Source of the DNA: an uncultured Erysipelotrichaceae bacterium
GTDB taxonomy: Bacteria; Bacillota_I; Bacilli_A; RF39; UBA660
Assembly: GCA_902776735.1 (NCBI GenBank)
Contig: CACYRE010000001.1
Span: 48,395 to 112,394, forward strand
Length of the DNA: 64,000 bases
Direction of reading: 5' to 3'
In this document: positions 1-64,000 of the stretch, piece by piece
Position numbering within the stretch: position 1 is the stretch's first letter
How the letters are laid out: every line of letters begins with the position of its first letter
The notes under the pieces: generated by a model
Seen by the model: only the letters and a program-made list of their open reading frames with translations
Databases searched by the model: none
Told to the model about the DNA's origin: nothing
Position numbers and translations under genes: made by a program

Positions 1-2018
1 AAATCTGGTTCTTCTATATTTGTATCATCTTGAGGAATTTCTTCTTCTGGTGAAGGTTCTGATTTTTCTGGAGTAGGTTCAGAAATCTCTCCTTTATCTA
101 CCATTTTCTTTTCTTCTTCAGATGGTATTCTACCAAATCTAGTTTCTATATAAGATTTAATTATTGTATTAGTGTCATAAGGAGTATCTACTGTAGGTAT
201 TTTAGTTAAATTAATTTTTTTATCTTTAACATCTGCAGAAGGTATAGAATATAAAGTCTCATAAGTGTCTGGATTAAATACTACCTCTATATCTCCAATA
301 TTGAATTGTTCATAAGCTTCATTTATTTTTTGAGATTCTTTAATTACTCCTACTACTTCATTATCAGGAGTTGGTTCTTTTACCCATTCTTTACCAAATA
401 TCATTGCTACTACTTCATCTGTATTAGCAAAAGATAATTCATATTTATCATCTTTATTAGTAACTTCTATATTATATGGAACTTCTACAGCGAAAGCGTA
501 CATTCTATTTTGAATAGCAGGTTTCATTTCTTTCTCAGCTTTTACTTCTTTTGATAATTCTATAAACATTTTAATGTTTTCAATTTCCATTTTTAAATCT
601 AAACGATTATTAATATAATTTTCTACGGTTTCTTTTTCTGTTTTAGCTTTAGCTACTTCAGCTTCTTTAGCTTTTTCTTCTTTAGCTTCTTGAAGAAATT
701 CAGATTCTAACCATTCATATATAGCTTTTTGAGGATTTGTAGTCTTTTTAGAATATTTAGTAGTACCATTTAAATTATTTACTTTAAATTCTACTAAGTT
801 ATTGTTTACTTTTTCTAGAATTAAATTCTTTCCTATAGCAGCATCTTTAATTCCTCTAGATTCAAATTCTTTTAATATTTCAGGTGTAGAAATATCTACT
901 AAAGCATAAGAACTATTTTCGTCTATCTTACTAGAAAGAGTTTTAATATGTCCCCAGTTTTCAGAATAGTTTTCTTTTAAAGCACTATCTACTAAAGTAA
1001 GCATAGCTTCTATATCTGGAGATTGAACATCTCCATCACCTACTTGGTCTAATACAGTTACATCTTGAATTAAATAATCAGGCTCTATTTCTACATCATT
1101 TATTCTAACTATTTCTTCCTCTTTTAAATCTCCAGAATTTAGTTTTTTAGCTCTTTCTTTCATTTCTTTTTCTGTACCAAATACTAGCCATGCTTTTGAT
1201 TTTTTACCAAATATTCCCCATTCTTTACCTTTATATTTAGATGCTTCATATTCATTTTCTGATTCATTAATTGAAGATTCATTTAAATATTCTTCTAATT
1301 TATTAGCTAATTCATTATTTGTTTCTGAATCTCTAATTTCATTTAAAATTCTTTGTAAAACTTCTTTATTTTCTTCTTTATTTTCTAGCATTGCTAAAGT
1401 TTCATTATAAATCTCTTCTTCATTACCTTGAATTTCATCAAAATAATTTCCCATGTCAGAACCATAAAAATCAATAATTTCATTAGCTAAATCAGAAGTT
1501 TCTAATTTTTTATTATGTTTATCTGCCATTTTATCTTGAGTCTTTTTAGAAACTGTAATCTTTTTTAAATGACCTGTTTTTGTATCTCTAATAGATTTAT
1601 TTCCATCTTTATCTACTTCTATTTTATCAGCTTCATTTAAATCTCCAAATGGATTTTCACAGCTAAGATAATAATTATATAATTCTTCAGCATTATCAAA
1701 ATCTTCAGTTTTTCTATTATTAAAATTACCATCATCATCTTGTTGAGCATCTTCAATAAAACTATCAAAGAAATTACATACAGCTTGAGGATTTATTTTA
1801 AATGAATTTTTATAATCATTTATAAAAAGACTTCCTAGTACTATTTCTTGTCTTAATTTCCATAATTGTTCTTTAGTTAAATTATTAGGGTCTATTTTTT
1901 CAGCTTCAGTTAATTTTTTCCTCTTTCTTTTAATGGCTTCTTTTGATTTTCTTTTAATCTCAAATTCTTTTTCTAGACTTTCATTTAAAGCATTAAAAAT
2001 ATTAATATTAGTCTTCAT
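1..2018 (-). CDS. hypothetical highly acidic protein; 3' end runs off window start
   Basis: Continuous minus-strand open frame from ATG at ~2016-2018 to position 1 (checked codons at both ends; absent from ORF track only because no stop in window). N-terminus MKTNINIFNALNESLEKE carries the LNE|S leader-like motif; D/E-rich. Confidence 0.5.
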   Translation of the reverse strand, partial: MKTNINIFNALNESLEKEFEIKRKSKEAIKRKRKKLTEAEKIDPNNLTKEQLWKLRQEIVLGSLFINDYKNSFKINPQAVCNFFDSFIEDAQQDDDGNFNNRKTEDFDNAEELYNYYLSCENPFGDLNEADKIEVDKDGNKSIRDTKTGHLKKITVSKKTQDKMADKHNKKLETSDLANEIIDFYGSDMGNYFDEIQGNEEEIYNETLAMLENKEENKEVLQRILNEIRDSETNNELANKLEEYLNESSINESENEYEASKYKGKEWGIFGKKSKAWLVFGTEKEMKERAKKLNSGDLKEEEIVRINDVEIEPDYLIQDVTVLDQVGDGDVQSPDIEAMLTLVDSALKENYSENWGHIKTLSSKIDENSSYALVDISTPEILKEFESRGIKDAAIGKNLILEKVNNNLVEFKVNNLNGTTKYSKKTTNPQKAIYEWLESEFLQEAKEEKAKEAEVAKAKTEKETVENYINNRLDLKMEIENIKMFIELSKEVKAEKEMKPAIQNRMYAFAVEVPYNIEVTNKDDKYELSFANTDEVVAMIFGKEWVKEPTPDNEVVGVIKESQKINEAYEQFNIGDIEVVFNPDTYETLYSIPSADVKDKKINLTKIPTVDTPYDTNTIIKSYIETRFGRIPSEEEKKMVDKGEISEPTPEKSEPSPEEEIPQDDTNIEEPD

Positions 2019-3606
2019 TCTCTAAGTCCTCCTCTCCATTTATATCTATATCTAAATCTATGTCTTCATCTGGTTCTATAGGAGTTTCTTCTGGTTCTTC
2101 ATTATTTTGAAGTTCTTCAGCAGCTTCAGGATTTATTTCGATTAAACAATTCATTAAATATTCTACTATAGCTTCATGGTCTGGAGTTAATTCTTCACCA
2201 TATCTAGGGTTTAGTTTATTAACTTCATCAAATGTATTAGGAAGTTTTACAAAGTCAAATCTTTGTTCTAATTCAGTTTTATGTTCATCTTCTTCTGTCT
2301 CTTCATTGTTTTCTAAATCTATTTCTTCAGCTTCTTCTAATTTATATGTAGGTCTTAATTTTTGTGCTTGTTTTATAGCACTATCTAAATCATCAAATTG
2401 AGATTGAGCTCCAGAAAATGATTTTTCATCTGAATAATATAAAGTTTGATATTTACCATTAGGTAATTTATTAATTTCTACTCTTTCATTAGAATTTTCA
2501 GGATTTCTTAAAACTTTTGCTAATTCAGCAGATTCATTTATATTACCTGATTTAAGTTTTTGTAATTCATTGGATAAGTTAATTAATTGGTCTTTTTTCC
2601 ATTCAGCATCTTTAATTAAATCTGAAATACTAGATGGAACTCCTCTTTGACCTCTCATTTCAATATAAGGTTCAACTTCTTCGTCAACATCAAAATTTTC
2701 AGCATAAGAAGAAATTTCATCTATTAATTTATTAACATCATTATTTACAATAATATCAACAAACCAGTCTTCTCCTTCTGGTGTATATTGTTGAATTTCC
2801 CAGCCAGTTTCATTTCCAGAAAAATTAACATCTTCATCTTGAATTGTAAAACCACAGTTTTCAATAATTTTCTTAGCTTTTTCTAAATCATTTGAATTAT
2901 CTTCAGCTTCATTTATATTATCAGTATCTATATTATCAGTATCTATATTATCAATTATAGGTTCTTCTTCAGGAATTTCTTCTGAATTAACCTCTTCAGG
3001 TTTAGTATCTACAAGCATTAGAACATCGTCTGAGTCTTCAGCTACTTTACCTATAATATAAATACTATTATTTAAATCTTCTTTATCTGTAATTTGATAT
3101 AAGTTTAAGTCTAAGTCTACTAAAATATCTCTAAGTTCATTTAATTCTTTATCTAATTCAGATTCTTCTTCTATAGGATTTTCTTCTTGGTCTTCTTCAC
3201 TATCTACCGTATCTTCTAATTCTTCTTGATTTTCCAAATCCTCTTCAGCTTTATCTTTTAAATCTTCAATATCATCATCTGCTTCTGTTAATTTAGCAGA
3301 TTCATTTCTTGGAGCGATAGGTTTTACATCCATTGTTAAATCTGCATGGTCTGAATTATCCCAATTTTCTTTAAATTTATTATAAATTTCTATTGCTTCA
3401 TCATCACTTGTTGCACTAAATCTTTTTACATCATTTGCATCTACAGTAATAATATAATTGTTTCCCTTAGAATCAGTTCCAAAATTAAATTTCATTAAAG
3501 ACATAAATCCGTCTCTTGCAATTTCAGTAGCATCCCAGTATTCTTCAGTAGAACCTTCTTTTAATTTTTTATTTTCAGATTCTACTAATTTTAATTTCTT
3601 ATACAT
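2008..3606 (-). CDS. hypothetical very acidic protein (D/E-rich, 532 aa)
   Basis: Long ORF, ATG at 3604-3606 preceded by GGAGA SD; extreme acidic composition; N-term contains KLVESE (LxE). Confidence 0.6.
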   Translation of the reverse strand: MYKKLKLVESENKKLKEGSTEEYWDATEIARDGFMSLMKFNFGTDSKGNNYIITVDANDVKRFSATSDDEAIEIYNKFKENWDNSDHADLTMDVKPIAPRNESAKLTEADDDIEDLKDKAEEDLENQEELEDTVDSEEDQEENPIEEESELDKELNELRDILVDLDLNLYQITDKEDLNNSIYIIGKVAEDSDDVLMLVDTKPEEVNSEEIPEEEPIIDNIDTDNIDTDNINEAEDNSNDLEKAKKIIENCGFTIQDEDVNFSGNETGWEIQQYTPEGEDWFVDIIVNNDVNKLIDEISSYAENFDVDEEVEPYIEMRGQRGVPSSISDLIKDAEWKKDQLINLSNELQKLKSGNINESAELAKVLRNPENSNERVEINKLPNGKYQTLYYSDEKSFSGAQSQFDDLDSAIKQAQKLRPTYKLEEAEEIDLENNEETEEDEHKTELEQRFDFVKLPNTFDEVNKLNPRYGEELTPDHEAIVEYLMNCLIEINPEAAEELQNNEEPEETPIEPDEDIDLDIDINGEEDLENED

Positions 3607-3620
3607 TAGTAATCTCCTTT

Positions 3621-4004
3621 CTAAAAATCTTTATGAGTATATATAGTTCTATAAAACATTTCAATTACTTTTAATCTATCTCTTTCATTATAAAGAGGTT
3701 TAGATTCTTCTTCTATCATATCAATAGCAGCTTTTATTCTATCTTTTTGTTGTTTTTCTAAAACTGTATTATTAGATAAAAGTTTTATAGCTTTTTTACA
3801 TTGACTTATAAAATATTGAGTTTCTGTAATTAATCTTAATAAATTAGAATATTCATATACTATTCTATTATACTGATTAGATATATAGATAGTATCCATT
3901 TGTTGTTTATAATCTGCAAATTCTATTTCTGGAACACTATCTAAATATCCATCTATTTTCTTTATTAAAGTATTTAATGTATTATTTAAAGATGATAAAT
4001 CCAT
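3621..4004 (-). CDS. hypothetical protein
   Basis: ORF in co-directional array, RBS GGAGGTAT upstream of ATG. Confidence 0.5.
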   Translation of the reverse strand: MDLSSLNNTLNTLIKKIDGYLDSVPEIEFADYKQQMDTIYISNQYNRIVYEYSNLLRLITETQYFISQCKKAIKLLSNNTVLEKQQKDRIKAAIDMIEEESKPLYNERDRLKVIEMFYRTIYTHKDF

Positions 4005-4051
4005 TTTTAATATACCTCCATAATTTACTATAAATATTAATATGTATTATT

Positions 4052-5659
4052 TTAATCTTCATAGAATAAATCTGGTGAATTATGATTTTGTATCCATTCT
4101 TCTACTATATTTCTCATATTATCATAAGTTTCTTCATTAGGTATGTCTAATTTAACATCTCTAGTTAATTCTTCTCCATCATTACCTATTGCATATATAT
4201 CAAACTTTATTATATTGTTATCTTCAAAACTTATATTTCCTACTGTAAAATCACTTCCATCAAAAGCATCTTGAATAGCTTTAACTAGATTATTACCAGA
4301 ATCAGTATTAGTATCTTCTTTTAAGTCAGTATTTTCAGATTCACTGGTGTCTTCTAATGGTTGGTCTGGATTAAATTCTTCCCCATCTTTAATAACTTCA
4401 CATCTATCTAAATAATCTTTATCAGCTTCTTCTTTGCTTTCATAAATTTCTGCATTTTCTATTTCACCTTCAGAAAGATTATAATTTTCACCTACTATAT
4501 ATCTAGTTCCTTCAGATTTATCTTCTAGCATATAAATATTACCTTGTTCTTTTACTACTTGTAAATCTTTAACTTCTGTTTGAGCAGCTTCTACTACAAG
4601 TTTCTTTTTCGTTTTTTCTGACTCAGATAACTTATTATAATCATTTATAATATCTTTATCTTTCATCCAAGTATTTCTTATTAAATCTTCTTTATCTTTA
4701 TCTGATAATGAATTATAATAACTTGGGTCATCTATTGCTCCATTATCTAATAATCCTTTTACATAATTATAAAAATCGTCATCATTTACAGGTTTCTTTT
4801 CTATTGGTTTATTTGGTCCGCCTGCTTCTTCTAAAGATTTTTCTGATTCACTATAAAACTCATTTCCGCTAGCTAATCTTTTTCCTCTTTCTATTTGATA
4901 GTTACAAGTTTCTATCCAATCATTAACCATTTGTACTGATAATTTAGCTCCAAAAGAATTAGTATCTATAGCTTCTAAAGCAGCTTTTATTGTTTCCACA
5001 TCAGAAACAAAATCTTCTGGGTCTCCACCTAATTTTTCAGAATATTCTTCTTTTAAAGATTTAGCAGATTCTGATAGATTTCCTCCAGCTTTTACTTTTT
5101 CAAAAGCTTCTTTTCCAGATGCTTCATCGTAATAATAATATCCATAATCCCAAGAAATTTCATCATTTTCTACAGTATATCCAAAAGCTACTACATATTC
5201 ATCACCCATTTTTTGAAGTTTAACTAAAGCAACAGGTTGGCCTCTTCTTTCTGTTTTGTCTAGTATTTCAGCTTTTTCTCCTAGTTTAAATCCTTCTTTT
5301 AAAGATTTAGCAGATTCATCTAAAGTATTCCATTTTTTAAGTTGGTCCATCATAACTACTTGTTTACTAGGTACTTCAACAGTTACATATTTTCCATCTT
5401 CTATTTCTATAATAGGGGCTTCTGTAAATTCTCCTGGTGTATATGAACCATATTTATATGGTACTTTTACTACATCTCCTACTTTAAAATCTTGATTATT
5501 CTCTTCTTTTAAAGGTTTATCACATTCTTGTAATTCAGATTCTAATTTTTCTACTTTAATCTTAGTACCTTCCATAAAAACTCTTTTTTTAATTTTAAAA
5601 GTTTTAGTTTCACTTTCATTAAGTTCTTTTGCTAAATTAAAACTAAGTTTATTTAACAT
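4052..5659 (-). CDS. hypothetical protein with shared 30-aa N-terminal leader (family 2)
   Basis: N-terminus MLNKLSFNLAKELNESETKTFKIKKRVFME nearly identical to adjacent gene 5675..6430; ~95 bp DNA repeat at both 5' ends. Confidence 0.65.
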   Translation of the reverse strand: MLNKLSFNLAKELNESETKTFKIKKRVFMEGTKIKVEKLESELQECDKPLKEENNQDFKVGDVVKVPYKYGSYTPGEFTEAPIIEIEDGKYVTVEVPSKQVVMMDQLKKWNTLDESAKSLKEGFKLGEKAEILDKTERRGQPVALVKLQKMGDEYVVAFGYTVENDEISWDYGYYYYDEASGKEAFEKVKAGGNLSESAKSLKEEYSEKLGGDPEDFVSDVETIKAALEAIDTNSFGAKLSVQMVNDWIETCNYQIERGKRLASGNEFYSESEKSLEEAGGPNKPIEKKPVNDDDFYNYVKGLLDNGAIDDPSYYNSLSDKDKEDLIRNTWMKDKDIINDYNKLSESEKTKKKLVVEAAQTEVKDLQVVKEQGNIYMLEDKSEGTRYIVGENYNLSEGEIENAEIYESKEEADKDYLDRCEVIKDGEEFNPDQPLEDTSESENTDLKEDTNTDSGNNLVKAIQDAFDGSDFTVGNISFEDNNIIKFDIYAIGNDGEELTRDVKLDIPNEETYDNMRNIVEEWIQNHNSPDLFYED

Positions 5660-5674
5660 AATATAAACTCCTTT

Positions 5675-6430
5675 CTATAAAGTATTTTTAATCGGAATAA
5701 TTAAATCTAAATGGTCTTGTAAATCTTGTGTATCTATTCCTCCATATTGTAAATCATTTTGAAATTCTGTTTCAGCGTCAGATTCCCAATCGAATTCAGG
5801 GTCATTTTCTTCAGCCCATTTTTTAGATTCTTCATAATATCCTAAAGCTTCTATTATTTTCTTTTCATCATCTATTAAAGTAAATAAACCAACTTCAATA
5901 CTACCATCATGGTCTGCAGCATCTAATACAAGATTTCCATTTTCAACTGAGATTTCAACTATATCCCATCTACTAATATATTCTTCAAATTCTGATATAT
6001 TTGAAAAAGTAACACCACCATTGCCAGATGGTTTAAAATCAGAATAATTAGAATTATATCCACCCATTAAATATAATCTACCAAAATTCATTTGATTTTC
6101 AATCATTGGTTCTATATTTTCTTTAAAATCATCCCAAATAAGTTCTGAATCGTCATAAAAATCAGAATTTAGCCATTCATCATAACTAGGGATTTCATCC
6201 TCATCATATCCATCAAAATTAGCTTTAATATAATCATTATAAGCTTCTTCACTAGTATCTACTTCAGAAGACCAAATTGTCTGTCTATTTTCATTTTTTA
6301 TATGAAATTCATTTAGTCTTTCTTTTCTAACTCCTGTGCTTTCCATAAAAACTCTTTTTTTAATTTTAAAAGTTTTAGCTTCACTTTCATTAAGTTCTTT
6401 TGCTAAATTAAAACTTAATTTGTTTAACAT
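5675..6430 (-). CDS. hypothetical protein with shared 30-aa N-terminal leader (family 2)
   Basis: N-terminus MLNKLSFNLAKELNESEAKTFKIKKRVFME; paralogous leader to 4052..5659, unrelated C-terminal body. Confidence 0.65.
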   Translation of the reverse strand: MLNKLSFNLAKELNESEAKTFKIKKRVFMESTGVRKERLNEFHIKNENRQTIWSSEVDTSEEAYNDYIKANFDGYDEDEIPSYDEWLNSDFYDDSELIWDDFKENIEPMIENQMNFGRLYLMGGYNSNYSDFKPSGNGGVTFSNISEFEEYISRWDIVEISVENGNLVLDAADHDGSIEVGLFTLIDDEKKIIEALGYYEESKKWAEENDPEFDWESDAETEFQNDLQYGGIDTQDLQDHLDLIIPIKNTL

Positions 6431-6443
6431 AATGTTCTCCTTT

Positions 6444-6719
6444 CTATATTTTTTCTAATATCATTCCTACAGCTGTTTTTTCTTCACCTTGTATAGATAA
6501 AATATCAAAATAAGGTCTGATTATAATATCAAACCCTGAAGGTGTAGCTAAACCTCTTGCAGAAATTACAGCTTTTACAGCTTGATTTACTGCAGGTACA
6601 CCAATACATTTTAGTTCTAATTTATCTACGTTTTTTATATTAGCATAAATTGCTGACGCTAATTTTTTAATATCAGTATCTTTTCCAACTCTAAATTCTG
6701 GTATGTTCTTTGCTTCCAT
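6444..6719 (-). CDS. spoVS: SpoVS-like protein (stage V sporulation protein S homologue)
   Basis: 91 aa; strongly resembles SpoVS core (CIGVPAVNQAVKAVISARGLATPSGFDIIIRPYFDILSIQGEEKTAVGMILE vs SpoVS GAGALNQAVKAVAIARGFVAPSGVDLICIPAF..GEERTAIKLIVE, recalled from memory); RBS AGGAGGTAAAT-ATG. Confidence 0.75.
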   Translation of the reverse strand: MEAKNIPEFRVGKDTDIKKLASAIYANIKNVDKLELKCIGVPAVNQAVKAVISARGLATPSGFDIIIRPYFDILSIQGEEKTAVGMILEKI

Positions 6720-6806
6720 ATTTACCTCCTAATCTACTATTTTTTAGCTCCTAATATAATAAATAATTAGAATGTAAAAAGGTACCAGAATTAAATCTAG
6801 GACCTT

Positions 6807-7196
6807 CTATTTAATATTTTTTAATTTGGCTTTAAACTCTACAATCTTATTTATATCATCATTATCAAAATCCTTGTATTTATCATATAATGATTTTAGT
6901 TCTTTAATTGGATAAGTACTAGTTTTATATTTTGAATCATGATAAATTTTATTTAAATATTTACATCTATTTCTATATAGTCTATAATAGTTACTATGGT
7001 TATTAGTATATTGTTCTTTACATTTTAAAGAACAATATACTTGATTACCATGTTTTTTAATAAATGATTTTTGACATTGTGGACAAACACAGACTAAACT
7101 AGCACTATAAATAATCTTATCTATCATTTTATCTACATATATTTCAATATTTTTTATTAATATTTCTTTTAATTCTTTTTTTAAATCTTCTTCCAT
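6807..7196 (-). CDS. Cys-rich zinc-finger protein (CxxC...HGN...Cx3C...H)
   Basis: CVCPQCQKSF..HGNQVYCSLKC..H pattern; possibly degenerate HNH-like, not assignable. Confidence 0.45.
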   Translation of the reverse strand: MEEDLKKELKEILIKNIEIYVDKMIDKIIYSASLVCVCPQCQKSFIKKHGNQVYCSLKCKEQYTNNHSNYYRLYRNRCKYLNKIYHDSKYKTSTYPIKELKSLYDKYKDFDNDDINKIVEFKAKLKNIK

Positions 7197-7198
7197 AA

Positions 7199-7870
7199 TT
7201 AATATCTCCTATTTAAATCTAATATAAAGTTAAATACTCTAAGTTCTGTATTATATATTGGTGATTCCATAAAATTAAATAGAGCAGGCTTTATAGAATC
7301 ATATTTAACTTTCTTAAAATCTTCTATTAATTTCTTATACCATTTAGAAATATTATTGCTAGAAAGTACTACTCTATTTAAAAAAGTTAGTAAACTCATT
7401 TCTATATATTCAGCACCTACTTTATCCAGTAATTGTAAATAAGTTTTAGATATAGTAACTGTATCAGTATTAAAACTTCTAAGAAATTCTAAGAAAGCTC
7501 CAGTATTATCATATTCTTTCATTTGCCATTTACCAGTAATCCACATATATTCTATTTGGTCTCTAAAAGTAAAATCGTCTAAATCTTGATAAAATTCTAA
7601 TAAGTATTTAGGAACTTTTCTTTTCCACTTAGAAAATACTATGTCTAATAAAGTTAATCTATCTGTTAAATCTATTTCACCTGCTGCAGATACTGATATA
7701 TAATTCACTCCTAAATTCTTAATTTTATTTAAATATTTAGTTTCACCAGTCCATATAATATTTCTATCTGATAATAATATAGGTTTATCTAAAACTATAT
7801 AATCTGGATATAAGAATTGTAATAAACCTATATCATCTATTTTTACACTATGATTTATAATACTAATCAT
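7199..7870 (-). CDS. hypothetical protein
   Basis: ORF tightly packed (3-nt gap to downstream gene). Confidence 0.5.
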   Translation of the reverse strand: MISIINHSVKIDDIGLLQFLYPDYIVLDKPILLSDRNIIWTGETKYLNKIKNLGVNYISVSAAGEIDLTDRLTLLDIVFSKWKRKVPKYLLEFYQDLDDFTFRDQIEYMWITGKWQMKEYDNTGAFLEFLRSFNTDTVTISKTYLQLLDKVGAEYIEMSLLTFLNRVVLSSNNISKWYKKLIEDFKKVKYDSIKPALFNFMESPIYNTELRVFNFILDLNRRY

Positions 7871-7873
7871 TTT

Positions 7874-10048
7874 CTACCTCTTTATATTATTTCTTTTACA
7901 ATAAACAATTATTGTACTTTTATCTCTATTTAATTTTTTAGCTATTTTTCCATAAGATATGTTTTTAATATTATTTTTTATAAATTCTTTTTCTTCTTCT
8001 GTTAAATAATTAATATTCTTTTTATATTCTATATAATTTAATCTACAATAGTTTCTTATTGTAGCTTCTGCTCTATTTAATTTTTCTATCATTTCTTTAA
8101 GTGTCATATTTTTAGCATTTTTCTTTATAAAATCTCTTTCTTCTTCTGATAAAAGTGAATAACCCCTTTTTCTTGTATGTTTATATTCTATATTATTTTT
8201 ATTATAATATTCTCTAATTGTAGCTTCAGCTCTATTTAATTTATCCATCATTTCTTTAATAGTCATATTTTTAGCATTTTCTTCTATAAAATCTTTTTCT
8301 TCTTCTGATAAATAATGAGAGATTTTTATATATTCTATATTATTTCTATCACAATAAGCATTTATTACAGACATACTTCTATTTAGTTTTTTTGCTAATT
8401 CTTTAGATGTCATAGTTATAGCATTTTTCTTTATAAAGTCTTTTTCTTCTTCTGTAAAAGGATTATAATCTTTTTTATGTTCTATATTATTTCTATAATA
8501 ATAACCACTTATTGTTGGTGTACATCTATTTAGCTTTTTTGCTATTTCTTTAATAGTCATATTTTTAGCATTTTCTTCTATAAATTTTTTTTCCTTTTCA
8601 GATAAAAAATAAAATTCTTTTTTATATTCTATATTATTTCTATCACAATAATCTCTAATTGTAGCTTCTGGTCTATTTAATTTTATTGTTAATTCTTTAA
8701 TAATCATATTTTTAGCATTTTCTTCTATAAATTTTTTTTCTTCCTCTGATAAAAGATAAATTTCTTTTTTATATTTTATATTATTTCTTTTATAATATTG
8801 TCTTATAGTATAAGGTTTTTTATTTAGTTTTTTTGCTATTTCTTTAGTTGTCATAGTCATAGCATTTTCTTCTATAAATTTTTTTTCTTCTTCTGATAAA
8901 TAAATAATTGTATGAGTGTTTTCTTTAATTAAATTTATTAAATTTTCTTGTTTTGTATAGATTTTTAATTTTTCTTTCTTCTTTCCTATTTTAATATCAG
9001 AAACTTTTATATTTCTTTTTTTAGCAAAATTTTCCCAAATAGATATATAACCACTATCTAAATTATATGCATTATTAACTAAATCAAATACTATAGCATC
9101 TTCTCTATGTTCTGAAATTATTCTACCTAATTGTTGTTGATATATAATATTACTTCTAGTTTTTCTTAAGAATACTGCTACATCTATATTAGATAAATGT
9201 ATACCTTCAATAAACATATTTACTGAATATAATATATTTATTCCTTTTTTAGAATTATAAAAATCATTTAATATTTGATTATTAAGTTTATTAGATTTTT
9301 TAGAATGTATATCAAAATTATTAACATCTCTATCTATCCATAATTTTATAAAATTTTTTGCTTGTTCTATATCATTAATTCTAGATACAAATACTATAAT
9401 ATGAAGAGGTTTACTATAATCTATAAATTCTTCAAATATATTTTTTACTTTAGTATTTATATCATAATTAGATAATTTCTTTTGCAAAGCTTTATTTTTA
9501 TAATATCTATAATCTATTTCATAAATAGAAGAAACATATTTTATTTGAGGTAATATTCCTCGTTCTATAGATTCAGCTAAATATAAAGGTTCTATTTCTT
9601 CATTATTAAATATTAATTCTATAGGATTCTTACCATCCATTCTTTCAGGAGTAGCACTAAATCCTATCATTTTACCTTTATAATCTTCTAAGTCTTTCTT
9701 TAATATATTACCCCATTTTTCTGTAACTGACCTATGCATTTCGTCTAAAAATATATAGTCATAATCTAATAAAGACTTATGATTAAAATTTTGTTTTAGT
9801 AAATTACTATATATTATAAAATCTGTATTATTATAATTTCCAAATTCTTTAATATATTCAACAATATTATCTCTAGGTTCTATAATAAGTTTCTTTCCTA
9901 GAAGCTCATCACATAATTCCATTATAATATGAGATTTACCAAAACCTACTGGTCTTACTACACCAAATTTATCACAAGTCTTTAATTTTTCTAATATTAA
10001 ATTTTTAGTCTTTATTCTTTCTATAGATAGTAAACTTTTATCAAACAT
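7874..10048 (-). CDS. SF2 helicase-like ATPase fused to eight tandem helix-turn-helix repeats
   Basis: Walker A VGFGKSH, DExH-like FLDEMHR, SATP motif, QQLGRIIS; C-terminal 8 x ~46-aa repeats LSEEEKxFIEENAKNMTIKEIAKKLNRxxxTIRxYxxRNNIEYKK (HTH-like); promoter TTTACA-N17-TATAAT upstream. Confidence 0.7.
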   Translation of the reverse strand: MFDKSLLSIERIKTKNLILEKLKTCDKFGVVRPVGFGKSHIIMELCDELLGKKLIIEPRDNIVEYIKEFGNYNNTDFIIYSNLLKQNFNHKSLLDYDYIFLDEMHRSVTEKWGNILKKDLEDYKGKMIGFSATPERMDGKNPIELIFNNEEIEPLYLAESIERGILPQIKYVSSIYEIDYRYYKNKALQKKLSNYDINTKVKNIFEEFIDYSKPLHIIVFVSRINDIEQAKNFIKLWIDRDVNNFDIHSKKSNKLNNQILNDFYNSKKGINILYSVNMFIEGIHLSNIDVAVFLRKTRSNIIYQQQLGRIISEHREDAIVFDLVNNAYNLDSGYISIWENFAKKRNIKVSDIKIGKKKEKLKIYTKQENLINLIKENTHTIIYLSEEEKKFIEENAMTMTTKEIAKKLNKKPYTIRQYYKRNNIKYKKEIYLLSEEEKKFIEENAKNMIIKELTIKLNRPEATIRDYCDRNNIEYKKEFYFLSEKEKKFIEENAKNMTIKEIAKKLNRCTPTISGYYYRNNIEHKKDYNPFTEEEKDFIKKNAITMTSKELAKKLNRSMSVINAYCDRNNIEYIKISHYLSEEEKDFIEENAKNMTIKEMMDKLNRAEATIREYYNKNNIEYKHTRKRGYSLLSEEERDFIKKNAKNMTLKEMIEKLNRAEATIRNYCRLNYIEYKKNINYLTEEEKEFIKNNIKNISYGKIAKKLNRDKSTIIVYCKRNNIKR
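7900..9000 (-). repeat. eight imperfect tandem ~138-bp repeats encoding the HTH repeat array
   Basis: Protein-level 46-aa repeats within CDS 7874..10048. Confidence 0.6.
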
Positions 10049-10083
10049 AGTTAATATCTCCTGATAATAAAAATTCTATCTAT

Positions 10084-10112
10084 ATTATATCATAAGATTT
10101 TATAAATGTAAA
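10084..10112 (-). promoter_or_regulatory. sigma-A/sigma-70-type promoter TTTACA-N17-TATAAT (extended -35 TTATTTACATTT)
   Basis: Minus strand TTATTTACA|TTTATAAAATCTTATGA|TATAAT, ~25 nt upstream of SD for helicase-HTH gene. Confidence 0.7.
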
Positions 10113-10121
10113 TAAGAAATT

Positions 10122-10478
10122 TTAATATGGTTCATAAGTCCACACATTTGGAATTTCAAATATACCACTATATAACATCTTTTCCCAATTATGAGCTATT
10201 CTTATTTCTCTTATATAATCACTATATTTACCAGATAAAACATCTTTCATAGATAATTGTTCTTTATCATTTATTAATATAATATCATCATATAAATCGT
10301 CTCTATCTTTATCTTGTTCTGTTTTATATAATGAAGAAGTTAGAGCATGAGTTTGAGTAGTTACTATTAAGTCATCTCTTCTTTTAATAGCTTCTTTTAA
10401 TGATTGAGCTGTAAGACAACAAATCTCTATATCTTCTGCTGGAATTTCTTTAGTTAAATAAATCTTAATTAATCTCAT
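10122..10478 (-). CDS. hypothetical protein
   Basis: ORF in array. Confidence 0.45.
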   Translation of the reverse strand: MRLIKIYLTKEIPAEDIEICCLTAQSLKEAIKRRDDLIVTTQTHALTSSLYKTEQDKDRDDLYDDIILINDKEQLSMKDVLSGKYSDYIREIRIAHNWEKMLYSGIFEIPNVWTYEPY

Positions 10479-11010
10479 TCTTTTCTAATCCTCCTATTAT
10501 TTGAATAATTTTATCTTTATTCTTTCTTACTTCCATCATTTTATAATACATTGCTAAATCTGGACAATGACTTGCTATAAAGTTATCTAATTCTAATCCA
10601 GTTAGATTTCTTTCATCTATATATTCTTGAGCATCTAATATTGGAATAAAATCACATTTAAAATCTAAATCTTTTGGATATTTTATATAAGTTTTAATTC
10701 TACTTTGAAGTGGTACTGAAACATTATCCTCAGAAGCTAATAATATTAAAGGTAATTTAATTTCTTCTACTAGCTTTAATAATATTGTATCTCTATATAA
10801 AGCTGATATATCTTCTATTACTATAGGCTTATTATATTTAACTCCATAAAAATTGGTAATTAATTCTTTAGCATCTTCAGTATTATAAATCTTATAAATG
10901 TTTCCTTTATAAATCATCTTAAATAAAATAGCAGCTCCTCCTACTAATAATACTGGAGTTTTACCTTTTATATCTTTTAAAGTTTGATAAATATAATCTA
11001 ATCTTGTCAT
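10465..11010 (-). CDS. hypothetical protein
   Basis: ORF overlapping neighbours by a few nt (operon-style). Confidence 0.5.
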   Translation of the reverse strand: MTRLDYIYQTLKDIKGKTPVLLVGGAAILFKMIYKGNIYKIYNTEDAKELITNFYGVKYNKPIVIEDISALYRDTILLKLVEEIKLPLILLASEDNVSVPLQSRIKTYIKYPKDLDFKCDFIPILDAQEYIDERNLTGLELDNFIASHCPDLAMYYKMMEVRKNKDKIIQIIGGLEKNEIN

Positions 11011-11312
11011 TTTCTTAATTCCTTTATAGCTTTATTATATTCTTCTTTTAATATAGTTTCTCTATTCTTTAAGTCTAATTCTTTTCTAGCTTCTTTATAA
11101 GTACTAAATAATCTATGTTCTTTATAAGTATTAAGTCCACAAGTAGTTCTATCTAAATCTGATTTATTTATGCCTTTAAATCTTACATAATATAATTTAT
11201 GCCAATCGCTATAATTACATATTCTACATCTTTCTATATGATGTACTATTTTATTATTTTCTTTATGATATTTTATAATATATACTATGTCTCCTATATT
11301 AAATGTGTTCAT
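11007..11312 (-). CDS. hypothetical protein
   Basis: ORF, 4-nt overlap with downstream gene. Confidence 0.45.
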   Translation of the reverse strand: MNTFNIGDIVYIIKYHKENNKIVHHIERCRICNYSDWHKLYYVRFKGINKSDLDRTTCGLNTYKEHRLFSTYKEARKELDLKNRETILKEEYNKAIKELRK

Positions 11313-11490
11313 TATTTAAATCCTCTTGATTTTGATTTATATTATTACTAGTAGTTGTATAAGTATAAGTATTTCTTCCTTGTCCTCCACAAGGACACAT
11401 TATAGTATTTGGAGATAATATATTTTTACATATAGGACATTGCCAACCTTGTGGTACTATTCCAAAAATTTCATAATTATTTACTTTCAT
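11299..11490 (-). CDS. small zinc-ribbon protein
   Basis: CPICKN...CPCGG motif; RBS AAGGAGGG upstream. Confidence 0.45.
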   Translation of the reverse strand: MKVNNYEIFGIVPQGWQCPICKNILSPNTIMCPCGGQGRNTYTYTTTSNNINQNQEDLNNEHI

Positions 11491-11528
11491 AATTAAACCC
11501 TCCTTTATTTATAATTATGCAAAATAAA

Positions 11529-11549
11529 AAGGAGGGTTTAAACCTCCTT
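11529..11549 (-). terminator. intrinsic terminator hairpin (AAGGAGGGTTTAAACCTCCTT palindrome + T-run on minus strand)
   Basis: Perfect 8-bp stem, followed by TTTTTATTTT on minus strand after gene 11612..12331. Confidence 0.6.
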
Positions 11550-11611
11550 AGCACAAGTCCTATAAAATAGGATGCACCTCTATATCTAGTAGTGGAGAAT
11601 AGTCCACTTTA

Positions 11612-12331
11612 CTAGCTATTTGATTGATTTTCAAGCTTCTTTTTAATTTCTTCCATTGATAAACCATTTATAAGACCATCTCTAATTTCTTCCATTTGAT
11701 TACTATCAAATTCTGGTTTAGCATAAGTTAATACTTGTTCCATAGATAAATCATAAAAACCGTATCTAATTTGTCTCATTTGATATTTATCAAATTCTGG
11801 TTTAGCATAAACCTGTATTTCTTCCATAGACAAGTTACGGTCAAAACCATTTCTAATTTCTTCCATTTGTTCACTGCTAAATTCTGGCTTAGCATAAACT
11901 TGTACTTCTTCTATAGATAAACCATCATAAAAACCATCACTAATTTTATCCATTTGATTTTCATTAAATTCTGGTTTAGCATAAACTAATACTTGTTCCA
12001 TAGATAAACCATTTCTAAAATCTACTCTGATTATATGCATCTGGTTTTTATTAAATTCTGGTTTAGCAAATAATAATACTTGTTCCATAGATAAACCATT
12101 ATAAAATCCATTTCCAATTTCATACATTTGACCATTATCAAATTCAGGTTTAGCATAAACTTGTACTTCTTCCATAGATAAGCCATGTCTAAAGCCATTT
12201 TTAATTTCATTCATTTGCCATTTATCAAATTGTCCACTTTCTTCGCACTGTTTAATAAAGTTATCTTCTGTAGTCCCTTCATTTAAATTATTTTGAATAC
12301 TTTCTAATAATTTCATTGTATCATTTTTCAT
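11612..12331 (-). CDS. leader-bearing repeat protein (family 1 leader MKNDTMKLLESIQNNLNE; 7 x ~33-aa repeats)
   Basis: N-terminal 18 aa identical to 12336..12719 (57-bp identical DNA); body is 7 tandem repeats GFxxGLSMEEVQVYAKPEFxxxQMxxI. Confidence 0.65.
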   Translation of the reverse strand: MKNDTMKLLESIQNNLNEGTTEDNFIKQCEESGQFDKWQMNEIKNGFRHGLSMEEVQVYAKPEFDNGQMYEIGNGFYNGLSMEQVLLFAKPEFNKNQMHIIRVDFRNGLSMEQVLVYAKPEFNENQMDKISDGFYDGLSIEEVQVYAKPEFSSEQMEEIRNGFDRNLSMEEIQVYAKPEFDKYQMRQIRYGFYDLSMEQVLTYAKPEFDSNQMEEIRDGLINGLSMEEIKKKLENQSNS

Positions 12332-12335
12332 ATTT

Positions 12336-12719
12336 TTACCTTCTTAATATTTTTAATTGTTCATTAGCACATTGGTCTAACAAATCAATAACTTCTTCAA
12401 TAGATACACCTGTTTTTTCTTTTCTGTTGATTGCTTTATTGTCTTTTATAATATCTACATAAATATCATAATCATCACTGTGTTTATTATATCCAATAAA
12501 ACCTAGTCTTATAGAAGTACCACCAGATATATAACCTTTACTATCATATATATCAGCAGCAAATCCAATATTTCCTGTACCAGTATCATATTGATAAACA
12601 AATTTATATACTTTATTTATTGTAGAAGTTAACATAGATATAAATTGTTCTTTATTTATATCACTCTCATTTAAATTATTTTGAATACTTTCTAATAATT
12701 TCATTGTATCATTTTTCAT
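12336..12719 (-). CDS. leader-bearing protein (family 1 leader MKNDTMKLLESIQNNLNES)
   Basis: Identical leader to 11612..12331, unrelated body. Confidence 0.6.
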   Translation of the reverse strand: MKNDTMKLLESIQNNLNESDINKEQFISMLTSTINKVYKFVYQYDTGTGNIGFAADIYDSKGYISGGTSIRLGFIGYNKHSDDYDIYVDIIKDNKAINRKEKTGVSIEEVIDLLDQCANEQLKILRR

Positions 12720-12776
12720 AATAATATTCTCCTTTTTTAATATTTTCTAATATTATATATAAAATTAATACTAATT

Positions 12777-13583
12777 TTAATCTAATTCTTCAGACCTTAT
12801 AGTAAACTCACCATCAAATTCTTCATTATATTCGTCTGGATTTATTCTTTTATATTTACCTGTCATAGTATTCTCTATTTCAACCATAAAACCATTCATT
12901 AATTTGTCATGAGCAAATAAAGTAGCTTCAGTCCAGTCATTAGTTTTTAATTCATCTTCTGTATCATGTAATTTATAATCATAATAAGAGCATACGATAT
13001 ATTTTGTATCATTACTAATTTCATTTAAACTACTTTGAATACTTTCTAATAAATTTCTAGTTTTACTTCTAAATTCAATAGATTCATTTACATTAGATAA
13101 TCCTAATTTCTTTTCAACAATTTCTTTATGATTATCATGTATTTTACCTTCATTATATAAATTTTCTAGAGTTTGTTTTAATATATCAACATCTTTAGAA
13201 AATACTTGAATTATTTTTTTTGGACTTCCTTTTGTTTTTCTATATGGAAGACGAACACTTCCATAAGCCATATATTGATTATCTGGAATAGTTGTAATAG
13301 AATTTTGATTAACTTCCATTATTAAAGTATCAGGTAGTTCTAAATCATCTGTTAATTTTGGATTATCTCCATAAACATTCTCACTTTGATAAATTGCAAA
13401 ACCAACATGTAGAATATCATTTCCAGCAATTCCATTTATAAATTCACTTTGATTCTCTCCTAGATATAATCTAATAAAACAAGTATCTCCTCCTAAAGCT
13501 CCTAAAGATATGCTTATTCCACTATTAGGAAATCTTTGTTTATATGCATTTTCTATTTGAGATTTAAACTCACCATAAGTCAT
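12777..13583 (-). CDS. two-domain protein with internal family-1 leader-like segment (RNLLESIQSSLNEIS at ~aa 170)
   Basis: Internal copy of LLESIQxxLNE motif between two domains; RBS AGGAGGAAATAAAAAATG. Confidence 0.6.
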   Translation of the reverse strand: MTYGEFKSQIENAYKQRFPNSGISISLGALGGDTCFIRLYLGENQSEFINGIAGNDILHVGFAIYQSENVYGDNPKLTDDLELPDTLIMEVNQNSITTIPDNQYMAYGSVRLPYRKTKGSPKKIIQVFSKDVDILKQTLENLYNEGKIHDNHKEIVEKKLGLSNVNESIEFRSKTRNLLESIQSSLNEISNDTKYIVCSYYDYKLHDTEDELKTNDWTEATLFAHDKLMNGFMVEIENTMTGKYKRINPDEYNEEFDGEFTIRSEELD

Positions 13584-13597
13584 TTTTTATTTCCTCC

Positions 13598-15634
13598 TTA
13601 TAATACTTGAATAGCTCCAGTAGATGCAAAATAAAATCCACTAAAATCTAAGTCTCTACCTAAAGCTCCATAATCAAAATAATCAGATAAATCATTTCCA
13701 TCTGCAATATCTATTTCTAATTGTTCTTCTACTACAGAGTCTAACCATTCTTCTACTAGGTCATAAAATTCATCACTACCTTCATCTATATCTGGGTTAT
13801 CATCTCTTACAGATTCTTCAGCTGCTTCTCTCCAGCTTTCTCTATAAGCTTTTTCATCAATATAATTTTCTTTATTAGCTACTCCTTCAAAACCTCCAAT
13901 CATATCTACCCAGGCTTCACCTAATTCTTCTTCAGTTTCTACTCCTGGAAAGAATATATAATCCCCAGATTCTAATATATCCATACAAGTATCAAAATCA
14001 TCATTTTGGTCTTCCATTATAGCAGTAAAAGCAGCTCTTTCATCTTCTGATAATTCTTCAATCTTTTCAAGCTGTTCAATAACTACCCAAGGATTTGAGT
14101 ATTCATCTATAGTAAAAGGAATATCTCCTTCAGTATCATTTATAAATGGTTCTTCATCTTTATGTGCTTCTAAAAATTCTTTAGCTTGTTCTAATTTCAT
14201 CCAACCACCATTTATTTGTTCTACATCTGCTCCATTTTCATTATAATTTCCCCAAGTATTCATAAATAATTCAATATTTAATGGATTATATTCTTCTGTT
14301 AATAAACCTTTTTCTATACTATCTTTTCTTACATTTTCTAAACTAGATTCTTCTAATTGACTTAATTTATCCATTAGAAAATCTCTTTTAGACTCTAAAC
14401 CAGAAATATTTTTATTTGGGTCAGAATTTGCTATACTATCTTGTACTTTTTCTAATTCTTTCTTTATAGTTTCAGCATAATCTTTTCTTGTTTTATTTGA
14501 TACTGATTCAGACAACATATCATAAACTTCTTGTGTTTCATATCTTATTATATGTTTTCCATCTTTATCAGTTCCATTATACATAGGACCTAAATAACCT
14601 TTAAATTGTAATTGATTATCTAATTCTTCTCTTGGAACTACACCACCATTATTTCTATATTTTGAATTATCAGGAGATAATTTATCTTCTTTTATTGGTA
14701 ATTTTTCTGCTTCTTCTCTTGTATAAGTTCCAGCATAATCACCACCAACTAATTGATAGACATAATTATTATAATCAGCCTCTTCATTTAAAGCTGATTC
14801 ATCATATTCCTCAAAATCAAAGTTTTGATTTACTTCTTCTAAAAATTCATCTAAATAATTATCATTTACAGAATCTAAATCTGTATTTCTTAATGCAAAC
14901 ATTATTACTTGAACCATTGATTGCCAGGTTTTTGACCTATTAAAATCTTCTATATTATTAGGCATTGATGAAATAAAACCAGAACTAGAAGAATAATTTG
15001 ATTTTAAAAAGTTTTCAAATTCACTATTTGATAAAGCTTCTTTTCTTAAATTTTCATATTCATCTTGATTTACTTCTAAATTAAATTCTAGCTCGTCTCC
15101 TGAATAATTATATTGACTTGGATGATAAACTTTATTTGCTATAATTTTAGCACTTGGAAGAACTTCTTGTATTGTTTTTTCTATATATTTTGGAGCAATA
15201 TCTTCTATTATTTTATCTAATTCTTCTAATGAAGCACTATCTGGTAATCTGTCACTTAAAGAATACATATCAACATTTATTATTGGAAGTACCCCAGTAT
15301 TTAAATCTATATCTAAATTAGCTCCAGATTCATTTAAATTAGATTCATCTAATGATATACTTCCATAACCTTTATATTCTTCATATCCTTGGTCTTTTAA
15401 TTCTCTTGCTTTTTGTCTTAATGCTTTGCTTGTTAATTTTTTATGTTTATTTAAAGGCATTGTTTGACTATTAACAAATTGAAATTGTTTAGTTTCATTA
15501 TTTATAATTAAACCTAAAATACTAAAGTTAAATTGATTTTTAGACACATAGGTTTCGTCACCAGATAACATTTTTTTGTCATCTTCTTTTAAATTTGCTT
15601 GAATATTTTCAAATAACTTTTTTGTTCCTGACAT
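13598..15634 (-). CDS. large leader-bearing protein (MSGTKKLFENIQANLKED)
   Basis: 678 aa; N-terminus fits family-1 leader consensus; RBS AGGAGGATTAAAATG. Confidence 0.65.
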   Translation of the reverse strand: MSGTKKLFENIQANLKEDDKKMLSGDETYVSKNQFNFSILGLIINNETKQFQFVNSQTMPLNKHKKLTSKALRQKARELKDQGYEEYKGYGSISLDESNLNESGANLDIDLNTGVLPIINVDMYSLSDRLPDSASLEELDKIIEDIAPKYIEKTIQEVLPSAKIIANKVYHPSQYNYSGDELEFNLEVNQDEYENLRKEALSNSEFENFLKSNYSSSSGFISSMPNNIEDFNRSKTWQSMVQVIMFALRNTDLDSVNDNYLDEFLEEVNQNFDFEEYDESALNEEADYNNYVYQLVGGDYAGTYTREEAEKLPIKEDKLSPDNSKYRNNGGVVPREELDNQLQFKGYLGPMYNGTDKDGKHIIRYETQEVYDMLSESVSNKTRKDYAETIKKELEKVQDSIANSDPNKNISGLESKRDFLMDKLSQLEESSLENVRKDSIEKGLLTEEYNPLNIELFMNTWGNYNENGADVEQINGGWMKLEQAKEFLEAHKDEEPFINDTEGDIPFTIDEYSNPWVVIEQLEKIEELSEDERAAFTAIMEDQNDDFDTCMDILESGDYIFFPGVETEEELGEAWVDMIGGFEGVANKENYIDEKAYRESWREAAEESVRDDNPDIDEGSDEFYDLVEEWLDSVVEEQLEIDIADGNDLSDYFDYGALGRDLDFSGFYFASTGAIQVL

Positions 15635-15645
15635 TTTAATCCTCC

Positions 15646-16128
15646 TTATTTAAATATAAATTCTTGACTATTATTATGTTTACCAGATAATTTTGATGAA
15701 AAAGCTTTTGTATTTTCTTTTGAAAAAGACATATTTTTTTCATTATTATTAAATTCTCCAGCTAAAGTTCCATCTGCTTTAATAAAACCAAAATAATCCT
15801 TATCCTTCCAAATTATACTTTCTTGATTTAATTTTTGTGCTATTTTTAAAGCTTCTTCTTTTGGAATATTATAAATTATATAACTATCTTCATTACCTGT
15901 TAATCCATCATCATAAGTATACTTACCTTTTATTAAATTATACCCAATATTATCATATTTTGAACTTAACTTTCTTATAAAGTCATCTAATTCTTCTCTT
16001 CTATCTCTCTTTGTATTTTGGTCTTGACTTCCAATTATTGCAAAAGACTTATCATCTTTGGTATGTTGATAAAGTCTAGATAAAGATATTTCATTTAATC
16101 TATTAATTATATTAATAGTATCTTTCAT
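15646..16128 (-). CDS. hypothetical protein (N-term NIINRLNEIS LxE motif)
   Basis: ORF; leader-like LNE|IS near N-terminus. Confidence 0.5.
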   Translation of the reverse strand: MKDTINIINRLNEISLSRLYQHTKDDKSFAIIGSQDQNTKRDRREELDDFIRKLSSKYDNIGYNLIKGKYTYDDGLTGNEDSYIIYNIPKEEALKIAQKLNQESIIWKDKDYFGFIKADGTLAGEFNNNEKNMSFSKENTKAFSSKLSGKHNNSQEFIFK

Positions 16129-16130
16129 TT

Positions 16131-16718
16131 TTAATTTCCTTCCTTCTCAATAAATTTATCATCTAATTCTTGAAGTAATCCTTCGACCCATTCTTGTAAT
16201 TCTGGATATAATTTTATAGTATCTTTATTTGAGTTATAATATTGATTTGCTGTATCTCCAAAGACATATCCCATAGCTTGCCAGTCACAAATCATTTCTA
16301 TATAAGCTTTCTTTACTTCTACTAAATCTGTCATAGGAGTTAATTCTCCACTTTCATCTGTCCAATATTGCCAATGATGAGGATTATTTCTAAAATGATG
16401 ATACCAAGCTGCTTGAAAATTAGCTTCATTTGCTGTTTTTTCTTCATCATTTACTGGATTATAATTAGCTCTATAAGCATCAAACTCCTCTTCTCCCCAT
16501 TTAGATAAGTCATGTTTTTCTATTTGTTTAGTTAACTCATCATAATTTTCTTTAATAAAATCATCATCTAAAGTAGATACTTGTTCTAACCAAGCTTTTT
16601 GCACATTTTGTATATGAGAATCTACATATTGAGAATAATCATTAATGCATTTATCTAAGTCTTCAGATTCAGTTATATTTTTCTGTATACTTTCTAATAA
16701 ATTTTTAGTCATTGACAT
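16131..16718 (-). CDS. leader-bearing protein (MSMTKNLLESIQKNITESE); start refined from ORF-track 16757 to 16718
   Basis: Strong SD GGGGAGGATTAAT 8 nt upstream of ATG at 16718; ORF-track extension MWYNICVLRGGLI overlies a perfect TTTACA-N17-TGnTATAAT promoter, so is not coding. Confidence 0.65.
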   Translation of the reverse strand: MSMTKNLLESIQKNITESEDLDKCINDYSQYVDSHIQNVQKAWLEQVSTLDDDFIKENYDELTKQIEKHDLSKWGEEEFDAYRANYNPVNDEEKTANEANFQAAWYHHFRNNPHHWQYWTDESGELTPMTDLVEVKKAYIEMICDWQAMGYVFGDTANQYYNSNKDTIKLYPELQEWVEGLLQELDDKFIEKEGN

Positions 16719-16745
16719 TATTAATCCTCCCCTTAACACACATAT

Positions 16746-16774
16746 ATTATACCACATTTTTAATGAAATGTAAA
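16746..16774 (-). promoter_or_regulatory. promoter TTTACA-N17-TGnTATAAT
   Basis: Minus strand TATTTACA|TTTCATTAAAAATGTGG|TATAAT with extended -10 TG; drives leader-protein gene 16131..16718. Confidence 0.7.
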
Positions 16775-16781
16775 TATAATT

Positions 16782-17882
16782 TTAATCTATACTTAAATCT
16801 TTGCTTCTTAATTTATAATATTCATCTTTAAGTTTAGATATATAATCTTCACTTCTTAATTCTTTAAATACTAAATTACCTATACTAGCTTCACCTTCTT
16901 CAGCTAAACCTAGTTTTCTCATCATATAAATTTCATTAATTAAATCCATTATTTTATCTGTATCTTTAGATACTAAAGCATTATCACATTTCTCTTCATA
17001 TTCTGATAATTCATTAGATATATCTGGAATATCATAGTTTATAGGAATAGGAACTTTAACCCATTCTTGTTTTAAAATACTATATCTACCATTAGTAGCA
17101 TTACCTGACATTATATCTTCAATATAAAGTTCTACTGGTATTCCTTTAATATTTAAATCATAATTATCATTAAATGAACTCTTTTTAGAATTATATAATT
17201 CTTGTAATACTGTAGGCTCTATATAGCTTAAAGCAAAGTTAACAATAATATGCAAATCTATATCTGATTTATTATTATAATTATAGCTAGCATTACTTCC
17301 AACTATTTCTATATCTACTATATTAAGAGGAATTTCTATATAATTAAGAAACTCATCTGAAATTTCTTTTAAAGATTTTAGTACTTCTTCTTTCATAGTC
17401 ATATTAGTATTCCATAGTTTAGGATTTAAATCTTCATGAACTTCTATAGCTTCTTCTAGTTTATCAAAATGTTGACTCTCTGTTAATATTTCTCCCTCTT
17501 CTATATTACTAGCTCTATGAACATCTATAAGATTTAATAGATATTTAGTTTGAGTATTAAAAGCTTCTATTTTTTCTTCATTAAAATTACTTATAAAATC
17601 TTCAGACTGTTCTTTATATCTTAATAAAGTTTTCTTAAATGTAGATTCACTAACATCTGAACTAGAATCTGGTTCATAAGTATATCCTAAATTATTAAAG
17701 TTAGTAATAATATTATTTAAATTATCAATTATATCACCCAGAATATCATCTGAGACACTTTTATCTTCATTATAATAATATTTATCAACTAACTCTTGAA
17801 TATTATATAAATATGGTATTGTATTATCTTTTAAATCTTGAAGTACTATAGTTTCTTTTAAATATTTAAATAAATCACTCAT
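16782..17882 (-). CDS. nucleotidyltransferase-fold protein (GS-x10-DxD minimal NTase motif)
   Basis: IVGSNASYNYNNKSDIDLHIIVNF matches G[GS]x9-13[DE]h[DE]h of Pol-beta/CD-NTase superfamily; N-term YLKETIV (LxE). Confidence 0.55.
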   Translation of the reverse strand: MSDLFKYLKETIVLQDLKDNTIPYLYNIQELVDKYYYNEDKSVSDDILGDIIDNLNNIITNFNNLGYTYEPDSSSDVSESTFKKTLLRYKEQSEDFISNFNEEKIEAFNTQTKYLLNLIDVHRASNIEEGEILTESQHFDKLEEAIEVHEDLNPKLWNTNMTMKEEVLKSLKEISDEFLNYIEIPLNIVDIEIVGSNASYNYNNKSDIDLHIIVNFALSYIEPTVLQELYNSKKSSFNDNYDLNIKGIPVELYIEDIMSGNATNGRYSILKQEWVKVPIPINYDIPDISNELSEYEEKCDNALVSKDTDKIMDLINEIYMMRKLGLAEEGEASIGNLVFKELRSEDYISKLKDEYYKLRSKDLSID

Positions 17883-17921
17883 TTAATTCCTCCAATAAAT
17901 ATCTCTATATTTATATATAAA

Positions 17922-17962
17922 AATCAAGCTCTAAATCTTCGACAGACTAGAGCTTGATTTCT
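17922..17962 (-). terminator. hairpin (13-bp stem AAATCAAGCTCTA / TAGAGCTTGATTT) downstream of mazG
   Basis: Perfect 13-bp inverted repeat with 14-nt loop. Confidence 0.5.
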
Positions 17963-17963
17963 T

Positions 17964-18275
17964 TCATGAATGGACAGGTTTTCCAATATCATTAAATTTA
18001 TAAGTTCTTGACTTATTCTTTTGTATCTTTTTCTCGATTTCTTTCTGTAAATCGACTCCTTTAATCTCAGCTATTCCTAATAAGAATATAGCAACATCAG
18101 CGAGTTCTTCCGGAAAAGTATCTTTCTGTTTGTAATAAGCGTCATAAGCTTCAGAAACTTCACCATACAAATAGCAGAATTCCTGTTCTATATTTGTAGT
18201 ATTAAATCCATGCCTCCGTTTGTTTTCCAAAATCTCTCTTTGAATCTCTTGTAGTGTCATAATTATAACCTCCAC
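17964..18275 (-). CDS. mazG: MazG-like nucleotide pyrophosphohydrolase
   Basis: EVSEAYDAY...EELADVAIFLL EExxE/D metal-binding pattern; locally higher GC than surroundings. Confidence 0.7.
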   Translation of the reverse strand: MEVIIMTLQEIQREILENKRRHGFNTTNIEQEFCYLYGEVSEAYDAYYKQKDTFPEELADVAIFLLGIAEIKGVDLQKEIEKKIQKNKSRTYKFNDIGKPVHS

Positions 18276-18311
18276 TTAATATTGTATTTATTGTTACTAA
18301 ATATTAATATG

Positions 18312-18605
18312 CTAATTTTCTACTAGTTCTAAATTTATCGTTGTTCTATTATGATATTCGTTAGTTACTCTCATTTCTGTTACTAAAAAATTTTTAGTAT
18401 CTTTTTTAACTTTATGATTTTTTGTATAACAGAAATTAATTTGTATAGGTTCACTTACTGGATACATATTCGGCCAAATATTAATTTCACTGTGTTTATT
18501 TTTATAATATCCTTTTATTTTCTTTTTAGGTTTATCTGATTTGTAATTATATTTAATATTTGATACTTTTGCTAACATATAATAATCCTTTCTCTGTAAT
18601 TTCAT
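18312..18605 (-). CDS. hypothetical protein
   Basis: ORF; partially overlaps phosphoesterase gene 3' end in track, true extent uncertain. Confidence 0.35.
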   Translation of the reverse strand: MKLQRKDYYMLAKVSNIKYNYKSDKPKKKIKGYYKNKHSEINIWPNMYPVSEPIQINFCYTKNHKVKKDTKNFLVTEMRVTNEYHNRTTINLELVEN

Positions 18606-19098
18606 CTAAAGATACTGGATAATAATTCCAATTATCAACACCTACATTAAACCTATTATCTCTATGCAATTCAGTTTTATAACTATGTAAATGTCCATGT
18701 AAATGAATAGAACCATATTCCATACCATTCCAATTTTCTATAGGATAATGACATAAAACTATATCTTTTCCTCGGTCTTTTATTTCTTTATAATAATCTA
18801 TACTTTCAAACAGTCTAGGATTAAAACTTTTTCTATCTACCCAAGAGTCATGATTTCCTCTAATTAAATGAATTTTACCATTTAATTGTTTTATAAAGCT
18901 CATTAATATATCTATTGGAAGAGAATTACCTACAAATGCAAAGTCTCCTAAAATATAGACATCATCATTCTGTTCTATTTTACTGTTCCAATTTTTTATT
19001 AATTTTATACTCATCTCATGTACATCTATAAAAGGTCTATTTTCATATTTAATTATATTTTTATGACCTAAATGTAAATCCGCAGTGTAGTAAATCAT
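18553..19098 (-). CDS. calcineurin-like metallophosphoesterase; start refined to internal ATG at 19098
   Basis: Motifs DLHLGH, GDFAF, GNHD, HGHLH; SD GGAGAAAATAAA-ATG at 19098; ORF-track start 19137 lacks RBS and would overlap upstream gene. Confidence 0.75.
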   Translation of the reverse strand: MIYYTADLHLGHKNIIKYENRPFIDVHEMSIKLIKNWNSKIEQNDDVYILGDFAFVGNSLPIDILMSFIKQLNGKIHLIRGNHDSWVDRKSFNPRLFESIDYYKEIKDRGKDIVLCHYPIENWNGMEYGSIHLHGHLHSYKTELHRDNRFNVGVDNWNYYPVSLDEITEKGLLYVSKSIKY

Positions 19099-19099
19099 T

Positions 19100-19441
19100 T
19101 TATTTTCTCCTTTTAGGTTTTTCTTTATACATTTCATCTAATTTTTTCTTTTCAGTTTTAGAAATATTATTCTTACCATAATATTGTTTATATCTAGTTT
19201 TTAAAATTCTTAAAGCCTGTCTACATTGAACTTCATCAAAGTATTTAACATGAGTTGCATAATAATCTATATTCATTTGATTTGATAACCATTTATATAA
19301 AGCTGTTCTTGACGATTTTCTATTACTACTAAATAACCATAATGAATCCAAATAATAATGTACTTCTCGTCGCAATCTTGCTAATTCTTTGTCTTTTTTG
19401 TACTTAGATAATAAATTATATGTCTTATAAATAAAAATCAA
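19100..19441 (-). CDS. hypothetical basic protein
   Basis: ORF in array. Confidence 0.45.
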   Translation of the reverse strand: MIFIYKTYNLLSKYKKDKELARLRREVHYYLDSLWLFSSNRKSSRTALYKWLSNQMNIDYYATHVKYFDEVQCRQALRILKTRYKQYYGKNNISKTEKKKLDEMYKEKPKRRK

Positions 19442-19467
19442 TTTATGGACGTTCTGGTGACTTTTAA

Positions 19468-20844
19468 CTATAAAATTAAATTATCTAAAGTACTTTTTCT
19501 TATCTTACAGCTATCTGCAGCTCTATCTGGCCTCCAACCTTTAAAAATAGCATGAGCAAACCTTTGATTTTTAGATGATATATCTTGTCCATCTATTTCA
19601 GCAACACATCCATATACTCTTGGTAATAAAGCAACATTTCCATTTTCATCTTTTATAGAAATCATTTTTCTTAGTTCATCTGTCATTCCAGAAATAGTTG
19701 CTATATGATGTATTATTGGATTTCCAGTATCATCCAGTAGATAATTATTCTCATCATCTGTTAAATAAATTGAAAATTCTAAAGCTCCCACTAAACCTTC
19801 ATTAGCAGTACCTGGATTTCCTTCTTTAAATCCTGTTACAAAAGCGTCTACAGTATCTCCTAATTTTTCTGCTAATAAAGATTGAGACACAGTTCTTTTA
19901 AGTTTTATCCATTCTCCTCTACGTTTACTCCAAGGTTCATAACCAGAATCTAAATCTTTAGTAACTACTCCTTCTCCACCTTCATTAATTATCTGGTCAT
20001 AAAATGCATGTTTATTTATACAAGTGCTAGATATTAATTGTATTCTATCTTTAAACCCAGCAAATGATAACAATTTATATATTTCTAATACTTTTTTATA
20101 TCTTTCTCTAAATACTGGTCCTACTATCTCTTTTCCATTATCATCTAATTTATTAATTAACCAATTATTATTTAGTTTTAATATATCAAATATCATAAAT
20201 TTAAGTGGATTAGTTTCTTGCATTTTATGAGATAAATCGTCTAAACTTCCTAAAATACTAGTAGTTAAGTTTTGTTGAGTTTCTGCTACTAATTCTGTTC
20301 CATCTTTCATAGGATTCACGACGTTATAATATGGGACTATTTCTGTATCTATAATAAAATTATTAATACTAGCATTTGTTAATATTTCAGGAATAATCTG
20401 AGGTACTAGTATTTTAGTTCCATAAGATATAGGTAAACTATCTGTAATAGATTTATTCCTACTAAAGAAATCAAACCCTTTATTTCTATCCCAACAAACT
20501 AAACATCTACATCCATCTATTTTCTCTTGAAATATCCAACCATGTTCAGTATTAAAATCACAATCTTCCCATAGTTTATCTCTAATATTATCTAATTTTT
20601 TATCTTTGGACTGTAAAGCCAACATAGGTCCTGATATATGTAAAATATCCTTAACAAATGGATTTAGTGTACCTTCTCTTTCATATTTAGCTAAATAATA
20701 ATTTTGTACTGCTTCTTCTAAATCTTCTATAGTAGGTTCAAAATAATATTCTCCAGTATCTTTATTTTTTCTTCGTCTAGATTTTTTAATATTAGTTATA
20801 TTTAAATCTTCGCATTGTTTTATTAGTTCATCTTTTCTTGCCAT
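19468..20844 (-). CDS. lig: ATP-dependent DNA ligase
   Basis: Motif I KIDGCR, motif IV EGVVTK, motif V WIKLKR. Confidence 0.8.
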   Translation of the reverse strand: MARKDELIKQCEDLNITNIKKSRRRKNKDTGEYYFEPTIEDLEEAVQNYYLAKYEREGTLNPFVKDILHISGPMLALQSKDKKLDNIRDKLWEDCDFNTEHGWIFQEKIDGCRCLVCWDRNKGFDFFSRNKSITDSLPISYGTKILVPQIIPEILTNASINNFIIDTEIVPYYNVVNPMKDGTELVAETQQNLTTSILGSLDDLSHKMQETNPLKFMIFDILKLNNNWLINKLDDNGKEIVGPVFRERYKKVLEIYKLLSFAGFKDRIQLISSTCINKHAFYDQIINEGGEGVVTKDLDSGYEPWSKRRGEWIKLKRTVSQSLLAEKLGDTVDAFVTGFKEGNPGTANEGLVGALEFSIYLTDDENNYLLDDTGNPIIHHIATISGMTDELRKMISIKDENGNVALLPRVYGCVAEIDGQDISSKNQRFAHAIFKGWRPDRAADSCKIRKSTLDNLIL

Positions 20845-20858
20845 TATATCCTCCTAAT

Positions 20859-21338
20859 CTATATTATTTCTGCATTGTCTAGAAATTTGTCTAATACTAA
20901 TTTAATAAAATCTTTTCCTAAATTATTAGAGTTAGATGATTTAGTTATATCTACTTTTAATTCACCATTTTTATATCGTCTAAAATATATAGTTCCGTTG
21001 TCTATATTATCTTCCCAATATAATACAAACCATCTATCACCATCACCTACAGAACCACAAGCTGTTAAATCTACTTTGGAAATATTTCTAGTATAAGTAA
21101 TTTCATTATTTTTAATATCACTTTCTACTGGTTTTTGGTTCTCTCTAGTAATACCTTTAATTGCCCAAAATTGAGCTTCTTCTAATTTAGTCATAGCCAA
21201 ACTAGTTTCTCTTCCTGGTTTGCAAAGTTCTTCTACTGAATCATAAATATCAGACATACTATCTCTAAAACAATCTATTCTTGATTGCTGGTCTTCGGTT
21301 GTTTGAGTATATCTTGCTTTTTCATGTAAATCTCTCAT
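20859..21338 (-). CDS. hypothetical protein
   Basis: ORF, RBS AAGGAGGTAATAT upstream. Confidence 0.5.
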   Translation of the reverse strand: MRDLHEKARYTQTTEDQQSRIDCFRDSMSDIYDSVEELCKPGRETSLAMTKLEEAQFWAIKGITRENQKPVESDIKNNEITYTRNISKVDLTACGSVGDGDRWFVLYWEDNIDNGTIYFRRYKNGELKVDITKSSNSNNLGKDFIKLVLDKFLDNAEII

Positions 21339-21379
21339 ATTTATATTACCTCCTTATATAAATAATTATGCTATAAATG

Positions 21380-21413
21380 AAAATAGTATATAACTTAAGT
21401 TATATACTATTTT
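21380..21413. repeat. 34-bp perfect palindrome AAAATAGTATATAACTT|AAGTTATATACTATTTT
   Basis: Read directly; intergenic between 21477..22112 and 20859..21338. Confidence 0.8.
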
Positions 21414-21476
21414 CGAGAAATGATTGAATTTTTTATATAATATAAAGTTGCTATACTATATCTAATTTATATTATG

Positions 21477-22112
21477 CTATGTATTATACCATTTTATTTT
21501 GTCTTCTTCTAACATTTGTTTTAATTTTTCTCTATTTTCTACTTTAAATGCTTCTATCATATCGATTCCTAATTTATCTAAATAATCTTTAAAATAAATA
21601 GTATTTCTTTCTTGATGTATATTATTAAATGTTGATTTACCGTCTATATGTTGAACTAAACATGGTCTATAAATCAAATGTGGGATTCCTTTATTATGTA
21701 AAACTAATGATAATAATGTGCCATATTTTTGTTGTTTTGGATATTTGTCTTCTGGTAAATACATAGTCATCATCTCATCAGCTAGCATTTTAGTTATTCC
21801 CTTAGGAAAGTATGTACATTGGTTATATGCAAATATATTAGAATAATGTGTTGTATAATATAATTCTGGTCTATTAAAAAAATTAATAATAGAATCTGGA
21901 TATTGATTTACAACTTTTTTAACTTCTTCTTCAAAATTATTGCATAATATAATATCATCTTCCATAAGAACTGCGTTATAATCATTAATTTTATATAAAG
22001 CATCAATATAAGATTTAACATATTTATGTTCATAATCTATAATTGGTTCATATTCTATTGGAATATTAATTTTTCTATTTTCCATTGTACGTACAAAATA
22101 TTTTATATCCAT
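21477..22112 (-). CDS. hypothetical protein
   Basis: ORF; followed by 34-bp perfect palindrome. Confidence 0.5.
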   Translation of the reverse strand: MDIKYFVRTMENRKINIPIEYEPIIDYEHKYVKSYIDALYKINDYNAVLMEDDIILCNNFEEEVKKVVNQYPDSIINFFNRPELYYTTHYSNIFAYNQCTYFPKGITKMLADEMMTMYLPEDKYPKQQKYGTLLSLVLHNKGIPHLIYRPCLVQHIDGKSTFNNIHQERNTIYFKDYLDKLGIDMIEAFKVENREKLKQMLEEDKIKWYNT

Positions 22113-22114
22113 TT

Positions 22115-22732
22115 TTATACTACCTCTATTATTGGTTCTCCTGATAAACTAATTGTTTTAGTATCTCCACTTGCTCCTAATAATTTTATGCTAGATGTAT
22201 CTACTATATCTACTTGTAAATTACAATCTACTATTGGATTTCCTGATGAATAAGTTCTAATTAAATTAATAAAATCAATTACTCTAAAAGGATATGGAAC
22301 CATTCCACAACTAGTATTAAATGAAGCTATAGTAGATACAGTTTCATTACGTTCAAAACTACCATTTTTTCCTATAATACCACAAATAAATATACCATTA
22401 TTAATTGAAAAATATAGTTTACCCATAATATAAGTATTACTAATATAAGAAACAGCACACTCAGAAATAGTTATAAATCCTGTGATTTCACTTCCATCAG
22501 TATTTAATACCATTTCTTTTTCCTCATCAGTTGTATTATTATCTATTAAATTAACTAAGTATTCTAGTCTATATTTAACTCTAGAATTAGCTTTTAAATG
22601 TCTATTCTTGACTGAATCATCTAAAGTTCCAACTATATCAAATATTTGAACATCTTTCTTTATATTGTTTGAAATAATTTTTTCATTTTTTTCATTTAAA
22701 ATTTCTTGAGCTTTTTCTTTTAAAGTACTCAT
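22115..22732 (-). CDS. receptor-binding/tail-fibre-like protein, paralogue A1 (shared N-term MSTLKEKAQEILNEKNEKIIS)
   Basis: N-terminal ~35 aa near-identical to 24044..24826 and similar to 56285..57037; divergent C-terminus. Confidence 0.55.
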   Translation of the reverse strand: MSTLKEKAQEILNEKNEKIISNNIKKDVQIFDIVGTLDDSVKNRHLKANSRVKYRLEYLVNLIDNNTTDEEKEMVLNTDGSEITGFITISECAVSYISNTYIMGKLYFSINNGIFICGIIGKNGSFERNETVSTIASFNTSCGMVPYPFRVIDFINLIRTYSSGNPIVDCNLQVDIVDTSSIKLLGASGDTKTISLSGEPIIEVV

Positions 22733-22751
22733 ATTTTTCTCCTTCCTTATT

Positions 22752-23243
22752 TTAATTTCCTAAAATCTCATCGAGAATAGCTTCTATTTCTTCTTCAGTT
22801 CCACCCATTCCGTCATAACTATCTGAAGTTCCATCAATATCATTTAAAATATCCATTACTTCTTCAGCATCTGGAACAGGAGTTGGTTCTGGTGATGGTC
22901 CTGGCCCTATTTCACTATTATTAGCGATTTGAACTATTCCTTTTAATAGAGTAGTTTCTGTTGGTTCTACTTTATCAGGATTTGTATATACTTGAGTTAT
23001 TTCTCCAGGAGTAATAAATTTAATATCATCAGAAGAACCTGCAATAACTGCATTATTCTTTAATATTCTTTTCATTGCTTCTGGTGTTATACTTTCTACA
23101 GTAACTATAGTTCCATCTTCTAAAGTAACTTCTCTTTGAAAAGCTATTTTGCTATCAGAGCTATCAATATTATCATTAATAACATGAACAAAACCTAATT
23201 CTGTAGTAGAATCATTTAATGTATTCTGTTTTAATTTTTCCAT
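22752..23243 (-). CDS. paralogue B1 (shared N-term LKQNTLxxSTTELGF...EVTLEDGT)
   Basis: N-terminal module shared with 23316..24020. Confidence 0.5.
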   Translation of the reverse strand: MEKLKQNTLNDSTTELGFVHVINDNIDSSDSKIAFQREVTLEDGTIVTVESITPEAMKRILKNNAVIAGSSDDIKFITPGEITQVYTNPDKVEPTETTLLKGIVQIANNSEIGPGPSPEPTPVPDAEEVMDILNDIDGTSDSYDGMGGTEEEIEAILDEILGN

Positions 23244-23315
23244 AATCTAATGTTTTCTCCTTTCATATTATTTTAACTATTTATGAATAATTAAATATAA
23301 AGTATTAGTTTTTGA

Positions 23316-24020
23316 TTAAATGCTTTCAGCTGAGTCAAGTAACCAATCAAGTTTTTCTGAGTCATATTCTAATAATGAAGTTGGTGTTCCAGAAGATAAA
23401 TTATTTTGTATAGCATTTATTTCTTCTAATACAAACTCATCTATAGAAGCTGGTTCGTATTGTCCTGTTTGACTTACTGAGTACCAACCTGCTTTTTCAA
23501 ATCCAGATGCTTGAGCCATATTTTGAGTAATATACATTAATCCATAACGTTCAGAGTCTTTATAAAATGAAATTCCTATAAAAGGCATTTTATTTATATA
23601 TGATGTTACTATTCCAATACCATTATCTATATTGCCGATACCAATAAATACTGAATTATCTTGAATATTTAAAAATTCAGCTAATTCCTCAATACTCATA
23701 TTATCTATAGTATCTAATCTTTCTTTAAGTTTAAATTTATATGAGCTTCCTAAAGTAATAGTATCAAATTTTTGTTCTGGAGAATCCCCATTATATATTT
23801 GTACTACTCCATTCAATTCAACATCTCCATTTATATATGGTTCTCCTGGAGTTTTAAAAGTAATACCTAATTTTGTAGCTAACATTGCAGGAGTAATTCC
23901 ATTTATCATAGTTTTTGTTCCATCTTCTAAAGTAACTTCTTGTTGAAGAGGAATATTTGTTTCAGCTGGAAAACCTAACTCTGTAGTTGCTTCAGCTAAA
24001 TTGTTTTGTTTTAAAGCCAT
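23316..24020 (-). CDS. paralogue B2 (shared N-term MALKQNNLAEATTELGF...EVTLEDGT)
   Basis: N-terminal module shared with 22752..23243. Confidence 0.5.
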   Translation of the reverse strand: MALKQNNLAEATTELGFPAETNIPLQQEVTLEDGTKTMINGITPAMLATKLGITFKTPGEPYINGDVELNGVVQIYNGDSPEQKFDTITLGSSYKFKLKERLDTIDNMSIEELAEFLNIQDNSVFIGIGNIDNGIGIVTSYINKMPFIGISFYKDSERYGLMYITQNMAQASGFEKAGWYSVSQTGQYEPASIDEFVLEEINAIQNNLSSGTPTSLLEYDSEKLDWLLDSAESI

Positions 24021-24043
24021 TTTTATTTTCTCCTTTCTTTAAT

Positions 24044-24826
24044 TTATTGTACTGGTTCACGTACTTCCCAACCTAATTCCATACAATCTTGCCAAATAGG
24101 TAATTCTGTACATGTATTACATTGACTATCTGAAAAACCAAGTAAACGGTCTAATGTTTTCCAATGAGCTCGTGGTGGTTGAACTTTATTTAATGGAAAC
24201 TCAATATCAGAAATCATAGCTAATATGTTATTTAAACTTTCATTAGATAAATTTGGACAATTTTGAAACATATTATTCATAAAATTATCATGCAAATATT
24301 CTTCTAATGTTTTATCAAAGCTTTCAGCAATCCTTGTTATATCTTCTAAACTAGTATTTATACAATATACTGGTACATCAACTAAATCTCCACAACCACC
24401 AAACATTCCATAAACAGATGTTGCATTAATTATATTTATTTGTGGAGCATTTATAATTCGTGAACCTGAAAACATACTATCAAATCTAGTACCAGAACTT
24501 GTATCTATATTTAAGTCAATTCTAGAGCTATCTGTATCAGAATAAAGCTCACCAAACATATTAACGAAATCTGTAACTTGACTAAAATCTAATTTATTAA
24601 AAACATCACTTATTAATAAATTATAATATTCAACAGGAATACTACCTTCATCATATAAAGTGTCTCTAAACATCTCTACTGCTCTAAGTCTAGTAAAACT
24701 AGGTAAAGTAGGTTTATAATTTCCTACTACATTAAATATCTGTGTTCCTGGTCTTATGTTATCTGAAATAATTTTTTCATTTTTTTCAGTTAAAATCTCT
24801 TCAGCTTTTTCTTTTAAAGTAGACAT
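24044..24826 (-). CDS. receptor-binding/tail-fibre-like protein, paralogue A2; C-term with NxSNESLNNILAM motif
   Basis: Shares N-term with 22115 and C-terminal NLSNESLNNILAMISDI with 51002 and 56285 proteins. Confidence 0.55.
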   Translation of the reverse strand: MSTLKEKAEEILTEKNEKIISDNIRPGTQIFNVVGNYKPTLPSFTRLRAVEMFRDTLYDEGSIPVEYYNLLISDVFNKLDFSQVTDFVNMFGELYSDTDSSRIDLNIDTSSGTRFDSMFSGSRIINAPQINIINATSVYGMFGGCGDLVDVPVYCINTSLEDITRIAESFDKTLEEYLHDNFMNNMFQNCPNLSNESLNNILAMISDIEFPLNKVQPPRAHWKTLDRLLGFSDSQCNTCTELPIWQDCMELGWEVREPVQ

Positions 24827-24840
24827 ATTTTTCTCCTTTC

Positions 24841-26013
24841 TTAAGATTTATCTATATTAGATTTTTTCTTATTATCTAAATTTTGCATTAATTCTAAAGC
24901 TGCTTGCCATCCTTGTACTGTATCTATTAAAATATTTTGTGCAGGTCTATCATTAATTGAAAGATATGTATTATATTCTGGATTTGGGTCATATACTTTC
25001 CAAGTTCCATTTATATCATGTTCTGTATTAATAGACCAGCTATAATCAGTTTCATCATAAGGATGAGAACTAGAAATATAATATTTATTATTAGAATCTT
25101 TAAAATAATAAGGTCTAGGTAATTCTGGTAAACCATTTTCATCGAAAGACATTTGACCATTTTCATCTTCATATCCTTCTTTTAATTTATCTTTATGAAT
25201 AGCTAGATATTTATCTCCTTCTTTAACTAAGATATAATTACCTCTTTGATATTGACCTTTAGAATTTTTTAAGAAACCTTTATTTAAAATATTTAATCCT
25301 TCATCCAATCCAGAAAGTAATATATCATAATGTTTCTTTTTAGAAGTAGTAACATCTTTATTCATATCTTGGTCTACTTTAGGAGCTATATCAGAAGTTT
25401 GTGTTCCATCTTCTTTTATTTCTATTCTTCTAGTATCTTGAGCTTTATTAACTAATTTAGTATATTGTTCATTAGATATATTATCTTCTAATGAAGCTTT
25501 TTCTAAAAAATCGTCTAGCTCTTTATCTGTTGCGTCTTTAGAAATTAAGTCATCTAACTCTTTATCTAAAGCTATATAATAAGCATTTTCTTCATCAAAA
25601 GATTCCTTTATTTTTTTGTTTCCATTACCTCTAAGAATATAACCTGCTCCTTCAAATATTTTATAACCATTAATTTCAGTTAAAGGAATACCAGCTTCTT
25701 CTACTATTTCTATATTTTCATTTAATAAATCATTACATTCTGAATAATAGTCTTCTACAGTAATTCCTGACTCTTCAAATATATCTTTAAATTTTCCAGT
25801 TTCTAAAATATAATTTTCATTTAAATACAATAAAGAAGTTGCATAAGCCCTACATTCTAATAAATCATCTAAAATATTATTATCTGAATTATCTGTATTC
25901 TTATAAGCAATAACTTTATTATCTAAACCATTAATCTTAATTAGATTATATACACCCTCTTTAAGATTAACTATATCATATTTTAGATTTTTAAAATTAC
26001 TTAATATATTCAT
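24841..26013 (-). CDS. hypothetical protein
   Basis: 390-aa ORF downstream of a strong terminator hairpin. Confidence 0.5.
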   Translation of the reverse strand: MNILSNFKNLKYDIVNLKEGVYNLIKINGLDNKVIAYKNTDNSDNNILDDLLECRAYATSLLYLNENYILETGKFKDIFEESGITVEDYYSECNDLLNENIEIVEEAGIPLTEINGYKIFEGAGYILRGNGNKKIKESFDEENAYYIALDKELDDLISKDATDKELDDFLEKASLEDNISNEQYTKLVNKAQDTRRIEIKEDGTQTSDIAPKVDQDMNKDVTTSKKKHYDILLSGLDEGLNILNKGFLKNSKGQYQRGNYILVKEGDKYLAIHKDKLKEGYEDENGQMSFDENGLPELPRPYYFKDSNNKYYISSSHPYDETDYSWSINTEHDINGTWKVYDPNPEYNTYLSINDRPAQNILIDTVQGWQAALELMQNLDNKKKSNIDKS

Positions 26014-26073
26014 TAAATCTTACTCCTTTCTGTAATTATTCTATAACTAATTATTCTTCCTAATTAAATATAT

Positions 26074-26103
26074 AAAAGTGTAACATCATTTAGTTACACT
26101 TTT
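26074..26103 (-). terminator. intrinsic terminator (11-bp stem AAAAGTGTAAC/GTTACACTTTT, 8-nt loop, flanking T/A runs; potentially bidirectional)
   Basis: Between 26133..26321 stop and 24841..26013 start. Confidence 0.65.
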
Positions 26104-26132
26104 ATAATTCTTCAAATTTTAAATTTTTAATT

Positions 26133-26321
26133 CTACCGTCTGGACACGTAAATGGATTTATCTCTAAATAACCGGTCTCGTCTATAAGTAAATAAACATA
26201 TTATATTACCTAGTTCTAAACCAGCATCTTCTACAGCACTCTGGATGTCTTGAACAGCATTTTCTATATTGTATTTATTTTTATAAACACTTAATTGTTG
26301 TTCTATAGATTCTTTAGTCAT
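26133..26321 (-). CDS. small hypothetical protein
   Basis: Strong SD AAGGAGGAATAATAAAAATG; C-terminal third has atypical composition. Confidence 0.4.
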   Translation of the reverse strand: MTKESIEQQLSVYKNKYNIENAVQDIQSAVEDAGLELGNIICLFTYRRDRLFRDKSIYVSRR

Positions 26322-26326
26322 TTTTA

Positions 26327-26629
26327 TTATTCCTCCTTATTTAATTTATTAAAATACTCTTGATACTCTGGATTACTAAATAATTCAATTATTTCTTCTT
26401 TATCTAAATCTGGATTAGTTGCTAGAAACTTTACTGCTTCAGCTAAATTGTTAATAGTAATTCTTTGTTCTTCATGTGATTTTAAAATAATATTACGAGC
26501 TTTTAATAATGCATCAACATAGCTTGTATCAAGTGTATTATAATCAAAATCTGTAGGTTCTAAATTTTTTAATCTATCTATTACTTCATGTTCAAAATTT
26601 TCTTCTTTACTCATTTCTTCTTCATTCAT
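26327..26629 (-). CDS. hypothetical acidic protein
   Basis: ORF, SD GGAGGATTAAAATATG. Confidence 0.45.
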   Translation of the reverse strand: MNEEEMSKEENFEHEVIDRLKNLEPTDFDYNTLDTSYVDALLKARNIILKSHEEQRITINNLAEAVKFLATNPDLDKEEIIELFSNPEYQEYFNKLNKEE

Positions 26630-26632
26630 ATT

Positions 26633-26953
26633 TTAATCCTCCTCTCTAAATTCAAAAGCATAATAGCTAATTTCAGAATAACTAAAATTTTTATATCTTT
26701 TTTGAAGATATATAACAAACATATCTTCTTCTATAAAATCAGCTAAACAACAATCTTCATCACCTTCATATTCATTTGTTATATTAAATTGTTCTTTAAA
26801 CTTATCTGTATATTTATTACTTAATTTATCTATAAGCCAATAAATTTTATCATGTTCTTTAGCTTCTCCTTTTATATCAATATTATCTAAAAATTCTGAA
26901 TATAATCTTTCTTCTATTTTTCTAATTTCTTTCCATGGTCTTTTCCAACTCAT
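26633..26953 (-). CDS. hypothetical protein
   Basis: ORF in array. Confidence 0.45.
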   Translation of the reverse strand: MSWKRPWKEIRKIEERLYSEFLDNIDIKGEAKEHDKIYWLIDKLSNKYTDKFKEQFNITNEYEGDEDCCLADFIEEDMFVIYLQKRYKNFSYSEISYYAFEFREED

Positions 26954-26955
26954 AA

Positions 26956-28470
26956 TTAATTTTTTCCTTCCTCTAAAATTTGTTTTAATTCTTCTTCAGT
27001 TAATAATCTATTTTGTTTAAAACACCATAATAAACCTTGTTTTAATTGTCTAGTTAAATTTCGGTCTATTTGTCCTACTTCTAATGGAAGAGTTTCTACT
27101 TTACCAAACATATTTGATATTAATCCACCATTAATTTGTACTAAGCATCTTTTATAACTATCTATTGTACCAACAGCTTCTAATATATGAACATATTGTT
27201 CTGAATATTTACTATCAATTCTAGTAACTCTACCCACAGCTTGTATAAAAGTTAATATACTAAAAGGTATATCATAAAATACTATACTGTCTGCTCTTTG
27301 TAAATTTATACTCTCAGTACCAGCACTAGTAATTAAGACCACAGTCTTATTATCTATTAAATCTTCAACTTTTTCTCTCTGTTTTTGAGATACATCGCCT
27401 GTAACTTTTAAAATCTGTTTTACTCCAGTAATAGATTTACTTTTATTTAAAATTAATTCTAGCCTATCTATTACTTCATTATAATCACAATATACTAAAG
27501 TTGGATGATTATTATCCATTTTAGTTTTAATTAATTGTACAAATAATATCTCCTTACTAGAAAGTTTATCATTAACTCTATGGTCTTCATTAATATTATC
27601 TACTACTTGTTGTAAATCATGCATTCTTACCGCAAAGCTATCTTTAGCAGTATCTCTTAGTAAACCTTTTCCTGCTTCTAAATAGCCATCTATTTCATTT
27701 TTATTTAAATTAGTTTTATGAAAATAATATTTAAGATTATATTCTTTTTGTTTTATTATAATATATTTATCTAAAAGATTTTTTAATATCTGTAAATTTT
27801 TATACCCTACAATTTCTTCTTCCCAAACAGTTTTTCTATATTTATTTTTTCCTTTACCTACTAATCTTATCACTGGATGTTTATCTATAATTAAAAACAT
27901 CTTTTTAAAATATTCCCAAGTTCCTAATATTTTAGGGTCTAATATATACATAAGCCAATATAAACCTTCAATATTATTCTTTAATGGAGTAGCCGTCATA
28001 AAATGGACTATTGAAAATAAATGTCTTATACTAGCTACAGTTTCATAAATCTTACTAGTATTACTTTCTAAACAATGTGCCTCATCAACTAATAATATTA
28101 ATCTATGACCATTTTCTCTAAGCATATTTATATAATCTAAATGTTTTCTTAAACTAGTATGAGTTATTATAGATATTCTAGCTCCCTTTTGCATTTGTGG
28201 AGTAGCACTGGTTAAAGTATTAAAAGATATTTTTAATTTTTCTGTTAATTCTTTTCTAAAAGCTTTTACTGCTTTTTGTGGTACTAAAAATATAGCATGA
28301 GTATCTGGATATTTTAATAAAACATGAGTAACACAAGTTGTCATAGTATATGTCTTACCAAATCCAGTCTGAGCGCTACATACAGCTTTATTACGTTTTA
28401 TCATAAAATCTATTATTTCATTTTGGTCATCTGTTAATGGCCAATCTTTACGTAAAGTATAATCTATCAT
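26956..28470 (-). CDS. superfamily-2 DEAH-box helicase
   Basis: Motif I AQTGFGKT, II LLVDEAHCL, III MTATP, VI QAVGRVTRID. Confidence 0.75.
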   Translation of the reverse strand: MIDYTLRKDWPLTDDQNEIIDFMIKRNKAVCSAQTGFGKTYTMTTCVTHVLLKYPDTHAIFLVPQKAVKAFRKELTEKLKISFNTLTSATPQMQKGARISIITHTSLRKHLDYINMLRENGHRLILLVDEAHCLESNTSKIYETVASIRHLFSIVHFMTATPLKNNIEGLYWLMYILDPKILGTWEYFKKMFLIIDKHPVIRLVGKGKNKYRKTVWEEEIVGYKNLQILKNLLDKYIIIKQKEYNLKYYFHKTNLNKNEIDGYLEAGKGLLRDTAKDSFAVRMHDLQQVVDNINEDHRVNDKLSSKEILFVQLIKTKMDNNHPTLVYCDYNEVIDRLELILNKSKSITGVKQILKVTGDVSQKQREKVEDLIDNKTVVLITSAGTESINLQRADSIVFYDIPFSILTFIQAVGRVTRIDSKYSEQYVHILEAVGTIDSYKRCLVQINGGLISNMFGKVETLPLEVGQIDRNLTRQLKQGLLWCFKQNRLLTEEELKQILEEGKN

Positions 28471-28475
28471 ATATC

Positions 28476-28700
28476 CTACCTATCCCATAAAGTATCGTCT
28501 CTAATTAATTTATATCTAAATATATATGGGGGTATATAAGTTAAACTACTTTTATTATATTCAGTAAAACTAATATCTCCATAGTTATAAGTTATTTCTT
28601 CTGCTTTAATAAACTGTTTTTCAAAATCATCTAATTTATCTAATATCTCCTTATTAGTAACAGAATTTATAATATCAGCTTGTATTTGTACTGTTATCAT
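28476..28700 (-). CDS. hypothetical protein
   Basis: small ORF. Confidence 0.4.
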   Translation of the reverse strand: MITVQIQADIINSVTNKEILDKLDDFEKQFIKAEEITYNYGDISFTEYNKSSLTYIPPYIFRYKLIRDDTLWDR

Positions 28701-28758
28701 ATACTACCTCATATAAATTAAAAATACAGGATTTTCTAATCCTGTATTATATTATGCT

Positions 28759-38900: not shown

Positions 38901-39461
38901 TTATCCTTTCTCTATATGTATATTTCCTGAATTATTAATAACATCTTTTAATAACTCCTTATTAGTTACATAAACAAGTTTACACCATTTATCTTTATAT
39001 TTAAGACCCATAGATTCTACAGATGTTTTAACTCTTTGTCTAATTTCATTTTCTGAATAATTTCCTCTAGCTGCTAAAACTTTATTTTCTATAGTTAAAT
39101 CACGTTTTCTAGGTTTTCTTCCTGGTGTATAATATGCCTCAATACATTTTATATCATTTGATACTTTATCACTATCTATATAATTCATTATATCTTCTTT
39201 AATAGAATTATCTATATCATTTAATGATTTTAAAATTTTATCATCAATATCTAATTTACTTTTTAAAATATTATTAATAATTTTATTAAAATCAGGTTTT
39301 ATTTGTTCCTCTATTATATTATGTTCTTTTTCTATAAGTTCTGTTCCTGATTCAACAGCTTTTTCTATTTCTTTATTTAAGTCTTCTTTTATTTCATTAG
39401 TTTTTTCTAGCTCAGGTTGTTCCTCTTCTGTTTTAGGAGCAACTCCTTCTTGCAAGTTCAT
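38901..39461 (-). CDS. hypothetical protein
   Basis: ORF. Confidence 0.45.
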   Translation of the reverse strand: MNLQEGVAPKTEEEQPELEKTNEIKEDLNKEIEKAVESGTELIEKEHNIIEEQIKPDFNKIINNILKSKLDIDDKILKSLNDIDNSIKEDIMNYIDSDKVSNDIKCIEAYYTPGRKPRKRDLTIENKVLAARGNYSENEIRQRVKTSVESMGLKYKDKWCKLVYVTNKELLKDVINNSGNIHIEKG

Positions 39462-40467
39462 TTATTTCTTCTCTAGAACTTACAGCTTTTATTGTTATAT
39501 CTTTATCATTATATATAACTGACGGAAATTTTTCACTTAAGAAATTCTTAAGTTTAAGTTTAGCGTCTATTTCATTTCTTGCTTGAATACCACCATTTGC
39601 TCTAAATAAACTCTTTCTTGGATTTCCATTTAAATTATAGCACCATACAGTACAATCAAAAATTTTAGTTCTAGGTTCTGTTGCTTCAACTACATGTTCA
39701 CTATCTACAAAATCACTATCAACAGAAGAATAATATTTTGGATTTTCATGTCTTCTTTTCTTTATATCTAAATCTTCCTTAGCACTTCTTAATAATCTCA
39801 TAAATTCCTCATCTTGTCTTAAATAAGTAATTATTCCATCTATGCTATAATAATAATCTAATAATTCTTTAGTTGGTCTTCTTAACTCATTTAATGCTTT
39901 TTCAGCAAACCCTATTTCATTAATTTTATCTATATCTTTCCAGTCAAGATTTTCTTTATGATGATTATATAAAGATTGCATCTTATTAAAAATATCTTCA
40001 CCTTTTTTACATTGCATAATAAAATTAGTTGCGTCATCTGTATCTAATAAACCAATAAAAGTATTAATCCAAGATGGTAAATCTATATTTTTAGTATATT
40101 CTGGATTAATATTTGCTTCTTTAAAAGCCTTATTTAAATCTTTAGATACTTTACTATAATATGTTAATTTTAAATCTTCCTTGTTTGTATTTATAATAGA
40201 AATATCCTTCTTTGGTCTACCCCTTTTAGATTTAGATTCTTCTCTTTTTATACCAGCAACTCTTCTTCCCATTACCCTATTATATTCAATTGGATTTATA
40301 TATTTTAAATCTTTTAATGGGATATACTCTTTATTAGTTCCATTTTTTCTATTTAAATATTTTAAAGACTCTATTCTTTTTGCACATCTTTTACATAATC
40401 CTAAATGTTGACCTTTTCTTACTTTATTGTCTTCTGTTAATTCTATTCCACAATCTGGACAAATCAT
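39433..40467 (-). CDS. hypothetical protein with N-terminal zinc ribbon (CPDCG...CKRC)
   Basis: ORF, SD AGGAGGATTAACTATCATG. Confidence 0.5.
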   Translation of the reverse strand: MICPDCGIELTEDNKVRKGQHLGLCKRCAKRIESLKYLNRKNGTNKEYIPLKDLKYINPIEYNRVMGRRVAGIKREESKSKRGRPKKDISIINTNKEDLKLTYYSKVSKDLNKAFKEANINPEYTKNIDLPSWINTFIGLLDTDDATNFIMQCKKGEDIFNKMQSLYNHHKENLDWKDIDKINEIGFAEKALNELRRPTKELLDYYYSIDGIITYLRQDEEFMRLLRSAKEDLDIKKRRHENPKYYSSVDSDFVDSEHVVEATEPRTKIFDCTVWCYNLNGNPRKSLFRANGGIQARNEIDAKLKLKNFLSEKFPSVIYNDKDITIKAVSSREEINELARRSCS

Positions 40468-40472
40468 GATAG

Positions 40473-40808
40473 TTAATCCTCCTTAATATTATTATTTTCA
40501 ATATATAGTTTTAATAATGCTCCTATTATAGCTATTTGAATAGGTATAGCTAGTTCATCTGTATTTAAAATTTGATAAATCATATTTTTACAAGTATTAT
40601 AATTATAATCTGTTATATTACAATACTGGCCTAAAAGTACTTCTCCTTTTCTTAATATACCAAGTTCATTAATATTAGATTTAGCTAGAAAAAATTTAAA
40701 TTCTTTATATAAATTATCTAAATCATTTTTATCCCATGTATCTTTTACCATATTAGTAATTGTAACTCTTTTTAAAAAATTATATTCTAATTTACCCTGT
40801 TTATCCAA
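40473..40808 (-). CDS. hypothetical protein
   Basis: ORF downstream of consensus promoter and SD TAGGAGGTG. Confidence 0.45.
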   Translation of the reverse strand: MDKQGKLEYNFLKRVTITNMVKDTWDKNDLDNLYKEFKFFLAKSNINELGILRKGEVLLGQYCNITDYNYNTCKNMIYQILNTDELAIPIQIAIIGALLKLYIENNNIKED

Positions 40809-40887
40809 TATAAACCTCCTATTAAATTTTAAAATTATTCTTTAGTAATATAATTAAATACACCTCCTATAAAATAAAATTAAATGT

Positions 40888-40916
40888 ATTATATCATAAT
40901 TATTTAAAAATGTAAA
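40888..40916 (-). promoter_or_regulatory. promoter TTTACA-N17-TATAAT
   Basis: Minus strand TATTTACA|TTTTTAAATAATTATGA|TATAAT upstream of 40473..40808. Confidence 0.7.
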
Positions 40917-40928
40917 TATAAAATTAAG

Positions 40929-40950
40929 ACAGACTTAAAAATCTGTCTCT
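40929..40950 (-). terminator. terminator hairpin AGACAGA-N9-TCTGTCT
   Basis: At 3' end of 40935..41417, followed by T-rich tract then consensus promoter. Confidence 0.5.
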
Positions 40951-41417
40951 TTTAATTTTATTATCTTAATATCAATAGTATTTTTTTGAATATTCATATT
41001 ATTAGTATCAGCTATTAATATAAAAGTAACTCCTGCTTCTACCTCTGCTTGTAAAATAGCATTTCTTACAATCAGTTTTTCTCTTATGAATTCACTTAAT
41101 ATATTTTTAAACCATGGAATTAAACTATCCTCTACAGAATTAATATCAAAATCTCTTAAATCTCCCCATAAAGATATAGAATGTGCTGGTAAACTACTTT
41201 CATCTGAGTTAGTTATTACTGAATATAAAATAGAACCTTCACTACCATAAGGTAATTTTATATCTTCTTTTAGAATAGAGAAATCTTCTATAGGTAAACC
41301 AGACTTTTCTTTTTTATATGCTGCCATTTTACCAAGAATAGATTTTACTTTTTCATTATCATGATTTATAAATTCATCTAATCTTATGTTTCCATTGATA
41401 TGAGTCCAAATACTCAT
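40935..41417 (-). CDS. hypothetical protein
   Basis: ORF ending in terminator hairpin. Confidence 0.45.
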   Translation of the reverse strand: MSIWTHINGNIRLDEFINHDNEKVKSILGKMAAYKKEKSGLPIEDFSILKEDIKLPYGSEGSILYSVITNSDESSLPAHSISLWGDLRDFDINSVEDSLIPWFKNILSEFIREKLIVRNAILQAEVEAGVTFILIADTNNMNIQKNTIDIKIIKLKETDF

Positions 41418-41650
41418 TAAATACCTCCTCTTTTATTTGGATTATATTCCAGAATATCTTGTTCAACTTTAGCCCTATCAAATTCATCCTTATGTTTATA
41501 AAATGTACAATTAATACAGTCATCTCTATTTAAAGCTGCACATTTTACAACTTTAGTTTCAACTGTTGTTTTATTAGAATTTATTGTTTTATGTGTATAA
41601 TTTCTAAAAGCAAAACAATTTTCTTTATATTTAGTTAAACCATTAATCAT
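41417..41650 (-). CDS. small Cys-containing protein
   Basis: ORF. Confidence 0.4.
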   Translation of the reverse strand: MINGLTKYKENCFAFRNYTHKTINSNKTTVETKVVKCAALNRDDCINCTFYKHKDEFDRAKVEQDILEYNPNKRGGI

Positions 41651-42060
41651 TATTTCACCTCCTTATCTAAAATAACTTTATGATATAATTCTAAATAATC
41701 ATTAATTTTTCTTAAATCTTCCAAATATTTACTTCTAGCTCTATTCATTACTATTGAAATAAATAATATTAATATTGAACACAATATTATTATACACATA
41801 AATAATGTGCTAGCACTAGTACTTATAGTTCCTGTAGCTTTTCCATATAAAGAAGTTATAAGAGTTAAAACTTGTAATGTTAAAATAAAACCATAAATAT
41901 TAATGTATAAATATTGAACAAAATTAAACATAATACTACTTGCATGGTTCCATACTAAATATTTACACAAACTTACATCGTCTAAATCATTAAGCATTTT
42001 TAATGAAAGTTCATCTAAATCTTTATTTTCTTGAATTATTTTCTCTCTGTTAAAAATCAT
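41650..42060 (-). CDS. small membrane protein (2 predicted TM helices)
   Basis: Hydrophobic stretches VLTLITSLYG / LFMCIIILCSILILFISIVM. Confidence 0.45.
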   Translation of the reverse strand: MIFNREKIIQENKDLDELSLKMLNDLDDVSLCKYLVWNHASSIMFNFVQYLYINIYGFILTLQVLTLITSLYGKATGTISTSASTLFMCIIILCSILILFISIVMNRARSKYLEDLRKINDYLELYHKVILDKEVK

Positions 42061-42069
42061 AAATACCTC

Positions 42070-42456
42070 CTAATATAATTTATCAAAATAAATTAGTCTA
42101 TGGTCATTTAACTTATATTTTAGTTTATATTTATTTAGTATTATTTTTAAGTCTGCTTTAAAAGCCCTATATTTAGCGTCTACATCTTTTTTAGTTAAAT
42201 GAACTATTTGTCCTTCAATACAAAGATTATTATTTTCTAATACACCAACCTGTTTAATTGGAAAATCTAATTTATTAAAATATTCCTGCATTTCTGTGCA
42301 CATAGGTTCAGTTAAATCATCTTCAGTAATTCCTTCTAATTCTAAAATAAAGTCTACTCCTCTTCTACTCATATAAATCTCCTTTCTATAAAATAAATAA
42401 GCTGGATAAACATTATCACAATAATATCTATCCAGCTGAAAAAAGGGTATCCCCAA
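42070..42456 (-). CDS. hypothetical protein
   Basis: ORF; first gene after the non-coding island. Confidence 0.4.
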   Translation of the reverse strand: MGIPFFQLDRYYCDNVYPAYLFYRKEIYMSRRGVDFILELEGITEDDLTEPMCTEMQEYFNKLDFPIKQVGVLENNNLCIEGQIVHLTKKDVDAKYRAFKADLKIILNKYKLKYKLNDHRLIYFDKLY

Positions 42457-42457
42457 T

Positions 42458-42476
42458 GTCTAGAGTATATCTAGAC
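42458..42476 (-). terminator. palindromic hairpin GTCTAGAGTATATCTAGAC then GGGGATACCC + T7 on minus strand
   Basis: Separates non-coding/tRNA island from gene 42070..42456. Confidence 0.5.
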
Positions 42477-42910
42477 TGATAAGGTTTATTTATTATCCTT
42501 ATCTGCAATACAAATTAATTAGAACTGTTTAAAGTCTATAGAAATAGTAAAATCTTAATATTACAAGATGATACTAAAACAGAAAAATTTGTTATAAATA
42601 CAAAGAAAAACTTATCTGATTTAAGACTAACATTATCAACAGATATTTATCTAAAATTTGTATCACGTTACTAGTTATGAATTTCTAGTAACCACTCCAT
42701 GGACTACTTTCCAAGGACGAACCAATATGGTCTCATTTTCATAGAGAATGACTCTATGCTGGGTATTCATTGTGAGAGGTTATATCTATTTTTGTCGAAT
42801 AGAGAAAATAATGAACTTCATTACCTCAACCCAAATGATTTACACAATATCTTCATATATTATTATATGCTGTTAGATAGTTAAATTAAAAATAAATTTT
42901 AGAAAATAGG

Positions 42911-42944
42911 ATAAAAAGTTGCGAGGTATATCCTATTTTCTATT
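42911..42944 (-). terminator. hairpin AAAATAGGATA-N13-TATCCTATTTT immediately 3' of the tRNA-like gene
   Basis: 11-bp stem followed by T-rich tract on minus strand. Confidence 0.5.
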
Positions 42945-42947
42945 AAT

Positions 42948-43027
42948 TGGAGAAGGTAGGATTCGAACCTATAATATTTAAATGACTTATACAAATCATT
43001 ATTCTCTACCAATTGAGATACTTCTCC
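42948..43027 (-). tRNA. tRNA-like gene with canonical acceptor/D/T arms but non-canonical anticodon arm (isotype unassigned)
   Basis: Minus-strand RNA GGAGAAG-TA-TCTC-AATTGGTA-GAGA-A-[TAATGATTTGTATAAGTCATTTAAATATTA]-TAGG-TTCGAAT-CCTA-CCTTCTCC-A: 7-bp acceptor, D-arm, GGTTCGAATCC T-arm; no 5-bp/7-nt anticodon arm can be drawn (best: 7-bp stem AATGATT/AGTCATT with 6-nt loop, or 6 bp with 8-nt loop). No encoded CCA. Confidence 0.55.
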
Positions 43028-43377
43028 ATAAATTTGGTGAGAGGTTCTAGTTTACGTCCAAATTTATAAGGTAATCAACCTCTTTCAGAGTATAAATACT
43101 CCCTCTCTATTAAATGACGTACATTGCACTATACAATAATATAAATCTATTAGGTTATTATATAATATGATGAGTATTATTTTTAATTAACATCATTATA
43201 TTATTAATACAGCTACTGTAACTCTATAATGTAGACCTCTTCATTCTACACCGTCGCTTTACACTATATAAAGCTAAATACCTATAGGCGTCTATTATTT
43301 CAAATAGACATCCACATCTATCATTGTAGATGTTTCAAGTATCATAAAATGTAATCCTCTGGACGATTACTTTTCCA

Positions 43378-43424
43378 GGTACAGTACAGGAGTCGAACCT
43401 GTCTTCACTCTACCCGAGCTGTAC
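43378..43424 (-). ncRNA. tRNA-like minihelix (acceptor-like 6-bp stem + T-arm ACAGG-TTCGACT-CCTGT; no D or anticodon arm)
   Basis: Minus strand GTACAGCTCGGGTAGAGTGAAGACAGGTTCGACTCCTGTACTGTAC-C immediately downstream of CDS 43430..43804. Confidence 0.4.
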
Positions 43425-43429
43425 ATATA

Positions 43430-43804
43430 TTATAATGCTTGTTCTTTCTTCTTTTTCTCATAATATTTTTTCATTGCTATTGCATGTCTTCTTTTTACAT
43501 CAGGATTATTTCCATTTTTTGCATACCATTCTCTATTTAATTCTTTATATCTTTCTTTATTTTTTAAATAATACTCTTTACGTCTTAATCTAGCTGCTTC
43601 TTGTTTTTCTTCTTCTGTCTCATACTTAGGTTCTATAGGATGTGGTTTATAAACATTATAATGTCTTTCACTAAAGTAATGTTTACGTTTCATTTTATTT
43701 TTTACATAATAAACTCTACTATAACAAGACCTAGAACAACAATTAACTCCTTTATACTGATAAATCTTTCCATCAAATTCTTTTTCACAGCATTCACAAA
43801 TCAT
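43430..43804 (-). CDS. small Cys-rich zinc-finger protein with basic C-terminus
   Basis: CECCEK...CCSRSC motifs. Confidence 0.45.
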   Translation of the reverse strand: MICECCEKEFDGKIYQYKGVNCCSRSCYSRVYYVKNKMKRKHYFSERHYNVYKPHPIEPKYETEEEKQEAARLRRKEYYLKNKERYKELNREWYAKNGNNPDVKRRHAIAMKKYYEKKKKEQAL

Positions 43805-43822
43805 TGGTTATCTCCTTTATAA

Positions 43823-44194
43823 TTATATGCAATCTTTAAACATTTCTTTTAATTCTGAATAATTCTTTATTATTGAATAATAGTAATCTAGTTTAACTCC
43901 CATTTCTTCTGCAACAAATTTAGCTTCAGTAATCATATTATATTTACCACTTCTTCTAATCTTTTCATATTTAATAAAGTATTCTTTCATATCTTCTAAC
44001 ATTATTCTATGAGCATCAAGTTCATTTGTAGCACCTTCATAAATTACAGAAATTAAATCGTCACATGAAACTGGAATTGTTTTATTAGCTTCACATTTTT
44101 CTATAGCTTCTTTAATTTCTTTAGCTTCATATTTCTTATATAATTCTCTTTCTAATTTAGAAATATGTTGAATAATATCCTGTCTCACCTTCAT
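43823..44194 (-). CDS. hypothetical protein
   Basis: ORF. Confidence 0.45.
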   Translation of the reverse strand: MKVRQDIIQHISKLERELYKKYEAKEIKEAIEKCEANKTIPVSCDDLISVIYEGATNELDAHRIMLEDMKEYFIKYEKIRRSGKYNMITEAKFVAEEMGVKLDYYYSIIKNYSELKEMFKDCI

Positions 44195-44195
44195 A

Positions 44196-44438
44196 TTAAT
44201 TGTCCTCCTTATTTTTACATCTATTAATATATTCTTCCATTATTTTTAAAGCATCTTCTTTATTAGAATTAGAGGCATACATAATTTCGCTTTCAGCATT
44301 ATTATGTTGATATGCAAATACAATAAATCCACATCCTTGAGGTAATAAACCATCAACGCATTTAGCTATCTTTTGCATTCTACTTCTAATAATATTATCT
44401 TTATCCTCTTCCATAAATCCTCCTATAAAATTATACAA
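44196..44438 (-). CDS. hypothetical protein
   Basis: ORF. Confidence 0.4.
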   Translation of the reverse strand: MYNFIGGFMEEDKDNIIRSRMQKIAKCVDGLLPQGCGFIVFAYQHNNAESEIMYASNSNKEDALKIMEEYINRCKNKEDN

Positions 44439-44806
44439 TATAATTTATTAACTTTAGTGTCATCAGTAAAAACTAAATAATCTGTATATTGTTTTCCATA
44501 AGTACCAGGTATAGTATATCTAAACATTCTTTTAATAATTTTAATCTCACCTTTCATCTTACGGCCATCTACTATTTTAACTTTATCTCCAACTTTAAAT
44601 TGTTTCATTCTTTTTCTATAAAGTTCTAATTCCTCTTCATCTGCATCTATAATAGCTTCATTATCCCAAGTTCTTTTATCATCAGTCATATAAGTAACTC
44701 TATCATAAGAACCATCTTCATTAATCTGTATAGCCTTAGCAAAAGTAATTGAATTAATAATATCAACAGTATGTCTTTTATCAACTTTACCATCTACTAT
44801 AATCAT
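44423..44806 (-). CDS. hypothetical protein
   Basis: ORF. Confidence 0.45.
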   Translation of the reverse strand: MIIVDGKVDKRHTVDIINSITFAKAIQINEDGSYDRVTYMTDDKRTWDNEAIIDADEEELELYRKRMKQFKVGDKVKIVDGRKMKGEIKIIKRMFRYTIPGTYGKQYTDYLVFTDDTKVNKLYCIIL

Positions 44807-44815
44807 ACTTACCTC

Positions 44816-45031
44816 CTACCAAAGATAATCTATATATTCTCCTCTAGACATTACAATATAATAAGTAGTTCCTTGATACTCATAAACCAAGATACTTTGT
44901 GTATCATCATGTTCTTTATTCCAACCATTTACAATTCTATTATATCTAGCTTTAAATTTACCATATCTTCTTATATTATCACACATTTCAATATCTTTTT
45001 TATTTAACATATTATATCTCCTAATAAACAA
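44816..45031 (-). CDS. hypothetical protein
   Basis: small ORF. Confidence 0.4.
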   Translation of the reverse strand: MFIRRYNMLNKKDIEMCDNIRRYGKFKARYNRIVNGWNKEHDDTQSILVYEYQGTTYYIVMSRGEYIDYLW

Positions 45032-45242
45032 AATCTTCTATAATATAATCACTAAAATTCTTAAAATACTTATTACAAAAATCTTTAGCTTCAGTATAAG
45101 TCTCAAACCATATAGCTTCTTCTCTATCAAATATCCATTTACATTTATTACCAATATCTGATGCTAAATATAATTTTGTGTTAGTTCCAGAAATCATTGT
45201 TATAACATAAAATAAATTATCCATTATTATTCTCCTCATCAT
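45021..45242 (-). CDS. hypothetical protein
   Basis: small ORF. Confidence 0.4.
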   Translation of the reverse strand: MMRRIIMDNLFYVITMISGTNTKLYLASDIGNKCKWIFDREEAIWFETYTEAKDFCNKYFKNFSDYIIEDFVY

Positions 45243-45495
45243 AAATAAATTCTATACAATTAGGGTCAGCATACTCTGTTTCTTTATAAGGTAAAAGAGA
45301 ATCAAATTCATAAATTCTATTTAAATATTGTAAATTATTTTTATTTGCATATTTTGACTTAATTTTAAAGAAAATTTTAAATCCATTTCTTGTTTTTTCA
45401 ATCCTAGTAATTTTTTCAACGTAGTCCATATTCTTTATTTCAATAGATTTTAAATATATTCTATTTAAATCATTTTCCATTATTATTTTCTCCAT
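45217..45495 (-). CDS. hypothetical protein
   Basis: first gene downstream of promoter at 45570..45598. Confidence 0.45.
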   Translation of the reverse strand: MEKIIMENDLNRIYLKSIEIKNMDYVEKITRIEKTRNGFKIFFKIKSKYANKNNLQYLNRIYEFDSLLPYKETEYADPNCIEFIYDEENNNG

Positions 45496-45569
45496 TATCT
45501 TTTTCTAATTCTAATATAACAGAGCCATTTAAATGATGGCCCACCAACTCCTCGCATAGATAGCCCTAT

Positions 45570-45598
45570 TACTTAATATAATTATAATACAAATTTTT
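45570..45598 (-). promoter_or_regulatory. promoter TTTACA-N17-TATAAT (overlaps palindrome AAATGTAAATACATTT)
   Basis: Minus strand TATTTACA|TTTACAAAAATTTGTAT|TATAAT upstream of small-gene operon 45495->. Confidence 0.7.
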
Positions 45599-45708
45599 GT
45601 AAATGTAAATACATTTTTAATGTATTCTTTAATTTCCACTAGGTTCATATAATTCTTCCTTAATAATATCTATTCTGTCTAAAGTATAAATGTTTACTCT
45701 AATAAATT

Positions 45709-46740
45709 CTATTTCTTTCTTGGTATCATTTTCATTTTCCATTTTTCAAATTCCTCTAATTTACTATAATTAAATTCAATAGTTTTTATATTATAACTAT
45801 TATATAATTTTATTATTTTTCTTACATTTTCAAAAGACAAGACGTTTAAATCGACTTCAGATGTATGATTTTTAGTACTAACTAAAAAGGTTCTTAAAGT
45901 TTCATAAGGAATATTTAAATCCCTATGTAATCTATCTAAAAATCTGTTAACTTTTCTTTCTTTATCATGTAAAAATAAAAATACAATTTCTGTATATATT
46001 TTTATCATTAAATATTTTAAAGTAGCTATACTGTTAACATCTTTAAAATCTTGATATTCTGGAAATAAATCTGCTATAGAACATTCTAATACTTCAGCTA
46101 TTTTTACTATAGTAGTATTTTTAGGCTTAGTTTTACCATTACAAATATAGGAAATTGTACAATTTCTTAATCCTGTTTTCTCACAAATAACTCTATTAGT
46201 AATTCCTTTTTCTAATTTAATTTTAGAAATATTATTATATTTAGTATTTAATTTATTTCCAAGAGTTCTATTAACTAAATCATTTCTTAAAGCTTCTTTA
46301 TATAATATTTTTAATTTATCTTTAATATTAACATTAAATTTCTTTTCATAAAGATTTATTAATCTATTATAATATGTAATAGATTCTCCTATATATTTAG
46401 CTGCAGAGACTTTAGTATAACCTCCTTCTAAAATTTTATTAATTTTAGCTATATGTTCATCAGTTAAATTAATAAAATTTAAACTTAATCTTTCACTTAT
46501 AATATGGTCTTTTACATTTATAAGTGGAATCTCATCATACATTTCTGTAATAGGATTAACTTCATAAATCTTTCTACATTCATGACATACCATCTGTATC
46601 TCATAAGGAGATACTCTATTATTTTTTAAATTTGCAGGTTTACCACAAAATTGACATTCTTTTTTAATATCGGTACATGTATTAATAAGTCTCAAAATAT
46701 ATCTTCCCTGTTTACCAAAGTCGTCAAATTCTTTCTTCAT
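45709..46740 (-). CDS. transcriptional regulator: N-terminal zinc finger + two XRE-type helix-turn-helix domains
   Basis: CQFCGK...CHECRK; HTH segments TKVSAAKYIGESITYYNRL and RVICEKTGLRNCTISYICNG...IAEVLECSIADLF; own consensus promoter upstream. Confidence 0.6.
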   Translation of the reverse strand: MKKEFDDFGKQGRYILRLINTCTDIKKECQFCGKPANLKNNRVSPYEIQMVCHECRKIYEVNPITEMYDEIPLINVKDHIISERLSLNFINLTDEHIAKINKILEGGYTKVSAAKYIGESITYYNRLINLYEKKFNVNIKDKLKILYKEALRNDLVNRTLGNKLNTKYNNISKIKLEKGITNRVICEKTGLRNCTISYICNGKTKPKNTTIVKIAEVLECSIADLFPEYQDFKDVNSIATLKYLMIKIYTEIVFLFLHDKERKVNRFLDRLHRDLNIPYETLRTFLVSTKNHTSEVDLNVLSFENVRKIIKLYNSYNIKTIEFNYSKLEEFEKWKMKMIPRKK

Positions 46741-46876
46741 ATTAATCAGATTCCTCCTAAACTAATTTTAATAAGAAATTAATATAATTTATTACCTAAT
46801 ATACTAAAAGTCCTTAAAATTAATTCTCGTGATTATTTTTGTTTCTTATTATATTAATATGCAATAAATTATTTAC

Positions 46877-46905
46877 ATTATAATATAGATTTTATTAAAT
46901 GTAAA
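46877..46905 (-). promoter_or_regulatory. promoter TTTACA-N17-TATAAT for regulator gene
   Basis: Minus strand TGTTTACA|TTTAATAAAATCTATAT|TATAAT ~135 nt upstream of ATG 46740. Confidence 0.7.
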
Positions 46906-46927
46906 CATAAAAATTAATAAAAATAAA

Positions 46928-46954
46928 GACTAGATACAAATCTAGTCTTTTAAT
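46928..46954 (-). terminator. intrinsic terminator AAAGACTAGAT-ACAA-ATCTAGTCTTT
   Basis: Perfect 11-bp stem, 4-nt loop, T-runs both sides; between 46966..47748 and regulator promoter. Confidence 0.65.
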
Positions 46955-46965
46955 AAATATTTATT

Positions 46966-47748
46966 TTAATTTCCATAAGATAATGGAGTATCAAAACGAA
47001 TATCTTCTGATTTAGTAGCTGGACTAAGCATATCATTTTGAGTAATCTCATAATTTTCAAATTTAAATGGTTCATATCCTTCTATTGAAAATGTCATATT
47101 GTATACTCCAACAGGTAATTCTACATATTGAGCATTATATTGTTCACTAAAGCTAGTAATATATTCTGTACCAGATTCATCTGTTATAGTATATGAAATA
47201 CCTTCAAAATGTTTAATATAATTTCCATTTATGTCGTATGGATATAAATAAACTATTTGAACATTTTTTGGTTCAACTACAATATCTATAGTTTTAACTA
47301 TTGGATTATACCCTTCTGCTGTTATAGTATAATAAAGTTTAGTATTATCTGAAATATTAGTAGTATTAAAAGTTATTTCATTATTACTTTTAATTAAATC
47401 TATTGTAGATAAATCATCAACTCCTAGGCATATTACTTGAGAATTTCCTGCATTAGACTTAATTGGTAAATTATAATTCTCACCTATTTTAAGTGTTAAA
47501 GACTTTGGAATTTCAGTTTCAATTTCTATGTCTTTACTATCAACAGAATAAAAATTTAATAATACTCCACCGAAATCTCCTGATTCATCAGTTAGTTTAT
47601 CTAATCCTAAAACAGAACTAGCAAGTGTTCCTTTTTTATACATCTCTTCTAATAATATTTGTTCATTTTCATCTAATCTATTAATTAAAATCTTATCAGT
47701 AGATTTTATTTCTGCATACATATTAAGTGTTCTCCTTTCTAACATCAA
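46966..47748 (-). CDS. putative virion/Ig-like beta-rich protein
   Basis: ORF, beta-strand-rich, upstream of lysis genes. Confidence 0.4.
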   Translation of the reverse strand: MMLERRTLNMYAEIKSTDKILINRLDENEQILLEEMYKKGTLASSVLGLDKLTDESGDFGGVLLNFYSVDSKDIEIETEIPKSLTLKIGENYNLPIKSNAGNSQVICLGVDDLSTIDLIKSNNEITFNTTNISDNTKLYYTITAEGYNPIVKTIDIVVEPKNVQIVYLYPYDINGNYIKHFEGISYTITDESGTEYITSFSEQYNAQYVELPVGVYNMTFSIEGYEPFKFENYEITQNDMLSPATKSEDIRFDTPLSYGN

Positions 47749-47913
47749 ATTTAATACCAGAAATATCTCCTTCTATATTATATAAAACTGTTGGAATTAC
47801 ACCTTCTTTAGCTTTATTAATATAATTTAAAAGAGACTCTTTTTCATCTTCTAGTATCATACTATTTATAATTAGACTATTGTCTTTAATATAAGCTTGC
47901 ATTTTAATACCTC

Positions 47914-49269
47914 CTAGTATTTCTTAACTAAATTACAATAATTAAGATTTACCCATCCGCTAGGTGTTTTAGCCCAATCACCTCTAATTTCTTTTGTATC
48001 AAATCTAGTACCTTTTTTATATGTTTTTATAACTCTATAATTTGTACTAGGACCACGTCTTACATTTAAATTTGTAGTTGTAATATATTTTCCTAAAACA
48101 TATTTAGGAGTCTCAGGTTGTGTTTTAGGACTTGTTTGTTCATTAGATGAGTTATTATTTGTCTGTGGAATTTCAGTGCTTAATGATGAAGAATGAACCC
48201 AAAATTGTCTATCTAACATTTGAACTAAAACTCTTTGTCCTTCATCCCATACTACAGTAGCTAATCCATACAATCTATTATCTGAAGTTACTACTGATTT
48301 ATTAATCCAGAACTGATTTAATCCATTATCAACTATTACTTCTGTACCACCATCATAAGCTATTGCAATTGATTCATTAACTAAAACTCTTTGTCCTTGT
48401 TTATATTTTTGTTCTATTGAATTATTTGGTTTATATGCAAACCATCCTTTTGAATTAGCATATTTCTTAAAATTTGAAATACTACAATAAACTGTATTTC
48501 CAGATACTGTTACTTTTCCCCTTCTACTTGAAGAATTAAATTTTCCAGCATATAAATATGGGTCATATATTTTTAGTATATCACCTGAAATACCAGATAT
48601 TACTATATAATGACCTCCTGTTGTAAATAAACCTTCTGAACAACTAACTATTTCATAAGAACCATTTTTTATCTCTTGTAATGCGTCATCAACATTATAT
48701 AATTGTTTATAATCTATATCATAAGCACTTGCTGTCCATTTAAATGCACTAAAATAAGTTCCATTATCAGCACTTCTAAATCCATTATTAACAAATAATT
48801 TAGCCATTGTTTCAGGTGTTACACTGCTATCTTTTAAACCTGCTACTATCATAGCTGCTGAAGTTGGTCCACATCCACTAGAACCTATAGTTTGATTTAG
48901 ATTTCCAACTGAAGTATAAAGTATATTTTTCCATCTGTTATCTATTTGTGAATAATAGACTGGTTTATTAATTACCTGTGAATTTCCTATAGAAATTTCT
49001 TCTGTTTCTTTAGTTGATTTAGATATAATATCCGGATTTGACTCCTCAAATCCTTCAACTTCTAGATTATTTTCATCATATTCTGAACCACTTGTTAAGG
49101 TGTCTTCTTCAATATATTCAATATTATTTTCTATAATATCTTCTTCAATAACATTTTCTATTTTATTTTTCTCAATATTATTATGCACTGTATTTATAAT
49201 TAATCCTGTTATAATAATTATAATAAGACATAGGAATATTTTAAATAAATTATTCTTTAACTTTTTCAA
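47914..49269 (-). CDS. endolysin: N-terminal TM/signal-anchor, cysteine peptidase (C39-like/NlpC-P60 superfamily) domain, C-terminal SH3b repeats
   Basis: Hydrophobic N-term LFKIFLCLIIIIITGLIINTV; SSGCGPTSAAMIV (Cys) and GGHYIVISG (His); repeated GQRVLV... and RRGPSTNYRVIKTYKKGTRFD SH3_3-like segments. Confidence 0.65.
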   Translation of the reverse strand: MKKLKNNLFKIFLCLIIIIITGLIINTVHNNIEKNKIENVIEEDIIENNIEYIEEDTLTSGSEYDENNLEVEGFEESNPDIISKSTKETEEISIGNSQVINKPVYYSQIDNRWKNILYTSVGNLNQTIGSSGCGPTSAAMIVAGLKDSSVTPETMAKLFVNNGFRSADNGTYFSAFKWTASAYDIDYKQLYNVDDALQEIKNGSYEIVSCSEGLFTTGGHYIVISGISGDILKIYDPYLYAGKFNSSSRRGKVTVSGNTVYCSISNFKKYANSKGWFAYKPNNSIEQKYKQGQRVLVNESIAIAYDGGTEVIVDNGLNQFWINKSVVTSDNRLYGLATVVWDEGQRVLVQMLDRQFWVHSSSLSTEIPQTNNNSSNEQTSPKTQPETPKYVLGKYITTTNLNVRRGPSTNYRVIKTYKKGTRFDTKEIRGDWAKTPSGWVNLNYCNLVKKY

Positions 49270-49597
49270 TTAATTCAACTCCTTTCCCATAATCCAATAA
49301 GTCTTTAACTTGGTCAAATACTTTTTGGATAAATTGTTGTAAGAAATCTTCAAGAATTGATTTTGGTAAAACTATTTTAATATATCCTGGAAGATAATCG
49401 TAAACGTAGTTTACTGCAAAAGATAATCTTTCTTTACCTGTAGTAGAATTATATTGTTTTTCTGCTTCTAATATGGCTCTTAAAGCTACTGCTCTTAAAC
49501 CATCTCTTTTACATAAATAAATTATGTAAAGAATAAATGATATTACAGCTAATACTAATATAATTAATTCAGGTAAATTTGACTGAATCCATTCCAT
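49250..49597 (-). CDS. putative holin (single N-terminal TM, charged C-terminus)
   Basis: LPELIILVLAVISFILYIIYL TM; gene immediately upstream of and overlapping endolysin start. Confidence 0.5.
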   Translation of the reverse strand: MEWIQSNLPELIILVLAVISFILYIIYLCKRDGLRAVALRAILEAEKQYNSTTGKERLSFAVNYVYDYLPGYIKIVLPKSILEDFLQQFIQKVFDQVKDLLDYGKGVELIEKVKE

Positions 49598-49614
49598 AAT
49601 AATTTCCTCCTTTC

Positions 49615-50394
49615 TTAAAAGCTAAGTAAAGTCTCTATTTTAATCTTCTTGTCATGTAAACAGTGCTCAACTTGTTCTTTATTTACATTCATCTTATTTG
49701 TAAATTCTATATAAATAAAACCTATAACAGTTCCATTTTTATTCTCGATTGGAATACTATATGTTGATTGAACATCTCTACTAAACAAAAATTCATACAT
49801 AGTTGTATCAACATCTTTAAGCATATTAATATCATCTATATAACAATGTCCTTCTTTAATTAGTCTATCACATAAATATGAGAAAAAACTCCTAAACAAG
49901 TTTTGAAACTCAGGCATTAAAGATGATAACCCTAATTTTACTGTTTCATTAGTCATACTCATTTTTAAGAAAGATAGACCATTCATATCTCTACCGCCAT
50001 TATGAAATCTTATCAAACAAACTCTTGCTGAATTTGTTTTAATTAAAGTTTTCTTTAAACAATCATTAATATCAGCTTCTATTTTAGATAAAGAATTATT
50101 TTCATCATCATCTATAGTATGTTTAGTAACTCCATTTATTACTGTTGTAGATAAATCACTTAATTGTTTTTGTATTAATTCTTGATTTTGTTTATTTTGT
50201 TCTATTAATACATTTAATAAGTCTGAAAATCTTTCATCTTGTTTATCATCTTTTTTATCTATTCTTTTGTCTTTTTCATCTGATTTTTCTAAACCTTTCT
50301 TAAAATAAAACCACAACATTGATATTACTAATATTGCTGATAGACCTAACATTCCAATTTCTATATAACTTTTTATTAAATCTACAAATTCCAC
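49615..50394 (-). CDS. membrane-anchored hypothetical protein
   Basis: N-terminal TM IEIGMLGLSAILVISMLWFYF. Confidence 0.45.
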   Translation of the reverse strand: MEFVDLIKSYIEIGMLGLSAILVISMLWFYFKKGLEKSDEKDKRIDKKDDKQDERFSDLLNVLIEQNKQNQELIQKQLSDLSTTVINGVTKHTIDDDENNSLSKIEADINDCLKKTLIKTNSARVCLIRFHNGGRDMNGLSFLKMSMTNETVKLGLSSLMPEFQNLFRSFFSYLCDRLIKEGHCYIDDINMLKDVDTTMYEFLFSRDVQSTYSIPIENKNGTVIGFIYIEFTNKMNVNKEQVEHCLHDKKIKIETLLSF

Positions 50395-50554
50395 ATTATT
50401 ATCCTCCTATCTTATTAATCTTCATATTAGTTTCTATAAGCATTCCTAAAGTTATTTCTAAATAAATTTATATGAGTCATAGTAATATGTAACTCCTTAC
50501 TTCTAATATAATATATAAAATGGAAACCATTATAGTTCCCATTTAATCTTATCT

Positions 50555-50779
50555 TTATGCATTCTCTCCATTTATATTAATGAGTATATTAGCACATGTA
50601 TTTATATCATCTTGTGTCATAGCTCCTGAATCTGGTACTCTCTTTATTAAATCTGGTATTTCTCTAAATTTAACATTAGTATCTAATTTAGCTCTTAATA
50701 ATTGTGTTTTTAATTCTTTTTTAACTTTTTTTACATTTTCTAGTTTTTCTGGTATATACATTTTATAATTCCTCCCCAT
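50555..50779 (-). CDS. hypothetical protein
   Basis: small ORF. Confidence 0.4.
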   Translation of the reverse strand: MGRNYKMYIPEKLENVKKVKKELKTQLLRAKLDTNVKFREIPDLIKRVPDSGAMTQDDINTCANILININGENA

Positions 50780-51014
50780 TTACGTTTTGAGATTTACGCA
50801 CCAATTTATCTAATTCTGACTGAGAGACTATTAAAGTATCGATTATTACTCCTAATTGTTCTGGATATTCACTAAATGGTGAATCTTCTTCTAAAGTTCC
50901 TCCAATTTCATTAATAGAATCTTTTATTAAATCTTTAGTTTCTTCAATGTATTCAAGTTTGGTTTCTATTTCATTATTTTCTTCCATAAACATACCTCCT
51001 ATTATGCAGACCAT
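50763..51014 (-). CDS. hypothetical acidic protein
   Basis: small ORF. Confidence 0.4.
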   Translation of the reverse strand: MVCIIGGMFMEENNEIETKLEYIEETKDLIKDSINEIGGTLEEDSPFSEYPEQLGVIIDTLIVSQSELDKLVRKSQNVNGEEL

Positions 51015-52606
51015 CCAGCATCTACAAAATCTTGATAATTAGATAGACTTTGACATTTTGTTCTTTGAGTAGAATTTAATCCAGTATAACCTAATGTTTT
51101 TGGAGAAGTATTTACTGCAGTGATACAAGAAGCCATTATATTATTTAAACTTTCATTTGACAGACTAGTACATCCTGTAAAAGTACTAGACAATCCAGAA
51201 CCAGCGATACTACTTAAATTGAATACAGGTAAAGTTTCTAATTTAGTACATCCATTAAACATATTAGACATATTAGTAACTTTATTTGTATCTATCTGAG
51301 GTATACTTTCTAAGTTAGTACAATTCTGAAACATATTAGTCATATTAGTAACACTAGAAGTATTCAATAAAGGTATGGTAGTTAAACTATCACACTTATA
51401 AAACATATAAGACATATTAGTAACTTTATTTGTATCTATCTGAGGTATACTTTCTAAGTTAGTACAATTAGTAAACATACTGTTCATACTAGTAACATTA
51501 CTAGTATTTAGTAAAGGAATAGTAGTTAAACTATTACATCCAGAAAACATACTTTGTGTACTAGTAACACTACCAGTATCTATCTGAGGTATACTTCCTA
51601 AGTTAGTACATCCAGAAAATATATTGGCCATATCAGTAACTTTATTAGTATTTAATAAAGGAATAGTAATTAATATACGACAATTTCTAAACATTCCTTG
51701 CATATTAGTAACATTACTTGTATCTAATAAAGGTATACTTTCTAATTTATAACAGTATTCAAACATATTTTGCATAGTAATAACTTTACCAGTATTTAAT
51801 AATGGTATAGTAGTTAAATTAACACAACTATCAAACATTTGTTGCATATTAGTAACATTGCTTGTATTAAATAATGTTACACTTTCCAATCTATTACAGT
51901 TTTGAAACATACTTTGTGTATTAATAACACTAGAAGTATCAGGCATTCCTACTACTTCTTTTAATCTCTTAGCATCCCAAAAGAAAGCTTTTAAACTATT
52001 AGTTGTAATTGGAACATCAGTTAAATCTACTTTTTCAATAAATGAAAGAATTCTATTTTCAGATGGTGAGCTCTGCGCTCCAGTTTCAGTAGATATAGAA
52101 TTTGTAAGACCAACATTATAATCAGGAATTTCAACAGTTCCTTCAATATTTAATATTTTATAACCTTTAACTATTTTAGAAGCGGTTAATCCTATACTTG
52201 AAGCTAATGTACTCGGAGAAGTGCCTAGCTGGATATGAGCAGCCCAAGAAGTATTCCTTAATAGCTTTCCTTGTGCAGGAAGATTATAATAACAAGAAAA
52301 ATATACTGACCCTGTAATACTTGAATAATCTTTTATTTGTGAAGCAGTTTGATAAATTGAATCTATTATTTCTATATTTCCTTCTATTAATTTCCCATCT
52401 TTATAAATCGTATATCCTTGTGCTACTTCATCTGCTGTAGCTGTTGCGTCATTACCTATACTATCTATTTTATCTACATAGCTTCTAAACGTATCTTCAT
52501 CAGAAACTTCTTGACCTTTATCAATTAAAGTTTCTTTAATTTGCCTTTTTGTTTCTGCTAAATAATTTAAATTATCTTCTAAATCTTGAGTTGTGTAATC
52601 AGACAT
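51002..52606 (-). CDS. receptor-binding/tail-fibre protein with ~11 DUF285/BspA-type 22-24-aa repeats
   Basis: Repeats ...LNTSNVTNMQxMFxxCxNLxxIP...; C-term SLSNESLNNIMASC...SNYQDFVDAGWSA shared with 56285 and 24044 proteins. Confidence 0.65.
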   Translation of the reverse strand: MSDYTTQDLEDNLNYLAETKRQIKETLIDKGQEVSDEDTFRSYVDKIDSIGNDATATADEVAQGYTIYKDGKLIEGNIEIIDSIYQTASQIKDYSSITGSVYFSCYYNLPAQGKLLRNTSWAAHIQLGTSPSTLASSIGLTASKIVKGYKILNIEGTVEIPDYNVGLTNSISTETGAQSSPSENRILSFIEKVDLTDVPITTNSLKAFFWDAKRLKEVVGMPDTSSVINTQSMFQNCNRLESVTLFNTSNVTNMQQMFDSCVNLTTIPLLNTGKVITMQNMFEYCYKLESIPLLDTSNVTNMQGMFRNCRILITIPLLNTNKVTDMANIFSGCTNLGSIPQIDTGSVTSTQSMFSGCNSLTTIPLLNTSNVTSMNSMFTNCTNLESIPQIDTNKVTNMSYMFYKCDSLTTIPLLNTSSVTNMTNMFQNCTNLESIPQIDTNKVTNMSNMFNGCTKLETLPVFNLSSIAGSGLSSTFTGCTSLSNESLNNIMASCITAVNTSPKTLGYTGLNSTQRTKCQSLSNYQDFVDAGWSA

Positions 52607-52739
52607 AATTTACCTCCTTAACTAATCTCTATTATAATATATAAATAATAGACATTTAGATTATTTAATAACAAAAATTAGGACCTATATTAATATAGGT
52701 CCTTTAGAAGTAAGTGAGGCTTATTTTCAAAGTTTTATT

Positions 52740-53147
52740 TTACATTTTAAAATATTTTTCAACTTTATATTTTGGAGCATCACTGTCATTTATGAAAAGT
52801 TTAGACATCTCTAAGCAAAATTCATTTATGTCTAGCCTTTTAGATTCTGGATACGTTTTACAGTCATTATAAAACATATTCATACATAAATAATATTCTA
52901 TAATGTCATCATAATTTATTCCTGATTTAGTTAAAGTATCTTCTACACTCTCTATAGTATATACTTCACCAAAAGGTTTCATGTGCTTAACGATTTCAAT
53001 AGCTTCATCCTCATCAATATAATAAAGCATTTCACAGATTAAATCTTCATACTTATTTACTAATGGACTTTTTTCACTATCTAAATCTTCTAGCATACTA
53101 TTTATGACACCTTCTAGACTAGATTTACTTAATTTTGATAAATCCAT
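52740..53147 (-). CDS. hypothetical acidic protein
   Basis: ORF. Confidence 0.45.
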   Translation of the reverse strand: MDLSKLSKSSLEGVINSMLEDLDSEKSPLVNKYEDLICEMLYYIDEDEAIEIVKHMKPFGEVYTIESVEDTLTKSGINYDDIIEYYLCMNMFYNDCKTYPESKRLDINEFCLEMSKLFINDSDAPKYKVEKYFKM

Positions 53148-53160
53148 ATTTAGCTCCTTT

Positions 53161-53559
53161 CTATTGGTCTACACCAATTGCAGCTGAGTATATATTAATA
53201 TCAGCATTTGGTACAACTGTTAGTATAACACTTTGGAATGGAACACCTGGATTTGCTCTAATAATTGTATTAAAAGAGCTATCAACATAAGTTGTGTTAG
53301 ATGCAACTGTTGCATTAATTAAAGCATCTGGAATTGCTACTCCATTTGCATATAATTGAATTAATACTGGTTCTGTCACAGCTTCTGGTGTGGTAAATGA
53401 GATGTCTAAATTTACCTCATAGAAACCTGGAGAACGGACTACAATATTTCCTGAACCTGATTGATGTCCAATACTGTTACCAATATCAAACTTATCAACA
53501 TTAAAAGGTATAGCAGTATTAGCAGTAACAGTTATATCCTTAGAATAAGTTCTTAGCAT
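53161..53559 (-). CDS. BclA C-terminal-domain-like (C1q/TNF-like beta-sandwich) protein
   Basis: IPFNVDKFDIGNS...GFYEVNLDISFTT...LIQLYANGVAIPDA parallels BclA-CTD VPFNTVGSQFGT...GFYKITVIANTA...LTIQVNGVPVPGT (from memory). Confidence 0.5.
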   Translation of the reverse strand: MLRTYSKDITVTANTAIPFNVDKFDIGNSIGHQSGSGNIVVRSPGFYEVNLDISFTTPEAVTEPVLIQLYANGVAIPDALINATVASNTTYVDSSFNTIIRANPGVPFQSVILTVVPNADINIYSAAIGVDQ

Positions 53560-53572
53560 AATATTCTCCTTT

Positions 53573-54319
53573 CTATACTACACCAGATACTCCATATCCA
53601 TAACCATATCCATAATAAGGACTGTATAAGCTTGTATATGGGCTTGATACAATATAAGATGGAGTAGGATATGGTCTCAAAGTATTAGTTAAGTTTGCTG
53701 TTTGGTCAATTTGAGAAATTTGGAATCTTGCTGTTTGAAGTTCTCTATCTCTATCTGCTAGCTTATCACGTAAGTTGTCAATTTGATTTTGACATAAAGC
53801 ATCTAAGATTTTTTGAGTATTAGCAACTCCTTCTTCTCTTAAAGTGCAGCAACAACTAGCTAATTGCATTTGATTTGTTAATGCATTATTTGATGCTTGC
53901 ATTTGTGCTTCTAGAGCATTATTACTTAACTGCATTTGAGTTCTTAGAGCATCTGTTGACATTTGTCCTTGTAACTGATTTGTTTGTAAAGCGTTATTAA
54001 ATCTGTTTTCTAAAACCTCTTTAGTTGTTCCAAATGAAGTTTCTAGTACATCACGATTTACTTGATTTACAGCATCATGATTTTGAACTGATAAAAACTT
54101 ATCGTTTTGGTTACTAAATTGATTTGCTACAAATTCTGTAGAAGCATTATCATTGTTGTTTCCAAAGAAGCCTCCATTTCCGCCAAACATCCCAGCAATT
54201 ATAAAGAATATTATAATCCACCAGAAATAACCCCCTCCCATATTATCGTAATCATGGTCGTGATTATTAGTTAAAGCTAGTACATCTGCGGCTGTTAAGC
54301 CTGAATTTGCATTGTCCAT
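53573..54319 (-). CDS. membrane-anchored coiled-coil protein with Gly-rich N-term and YGYGYGYG C-terminus
   Basis: GGGYFWWIIIFFIIAGMFGG TM; Q/N-rich heptads; CCC triplet. Confidence 0.45.
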   Translation of the reverse strand: MDNANSGLTAADVLALTNNHDHDYDNMGGGYFWWIIIFFIIAGMFGGNGGFFGNNNDNASTEFVANQFSNQNDKFLSVQNHDAVNQVNRDVLETSFGTTKEVLENRFNNALQTNQLQGQMSTDALRTQMQLSNNALEAQMQASNNALTNQMQLASCCCTLREEGVANTQKILDALCQNQIDNLRDKLADRDRELQTARFQISQIDQTANLTNTLRPYPTPSYIVSSPYTSLYSPYYGYGYGYGVSGVV

Positions 54320-54365
54320 AGATGGACCTCCTTTCCAATAAACTATTTATGTAATGTTGCAACTA

Positions 54366-54581
54366 TTACCTAGAATTTCTATAAGCTCTTTCTAATTGGT
54401 CTCTCGTAATACCATTTCTATTACATATATCTGCAATTTTTTGAGCTCTTTCTTCATCGTTATTACTATTCGCTAGATTTGAAAAGATTCCCTTTAGATT
54501 TTGGTTTGGTAACATGTTCATCGCCATTGTTAACGGGTTTTGGCTCATCGATAATTGGCTGATTAGATTTTGTATATTCAT
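54366..54581 (-). CDS. small protein; overlaps 54466..54930 by 116 nt in another frame
   Basis: Protein-like C-terminus IADICNRNGITRDQLERAYRNSR; may be frameshift partner of upstream ORF. Confidence 0.35.
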   Translation of the reverse strand: MNIQNLISQLSMSQNPLTMAMNMLPNQNLKGIFSNLANSNNDEERAQKIADICNRNGITRDQLERAYRNSR

Positions 54582-54930
54582 TGTTCATTCTAACCTCCAT
54601 TTCTCTTAATTTTCTTTCTAAATTTTCAATTTTTAAATCTTTTTCATCTTTAGGTAATACTATAAAATATTCTTTTAATTCTCCATCTGTTTCTTTTATT
54701 GATAATTTTCCATTCTTTAAATCAATAAAAGCAGTTTTGTTTTGTACATAAATGTCTGATGGATTCTCTGTTGTGAATTTTGCCTCGAATATAGGCTGAT
54801 TATTAGTAGTTGGAGTAGTTATAATGTTATTAATCGGTTGAGGCATATTTTGATAGTTTGCTTTAAGTCTTTGTAAATCCTCAATTTGTCTATCAATTCT
54901 ACTCAATTCCATTGGATTATACATAATCAT
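54466..54930 (-). CDS. hypothetical protein
   Basis: ORF; low-complexity C-terminal tail overlapping next ORF. Confidence 0.45.
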   Translation of the reverse strand: MIMYNPMELSRIDRQIEDLQRLKANYQNMPQPINNIITTPTTNNQPIFEAKFTTENPSDIYVQNKTAFIDLKNGKLSIKETDGELKEYFIVLPKDEKDLKIENLERKLREMEVRMNNEYTKSNQPIIDEPKPVNNGDEHVTKPKSKGNLFKSSE

Positions 54931-55058
54931 TCCTCCTATTTAATTTTTATAGTTAGATTATATTTAAATAGAAATTAAAATGTCATTCTGAATACATTAA
55001 AAAATTGCATAAAAATAGAGAGTATATTTTCATATACTCTCATCATTTAAATATTCAA

Positions 55059-55631
55059 TTAAAATTTACAGTATATTCTGACTGCAAATGCAACCTTATC
55101 TAATTTTTCAGCAACTCTAGGACCATCTAATTCTAATAAATCAGATATTTCTCCAAAAGTCTTATGGTCTTTAAACCTATATTTATAGATAAGATATTCT
55201 ATGGTATTACTTTCTTTTAATTTCTTCTCAAATTCTATAAGTCTATCATCAAATTCATTGTATTTAATAAAATCTATAATGTCTTGATATTTGCTAGGCT
55301 CACCATGATTTTTCCATAAATATAAACAAGTAATATCAGACCTTCCAGTCATTATAAGTGCTCCAAATATTGCGAATAAAATTGATATAACTAAATCTAC
55401 TTTCAATATTACAAATATACTTAGCATTATTAATGTACTCCAAATAAGACATCTATACCAAGTTTTAAAATGTAATGCTTTTCCAAACATACCTCTACTA
55501 ATTAAGAAAGTTAACATTAACATTATAATAAACTTATATTCTAATTTTAATGCTAAGCCTACAAGAAAAATAACTATGGTTTCAGCAATATTAAAAATAA
55601 TACCACCAATATTTTTCTTTAACCATTCCAT
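55059..55631 (-). CDS. multi-pass membrane protein (3-4 TM) with cytoplasmic C-terminal domain
   Basis: Hydrophobic helices IIFNIAETIVIFLVGLAL, IIMLMLTFLI, LIWSTLIMLSIFVIL, LVISILFAIFGALIMT. Confidence 0.5.
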   Translation of the reverse strand: MEWLKKNIGGIIFNIAETIVIFLVGLALKLEYKFIIMLMLTFLISRGMFGKALHFKTWYRCLIWSTLIMLSIFVILKVDLVISILFAIFGALIMTGRSDITCLYLWKNHGEPSKYQDIIDFIKYNEFDDRLIEFEKKLKESNTIEYLIYKYRFKDHKTFGEISDLLELDGPRVAEKLDKVAFAVRIYCKF

Positions 55632-55688
55632 AATTATTCTCCTTCTTCAACATCATAAGCCCATAACCAACTTGGCCATCCACCCATA

Positions 55689-56255
55689 TTAAACACCTCC
55701 ATTCATTAAAATAAATACCAAACAACAATTTATAATAAAGAACATAAAGTTGAATGTAACAACATTTAATGCTCTAAAAGTAGCTGATTTCATTTTCTTC
55801 TTTATTTTATCATTTCTATTCCAAAGTTTCTTATATAAATCTTGAATTTTATATAATTTATCTTTAAATACTAATATAAATGAAAACATTAAAATTCTTG
55901 AAACTAATATAAATATATAATATATTCCTATAGTCTTCCAAATCACTAAATAAGACACTATGCTAATTATCATTAATATTATACTAGCTATTCCAAAAGT
56001 AAATATATCTATTATCTGTGATTTCTCTTTATATAATACCTTTAATAATAAATATGTCATTATAAATACAAATAAATGAGCATAAATATTAAATCTCAAA
56101 GTTTCCATTATCAATGTATATTCAATAATCATTAGTATAATAAATTTAAATCTATGTTCTTTTAATCTCTTAGTATAAATCATAAATAGTGCAAAATAAA
56201 TTGCTTCAGGAATTTGTCCTAATAATATTTCTGGTAAATAATTCAATAAATTCAT
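55689..56255 (-). CDS. multi-pass membrane protein (5-6 TM)
   Basis: Almost entirely hydrophobic segments. Confidence 0.5.
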   Translation of the reverse strand: MNLLNYLPEILLGQIPEAIYFALFMIYTKRLKEHRFKFIILMIIEYTLIMETLRFNIYAHLFVFIMTYLLLKVLYKEKSQIIDIFTFGIASIILMIISIVSYLVIWKTIGIYYIFILVSRILMFSFILVFKDKLYKIQDLYKKLWNRNDKIKKKMKSATFRALNVVTFNFMFFIINCCLVFILMNGGV

Positions 56256-56284
56256 TCTATATAATCTCCTTTAAATTTTTTATT

Positions 56285-57037
56285 TTAATATCCAGTAGAC
56301 CATCCAGCATCTACAAAATCTTGATAATTACTTAATTCTTTACATGTAGTTGTTTGTATTAATGTTAATCCTATATATTTTAATGTCTTATTAGACGCTA
56401 TTTTTGTTGCATTTATACACATTGCTAATATATTATTTAAGCTTTCATTTGTTAAATTAGGACAATAAAACATACTTTGCATACTAGTAACATTACTAGT
56501 ATTTAATAATGGTATAGTAGTTAAGTTAGTACAATTTTGAAACATATAAGACATATTAGTAACTTTACCAGTATCTAATAAAGGTATAGTAATTAATGTA
56601 TAACAATTTTTAAACATATTACTCATAATAATAATATTAGAAGTATTTAATGATGGTATATTTTTTAGATTAACACAATCTTCAAACATATTTTGCATAG
56701 TAGTAACATTACTATCAACCTCAATACTTTGTGGTAATTTCATAATCATATAACGTATTCCTGGAGCACTATAAGTAGCCATATCATATCTAGTTTTAAT
56801 AATTGGCTCTATTATTGCATTATATTCGCTACTACCTTCTTCTAATGTACCAGTTACTCCTAAAATAGTAACATCTTTTTTAATATTTTCAGGTATTATA
56901 TATTCATCTTTTTGTCTTTTTATTTCATTAAGATTATCTATTAAAGCATTTATAAATCTCCTTTCTTTATTCTTCCAGATTATCTTCTGGAAGAGATAAA
57001 ATTTCGTCTGTAATATCTTCAGCATTATTAACCTCAT
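56285..57037 (-). CDS. receptor-binding/tail-fibre-like protein with DUF285/BspA-type repeats
   Basis: IIPENIKKDVTILGVTGTL homologous to N-term of 22115/24044; repeats SNIIIMSNMF..C.TL.TIP; C-term NLTNESLNNILAMC...SNYQDFVDAGWSTGY; 5' end overlaps upstream ORF by ~70 nt. Confidence 0.55.
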   Translation of the reverse strand: MRLIMLKILQTKFYLFQKIIWKNKERRFINALIDNLNEIKRQKDEYIIPENIKKDVTILGVTGTLEEGSSEYNAIIEPIIKTRYDMATYSAPGIRYMIMKLPQSIEVDSNVTTMQNMFEDCVNLKNIPSLNTSNIIIMSNMFKNCYTLITIPLLDTGKVTNMSYMFQNCTNLTTIPLLNTSNVTSMQSMFYCPNLTNESLNNILAMCINATKIASNKTLKYIGLTLIQTTTCKELSNYQDFVDAGWSTGY

Positions 57038-57329
57038 CTTCTAAATCTGTTATAATTTGTTGCTGTTCAGATACTGTATTTGATAATTCTTCTATTCTTT
57101 TTCGTAATTCTTCTACTTGTTTTCCTCCTCCAGAAGATTCTTTCATAGAAGTTTTATAATTATCATAAGCTGATTCTGCTTCTTCTAAAGTATCATAAGC
57201 TTCTTTTAAAGTTTCTCCATTTTTTCTATAAAAAATTAATTCTTTATTATTTTCAGGATTTATTACTAAATTTTGGATATAATAAAGATTAATTAATTTA
57301 TTATTTTTATCTTTAATAAATATAGCCAT
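56967..57329 (-). CDS. hypothetical acidic coiled-coil protein
   Basis: ORF. Confidence 0.45.
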   Translation of the reverse strand: MAIFIKDKNNKLINLYYIQNLVINPENNKELIFYRKNGETLKEAYDTLEEAESAYDNYKTSMKESSGGGKQVEELRKRIEELSNTVSEQQQIITDLEDEVNNAEDITDEILSLPEDNLEE

Positions 57330-57343
57330 CAGTATTCTCCTTT

Positions 57344-57562
57344 CTATAATGATAATAAAGTTGCATATATTGATTCTTTTACTGTGTTTGCATCTTCTTC
57401 TGTATTATAAACTCCTTCTTTTATCACTTCTCCGTTAGCTTGAAGATACCCTATTGAAAAAGTATTATCTTCATTATTTACTATAATTACATCTTGCAAA
57501 AGCATTATATTTTGTAATCTACCATTTATTGTTTCTATAAACATAATGAAATCTCCTTTCAC
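57344..57562 (-). CDS. hypothetical protein
   Basis: small ORF. Confidence 0.4.
   Translation of the reverse strand: MKGDFIMFIETINGRLQNIMLLQDVIIVNNEDNTFSIGYLQANGEVIKEGVYNTEEDANTVKESIYATLLSL

Positions 57563-64000: not shown

Follow-up and report, generated by a model that had tools for sequence, protein, structure and literature searches.

A Fast-Evolving Island of Candidate Accessory Fiber Genes, with a Possible Plug-and-Socket System, in an Uncultured Gut or Rumen Phage

An uncultured, low-GC gut or rumen phage of ~125 kb carries an island of six genes, in the order X-A2-B2-B1-A1-GT, enclosed by two strong hairpins. Judging from sequence, we see about an even chance that this island, dispensable and quick to evolve, encodes accessory virion fibers or adhesins. 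In these, an acidic C-terminal tail would serve as a socket and a short N-terminal module of the A-type proteins (the A N-module) as a plug, with variable heads made of LRR or other domains. More tentatively, large low-GC gut and rumen phages may share an undescribed system in which a plug (the ~36-aa class-I A N-module) and a socket (a ~39-aa acidic helix-loop-helix tail), together with a dedicated GT-A-like enzyme, mount interchangeable heads on long fibers, on daisy-chained fibers, or on the head-less protein B1. Such a set, encoded outside the tail module, would build an adhesin array that is both extensible and multivalent. We infer roles for the island's products in virion attachment, docking, receptor binding, and glycosylation. 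From sequence, little can be read about the host range of uncultured gut and rumen phages; should the tail be a socket and the A N-module its plug, the pair would provide a sequence rule for finding exchangeable heads in 60- to 210-kb phages, including viral DUF285/LRR proteins.

Layout and Limits of the Island

Where does the unit begin and end? All positions given here are those of the window, the whole 64,000-nucleotide stretch of DNA that was analyzed. Just upstream of X, a terminator scan found a terminator-like hairpin (26071..26106, minus strand; folding -17.2 kcal/mol, z -6.3 vs. shuffles), the 5' limit of the X-to-GT unit. The 3' limit is an AT-rich, 16-bp hairpin followed by UUUUCAUUU (21379..21414, minus strand; -17.9 kcal/mol, z -6.8), which stands ahead of an Acb2/Tad1-like gene and is absent from the pattern scan because its stem has too few G-C pairs. 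Between these limits, the A1, A2, B1, and B2 ORFs lie exactly where the earlier note had placed them, all four on the minus strand. The region had no megablast match among 50,697 phage records, and the DNA polymerase of the phage is at most 32% identical to any of them (26% over the longest match). A sigma-70 promoter scan showed no enrichment. The 11-mer CATAAATAGTT stands upstream of both B1 and ORF 53573 and could be a late promoter; with only two exact copies and a one-mismatch count at chance level, it is a lead only.

The island lies in the replication region, flanked by SNF2 helicase and DNA ligase genes and outside the genome's baseplate/fiber region; the adjoining Acb2/Tad1-like gene is an anti-defense gene, and an ArdA-domain gene is not far away. 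This location counts against a fiber reading. It favors an alternative that we nevertheless consider unlikely: that these are nonstructural accessory proteins acting in or on the infected cell (e.g., in host takeover, superinfection exclusion, or anti-defense), encoded in a hypervariable early-gene island and binding host proteins through their LRR and Ig-like domains. That the island forms its own hairpin-bounded unit also suits this alternative, and its dispensability and high variability fit anti-defense islands as well. However, proteins with tail-fiber N-termini carry, or have beside them, the acidic tail, the A N-module, the GT family, and possibly a B2-type head, and the A family sits beside baseplate and fiber genes in the same genome. 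Big_3 and DUF285, moreover, are typical surface domains by their Pfam descriptions, and the island's translations show neither signal peptides nor TM segments.

A-Type Proteins and Their Late-Region Paralogs

A1 (22115..22732, minus strand; 205 aa) and A2 (24044..24826, minus strand; 260 aa) have a common N-terminus and then diverge, as the earlier note had seen: residues 1-35 are 74% identical (BLASTP E 5e-12), and the similarity ends there. The underlying DNA is 90% identical over 90 nt, RBS included. This direct repeat, D1, has its first copy at 22660..22749 (the RBS of an A gene and its first 73 nt of coding sequence) and its second at 24754..24843, the 5' end of A2. The A N-module itself is ~36 residues long (residues 1-36 of A1, nt 22625-22732; residues 1-35 of A2, nt 24722-24826) and consists of a helix and a conserved 'NIKKDVQIFDVTGT' element, with the class-I consensus 'MSTLKEKAxxILxEKNxKIxPENIKKDVQIFDVTGT' and a net charge of 0 to -1.

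What do the A-type proteins carry behind this module? A2 aligns over its full length with ORF 56285 (28%, E 6e-15) and also with the C-terminal half of ORF 51002, and the three have in common a C-terminal cap, 'LSNESLNNILAM...GW' (in A2 'LSNESLNNILAM...GWE', at ~24047-24259). Both relatives lie in the late region on the minus strand, where the genome's A-family/DUF285 genes stand downstream of baseplate-like and fiber-like genes and upstream of lysis genes. The 56285 protein (56285..57037), downstream of the baseplate-like genes, has a class-II A N-module at residues 29-67, a DUF285 LRR, and the cap; the 534-aa 51002 protein (51002..52606), upstream of the lysis genes, has ten 24-aa LRRs and the same cap behind a different N-terminus. 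Pfam assigns both to DUF285/BspA-LRR well above the cut-off of 25 bits (58.1 bits, E 9e-16, and 160.6 bits, E 2e-47, respectively). A2 falls just below it (23.7 bits, E 4e-5), its divergent DUF285-type LRR lying at ~24383-24598, and it also aligns with DUF285-positive homologs. By these alignments, A2 is probably a divergent DUF285/LRR relative of 56285 and 51002. The earlier note had named the right repeat family with the wrong period (24 aa, not 22). As for the two modules named there, the NESLNNI cap is present in A2, 56285, and 51002 and missing from A1, and the A N-module, which the note had placed in both late-region ORFs, recurs in 56285 but not in 51002, which lacks the full module and has only an internal, hairpin-like 'KIVKGYKILNIEGT' element.

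Pfam gave no DUF285 match for A1, B1, or B2. The C-terminal domain of A1 has no recognized fold; its AF2 model reached a pLDDT of only 64 and produced no fold match. In L057, an A-type gene downstream of an Mtd_N fiber has a head weakly like that of A1 (25% identity, E 6e-5).

Across many phage contigs, the A N-module is borne by DUF285/LRR heads and by other heads, in client proteins of up to 1,171 aa, and it keeps 55-85% amino acid identity between phages with no alignable DNA. It occurs in MAG contigs labeled Clostridia, Bacilli, or Eubacteriales. Its hairpin half is found in a Paenibacillus prophage beside capsid genes, and in some proteins the module is followed by repeated copies of that half. 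These relatives and those of the B family came to light only through module alignments: single-protein IMG/VR scans with A2 and B2 returned none. Pfam and PHROG had nothing for A1, B1, B2, or X, and PDB sequence profiles had nothing for the A, B, and GT families.

B-Type Proteins, Gene X, and a Putative Glycosyltransferase

B1 (22752..23243, minus strand; 163 aa) and B2 (23316..24020, minus strand; 234 aa) likewise proved to have a common N-terminal module, of ~85 residues (40% identical, with 80-116 residues aligned; E 8e-11), so in both families the N-terminal similarity noticed earlier persists at significant levels on pairwise alignment. The module occupies nt 22914-23243 in B1 and residues 1-85 (nt 23766-24020) in B2. 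We found it on 50 cluster representatives separated at 50% identity, with residues invariant across all of them and with C-terminal parts that differ enough for whole proteins to range from 73 to 495 residues. It matched nothing in Pfam, PHROG, or PDB; in itself it has no link to known virion proteins, which counts against a fiber reading. Among 40 scanned B-family members, 12 carry Big_3 Ig-like domains; B1 and B2 have none. We count Big_3 on the B family, like the DUF285 LRRs on the A family, as surface-type domains that favor a fiber or adhesin reading.

B2 ends in a globular, beta-rich domain (nt 23319-23765) that AF2 models confidently (pLDDT 80-93 for residues 80-234) and that matches no fold in PDB or BFVD. 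Since neither this model nor the weak one of A1 resembles a known fold, a binding function cannot be read from structure. B1, with orthologs 67-90% identical, is head-less: beyond the N-module lie just a Pro-rich linker (nt 22872-22913) and an acidic tail (nt 22755-22871). The C-terminal parts of A1, A2, B1, and B2 are all unrelated to each other, not swapped as proposed earlier. What stands of the proposal that these are modular receptor-binding proteins is the architecture (i.e., conserved N-modules with replaceable C-terminal domains) and the links to tail fibers; receptor binding itself is a putative role.

The first gene of the island, X (24841..26013, minus strand; 390 aa), has an N-terminal ~280 aa kept in relatives and a replaceable C-terminus. 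It precedes a B-type gene in L007, L009, L014, L029, L051, and L063; in L007, identity is 98% across 258 aa, beyond which the two copies differ, and in L009 it is 68%. X has no Pfam, PHROG, or PDB match, and neither Mtd_N nor a tail-fiber PHROG matches A1, A2, B1, B2, or X.

The last gene encodes a GT-A-like putative glycosyltransferase (21477..22112, minus strand; 211 aa) with invariant 'AVLxEDD' and 'VQH' motifs. It matches the PHROG 854 glucosyltransferase (E 2e-5) and, below threshold, Glyco_transf_25 (E 0.0095; 16 bits against a cut-off of 24). In the family, 8 of 11 members hit Glyco_transf_25, also below threshold; PDB gave no match. The family is 50-66% identical in distant phages and always stands beside an acidic-tail gene or A-type genes.

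An Acidic Tail and the Genes That Follow It

How might B1 function without a head? Its C-terminus is a 39-aa acidic tail, 'DAEEVMDILNDIDGTSDSYDGMGGTEEEIEAILDEILGN', with a net charge of -14 and the family consensus '...ILNDxxGxSDxYxGMGGTEEEIExILDEILGN'. The same tail ends 1,059- to 1,509-aa proteins in at least four other large-phage lineages (L013, L016/17, L030, and L033-36). The N-termini of these long proteins match tail-fiber and minor-tail PHROGs (E ~1e-8) and Pfam Mtd_N (E 2e-5 to 3e-4), and the acidic tail is all that they share with B1. Altogether, we found the tail as a free C-terminus in 15 distinct contexts and on five architectures: the B module, m46966-like proteins, the Mtd_N fiber, a 132-aa stub, and A N-module proteins. 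In 15 of 15 free-tail contexts, which are not phylogenetically independent, an A N-module opens the first or second gene downstream; L038/L060 and L055 are exceptions.

Where the tail is not free, the neighborhood changes. In L053, L054, and L056 it is followed in cis by a 70- to 140-aa domain, and no A gene comes after; the extra domain of the L053 fiber resembles the B2 head at its start (31 columns; hhalign 88%, E 3e-6). Three proteins, of L021 (127 aa), L023 (1,057 aa), and L059 (348 aa), carry both modules, and in every case a further A gene comes next, as expected of a daisy chain. Further, the 'TLK(E/D)KA' signature marks 17 of 20 A N-modules with a tail gene upstream, against 5 of 30 that lack such a gene (Fisher p 2e-6, uncorrected for phylogeny).

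Docking of the A N-module on the tail is proposed from gene neighborhood and protein architecture only. Under the plug-and-socket reading, the B N-module of B1 and B2 would anchor the proteins to the particle or to X. B2 would bear its own globular head, and B1 would be a head-less adaptor whose Pro-rich linker and acidic tail form the socket. Docked there through their N-modules, A1 and A2 would present different heads—LRR/DUF285 in A2, another domain in A1—and the GT-A-like enzyme would probably modify the A and B proteins. Cassettes could be swapped between phages at the conserved RBS and N-module sequences. Simple charge complementarity between tail and plug is unsupported, given the neutral plug.

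Might the tail instead be a tag? It could be a foldon-like C-terminal tag for folding or trimerization, or one that the GT recognizes, with the A-type proteins being independent neighboring fibers attached through their own N-modules; the products would still be virion fibers, with no plug and socket. We judge this improbable, at about the same level as the nonstructural alternative above, although several observations suit it. The tail ends long coiled-coil fibers, where registration tags such as the T4 fibritin foldon are known; short '...ILGN'-like C-terminal helices end many fiber-like proteins in related loci; and the GT is always close by. Many A-type genes also stand in arrays with no acidic tail nearby, so the tail cannot be the only attachment site of A-type proteins. 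However, B1, the 132-aa L020 protein, and the 127-aa L021 protein consist of an N-module and the tail only, and a pure tag would leave them as fibers without a distal function. Likewise, where a further domain is fused behind the tail, the tail persists at an internal position, the downstream A gene is lost only then, and the 'TLKEKA' signature correlates with an upstream tail.

Comparison with Known Systems

How does the proposed plug-and-socket arrangement relate to described fiber systems? In Klebsiella phages KP32, K11, and KP34, anchor and branching domain are both part of the first RBP; docking of the second relies on a short, conserved N-terminal peptide (PMC6872550, PMC13352976). The island resembles these branched RBPs in having a short N-terminal peptide on interchangeable heads, adjacent anchor and client genes, horizontal exchange of heads, and more than one head per phage. 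Yet there is no sequence similarity, and the candidate socket is a 39-aa acidic tail rather than a T4gp10-like branching domain, for which neither Pfam nor PHROG gave a match in X, B1, or B2; the likeness is functional only. The Klebsiella heads are depolymerase beta-helices, whereas the island has LRR or other heads and a GT-like gene, and its docking is a proposal. If the plug-and-socket reading is true, B1, at 163 aa, would offer engineers of multivalent particles a compact adaptor, much as the Klebsiella platform of branching domain and docking peptide does.

Downstream tip proteins offer a second parallel. In T2/S16 (gp38) and Mu/P2 (Tfa), tip adhesins or chaperones are encoded directly downstream of the fiber gene. 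The shared logic is a fiber gene followed by a small, tip-bound protein, with a tip that sets specificity and is swapped between phages. Unlike gp38 and Tfa, to which there is no homology, the island and its relatives show several clients per anchor, daisy-chain proteins, and clients of up to four-figure length.

The 'fiber cloud' of chimallivirus Goslar is made of DUF7941 paralogs, in which a common N-module precedes carbohydrate-binding, hydrolase, or LRR domains; the proteins are predicted to assemble head to tail, the C-terminal segment of one binding the N-module of the next (bioRxiv 10.64898/2026.04.21.720040). A paralogous family with a common N-module and varied domains, including LRR, is found in both systems. 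The modules, phage lineage, and host range differ, however, and here tail and plug usually sit on separate proteins, the plug being only ~36 aa. No scanned protein matched DUF7941, which the Pfam copy used may not contain. Finally, DUF285/BspA-type LRR surface proteins (PF03382, PF13306) are represented by 56285 and 51002, which pass Pfam, and probably by the divergent A2 with its same 24-aa LRR and cap; these, in contrast to the surface proteins, are phage encoded, without a lipoprotein signal, and fused to a phage-specific N-module.

Variation among Relatives and Gene History

The earlier note had suggested looking for cassette variation among related phages, and it is there: gene orders differ (B2-B1-A2-A1, B2-B1-A1, B2-GT-B1-A(n)-GT, or X-B only), and island genes diverge much faster than their flanks. 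In L007, flanking genes are 92-98% identical, compared with 87% for A2, 82% for A1, and 90% for B1, and both B2 and X end in different C-terminal parts. Against L009, only 113 aa of A1 can be aligned, at 40%. This divergence pattern is typical of host-interaction genes. The island is dispensable: in the 118.6-kb relative L063, this position holds no more than X and a B-type gene of 169 aa.

Is the order A2-B2-B1-A1 a mirrored duplication, as first proposed? The word fits the gene order only: since all four genes share the minus strand, there is no inversion. Inverted repeats in 21400-26100 do not exceed 37 nt at 76% identity, as expected by chance at 25% GC; none of them flanks a cassette. The order varies even in a relative that is 87-98% identical, and the paralogs are old. 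The same absence of opposed genes and flanking inverted repeats led us to reject an inversion switch of the Mu Gin/P1 Cin type and leaves the idea of a switchable host range without support. A tidy 'mirror' gene order can come from chance cassette shuffling.

Cassettes have indeed moved. The A2 cassette, from its RBS to the next (24842-24026), is in another position in L007, and its breakpoints there coincide with the 90-nt repeat. Could the shared N-termini then be mere recombination or expression boxes (i.e., an RBS and the first ~100 nt), maintained by gene conversion and without a protein function? T4-type phages do have mobile regulatory cassettes that shuffle genes. The repeat includes the RBS, the breakpoints relative to L007 are RBS-to-RBS boundaries, and common N-termini are seen in further pairs of neighboring genes in the window. 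We nevertheless regard this explanation as very unlikely. At the nucleotide level, A N-modules of orthologs are 94% and 90% identical, and those of paralogs 80%, which makes the A paralogs old and rules out recent gene conversion as the source of the shared N-termini. The A peptide is conserved across phages without DNA similarity, also where its hairpin half is repeated, and the B module extends over 85 residues with its invariant positions held across distant clusters. On this sequence evidence, the A and B modules are real and under purifying selection.

Organization of the island

The uncultured phage of the window (25% GC) was assembled as 124.8-126.5-kb contigs in several metagenomes, rumen data sets among them; none of 50,697 deposited phage genomes was closely related to it. 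All of its window ORFs of at least 90 aa lie on the minus strand, with one exception. Read in transcriptional order, the window has first baseplate-like and fibre-like genes (62316-63599, 61732-62292), then two DUF285 genes (56285 and 51002), lysis genes (47914) and a replication block encoding DnaB, PolA, an SNF2 helicase (26956-28470) and a ligase (19468-20844). The genes A2 (24044-24826), B2 (23316-24020), B1 (22752-23243) and A1 (22115-22732) are located within this block. Locally, SNF2 is followed by three small ORFs, X (24841-26013), A2, B2, B1, A1, a glycosyltransferase (GT)-like gene (21477-22112), an Acb2/Tad1-like gene (20859-21338) and, last, ligase. A strong hairpin on each side, 26071-26106 (z -6.3) and 21379-21414 (z -6.8), encloses the six genes from X to GT, which we call the island.

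How are the four genes related? An earlier note had read them as a mirrored duplication of a receptor-binding cassette with swapped C-termini, suggesting multivalent or switchable host range, an observation that proved real but mis-described and an interpretation that is partly supported. The ORFs themselves were read correctly, and the N-terminal similarities hold: residues 1-35 of A1 and A2 match at 74% identity (E 5e-12), with no relation beyond, and B1 and B2 are 40% identical over their N-terminal parts (E 8e-11). The C-terminal parts are not swapped; all four differ from one another. The 5' ends of A1 and A2, ribosome-binding site (RBS) included, form a 90-nt direct repeat (90% identical). 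Because all the genes point the same way and the region has no inverted repeats of any significance, we reject an invertible switch. Both late-region genes clearly encode DUF285/BspA-type leucine-rich repeats (LRRs), with a period of 24 aa rather than the claimed 22; the A N-terminal module said to recur in both is lacking, in its proper form, from 51002. The C-terminal NESLNNI module is present in A2, 56285 and 51002, while A1 has no such cap. A2 aligns over its full length with 56285, as well as with the C-terminal half of 51002, and scores just below threshold against the DUF285/BspA-LRR Pfam model.

Comparison with relatives, a check proposed in the note, revealed cassette variation without a conserved order. 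At the same genomic position, the X-A2-B2-B1-A1-GT of the window is replaced by X'-B2'-B1-A2-A1-GT in L006/L007 (flanking genes 92-98% identical), X-B2-B1-A1''-GT in L009-L011, X-B2-GT-B1-A-GT in L012, L029 and L051, X-B2-GT-B1-A-A-A-GT in L014, and X followed by a 169-aa B-type gene in L063, a 118.6-kb relative. DNA comparison with L007 showed that A2 was relocated as an RBS-bounded cassette (window 24842-24026) and that the C-terminal parts of X and B2 were replaced. In the more distant relative L005/L039, the A2 homologue follows the lysis genes and is preceded by a 241-aa protein joining the N-terminus of window ORF 46966 to the C-terminal tail of B1. The N-modules of A1 and A2 are 80% identical in nucleotides within one genome vs. 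94% and 90% between orthologues, indicating that the paralogues are old. Thus, the "mirror" is one of several shuffled orders and no structure in itself. That the shared N-termini are mere recombination boxes fits the clear use of these repeats as exchange points; as the sole cause, however, it is rejected by the same 80% vs. 94% and 90% contrast and by the conservation of the A N-module peptide among phages whose DNA cannot be aligned.

Two further adjacent pairs share only their N-termini (4052-5659 and 5675-6430, 52% identity over 78 aa; 11612-12331 and 12336-12719, 18/18 residues identical); neighbouring genes with a common N-terminal module are thus a habit of this phage throughout its genome. 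Chimeric relatives of 2008, 11612 and 13598 are also present in L012.

Distribution of the A and B modules

The A N-module (~36 aa, MSTLKEKAxxILxEKNxKIxPENIKKDVQIFDVTGT) was found in dozens of metagenomic proteins and 13 IMG/VR loci, N-terminal either to DUF285 LRRs with an ESLNNI...GWTTGY cap or to other domains. Its hairpin half is also an internal repeat. A 555-aa protein of Paenibacillus sp. XY044 (L050 7539-9206) has at least five repeats of ANIKxGVxIFGVTG...GxMPNNGxLGTITPGT, and its gene comes immediately after those for portal, scaffold and major capsid protein in a prophage. Structural proteins of Firmicute phages thus widely contain the hairpin half as a repeat. In 56285 (region 56940-57040, minus), the A N-module begins 14 nt after the stop of upstream ORF 56967-57329, with a good AAAGGAG site 4 nt before it and ATA as the in-frame codon at that point. 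A nearby ATG (56949-56947) lies in another frame and yields M-L-stop. From the listed ATG (57037), the protein gains 28 unrelated residues whose codons overlap the upstream gene. Non-canonical initiation, a frameshifted start and gene decay are all possible explanations.

For the B family, an exhaustive HMMER search of 1.84 billion proteins recovered only 50 cluster representatives, 73-495 aa long, all with the ~85-aa B N-module. Big_3 Ig-like domains occur in 12 of 40 members, and one Ig-domain family was the only PHROG matched by B-family members. B2 carries a beta-rich head with a confident structure model and no match in PDB or BFVD. B1, the best conserved of the four genes (67-90% identity), lacks a head and consists, beyond its N-module, of a Pro-rich linker and a 39-aa tail of net charge -14.

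The acidic tail is linked to A-type genes

Where else does the tail occur? Tail-only searches of IMG/VR and JGI metagenomes, pooled with previously found loci, gave 15 distinct contexts in which it is a free C-terminus, in five protein architectures. It ends 1,059-1,509-aa proteins of other large phage contigs (59-210 kb). At the N-terminus, these proteins give PHROG hits to tail-fibre and minor-tail families (E about 1e-8) and a Pfam hit to Mtd_N (E 2e-5 to 3e-4), after which comes a coiled coil. The tail also ends a 132-aa stub (L020), the 46966-like protein of L005/L039 and proteins that start with the A N-module (L021, 127 aa; L023, 1,057 aa; L059, 348 aa). The A N-module opens the next or next-but-one gene in 15/15 free-tail contexts, the exceptions being one group, L038/L060 and L055. 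A TLK(E/D)KA signature marks 17 of 20 A N-modules with a tail-bearing gene upstream vs. 5 of 30 without (Fisher P = 2e-6, uncorrected for relatedness); A1 and A2 belong to this class and 56285 does not. From these matches and gene orders, we predict that the B1 tail is a module of tail fibres, one that is linked to genes of the A type.

The tail might plausibly be a folding, trimerisation or GT tag, with A proteins attaching independently. This is disfavoured because there are head-less putative adaptors in which nothing but the tail follows the N-module or linker, and because in L053, L054 and L056, where a 70-140-aa domain is fused behind the now internal tail, no A gene comes after, so that a fused domain takes the place of the trans-encoded client. 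The start of the L053 domain resembles the B2 head (hhalign 88%, E 3e-6, 31 columns; pairwise BLASTP not significant).

A third partner, the GT-like gene, is also constant, always beside the tail gene or A genes; in distant phages its products are 50-66% identical, their EDD and VQH motifs are invariant, and their GT25-like matches are weak. This linkage of tail, A module and GT, previously unreported, is the chief interest of the island.

Many small fibre-like proteins of related loci (L016 12372-13295; L030 9019-10046; L038 7151-9792; L059 2027-2401) have KLxYLxxTKxxIKQAIxxKGVxV...FRxYA as their N-terminal start and a short acidic helix (...EIxGx or ...ILGN) as their C-terminus, which suggests a head-to-tail motif family wider than the tail and A-module set.

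A putative plug-and-socket fibre kit

These sequence patterns are most economically read as a fibre kit of the plug-and-socket type. The acidic tail would form the end of an anchor protein (in this phage the minimal adaptor B1, elsewhere a long Mtd_N fibre), and A-type proteins would dock on it through their N-module to display variable heads. Proteins with both tail and A N-module would extend the chain, B2 would be a sister anchor with a built-in head, and the assembly is probably modified by GT; in mycobacteriophages, phage-encoded glycosyltransferases are known to glycosylate virions. A1, A2, B2 and X diverge fast, with domain replacement, B1 and GT more slowly, and the flanks are near-identical in L007, a pattern that fits host-interaction heads on constant adaptors. 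The island is dispensable (L063), which suggests accessory adhesins rather than an essential receptor-binding protein. Three points count most against the kit: the position within the replication block, adjoining an anti-defence gene, the lack of any independent link of the B N-module to a virion protein, and the lack of a fold match. The position favours intracellular accessory or anti-defence proteins; the shared fibre modules and surface-type domains make an intracellular role less likely.

Closest in function to the proposed kit, whose docking we infer from genes, are fibre-tip adhesins whose genes lie downstream of fibre genes, the branched receptor-binding systems of Klebsiella phages, in which an anchor or branching domain meets a conserved docking peptide (PMC6872550, PMC13352976), and the proposed head-to-tail DUF7941 "fibre cloud" of phage Goslar (bioRxiv 10.64898/2026.04.21.720040). 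None of the three has sequence or defining domains in common with the modules described here, of which only the LRR heads are assigned to a described family, DUF285.

Window ORF 46966-47748, after the amidase, has no acidic tail and no A gene after it; its homologue (L005 3144-3869; L039 5398-6123) has the tail at its end and then the A2 homologue, as if putative socket and plug had been lost or moved together in nature.

The neighbourhood of the island is flanked by two genes of anti-defence type: 20859-21338, an Acb2/Tad1 hairpin-domain protein (Pfam E 3e-12), and 13598-15634, whose 678-aa product is 68% identical over its C-terminal 237 aa to a relative's ArdA-domain protein. The replication block further contains a MazE-like antitoxin-domain gene, a weak GIY-YIG (SegE-like) homing-endonuclease match and a T4_Y16D-family gene (29479-29901, 33656-33988; L001 137-376). 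The 11-mer CATAAATAGTT has two exact coding-strand copies only (23275-23285 and 54341-54351, minus), each ~30 nt upstream of a start codon, that of B1 and that of a Gly/Tyr-rich ORF (53573-54319); it is similar to the T4 late-promoter core TATAAATA, but its count with one mismatch is at chance level. A 973-nt ORF-free stretch holds a tRNA-like gene (ARAGORN; 42947-43028, minus) whose anticodon has four bases (gtat) and to which no amino acid is assigned.

What the first reader, a model, noticed from the sequence alone, without database searches (positions are those of the whole stretch)
42457..43430. About 970-bp non-coding island with a tRNA-like gene whose anticodon arm is non-canonical, plus a tRNA-like minihelix
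This is the only substantial gene-free stretch in 64 kb. It contains a clear tRNA-like gene (42948..43027, minus) with perfect acceptor, D and T arms (GGTTCGAATCC). The region where the anticodon arm should be folds as a 7-bp stem with a 6-nt loop, or 6 bp with 8 nt. That is a non-standard loop geometry; an 8-nt alternative would be the architecture reported for frameshift-suppressor tRNAs. It is followed by a long variable segment. A second element (43378..43424) has only an acceptor-like stem plus T-arm. Many small perfect hairpins (GTTACTAG-N10-CTAGTAAC, GTCTAT-N8-ATAGAC, CATCTA-N6-TAGATG) suggest further structured RNAs or an origin.
Basis: seen in the sequence. Interest (0 to 1): 0.6.

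Follow-up and report, generated by a model that had tools for sequence, protein, structure and literature searches.

The report
Phage RNA island with odd tRNA
The gene-free kilobase of this rumen-type phage holds several RNA genes: an unclassified, heavily knotted RNA ending in a terminator that related phages share, and a lineage-specific insert with a tRNA-like gene whose anticodon loop has 8 bases instead of 7.

Summary
ARAGORN and the Rfam tRNA model (44.7 bits) both call a tRNA at 42948..43027(-). Its acceptor, D and T arms are canonical. Its anticodon loop has 8 nt (UUGUAUAA), its anticodon stem can form 5-7 bp, and its variable region is 8-9 nt. Five independent assemblies carry the identical sequence.

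The frameshift-suppressor reading is not supported. No AUAC site in the 64 kb has a +1 ORF layout, and 61 in-frame AUA-C sites would be corrupted by such decoding.

The minihelix at 43378..43424 has a T arm that covaries with a diverged copy in a relative (L006).

The main result is the 3' half of the island (42390..42880, minus strand). It is a structured RNA found at the same position in at least 12 lineages of related ~120-130 kb phages, with no Rfam match. Its core has two crossing helices plus a loop-loop contact: 96% of cells paired and 17 of 27 pairs with compensatory changes. Hairpins with conserved loops follow, then an intrinsic terminator whose 5' strand can instead pair with a 5' flanking segment. 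I read it as a terminator/antiterminator leader, which is inferred, not shown.

The tRNA/minihelix half is an accessory insert, absent in L081 and L007. There is no sign of a replication origin.

The parts
43378..43424 (-). tRNA-like minihelix lacking an anticodon arm: 6-bp acceptor-like stem GUACAG/CUGUAC, short D-like segment containing GGUAGA, T arm ACAGG-UUCGACU-CCUGU. It starts 5 nt after the stop codon of the upstream gene.
   Evidence: Sequence. Homologue in L006 7338-7383 with compensatory T-stem changes (GUAGG/CCUAC) and D-like stem changes (CUC/GAG to UAU/AUA). The fold is ambiguous because GUAC is a palindrome.
43351..43378 (-). Hairpin GUAAUC-N8-GAUUAC that can form an H-type pseudoknot (CUGG...CCAG), directly 3' of the minihelix (PK1).
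   Evidence: 28/28 nt identical in W, L001, L078-80 and the otherwise 84%-identical L006 copy. The pseudoknot is inferred from sequence only, with no covariation.
43290..43332 (-). Two small perfect hairpins (CAUCUA-N6-UAGAUG and GUCUAU-N8-AUAGAC).
   Evidence: Sequence. Found only in the close relatives. No substitutions in the stems.
43157..43222 (-). Two sigma-70-like promoter matches upstream of the tRNA (GTTACA-16-TATAAT and TTAAAA-18-TATAAT).
   Evidence: The number of matches does not exceed shuffles in this AT-rich DNA, so this is weak.
43030..43083 (-). Candidate H-type pseudoknot PK2 abutting the tRNA 5' end (AGAGGU/ACCUCU crossing AAAUUUGG/CCAAAUUU). It shares a 12/13-nt repeat with the Pa-3'/L3 segment of the conserved RNA.
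   Evidence: Inverted repeat I9 and direct repeat D2, plus sequence. No comparative support.
42948..43027 (-). tRNA-like gene with canonical acceptor, D and T arms and a non-canonical anticodon arm and variable region. No encoded CCA.
   Evidence: ARAGORN. Rfam RF00005 44.7 bits. MFE cloverleaf -19.9 kcal/mol, z=-2.7. Identical in 5 assemblies.
42987..42994 (-). 8-nt anticodon loop UUGUAUAA. It can be read as UAU (Ile, with A37 and A38), GUA (Tyr) or the 4-base GUAU.
   Evidence: Codon usage: AUA 51 per 1000 and UAU 50 per 1000.
42900..42942 (-). 13-bp hairpin 3' of the tRNA with loop UAUACCUCGCAACUUUU. It is not followed by a proper U tract.
   Evidence: Inverted repeat I3. The same loop on a different stem occurs in L007 3595-3635. 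Not called as a terminator.
42869..42880 (-). P0 5' strand (CUAUCUAACAGC), complementary to the 5' strand of the terminator. Candidate antiterminator strand.
   Evidence: RNAduplex against shuffles. Lineage-specific matching in L072 (12/12), L076, L007, L011, L003, L008.
42740..42832 (-). Conserved core of the unclassified RNA, with two crossing helices and a loop-loop contact: P1 GGGU/ACCC; Pa GAGGU/ACCUC crossing P2 GUUCAUU/AAUGAAU; P3 CAUAGAG-UCAUU-CUCUAUG; and L1 (AAUGA) pairing with the P3 loop (UCAUU).
   Evidence: Covariation count on 10 lineages: 96.3% paired against 31-44% in slid controls, and 17 of 27 pairs with changes on both sides. No Rfam match.
42667..42732 (-). Helices P4 (42720..42732), P5 (42696..42717, with a conserved U.U mismatch) and P6 (42667..42692, conserved loop AAAUUCAUAAC).
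   Evidence: P6. P3, P4 and P6 were recovered independently by RNAalifold. Sequence comparison.
42521..42658 (-). 138-nt variable insert inside the RNA, present in W and L078-80 and absent in L001.
   Evidence: Alignments A1 and A7.
42458..42503 (-). P7 hairpin (42478..42503, loop AUAAUAAAUAAA, resembling the P6 loop) and P8 hairpin (42458..42476).
   Evidence: P7 stems differ and still pair in W, L007, L021, L003 and L068 (read by eye). Coordinates.
42390..42437 (-). Intrinsic terminator (17-bp stem, -21 kcal/mol) plus U tract, ending 6 nt before the RBS.
   Evidence: The only terminator-like site in the region. An equivalent hairpin plus U tract occurs in all 11 lineages checked.
42370..42383 (-). 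RBS (AGGAG) and ATG of the downstream 100-aa gene.

Best explanation
The island is a cluster of RNA genes on the minus strand, built from two modules.

**Module B (42390..42880).** This is an ancient, syntenic, so far unclassified structured RNA of a family of ~120-130 kb gut and rumen phages. It consists of:
- a core with two crossing helices and a loop-loop contact (P1, Pa crossing P2, P3, and L1 pairing with the P3 loop);
- a variable number of hairpins, two of which display the loop motif AAUnCAUAA;
- an intrinsic terminator immediately before the RBS of the next operon.

The terminator's 5' strand can instead pair with a segment 5' of the core (P0). I therefore infer a terminator/antiterminator leader. 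When the folded core brings the two P0 strands together, RNA polymerase reads through into the downstream genes, which lead to the replication module. Otherwise transcription stops and a ~170-500-nt RNA is released. The effector (ligand, protein or RNA) is unknown.

**Module A (42900..43429).** This is a lineage-specific accessory insert holding the tRNA-type minihelix plus pseudoknot, some hairpins, and the tRNA-like gene. Both tRNA-like elements keep the acceptor/T-arm 'top half', and only that half is kept in the diverged L006 copy. I therefore favour a role that needs only the top half: RNase P, RNase Z and CCA-enzyme recognition, that is processing or stabilising punctuation of the island's transcripts, or decoy activity.

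Triplet decoding of AUA (Ile) or UAY (Tyr) by the 8-nt-loop tRNA is a close second. Quadruplet decoding is unlikely.

**Shown:** the sequences, the folds, the covariation, the synteny and the modularity.
**Inferred:** the switch mechanism and any role of the tRNA-like elements.
For: **Module B is real and conserved.**
- The core motif lies 4-6 kb upstream of DnaB in W, L001, L078-81, L007, L002, L003-5, L008, L011, L021, L064, L068 and L076, with a minimal form in L071-75.
- Covariation: 96.3% of cells paired, 69 cells with double changes, slid controls 31-44%. P6 is 100% paired. RNAalifold independently recovers P3, P4 and P6.
- The invariant G.U pair that closes P2, and the U tracts, fix the strand as minus.
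- P2 insert lengths are 20 to 169 nt and not multiples of three, so the region is not coding.
- No Rfam family matches at E<=10 or E<=1.

**Switch.**
- Every lineage checked has a hairpin plus U tract just before the RBS.
- The 5' flank is complementary to the terminator's 5' strand, with p<=0.06 against shuffles in 9 of 10 sequences.
- It changes together with the terminator: L072 AACTATCTACTT is identical 12/12 to the 3' strand, L076 has ACTACTATAA/TTATAAGTAGT, and L007 has CTATCTAGC/GCTAGATAG.

**Module A is an insert.**
- L081 and L007 have the conserved RNA without it.
- L006 has a diverged cassette without the conserved RNA.

**Top half conserved.**
- The minihelix T stem covaries.
- The L006 tRNA-like copy keeps a homologous T arm and a fully compensated acceptor stem (ATAGACA/TGTCTAT), but has an ~85-nt bottom half and a D loop without GG.

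**Selection.** None of the 14 substitutions falls in a helix.
Against: - No transcript data exist, so promoters, RNA ends and processing are unknown.
- The core alignment was trimmed by hand to the proposed helices, which biases the pairing percentages upward.
- P0 is individually weak in some lineages (L064 p=0.21), and RNAduplex's top duplex in L021 is a different 5' segment from the one I propose.
- In W, L007, L002, L064 and L081 a conserved TATAAT box lies between the P0 5' strand and P1. A transcript started there would lack P0. L081 has no recognisable P0 5' strand at all.
- The first downstream gene differs between lineages: a small 2-TM protein in many, a soluble 100-aa protein in W. 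There is therefore no gene-function clue to an effector.
- For the tRNA, the loop has canonical flanks (UU...AA) and AUA and UAU are among the most used codons, so ordinary decoding is not excluded.
- The tRNA has no sequence variation, so nothing tests its anticodon arm.
- Homology of the L006 tRNA-like element rests on a 27-nt match (E=0.03 in a small database) plus position.
Confidence: 0.5

Rival explanations
1. The tRNA-like gene is a working elongator tRNA that reads triplets despite its 8-nt loop. It would read AUA with anticodon UAU (Ile), or UAU/UAC with GUA (Tyr). That would supply very frequent phage codons, or replace a host tRNA destroyed by an anticodon nuclease. The altered loop and stem might make it nuclease-resistant.
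For: - The cloverleaf top half is canonical.
- Counted from the 3' side, the loop gives U34-A35-U36-A37-A38, as in tRNA-Ile(UAU).
- A73 and U12-A23 fit bacterial Ile identity elements (own knowledge).
- The acceptor GGAG.../...CUCCA resembles phage and Firmicute tRNA-Tyr.
- AUA is 51 per 1000 codons and UAU 50 per 1000.
- Yeast mitochondrial tRNAThr1 shows that a natural 8-nt loop can read triplets (PMC3113583).
- Phage tRNAs rescue infection from tRNA-cleaving defences (PMC11555353, PMC11464382).
Against: - Three departures occur together: an 8-nt loop, a stem that can extend to 6-7 bp with three nucleotides at the position-26 junction, and an 8-9-nt variable region. Together they would change the distance from elbow to anticodon.
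- G rather than U precedes UAU. U rather than a purine follows GUA.
- Bacterial TyrRS expects a long variable arm (own knowledge).
- The diverged L006 copy has no recognisable anticodon arm.
- The gene is restricted to one shallow lineage.
Confidence: 0.3
2. The tRNA is a natural +1 frameshift suppressor that reads the quadruplet AUAC with anticodon GUAU.
For: - It has an 8-nt loop with a symmetric UU-GUAU-AA layout, and ARAGORN reports a 4-base anticodon.
- Expanded-loop tRNAs such as SufB2 do cause +1 shifts (PMC7803779).
- Relatives of this phage do use a conserved +1 site in DnaB, so frameshifting occurs in the family.
Against: - None of 387 ATAC sites in the 64 kb has the ORF layout of a required +1 shift.
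- There are 61 in-frame AUA-C sites in long ORFs, only mildly fewer than expected (7.0% against 8.8%).
- The family's +1 site is CCN-CGG-A, unrelated to AUAC. It is absent from this phage, whose DnaB is intact.
- Only about half of the genome is visible.
Confidence: 0.04
3. Module B is a free-standing, trans-acting or self-assembling non-coding RNA. It would be a smaller analogue of ROOL or GOLLD, which are phage-borne and sit next to tRNA islands. The terminator would merely form its 3' end.
For: - It is a phage-borne, multi-pseudoknotted RNA of 170-500 nt next to tRNA-like genes, apparently from ruminant gut samples.
- ROOL and GOLLD are described as phage or prophage RNAs often near tRNA islands, sometimes with tRNAs in a linker (PMC5737381, PMC12286853).
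- The downstream gene is not conserved.
- A conserved TATAAT box just upstream of P1 in several lineages suggests its own promoter.
- Two hairpin loops repeat the same motif, as expected for protein binding or oligomer contacts.
Against: - ROOL and GOLLD models do not match, even at E<=10.
- A third strand complementary to the terminator's 5' strand, co-varying with it, is hard to explain without a switch.
- The terminator always sits directly on the next RBS.
Confidence: 0.25
4. The tRNA-like gene and the minihelix are decaying remnants (pseudo-tRNA, or an attP-like tRNA fragment) with no present function.
For: - They are restricted to a shallow lineage.
- The bottom half is non-canonical, and the T stem has an A.C mismatch.
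- The site is a hotspot where other mobile DNA lands: IscB in L071 and tandem repeats in L008.
Against: - All top-half stems and tertiary-contact bases are intact.
- Stem changes between the W-type and L006-type cassettes are compensatory in the minihelix T arm and in the acceptor stem.
- None of the 14 substitutions lies in a helix.
- There is no integrase nearby.
Confidence: 0.12
5. The island is a replication origin or another DNA-level element, and the hairpins act in DNA.
For: It is a long gene-free stretch with many inverted repeats in a replication-gene neighbourhood.
Against: - Cumulative GC skew shows no inflection.
- There are no iterons or tandem arrays.
- The stretch is not AT-enriched.
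- G.U pairs and strand-specific U tracts point to RNA.
- Covariation preserves pairing, not sequence.
Confidence: 0.03

Closest known systems
Expanded-anticodon-loop tRNAs: +1 frameshift suppressors (SufB2, SufA6, sufD) and yeast mitochondrial tRNAThr1
   Same: An 8-nt anticodon loop on an otherwise tRNA-shaped molecule.
   Different: - The known cases are canonical tRNAs with a single inserted base.
- Here the stem length, the position-26 junction and the variable region also deviate.
- No quadruplet-dependent gene was found.
- Amino-acid identity is ambiguous (Tyr or Ile).
Phage tRNAs that bypass tRNA-cleaving defences (T5 tRNA-Tyr against Retron-Eco7, T5 tRNA-Lys against PARIS)
   Same: A phage-encoded tRNA with a changed anticodon region. 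A GUA/UAU-containing loop.
   Different: - Those are fully canonical 7-nt-loop tRNAs with point changes.
- No defence system or host is known here.
tRNA-like domains without an anticodon arm (tmRNA TLD, bacterial Y RNA YrlA, mascRNA, plant-virus 3' TLS with upstream pseudoknots)
   Same: - The minihelix keeps the acceptor stem, the T arm and a GG-containing D-like segment.
- It is followed by a pseudoknot-capable hairpin.
- It sits 5 nt after a stop codon, like a 3' UTR tRNA-like structure.
   Different: - There is no tmRNA ORF or pseudoknot ring (ARAGORN found none), and no Ro-binding stem.
- No Rfam match beyond a 7.6-bit T-arm hit to tmRNA.
- It is only 47 nt long.
Transcriptional riboswitches, T-box leaders and attenuators
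   Same: A structured 5' domain, then an intrinsic terminator abutting the RBS, with a mutually exclusive alternative pairing of the terminator's 5' strand.
   Different: - It matches no known aptamer or T-box model.
- The effector is unknown.
- The antiterminator strand lies at the extreme 5' end, 170-480 nt away.
- The regulated first gene is not conserved.
ROOL and GOLLD large ornate phage RNAs
   Same: Phage-borne, multi-pseudoknotted, next to tRNA genes, found in ruminant gut metagenomes.
   Different: - Their covariance models do not match.
- This RNA is smaller (170-500 nt).
- It is a serial array of hairpins behind a compact pseudoknotted core, not a set of multistem junctions.
- It is tied to a terminator and an RBS.

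Membership tests
Canonical elongator tRNA (Rfam RF00005) | Covariance-model score at or above the gathering threshold | tested here: met
   44.7 bits against 29.
Canonical elongator tRNA (Rfam RF00005) | 7-bp acceptor stem, 4-bp D stem with G18G19, 5-bp T stem with a TTCRANY loop | tested here: met
   One A.C mismatch at 49:65.
Canonical elongator tRNA (Rfam RF00005) | 5-bp anticodon stem, 7-nt loop with U33 and a purine at 37 | tested here: not met
   Only even-sized loops (6, 8 or 10 nt) are possible. ARAGORN gives an 8-nt loop.
Canonical elongator tRNA (Rfam RF00005) | Variable region of 4-5 nt (class I) or a stem-loop of 13 nt or more (class II) | tested here: not met
   8-9 unpaired nt.
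+1 frameshift-suppressor tRNA | Anticodon loop enlarged by one nucleotide | tested here: met
   UUGUAUAA.
+1 frameshift-suppressor tRNA | A gene whose frame is restored by reading the cognate quadruplet (AUAC) | tested here: not met
   0 of 387 ATAC sites fit, within the visible 64 kb only.
+1 frameshift-suppressor tRNA | Aminoacylation and ribosomal quadruplet reading | not testable with these tools
   Needs charging and reporter assays.
tmRNA | tRNA-like domain plus tag ORF and pseudoknots | tested here: not met
   ARAGORN finds no tmRNA. Rfam tmRNA gives 7.6 bits on the T arm only.
T-box leader | Match to RF00230 (Stem I specifier, T-box sequence) | tested here: not met
   No hit at E<=10 or E<=1 in relatives.
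ROOL / GOLLD | Match to RF03087 or RF01998 | tested here: not met
   No hit at E<=10, nor at the gathering score in 13 related loci.
ROOL / GOLLD | Phage context next to tRNA genes | tested here: met
   Context as described in PMC5737381 and PMC12286853.
Transcriptional riboswitch / attenuator (kind, not family) | Conserved structured domain upstream of an ORF | tested here: met
Transcriptional riboswitch / attenuator (kind, not family) | Intrinsic terminator between the domain and the RBS | tested here: met
   (11 lineages).
Transcriptional riboswitch / attenuator (kind, not family) | Mutually exclusive antiterminator pairing | tested here: inconclusive
   P0 complementarity reaches p<=0.06 in 9 of 10 sequences and co-varies in L072, L076 and L007. 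It is weak in L064 and not seen in L081.
Transcriptional riboswitch / attenuator (kind, not family) | Effector-dependent change in termination | not testable with these tools
   Needs in vitro transcription or Term-seq.
Replication origin | GC-skew switch, iterons, AT-rich unwinding element | tested here: not met

The most novel reading that the evidence does not exclude
Module B is a new class of phage riboregulator. Its pseudoknotted RNA senses an as yet unknown effector and gates transcription from the early genes into the replication module of a whole family of large gut and rumen phages. The effector might be a tRNA or tRNA-like RNA, given the tRNA top-half mimics captured right next to it. 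In this reading the 8-nt-loop tRNA-like gene and the minihelix are part of the same regulatory or processing circuit, not translation factors.
Probability: 0.2. Interest if true: 0.85.

Novelty: new variant of a known kind. Interest (0 to 1): 0.62.

Why it matters
- **tRNA-like gene.** It is a clean natural example of a phage tRNA-shaped RNA with an enlarged anticodon loop, seen in five assemblies. It bears on how far tRNA architecture can drift while the top half stays under selection, and on phage tRNA mimicry and defence evasion.
- **Conserved RNA.** With two crossing helices and a loop-loop contact, it has as much comparative support as many accepted Rfam families, yet matches none. It sits at a fixed regulatory position in a large, uncultured phage family. 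If it is a switch, it offers a new RNA fold and possibly a new effector. If it is free-standing, it adds to the short list of large phage RNAs of unknown function that sit beside tRNA islands.
- **Testability.** Both possibilities can be tested directly with in vitro transcription and with public ruminant gut metatranscriptomes.

Tried and rejected
**Searches that found nothing useful**
- blastn of the island against 50,697 phage records: no match.
- IMG/VR searches with the flanking protein, the polymerase, the anticodon arm and the PK1 sequence: nothing.
- The IMG/VR pattern GGAGTTNNGGTAGCAAAG gave 16 hits. Fourteen were coding chance matches (GroEL-like GVTVAK) and two were true members.
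- Genome contigs patterns: the tRNA top half gave 0 hits. The leader core gave one coding chance match in a sheep-colon Clostridia MAG. No host tRNA ancestor or prophage copy was found.
- blastn of the 80-nt tRNA against phages gave only weak T-arm/acceptor matches. The IAS-virus hit is antisense and meaningless. The Aeromonas phage tRNA-Tyr hit shares GGAG.../T arm only.
- nhmmer with the core found no extra copies in the window or the loci.

**Readings considered and dropped**
- A 7-nt loop through register shift or a bulge: impossible with the available pairs.
- An archaeal-type intron: only about 5 extra nt, and the host signals are bacterial (RBS, intrinsic terminators, SH3/amidase lysins).
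- Stop-codon recoding with a suppressor tRNA: ORFs are intact under table 11, with stops TAA 46, TAG 20, TGA 1.
- Pairing between the P6/P7 loops and the tRNA anticodon loop: AUAC is present in the L001 loop but W has AUUC, so it is inconsistent.

**Method problems**
- Automatic MAFFT alignments of the whole RNA were poor. I therefore cut equal-length segments by hand, which introduces bias.
- The promoter scan is uninformative in 25% GC DNA.
Full report
**Context**

The window is about 25% GC with every gene on the minus strand. It encodes PolA, a DnaB-type helicase, an SNF2 helicase, a ligase and lysins. It is therefore part of a large phage genome.

- No cultured phage is close: tblastn identity is below 32%.
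- The 5.8-billion-protein database holds more than 150 DnaB relatives on metagenomic contigs of 100-133 kb.
- Several come from ruminant gut data sets.
- I fetched 84 loci in all.

**The observation**

The stretch 42457..43429 has no minus-strand ORF of >=40 aa. With the RBS and ATG at 42370..42383, it really runs from 42376.

*The tRNA-like gene.*
- ARAGORN calls one tRNA in 64 kb, at 42947..43028(-), as 'tRNA-?(Tyr|Ile)(gtat)'.
- Rfam's tRNA model scores 44.7 bits against a gathering score of 29, at 42948..43027.
- Read directly, the canonical features are: acceptor GGAGAAG/CUUCUCC; U8; D arm UCUC-AAUUGGUA-GAGA; T arm AUAGG-UUCGAAU-CCUAC with one A.C mismatch; A73; no encoded CCA.
- Between the D and T arms lie 29 nt instead of 21-22.
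- The pairs A28-U47 through U33.G42 (optionally U34-A41) allow only even-sized loops. The options are 5-6 bp with the 8-nt loop UUGUAUAA, or 7 bp with a 6-nt loop. The variable region is 8-9 nt.
- The sequence is identical in W, L001, L078, L079 and L080, which come from different samples.

**The island has two modules**

Sensitive blastn of the island against the relatives showed piecewise conservation.
- L007 shares only window 42661..42782.
- L006 shares only the minihelix plus the adjacent hairpin, and the T-arm region of the tRNA.
- L081's upstream gene is 81% identical to the window's. It goes straight from that gene into the 3' half of the island, with no minihelix and no tRNA.

So 42900..43429 is an accessory insert (module A), and 42390..42880 is older (module B).

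**Module B: a conserved, unclassified structured RNA**

Relatives have a 170-620-nt gene-free gap at the same place, 4-6 kb upstream of DnaB. Reading those gaps revealed a shared motif, GAGUU-nnGGU-AGCAAA-G... I worked out its pairings by comparison.

| Helix | Pairing | Notes |
|---|---|---|
| P1 | GAGU/ACUC | GGGU/ACCC in W; UUAAGU/ACUUAA in L072 |
| P2 | 6-9 bp | Closed by an invariant G.U pair; different in every lineage; encloses an insert of 20-169 nt |
| Pa | nnGGU with ACCnn | nnGGU lies just 5' of AGCAAA; ACCnn lies at the 3' end of the P2 insert; Pa crosses P2, giving an H-type pseudoknot |
| P3 | 7 bp | 5-nt loop |
| L1-P3 loop contact | AGC:GCU | AAU:AUU in the W lineage, where AAUGA/UCAUU is fully complementary |

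On ten lineages cut to equal-length segments, the five helices gave:
- 96.3% standard pairs, against 31-44% when the partners are slid;
- 17 of 27 pairs with changes on both sides;
- 69 such cells, against 23 +/- 4 in shuffles.

The alignment was fitted by hand, so these percentages lean towards the structure. The number of distinct compensated stems is still large.

*Downstream elements.*
- P4.
- P5, with a conserved U.U mismatch.
- P6, with loop RAAUnCAUAAC. It is 100% paired, with 5 of 7 pairs compensated.
- P7, in several lineages, with the similar loop AUAAUnCAUAAA.
- RNAalifold on untrimmed sequences recovered P3, P4 and P6 on its own.

*Further checks.*
- Insert lengths are not multiples of three, so the region is not coding.
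- G.U pairs and U tracts show that the minus strand is the RNA strand.
- Rfam 15 gives nothing here at E<=10.
- It also gives nothing in three relatives at E<=1, or in eight more at the gathering score.
- T-box, ROOL and GOLLD are among the families that do not match.
- nhmmer found one copy per locus.
- L008 and L071-75 carry short forms, essentially the core plus terminator.

**How module B probably works**

In all 11 lineages checked, the RNA ends in a stable hairpin (-11 to -27 kcal/mol) followed by a U tract, a few bases before the RBS. A segment 5' of P1 is complementary to the 5' strand of that hairpin.
- RNAduplex energies beat shuffles at p<=0.06 in 9 of 10 sequences.
- The segment changes together with the terminator:
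  - L072: AACTATCTACTT, identical 12/12 to the terminator's 3' strand;
  - L076: ACTACTATAA/TTATAAGTAGT;
  - L007: CTATCTAGC/GCTAGATAG;
  - L011: ATCTATCCT/AGGATAGAT.

Three strands competing for one partner is the signature of a terminator/antiterminator switch. I infer that the folded core brings the P0 strands together and allows read-through into the downstream operon, which leads to the DHH, DnaB and PolA replication genes.

*Caveats.*
- P0 is weak in L064 and not seen in L081.
- In W, L007, L002, L064 and L081 a conserved TATAAT box lies between the P0 5' strand and P1. Locally initiated transcripts would lack P0 and should terminate.
- The first downstream gene is not conserved.
- A free-standing RNA is therefore a serious rival.

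**Module A: tRNA top-half mimics**

*The minihelix.*
- It begins 5 nt after the upstream stop codon.
- Between W and L006 the T stem changes ACAGG/CCUGU to GUAGG/CCUAC, and a 3-bp D-like stem changes CUC/GAG to UAU/AUA.
- The following 28 nt (GUAAUC hairpin, pseudoknot-capable with CUGG/CCAG) are identical in both.
- The acceptor pairing is ambiguous because GUAC is a palindrome, and MFE folding prefers another register.

*The L006 tRNA-like copy.*
- It sits at the same cassette position, at 7416-7560.
- It has a homologous variable/T-arm segment and an acceptor stem that is entirely different yet fully paired (ATAGACA/UGUCUAU).
- Its D loop lacks GG and its bottom half is about 85 nt.

What this cassette conserves is therefore the acceptor/T-arm half. 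That fits recognition by RNase P, RNase Z, the CCA-adding enzyme or elbow-binding factors better than it fits decoding. This is inference.

*Selection among close relatives.* W, L001 and L078-80 are about 96-98% identical in the flanking genes. Among them the 1046-nt island has 14 substituted positions. None lies in an annotated helix, P=0.007.

**What the tRNA-like gene might read**

- Counted from the 3' side, the loop gives UAU-A37-A38 (Ile, codon AUA). Counted from the 5' side, it gives UU-GUA (Tyr).
- AUA (51 per 1000) and UAU (50 per 1000) are among the commonest codons, so triplet decoding would be useful.
- A natural 8-nt loop that reads triplets is known (PMC3113583).
- Phage tRNAs that rescue infection from tRNA-cleaving defences are known (PMC11555353, PMC11464382).

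Quadruplet decoding is unlikely:
- none of 387 ATAC sites has a frameshift ORF layout;
- 61 in-frame AUA-C sites exist;
- there is no sign of stop-codon recoding.

**Origin hypothesis**

There is no skew inflection, no iterons and no AT enrichment.

**Comparison with what is known, and novelty**

- The tRNA-like gene is a new variant of phage tRNA or tRNA mimic. It fails two defining features of canonical tRNA, and it fails the functional test I could run for a frameshift suppressor.
- Module B behaves like a transcriptional leader switch and resembles ROOL and GOLLD in context. It is a member of none of the 4227 Rfam families. I rate the whole as a new variant of known kinds.
- The RNA family itself is well supported (about 0.9). 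The switch mechanism stands at about 0.45. The role of the tRNA-like elements is open.

Noticed in passing
L007 10001-10050; L016 ~3012; L071-L075 ~7982 (relatives; not in the window): The DnaB helicase gene is split into two overlapping ORFs by a conserved +1 shift at CCN-CGG-A (Pro codon, then the extremely rare CGG, 0.1 per 1000 codons). Reading CCN, skipping C, then GGA restores the ...GGLQP-GAxTTILGF... sequence, which is uninterrupted in the window's DnaB. The site is conserved across lineages 66-82% identical. It looks like programmed +1 frameshifting at a hungry codon.
   Followed up: partly
window 33193-33655: A second ORF-free stretch. It is homologous to a GIY-YIG/SegE-like homing-endonuclease gene in L004 and L006 and contains in-frame stops, so it is a decayed homing endonuclease rather than an RNA gene.
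   Followed up: partly
L071 2960-4524: An IscB-type gene (RRXRR + HNH, 413 aa) with about 320 nt of upstream non-coding sequence is inserted exactly between the terminator of the conserved RNA and the downstream RBS. A TnpB-type gene (OrfB_IS605, cut by the locus start) with a RAGATH-18 RNA lies about 3 kb upstream. The spot is an insertion hotspot.
   Followed up: partly
L003 15272-15508; L008 16847-17070; L071 9711-12764: Group I introns (Rfam 92-95 bits) split the PolA gene in two relatives, and an intein with LAGLIDADG sits in PolA of another. The window's PolA is uninterrupted.
   Followed up: no
window 43037-43049 and 42772-42784: A 12/13-nt direct repeat (UAKAACCUCUCAC) links the pseudoknot-capable segment just 5' of the tRNA with the Pa-3'/L3 segment of the conserved RNA core. 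The tRNA may have been captured inside a partial duplicate of that RNA.
   Followed up: no
window 42900-42942 and L007 3595-3635: A hairpin with the same loop (UAUACCUCGCAA) but different, still complementary stems. It lies 3' of the tRNA in the window and just before the terminator in L007.
   Followed up: partly
L076 290-410: Another long closed hairpin-like element (CTTGAGT...ACTCAAG, GC-rich interior) lies upstream of the conserved RNA. There is no Rfam match at the gathering score.
   Followed up: no
L008 6240-6400: Three tandem copies of a ~55-65-nt unit (TTTTATATGTATATAAAATAACATAGTAATAAAAC...) lie in the same intergenic hotspot upstream of the short form of the conserved RNA.
   Followed up: no
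window, whole: TGA is almost unused as a stop codon (1 of 67 ORFs of >=100 aa; TAA 46, TAG 20). Long conserved genes have no in-frame TGA, so table 11 still fits.
   Followed up: partly
L003, L068, L008, L011, L021, L072 (first gene after the conserved RNA): In most lineages the first gene after the terminator encodes a 110-150-aa protein with two hydrophobic segments and an acidic tail. The window lineage has an unrelated soluble 100-aa protein instead.
   Followed up: no

Follow-up and report, generated by a model that had tools for sequence, protein, structure and literature searches.

The gene at 53161-53559 of the 64,000-nucleotide stretch of DNA analysed here (the window), designated P1, and the gene just upstream of it, designated P2, form a genuine conserved pair within a five-gene phage cassette. 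P1 is predicted to be a stand-alone beta-sandwich head, and P2 combines a hydrophobic segment with a long helical region. We tentatively propose, with somewhat less than even confidence, that P2 and P1 form an anchor-stalk-head assembly, which would be the core of a mobile five-gene late operon with an accessory role directed at the cell envelope. The original prediction had placed the pair within 53161-54319, and both reading frames are present there on the minus strand, at 53161-53559 and 53573-54319. The coordinates of all features are given in Table 1.

Table 1. Features of the cassette and its boundaries, in positions of the window
Feature	Position	Strand	Description
Terminator-like hairpin, upstream boundary	55018..55041	-	Closes the preceding gene
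Promoter-like site	54957..54986	-	ATGACA-18-TATAAT, 11/12 consensus matches; just 5' of the first cassette gene
U154	54466..54930	-	First cassette gene, 154 aa; homologs in 3 subfamilies, phrog_21718
U71	54366..54581	-	Second cassette gene, 71 aa; helical, Met/Gln/Asn-rich
P2	53573..54319	-	248 aa, candidate anchor-and-stalk protein; phrog_16490, E=4e-13
Hydrophobic segment, P2 aa 26-56	54152..54244	-	Uncharged, Gly/aromatic-flanked; putative membrane anchor
11-residue repeat region, P2 aa 116-164	53828..53974	-	QMQxSNNALxx units; CCC at end
CCC motif, P2 aa 156-158	53846..53854	-	Nearly invariant in the family
P2 C-terminal region	53576..53683	-	Conserved LRPYPTPSYIVSSPY motif, then Tyr/Gly tail
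P1	53161..53559	-	132 aa; predicted stand-alone BclA-CTD/C1q/TNF-type beta-sandwich head
DUF7841 protein	52740..53147	-	Last cassette gene, 135 aa, helical; Pfam PF25223
Terminator-like hairpin, downstream boundary	52680..52703	-	10 bp stem then T-run, directly 3' of the DUF7841 gene

Results

P1 is predicted to be a head of the BclA, C1q and TNF type

P1 contains the motifs IPFNVDKF, PGFYEVNLD and LIQLYANGVAIP, as described in the original prediction, which had likened the protein to the C-terminal domain (CTD) of BclA. Cysteine, an N-terminal extension, a hydrophobic leader and a signal sequence are all absent, and the protein opens straight on beta-strand 1 (MLRTYSK) with no GXY repeats N-terminal of the head. 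Against Pfam BclA_C (PF18573), P1 scored 25.7 bits (E=1.1e-5, 82 of 128 profile positions covered), below the gathering score of 38 bits. The homolog in locus L001 scored 24.9 bits with nearly the whole profile covered, and a precomputed PF18573 match is carried by many members of the P1 family (phrog_20016). When a P1-family profile was compared with all PDB sequences, only 9H38, the C-terminal domain of F-BclA, was matched (E=1.5e-5).

The AF2 model of P1 (pLDDT 88.5, pTM 0.83) has ten strands in a compact jelly-roll beta-sandwich that superposes on the BclA-CTD, C1q and TNF heads. The top PDB matches in a Foldseek search with this model were F-BclA-CTD (9H38, E 2.4e-8) and BclA-CTD (3TWI, 2Z5W and 1WCK), with TM-scores of about 0.75 (0.72-0.78). 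The comparison with 1WCK returned the expected C1q/TNF-like similarity (E 3.2e-7) and, like that with 9H38, a probability of 1.00. Matches were also obtained to ExsF/BxpB, C1q heads and TNF ligands, and over all fold matches E ranged from 2e-8 to 5e-5 and TM from 0.65 to 0.78. The model indicates that P1 is of the BclA-CTD/C1q/TNF fold, in agreement with the original prediction, and by analogy with other members of this superfamily P1 is probably a trimer. When heads were clustered at 50% identity, almost all of the 590 representatives were stand-alone proteins of 129-150 aa; a collagen stalk was seen only in some fused relatives, e.g. P0206.

P2 combines a hydrophobic segment, a helical region and Cys clusters

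P2 is matched over its full length by phrog_16490 (residues 6-246 against profile positions 5-276 of 286), and its family, covered by phrog_16490 and phrog_9288, comprises at least 349 clusters and more than 512 IMG/VR loci. An acidic N-tail is followed by a Gly-flanked hydrophobic helix, about 155 helical residues, the CCC triplet, a Pro-rich motif and a Tyr/Gly tail; the Gly/Phe-rich hydrophobic stretch, the CCC, the YG tail and the Q/N-rich helices had all been noticed in the original prediction and were confirmed. The uncharged Gly/Phe-rich stretch at aa 26-56 reads NMGGGYFWWIIIFFIIAGMFGGNGGFFGNNN, with the hydrophobic core YFWWIIIFFIIAGMF. The hydrophobic segment was kept in 110 of the 110 distinct family members examined, which counts in favour of the proposed membrane anchor, and in the family the uncharged stretch averages 30 aa and is preceded by an acidic N-tail of about 23 aa. 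Counted against the proposal are the charge flanks of the segment, which favour neither topology (net about -2.5 in the N-tail and about -1.2 in the C-flank, with about one basic residue on each side).

The AF2 monomer model of P2 had a pLDDT of 45, which is likewise counted against the proposed assembly, and secondary structure alone was used from it. P2 is helical at aa 59-214 in this model, with helices at 59-115, 124-164 (CCC at its end) and 168-214 (C176 inside it), the last two separated by a break at a conserved EG. Gln and Asn make up 26% of the helical region. The original prediction had described long Q/N-rich heptads; the Q/N-richness holds, but the repeats are not simple heptads, since hydrophobic periodicity in aa 116-164 is strongest at 11 residues, with an autocorrelation of 0.40 at that lag and of 0.35 at lag 22. 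The copy number of the QMQxSNNALxx unit varies from 1 to 4 in close relatives. Together with the helices, these repeats are counted in favour of P2 as a long alpha-helical stalk, probably trimeric, with periods of 7 and 11 residues and a repeat number that varies. A split collagen-like fibre had also been suggested. The division into a stalk or anchor and a head is a reasonable view of the architecture, but the collagen-like part of the suggestion did not survive, as P2 is predicted to be helical and has no GXY repeats. A P2 profile searched against PDB sequences gave no match below E=0.3.

A second copy of the CCC is present in half of the aligned family members. A group I intron splits the P2 gene exactly at the CCC in locus L121, and some phages have a group I intron with a GIY-YIG ORF inside the CCC codons, a position that may reflect the importance of P2 and that we count in favour of the proposed assembly. 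The Cys clusters (CCC and C176) may hold the stalk together, by binding a metal or by forming disulfides after release. The tail of P2 ends ...SPYYGYGYGYGVSGVV, and its YG repeats are encoded by four tandem copies of TCCATA at 53591-53614. In other clades of the family the tail is Cys/Gly instead of Tyr/Gly.

The order of these features (Gly-flanked segment, helix 59-115, helix 124-164 with CCC, EG break, helix 168-214 with C176) also suggests a membrane-remodelling protein on the model of i-spanins or of the class I fusion subunits of viruses, in which long trimeric helices follow a hydrophobic Gly-rich peptide, the chain reverses at a site marked by Cys (CCC...EG...C) and P1 serves as cap or regulator. 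Lysis genes adjoin the cassette in L001 (an M15 peptidase and a TM/coiled-coil gene) and in L011 (a holin-like gene and Amidase_2), and in crAss cr125_1 an annotated holin and a LysB-like gene lie directly beside a P2-like gene labelled 'spike protein/glycoprotein'; the same neighbours are counted for the membrane-anchored stalk and head. We consider a remodelling protein improbable, as the PDB profile search revealed no similarity of P2 to any solved fusion protein or spanin, a second membrane anchor is absent, the partner proteins have neither lipobox nor signal peptide, and there is no outer membrane available for fusion in Gram-positive hosts. The likeness is one of feature order only. A related reading takes P2 and P1 as a two-chain analogue of a membrane-anchored TNF/C1q-type ligand or of a class I fusion machine, portable over phages of Firmicutes and Bacteroidota and acting on host membranes at lysis or entry; its chance of being correct is small.

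Five genes are framed by promoter- and terminator-like sites

The genes of the cassette, in the order U154, U71, P2, P1 and DUF7841, lie with P1 in the phage late-gene block of the window. Only two terminator-like sites were found in 52400-57400, and together with the promoter-like site they frame exactly these five genes. The promoter-like site had the top score in 5 kb, as a consensus match only and in a region where such sites were no more frequent than in shuffles. P2 and P1 are separated by 13 nt and each have a strong GGAGG-type ribosome-binding site, and DUF7841 starts 13 nt after P1.

U154 starts with a Q/N/P/Y-rich stretch, followed by two coiled coils with a small beta region between them; no match for it was found in Pfam or NCBIfam, and its homologs lie two genes 5' of P2 in most loci. 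An iterative search found 75 U71 ORFs directly 5' of P2. In the window U71 begins, in the +1 frame, 116 nt before U154 ends. A conserved programmed frameshift at this junction was considered and rejected, as the length of the overlap differs between loci, with 35 at 4 nt, 15 at 98 nt and 12 at 116 nt. Among the subfamilies it spans 4 to 119 nt, so that no frameshift signal is conserved. The DUF7841 protein scored 38.1 bits against PF25223, above the cutoff of 25.2, and that of Bacteroides phage C3_41T2LP scored 59.3 bits (E=5e-16). The DUF7841 family trails the partner gene in many loci, many loci have a small gene, s71, between P2 and the partner gene, and most versions of the cassette contain a small sigma/HTH-like gene. 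In the proposed assembly, the small helical proteins U71 and DUF7841, and s71 of other phages, would act as assembly factors.

The PHROG families of P1 and P2, and DUF7841, are all annotated 'unknown function'. No cassette protein was matched in NCBIfam or PADLOC; the lack of a known defence or exclusion family is counted against the favoured assembly. The searchable literature yielded nothing on a linkage of phrog_16490, phrog_9288, phrog_20016 and DUF7841, and nothing relevant on the cassette or on any phage pairing of a TM coiled coil and a stand-alone C1q head.

P2 and P1 are adjacent across many phages

A P1-family gene lies just 3' of P2 in 129 of 143 P2 loci, and all complete IMG/VR loci with P2 recovered by iterative search, except L016, carry one as the next gene downstream. 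In the reverse direction, P2 was just upstream in 36 of the 37 loci found from two other head subfamilies. These adjacency counts in both directions indicate that the pairing is not due to chance. The adjacency persists down to about 25-30% identity and over many genome backgrounds, which argues against P1 and P2 being co-inherited neighbours without contact, for example a membrane protein (P2) and a soluble glycan-binding protein (P1) released at lysis. Head relatives P0215 and P0266, whose Cys/Pro-rich N-terminal extensions are similar in composition to the P2 tail, argue in the same direction. Independent neighbours would be consistent with the intervening s71 gene, with the lack of any fusion ORF of P2 and P1 in the 143 loci and with a P2 tail that is not partner-specific (see below), yet we give this explanation little credence.

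The P2 family is essentially restricted to phages: the roughly 186,000 species genomes searched contained 14 matches, all on phage-sized MAG contigs. This distribution bears on the second option offered in the original prediction, that the pair mimics a host spore-surface protein; an anchored BclA-like head would be deposited on, or imitate, the exosporium or spore surface of the host, as would suit a wider programme of sporulation manipulation. The nearest solved structures are indeed spore-surface proteins (F-BclA, BclA and ExsF), and proteins of this kind likewise lack signal peptides and are Cys- or Tyr/Gly-rich. C. perfringens is the cultured host of some P2-bearing phages. The SpoVS-like and AbrB/SpoVT-like proteins to which the original prediction had appealed are encoded in the window, so that the sporulation theme of this phage is real, but the theme is not needed to explain the pair. 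We regard mimicry as very improbable. In addition to the near absence of P2 from bacterial genomes, identity of P1 to BclA-type and other spore heads was 14-16% in the Foldseek alignments, no better than to C1q, and there is no collagen region. The exosporium leader (TIGR03720-type), which docks on ExsF/BxpB, is also missing, as NCBIfam gave no match for P1 or P2 and neither protein has such an N-terminal motif. The P2 architecture and DUF7841 occur in crAss-like phages and also in a cultured phage whose host, Bacteroides uniformis, does not form spores, P2 and head pairs were found on contigs of 25-55% GC, the putative promoter in the late-gene block is sigma-70-like, and the F-ENA paper does not mention phages.

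A conserved P2 is found with different partners

Three types of partner accompany the conserved P2, the BclA_C-like type and two other beta-rich types; P2 relatives of crAss-like, cultured Bacteroides and C. perfringens phages have a different beta partner. In Dulem virus 39 and bajarodcaudo virus 2, P2 proteins with nearly the same C-terminus accompany different partner types, so the conserved P2 tail carries no partner-specific docking site, a point counted against the proposed assembly. Also counted against it is the Cys content of P2 tail and partner, which co-varies only moderately (rho 0.51) among related sequences with phylogeny uncorrected and which we take as weak evidence of contact.

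The alternative Cys-rich partner, of the CPD1 type, was considered as a divergent BclA_C and rejected, with an hhalign probability of 0.3% against P1. It was also rejected as an Ena-like protein (DUF3992, DUF4183; Ena1B, Ena2A, F-ENA), for which there was no Pfam or PDB match. Pfam gave no match for the CPD1 or Dulem 36 partners, and a five-member profile of the Cys-rich partner had no PDB match better than E=0.26. At the nucleotide level, megablast found no match to the region among 50,697 phage records, and blastn of two large-phage loci found no informative one.

The cassette occupies different genomic settings

The cassette was found at differing positions in phages of 26-130 kb and 25-55% GC: between portal/MuF and scaffold/capsid genes, between tail genes and holin/amidase, after the lysis cassette, or among recombination genes. 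In the window it is flanked by baseplate-like genes, DUF285/LRR genes and an endolysin-like gene. Since the cassette of the window, like that of several other loci, lies among tail-fibre-type genes (DUF285/LRR, DUF4376), a virion fibre fits this setting equally well. Such an accessory fibre or receptor-binding unit is the main rival to a membrane-anchored complex. A P2 trimer would form the coiled-coil shaft, joined to the particle by its N-terminal region, possibly via U154, and a P1 trimer the distal receptor-binding knob. DUF7841 and U71 would be fibre-assembly chaperones, and the hydrophobic segment would lie within the particle or interact with the host membrane once contact is made.

C1q/TNF-like knobs are established at phage fibre tips, and the fold matches of P1 include the phi812 central spike knob, the short tail fibre domain of cyanophage A-1(L) and the tail complex of cyanophage A4; collagen-stalked phage proteins were among the BFVD matches. 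Partner swapping on a conserved P2 and variation in stalk repeat number resemble host-range cassettes, and the small gene right after the head is placed like a fibre chaperone gene. P2-like genes have been labelled 'outer capsid protein/viral fiber' and 'spike protein/glycoprotein', but these labels are depositors' annotation only. In the CPD1-type C. perfringens phages and in Bacteroides phage C3_41T2LP, however, the cassette lies among early or recombination genes, which is counted against a fibre. Most cassettes have their own sigma/HTH-like gene, and that of the window has its own promoter- and terminator-like signals. The P2 N-terminus and its very hydrophobic helix are common to phages with unrelated virion modules and different genome sizes, which is hard to reconcile with a specific docking site on the virion. 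We think a fibre possible but rather unlikely.

Discussion

The membrane-anchored stalk and head is the explanation we prefer. The N-terminal hydrophobic helix of P2 would insert into the host cytoplasmic membrane, and the helical stalk would be capped by a P1 trimer of the C1q/TNF/BclA type. As the partner proteins have no export signal and the N-tail of P2 is short and acidic, assembly most likely takes place on the cytoplasmic face of the membrane, with exposure only at lysis. A point against this model is that, to our knowledge, the only precedent for a cytoplasmic C1q-like head comes from spore-coat assembly. The complex may serve an accessory function at the cell envelope, such as lysis-linked engagement of membrane or wall, or exclusion of other phages. 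We do not think that it is a fixed part of the virion: because the same cassette is found in all these phage backgrounds, the shared socket is more likely the cell membrane than a site on the virion.

Heads of the C1q/TNF/BclA type are familiar from the tips of spore filaments and phage fibres. In the present cassette the head has a small gene of its own, which is almost always accompanied by a dedicated gene for a candidate anchor and stalk, and every gene is annotated as of unknown function. The cassette is shared by phages of different lineages and host phyla in gut and rumen viromes. Working out its role, whether as an accessory complex directed at the envelope, a host-range fibre that can be swapped or a device that acts on membranes, would assign a function to genes that recur as viral dark matter. 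A fibre would offer a natural split scaffold of stalk and head with exchangeable heads; if the two-chain membrane-active reading is true, the pair would represent a new class of phage membrane-active module that is independent of an outer membrane. Cultured carriers exist in the CPD1-type C. perfringens phages and the Bacteroides uniformis phage C3_41T2LP.

[quoted passage not shown] Unlike BclA, P1 is a separate polypeptide without a collagen GXY stalk or an exosporium leader, the candidate stalk P2 is alpha-helical with its own gene and a membrane-type anchor, and both genes are found in phages rather than in sporulation loci. Ligands of the TNF family and proteins of the C1q family (EDA-A1, C1q, C1QL) have trimeric heads of the same superfamily as P1; the fold is shared, with no detectable sequence relationship beyond it. 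TNF ligands are type II membrane proteins in which a short N-tail, TM helix, stalk and head follow one another in the same order as in P2 and then P1, but they are single chains with an exported head, whereas P1 is encoded separately from P2 and has no signal peptide.

The tips of phage fibres (phi812 central spike knob, 9EUL; A-1(L) short tail fibre, 8KE9; BFVD collagen-stalked proteins) belong to the fold class predicted for P1. These knobs are C-terminal domains of long fibre proteins, whereas members of the P1 family almost all stand alone, with the P2 gene before them. The i-spanin Rz and class I viral fusion subunits have an N-terminal hydrophobic segment, long helical coiled coils and functionally important Cys. 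P2 shares these types of feature and, in some phages, a lysis-gene neighbourhood, with no homology detected. Compared with a two-component spanin (Rz/Rz1), P2 has the TM helix and the helices but no o-spanin-like lipoprotein partner, and, unlike the spanins of diderm hosts, the P2 module is also found in C. perfringens phages. Lactococcal siphophages such as TP901-1 have a receptor-binding unit in which the coiled-coil trimer encoded by one gene, BppU, holds beta-sandwich trimers encoded by the next, BppL. BppU differs from P2 in that it lacks both Cys clusters and a hydrophobic segment of the membrane type, and its gene is tied to the baseplate block. P2 and P1 resemble this pair, in a comparison by description, as a stalk and a head that are encoded by two genes.

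P1 has the predicted fold of a BclA/C1q-like head

The head gene P1 (132 aa) and the anchor-and-stalk gene P2 (248 aa) directly upstream of it were found exactly where the original prediction had placed them, 13 nt apart and each preceded by a GGAGG-type ribosome-binding site. P1 had also been likened to the C-terminal domain of BclA, with a C1q/TNF-like fold. Its match to Pfam BclA_C (E=1.1e-5, 25.7 bits) lay under the gathering score of 38 bits; its close homologs formed 42 clusters, 126-134 aa throughout, many with a precomputed PF18573 match. The P1 family profile matched a single entry among all PDB sequences, 9H38 (E=1.5e-5). The depositing paper (PMC12357932) describes this structure as the C-terminal head of F-BclA, which forms the collagen-like tip fibrillum of F-ENA, a spore appendage of Bacillus thuringiensis. 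An AF2 model built from the family alignment was confident (pLDDT 88.5, pTM 0.83) and contained ten strands. Foldseek ranked 9H38 first, followed by BclA-CTD (3TWI, 2Z5W, 2R6Q, 1WCK) and then by ExsF/BxpB, C1q heads and TNF ligands (E 2e-8 to 5e-5, TM 0.65-0.78, identity merely 14-18%). The structural comparison thus favored the proposed likeness, and the model places P1 by fold in the BclA/F-BclA/C1q head superfamily, an assignment that is in itself ordinary.

Compared with predicted viral structures, P1 was most similar (TM 0.83-0.91) to gut phage proteins that stand alone at 130-145 aa; all came from uncultured phages, and some had the depositor label 'BclA protein'. When 1.84 billion representatives were searched exhaustively with the profile, 590 head-family clusters were obtained, nearly all of 129-150 aa and with the whole domain covered. 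One longer relative, P0206, has the classical BclA layout of a Cys-rich N-terminus, collagen GXY repeats and head, and two others, P0215 and P0266, are extended at the N-terminus by Cys/Pro-rich sequence that includes CGCG and CCC motifs. A further relative, P0220 (228 aa), consists of a sigma/HTH-like half followed by a P1-type head, again setting a regulator beside a head; this fusion may be an artefact of gene calling or assembly.

P2 has the features of an anchor and a helical stalk

P2 begins with an acidic N-tail of ~25 aa that includes a conserved GLSAxDVLAL motif, followed by an uncharged stretch of 31 aa (aa 26-56) with a very hydrophobic core and Gly runs on both flanks. Helices are predicted at aa 59-115, 124-164 and 168-214, and the protein contains a CCC triplet (aa 156-158), C176, the conserved motif LRPYPTPSYIVSSPY and a YGYGYG tail. 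These are the features of an anchor plus a helical stalk. Their order is the sole basis for a fusion- or spanin-like membrane-active role of P2, which we consider improbable.

A collagen-like fibre with heptads had been proposed, but P2 lacks GXY repeats and the region ahead of the CCC triplet has a period of 11 residues, not 7. Close relatives have 1-4 copies of this repeat, a variation that matches the behavior of stalks of variable length. The P2 monomer model was unreliable (pLDDT 45), and no sequence relatives of P2 were found among solved structures. The family comprises 349 clusters and >512 IMG/VR loci, and P2 matches phrog_16490, a family without known function. The whole family shares the hydrophobic segment and one or more CCC (or CC) motifs, two CCC motifs occur in half of the aligned members, and the C-terminal tail is Tyr/Gly-rich or Cys/Gly-rich depending on the clade. 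At the DNA level, the YGYGYG tail corresponds to a hexanucleotide in perfect tandem repetition (TCCATA x4 on the plus strand), the length of which could change by slippage.

In three large-phage loci (L121, L125 and L132), an insert of ~1 kb with a GIY-YIG-type ORF divides the P2 gene precisely at its CCC codons. The insert of L121 (IMGVR_UViG_3300045988_158127; ORF of 290 aa), the one of the three that was inspected and searched for group I introns, has a core matching RF00028 (61.2 bits versus a Rfam gathering score of 50, E=9.5e-15) and looks like a homing intron within the stalk gene. Such intron/GIY-YIG elements usually occupy conserved sites of functionally important phage genes.

P2 and P1 are coupled within a conserved cassette

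Pairing was assessed in 80 IMG/VR loci recovered with the P2 profile, in which ORFs were called and the next downstream gene was scored with the P1 profile. This profile recognized the gene immediately downstream of P2 in ~70 of the 80. By iterative search, a P1-family gene followed P2 in all complete loci except L016, which has an alternative partner; the remaining exceptions were loci that end at a contig end. Over all fetched loci, a P1-family gene lay within 1 kb downstream of P2 in 129 of 143, and none of the 143 had a P2-P1 fusion. In the reverse direction, P2 was directly upstream in 36 of 37 loci found from two other head subfamilies just 24-31% identical to P1. This coupling is as tight as is usual for subunits of one complex.

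Homologs of four consecutive window genes were found in unchanged order on a 5 kb faecal contig (L001). Neighbor clustering gave a recurrent order of a small sigma-region-4/HTH-like gene, U154, U71, P2, s71 (an optional helical gene of ~70 aa) and P1, followed by DUF7841 or by the neighbor families f5+f9 or f46+f49. The window version consists of U154, U71, P2, P1 and DUF7841, with the last product scoring 38.1 bits against Pfam DUF7841 (cutoff 25.2). By consensus matching, the best promoter-like site within 5 kb is just upstream of U154, and the only two terminator-like hairpins in the 5 kb are just before this site and just after DUF7841. The start of U71 overlaps the end of U154 by 116 nt in the +1 frame, as in L001 and the related locus L011. 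A conserved frameshift site was rejected because the overlap varies by subfamily (4 nt in 35, 98 nt in 15 and 116 nt in 12 of 74 loci) and is hence a subfamily trait.

Just upstream of the cassette are two multi-pass membrane protein genes (families f31 and f38) that recur at the same position in related loci. The product of the gene nearer the cassette shows a weak match of the AgrB-like type (E=9e-4), and its C-terminal segment is similar to the small sigma/HTH-like gene with which the cassette opens in other phages.

Coordinates of features in the window and in related loci
Feature	Locus	Position	Strand
SpoVS-like protein	Window	6444-6719	-
Helicase with HTH-type domains	Window	7874-10048	-
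Protein with ArdA domain	Window	13598-15634	-
Replication genes	Window	26-37 kb	
AbrB/SpoVT-type protein	Window	29479-29901	-
Endolysin-like gene	Window	47914-49269	-
Small ORF sharing DUF285 N-terminal motif	Window	50763-51014	-
DUF285/BspA-type protein	Window	51002-52606	-
DUF7841	Window	52740-53147	-
P1	Window	53161-53559	-
P2	Window	53573-54319	-
TCCATA repeat	Window	53591-53614	+
U71	Window	54366-54581	-
U154	Window	54466-54930	-
U154/U71 overlap	Window	54466-54581	-
Multi-pass membrane protein	Window	55059-55631	-
Multi-pass membrane protein	Window	55689-56255	-
DUF285/BspA-type protein	Window	56285-57037	-
Virion and baseplate-like genes	Window	57-64 kb	
Papain-family peptidase	Window	58419-59213	-
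Split P2 homolog	L121	1213-2956	
GIY-YIG-type ORF	L121	1640-2512	
Group I intron core	L121	2327-2601	
Alternative partner	L002	6394-6771	
Alternative partner	L003	6381-6764	
Alternative partner	L016	5734-6147	
Alternative partner	L108	3950-4309	
Alternative partner	L111	3946-4350	
P2-like gene	cr125_1 (L010)	3350-4249	
Partner of P2-like gene	cr125_1 (L010)	4264-4692	

The cassette occurs in unrelated phages and with other partners

In a large group of phages of 26-46 kb, the cassette was found between portal/MuF-like and scaffold/capsid-like genes; in the L011 group, tail genes lie on one side of it and a holin-like gene plus Amidase_2 on the other. It sits past the lysis genes and amid early genes in CPD1-type C. 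perfringens phages, whereas in the window and its relatives it neighbors DUF285/LRR genes. A P2 search of ~186,000 species-representative genomes returned just 14 loci, all on phage-sized MAG contigs and none from isolates, and P2-bearing loci span 25% to 55% GC. The cassette is self-contained, mobile between unrelated phages, phage-restricted and not limited to spore formers.

The gene after P2 encodes a different, Cys-rich beta protein (~120-137 aa) in CPD1, PMQ04, 17DYC, Dulem virus 36, bajarodcaudo virus 2 and L016; this protein showed no relationship to P1 or to known Pfam or PDB families. Its sequence includes a GNNLxADQIRSR motif and starts with an N-terminus of the MSCNC/MSCQYC type, which is reminiscent of the Cys connectors in Ena spore fibres, although homology is undetectable. 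In crAss-like phages and in the cultured Bacteroides uniformis phage C3_41T2LP, P2-like genes encode the hydrophobic segment, CCC and Pro motif of P2 together with a CGCGC tail, and they bear the depositor labels 'spike protein/glycoprotein' or 'outer capsid protein/viral fiber'. A third partner type follows in cr125_1 and C3_41T2LP, the two neighborhoods examined, and the C3_41T2LP gene is also followed by a bona fide DUF7841 gene. The P2-like gene of the crAss-like phage cr125_1 lies directly behind annotated holin, LysB-like and sigma-like genes; read with the standard code, both it and the partner gene are interrupted by in-frame stops, in line with the recoding of stop codons reported in certain crAss-like phages.

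The exchange of partners while P2 is conserved would suit a virion accessory fibre whose receptor-binding knob can be swapped, the main rival to a location in the infected-cell membrane. C1q-like knobs are in use on phage fibres, stalk length varies, a chaperone-like gene follows the head and tail-fibre-type genes lie nearby in the window; we regard this fibre as possible but doubtful.

The window derives from a large tailed phage

The window has a GC content of ~25%, and its minus strand carries all genes of interest. It is part of a large tailed phage, since it contains replication genes (helicase, family A polymerase, DnaB-like), an endolysin-like gene and virion and baseplate-like genes. 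Identical copies of the P1 and P2 proteins are present on metagenomic contigs of 119-127 kb. The endolysin-like product, a C39-like peptidase with SH3, is probably an endolysin, and a papain-family (C1) cysteine peptidase gene lies amid the virion-like genes. Elsewhere in the window, one product (724 aa) combines a helicase with five or more successive HTH-type domains (HTH_17, HTH_11, HTH_38 and others), and another (678 aa) has an ArdA antirestriction domain at its C-terminus. Two DUF285/BspA-type leucine-rich-repeat proteins, one on either side of the cassette, have in common with each other and with at least one small neighboring ORF the N-terminal motif NLNY/EIK..K..I; they look like an exchangeable fibre or adhesin family with a common adaptor end.

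The SpoVS/AbrB theme of the original prediction proved real: the window encodes a SpoVS-like protein (E=3.8e-16 against a B. subtilis SpoVS query sequence) as well as a protein in which an N-terminal domain of the AbrB/SpoVT type is combined with a Cys-rich C-terminus, and its host is plausibly an endospore former. These genes lend some color to the proposal that P2/P1 mimic a spore surface, but such mimicry is not required and fits the distribution of P2/P1 poorly, and we consider it very improbable.

A putative two-chain assembly and its relation to known systems

The fold of P1 is that of a head domain which, in every characterized relative, forms a trimer and caps a fibrous stalk that is itself anchored. 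Together with the features of P2, the gene coupling and the self-contained mobile cassette, this suggests that P2 and P1 would form a two-chain anchor-stalk-head assembly. We tentatively favor a location in the infected-cell membrane, because the Gly-flanked hydrophobic N-terminal segment is conserved across unrelated virion modules and a lipid bilayer is the sole socket common to all carrier phages, and also because most cassette versions have their own regulator-like gene, lysis genes adjoin some versions and an export signal is absent from all partner proteins. This absence and the short acidic N-tail of P2 hint, as topology evidence of a weak kind, that stalk and head may be assembled on the cytoplasmic side.

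No description of the P2/P1 pairing or of the cassette was found in the searchable literature, coverage of which is incomplete. P1 would work like a BclA/F-BclA/C1q head while scoring below the Pfam family threshold, and it lacks the defining collagen stalk, exosporium leader and sporulation locus of BclA proper. As two chains, P2 and P1 share their layout with a TNF-type type II membrane ligand and with BclA itself, and by analogy they recall the two-gene stalk/head units of lactococcal phage baseplates. They resemble these systems in layout but belong to none of those tested, and the notable part is an obligate, portable stalk/head cassette with a membrane-type anchor.
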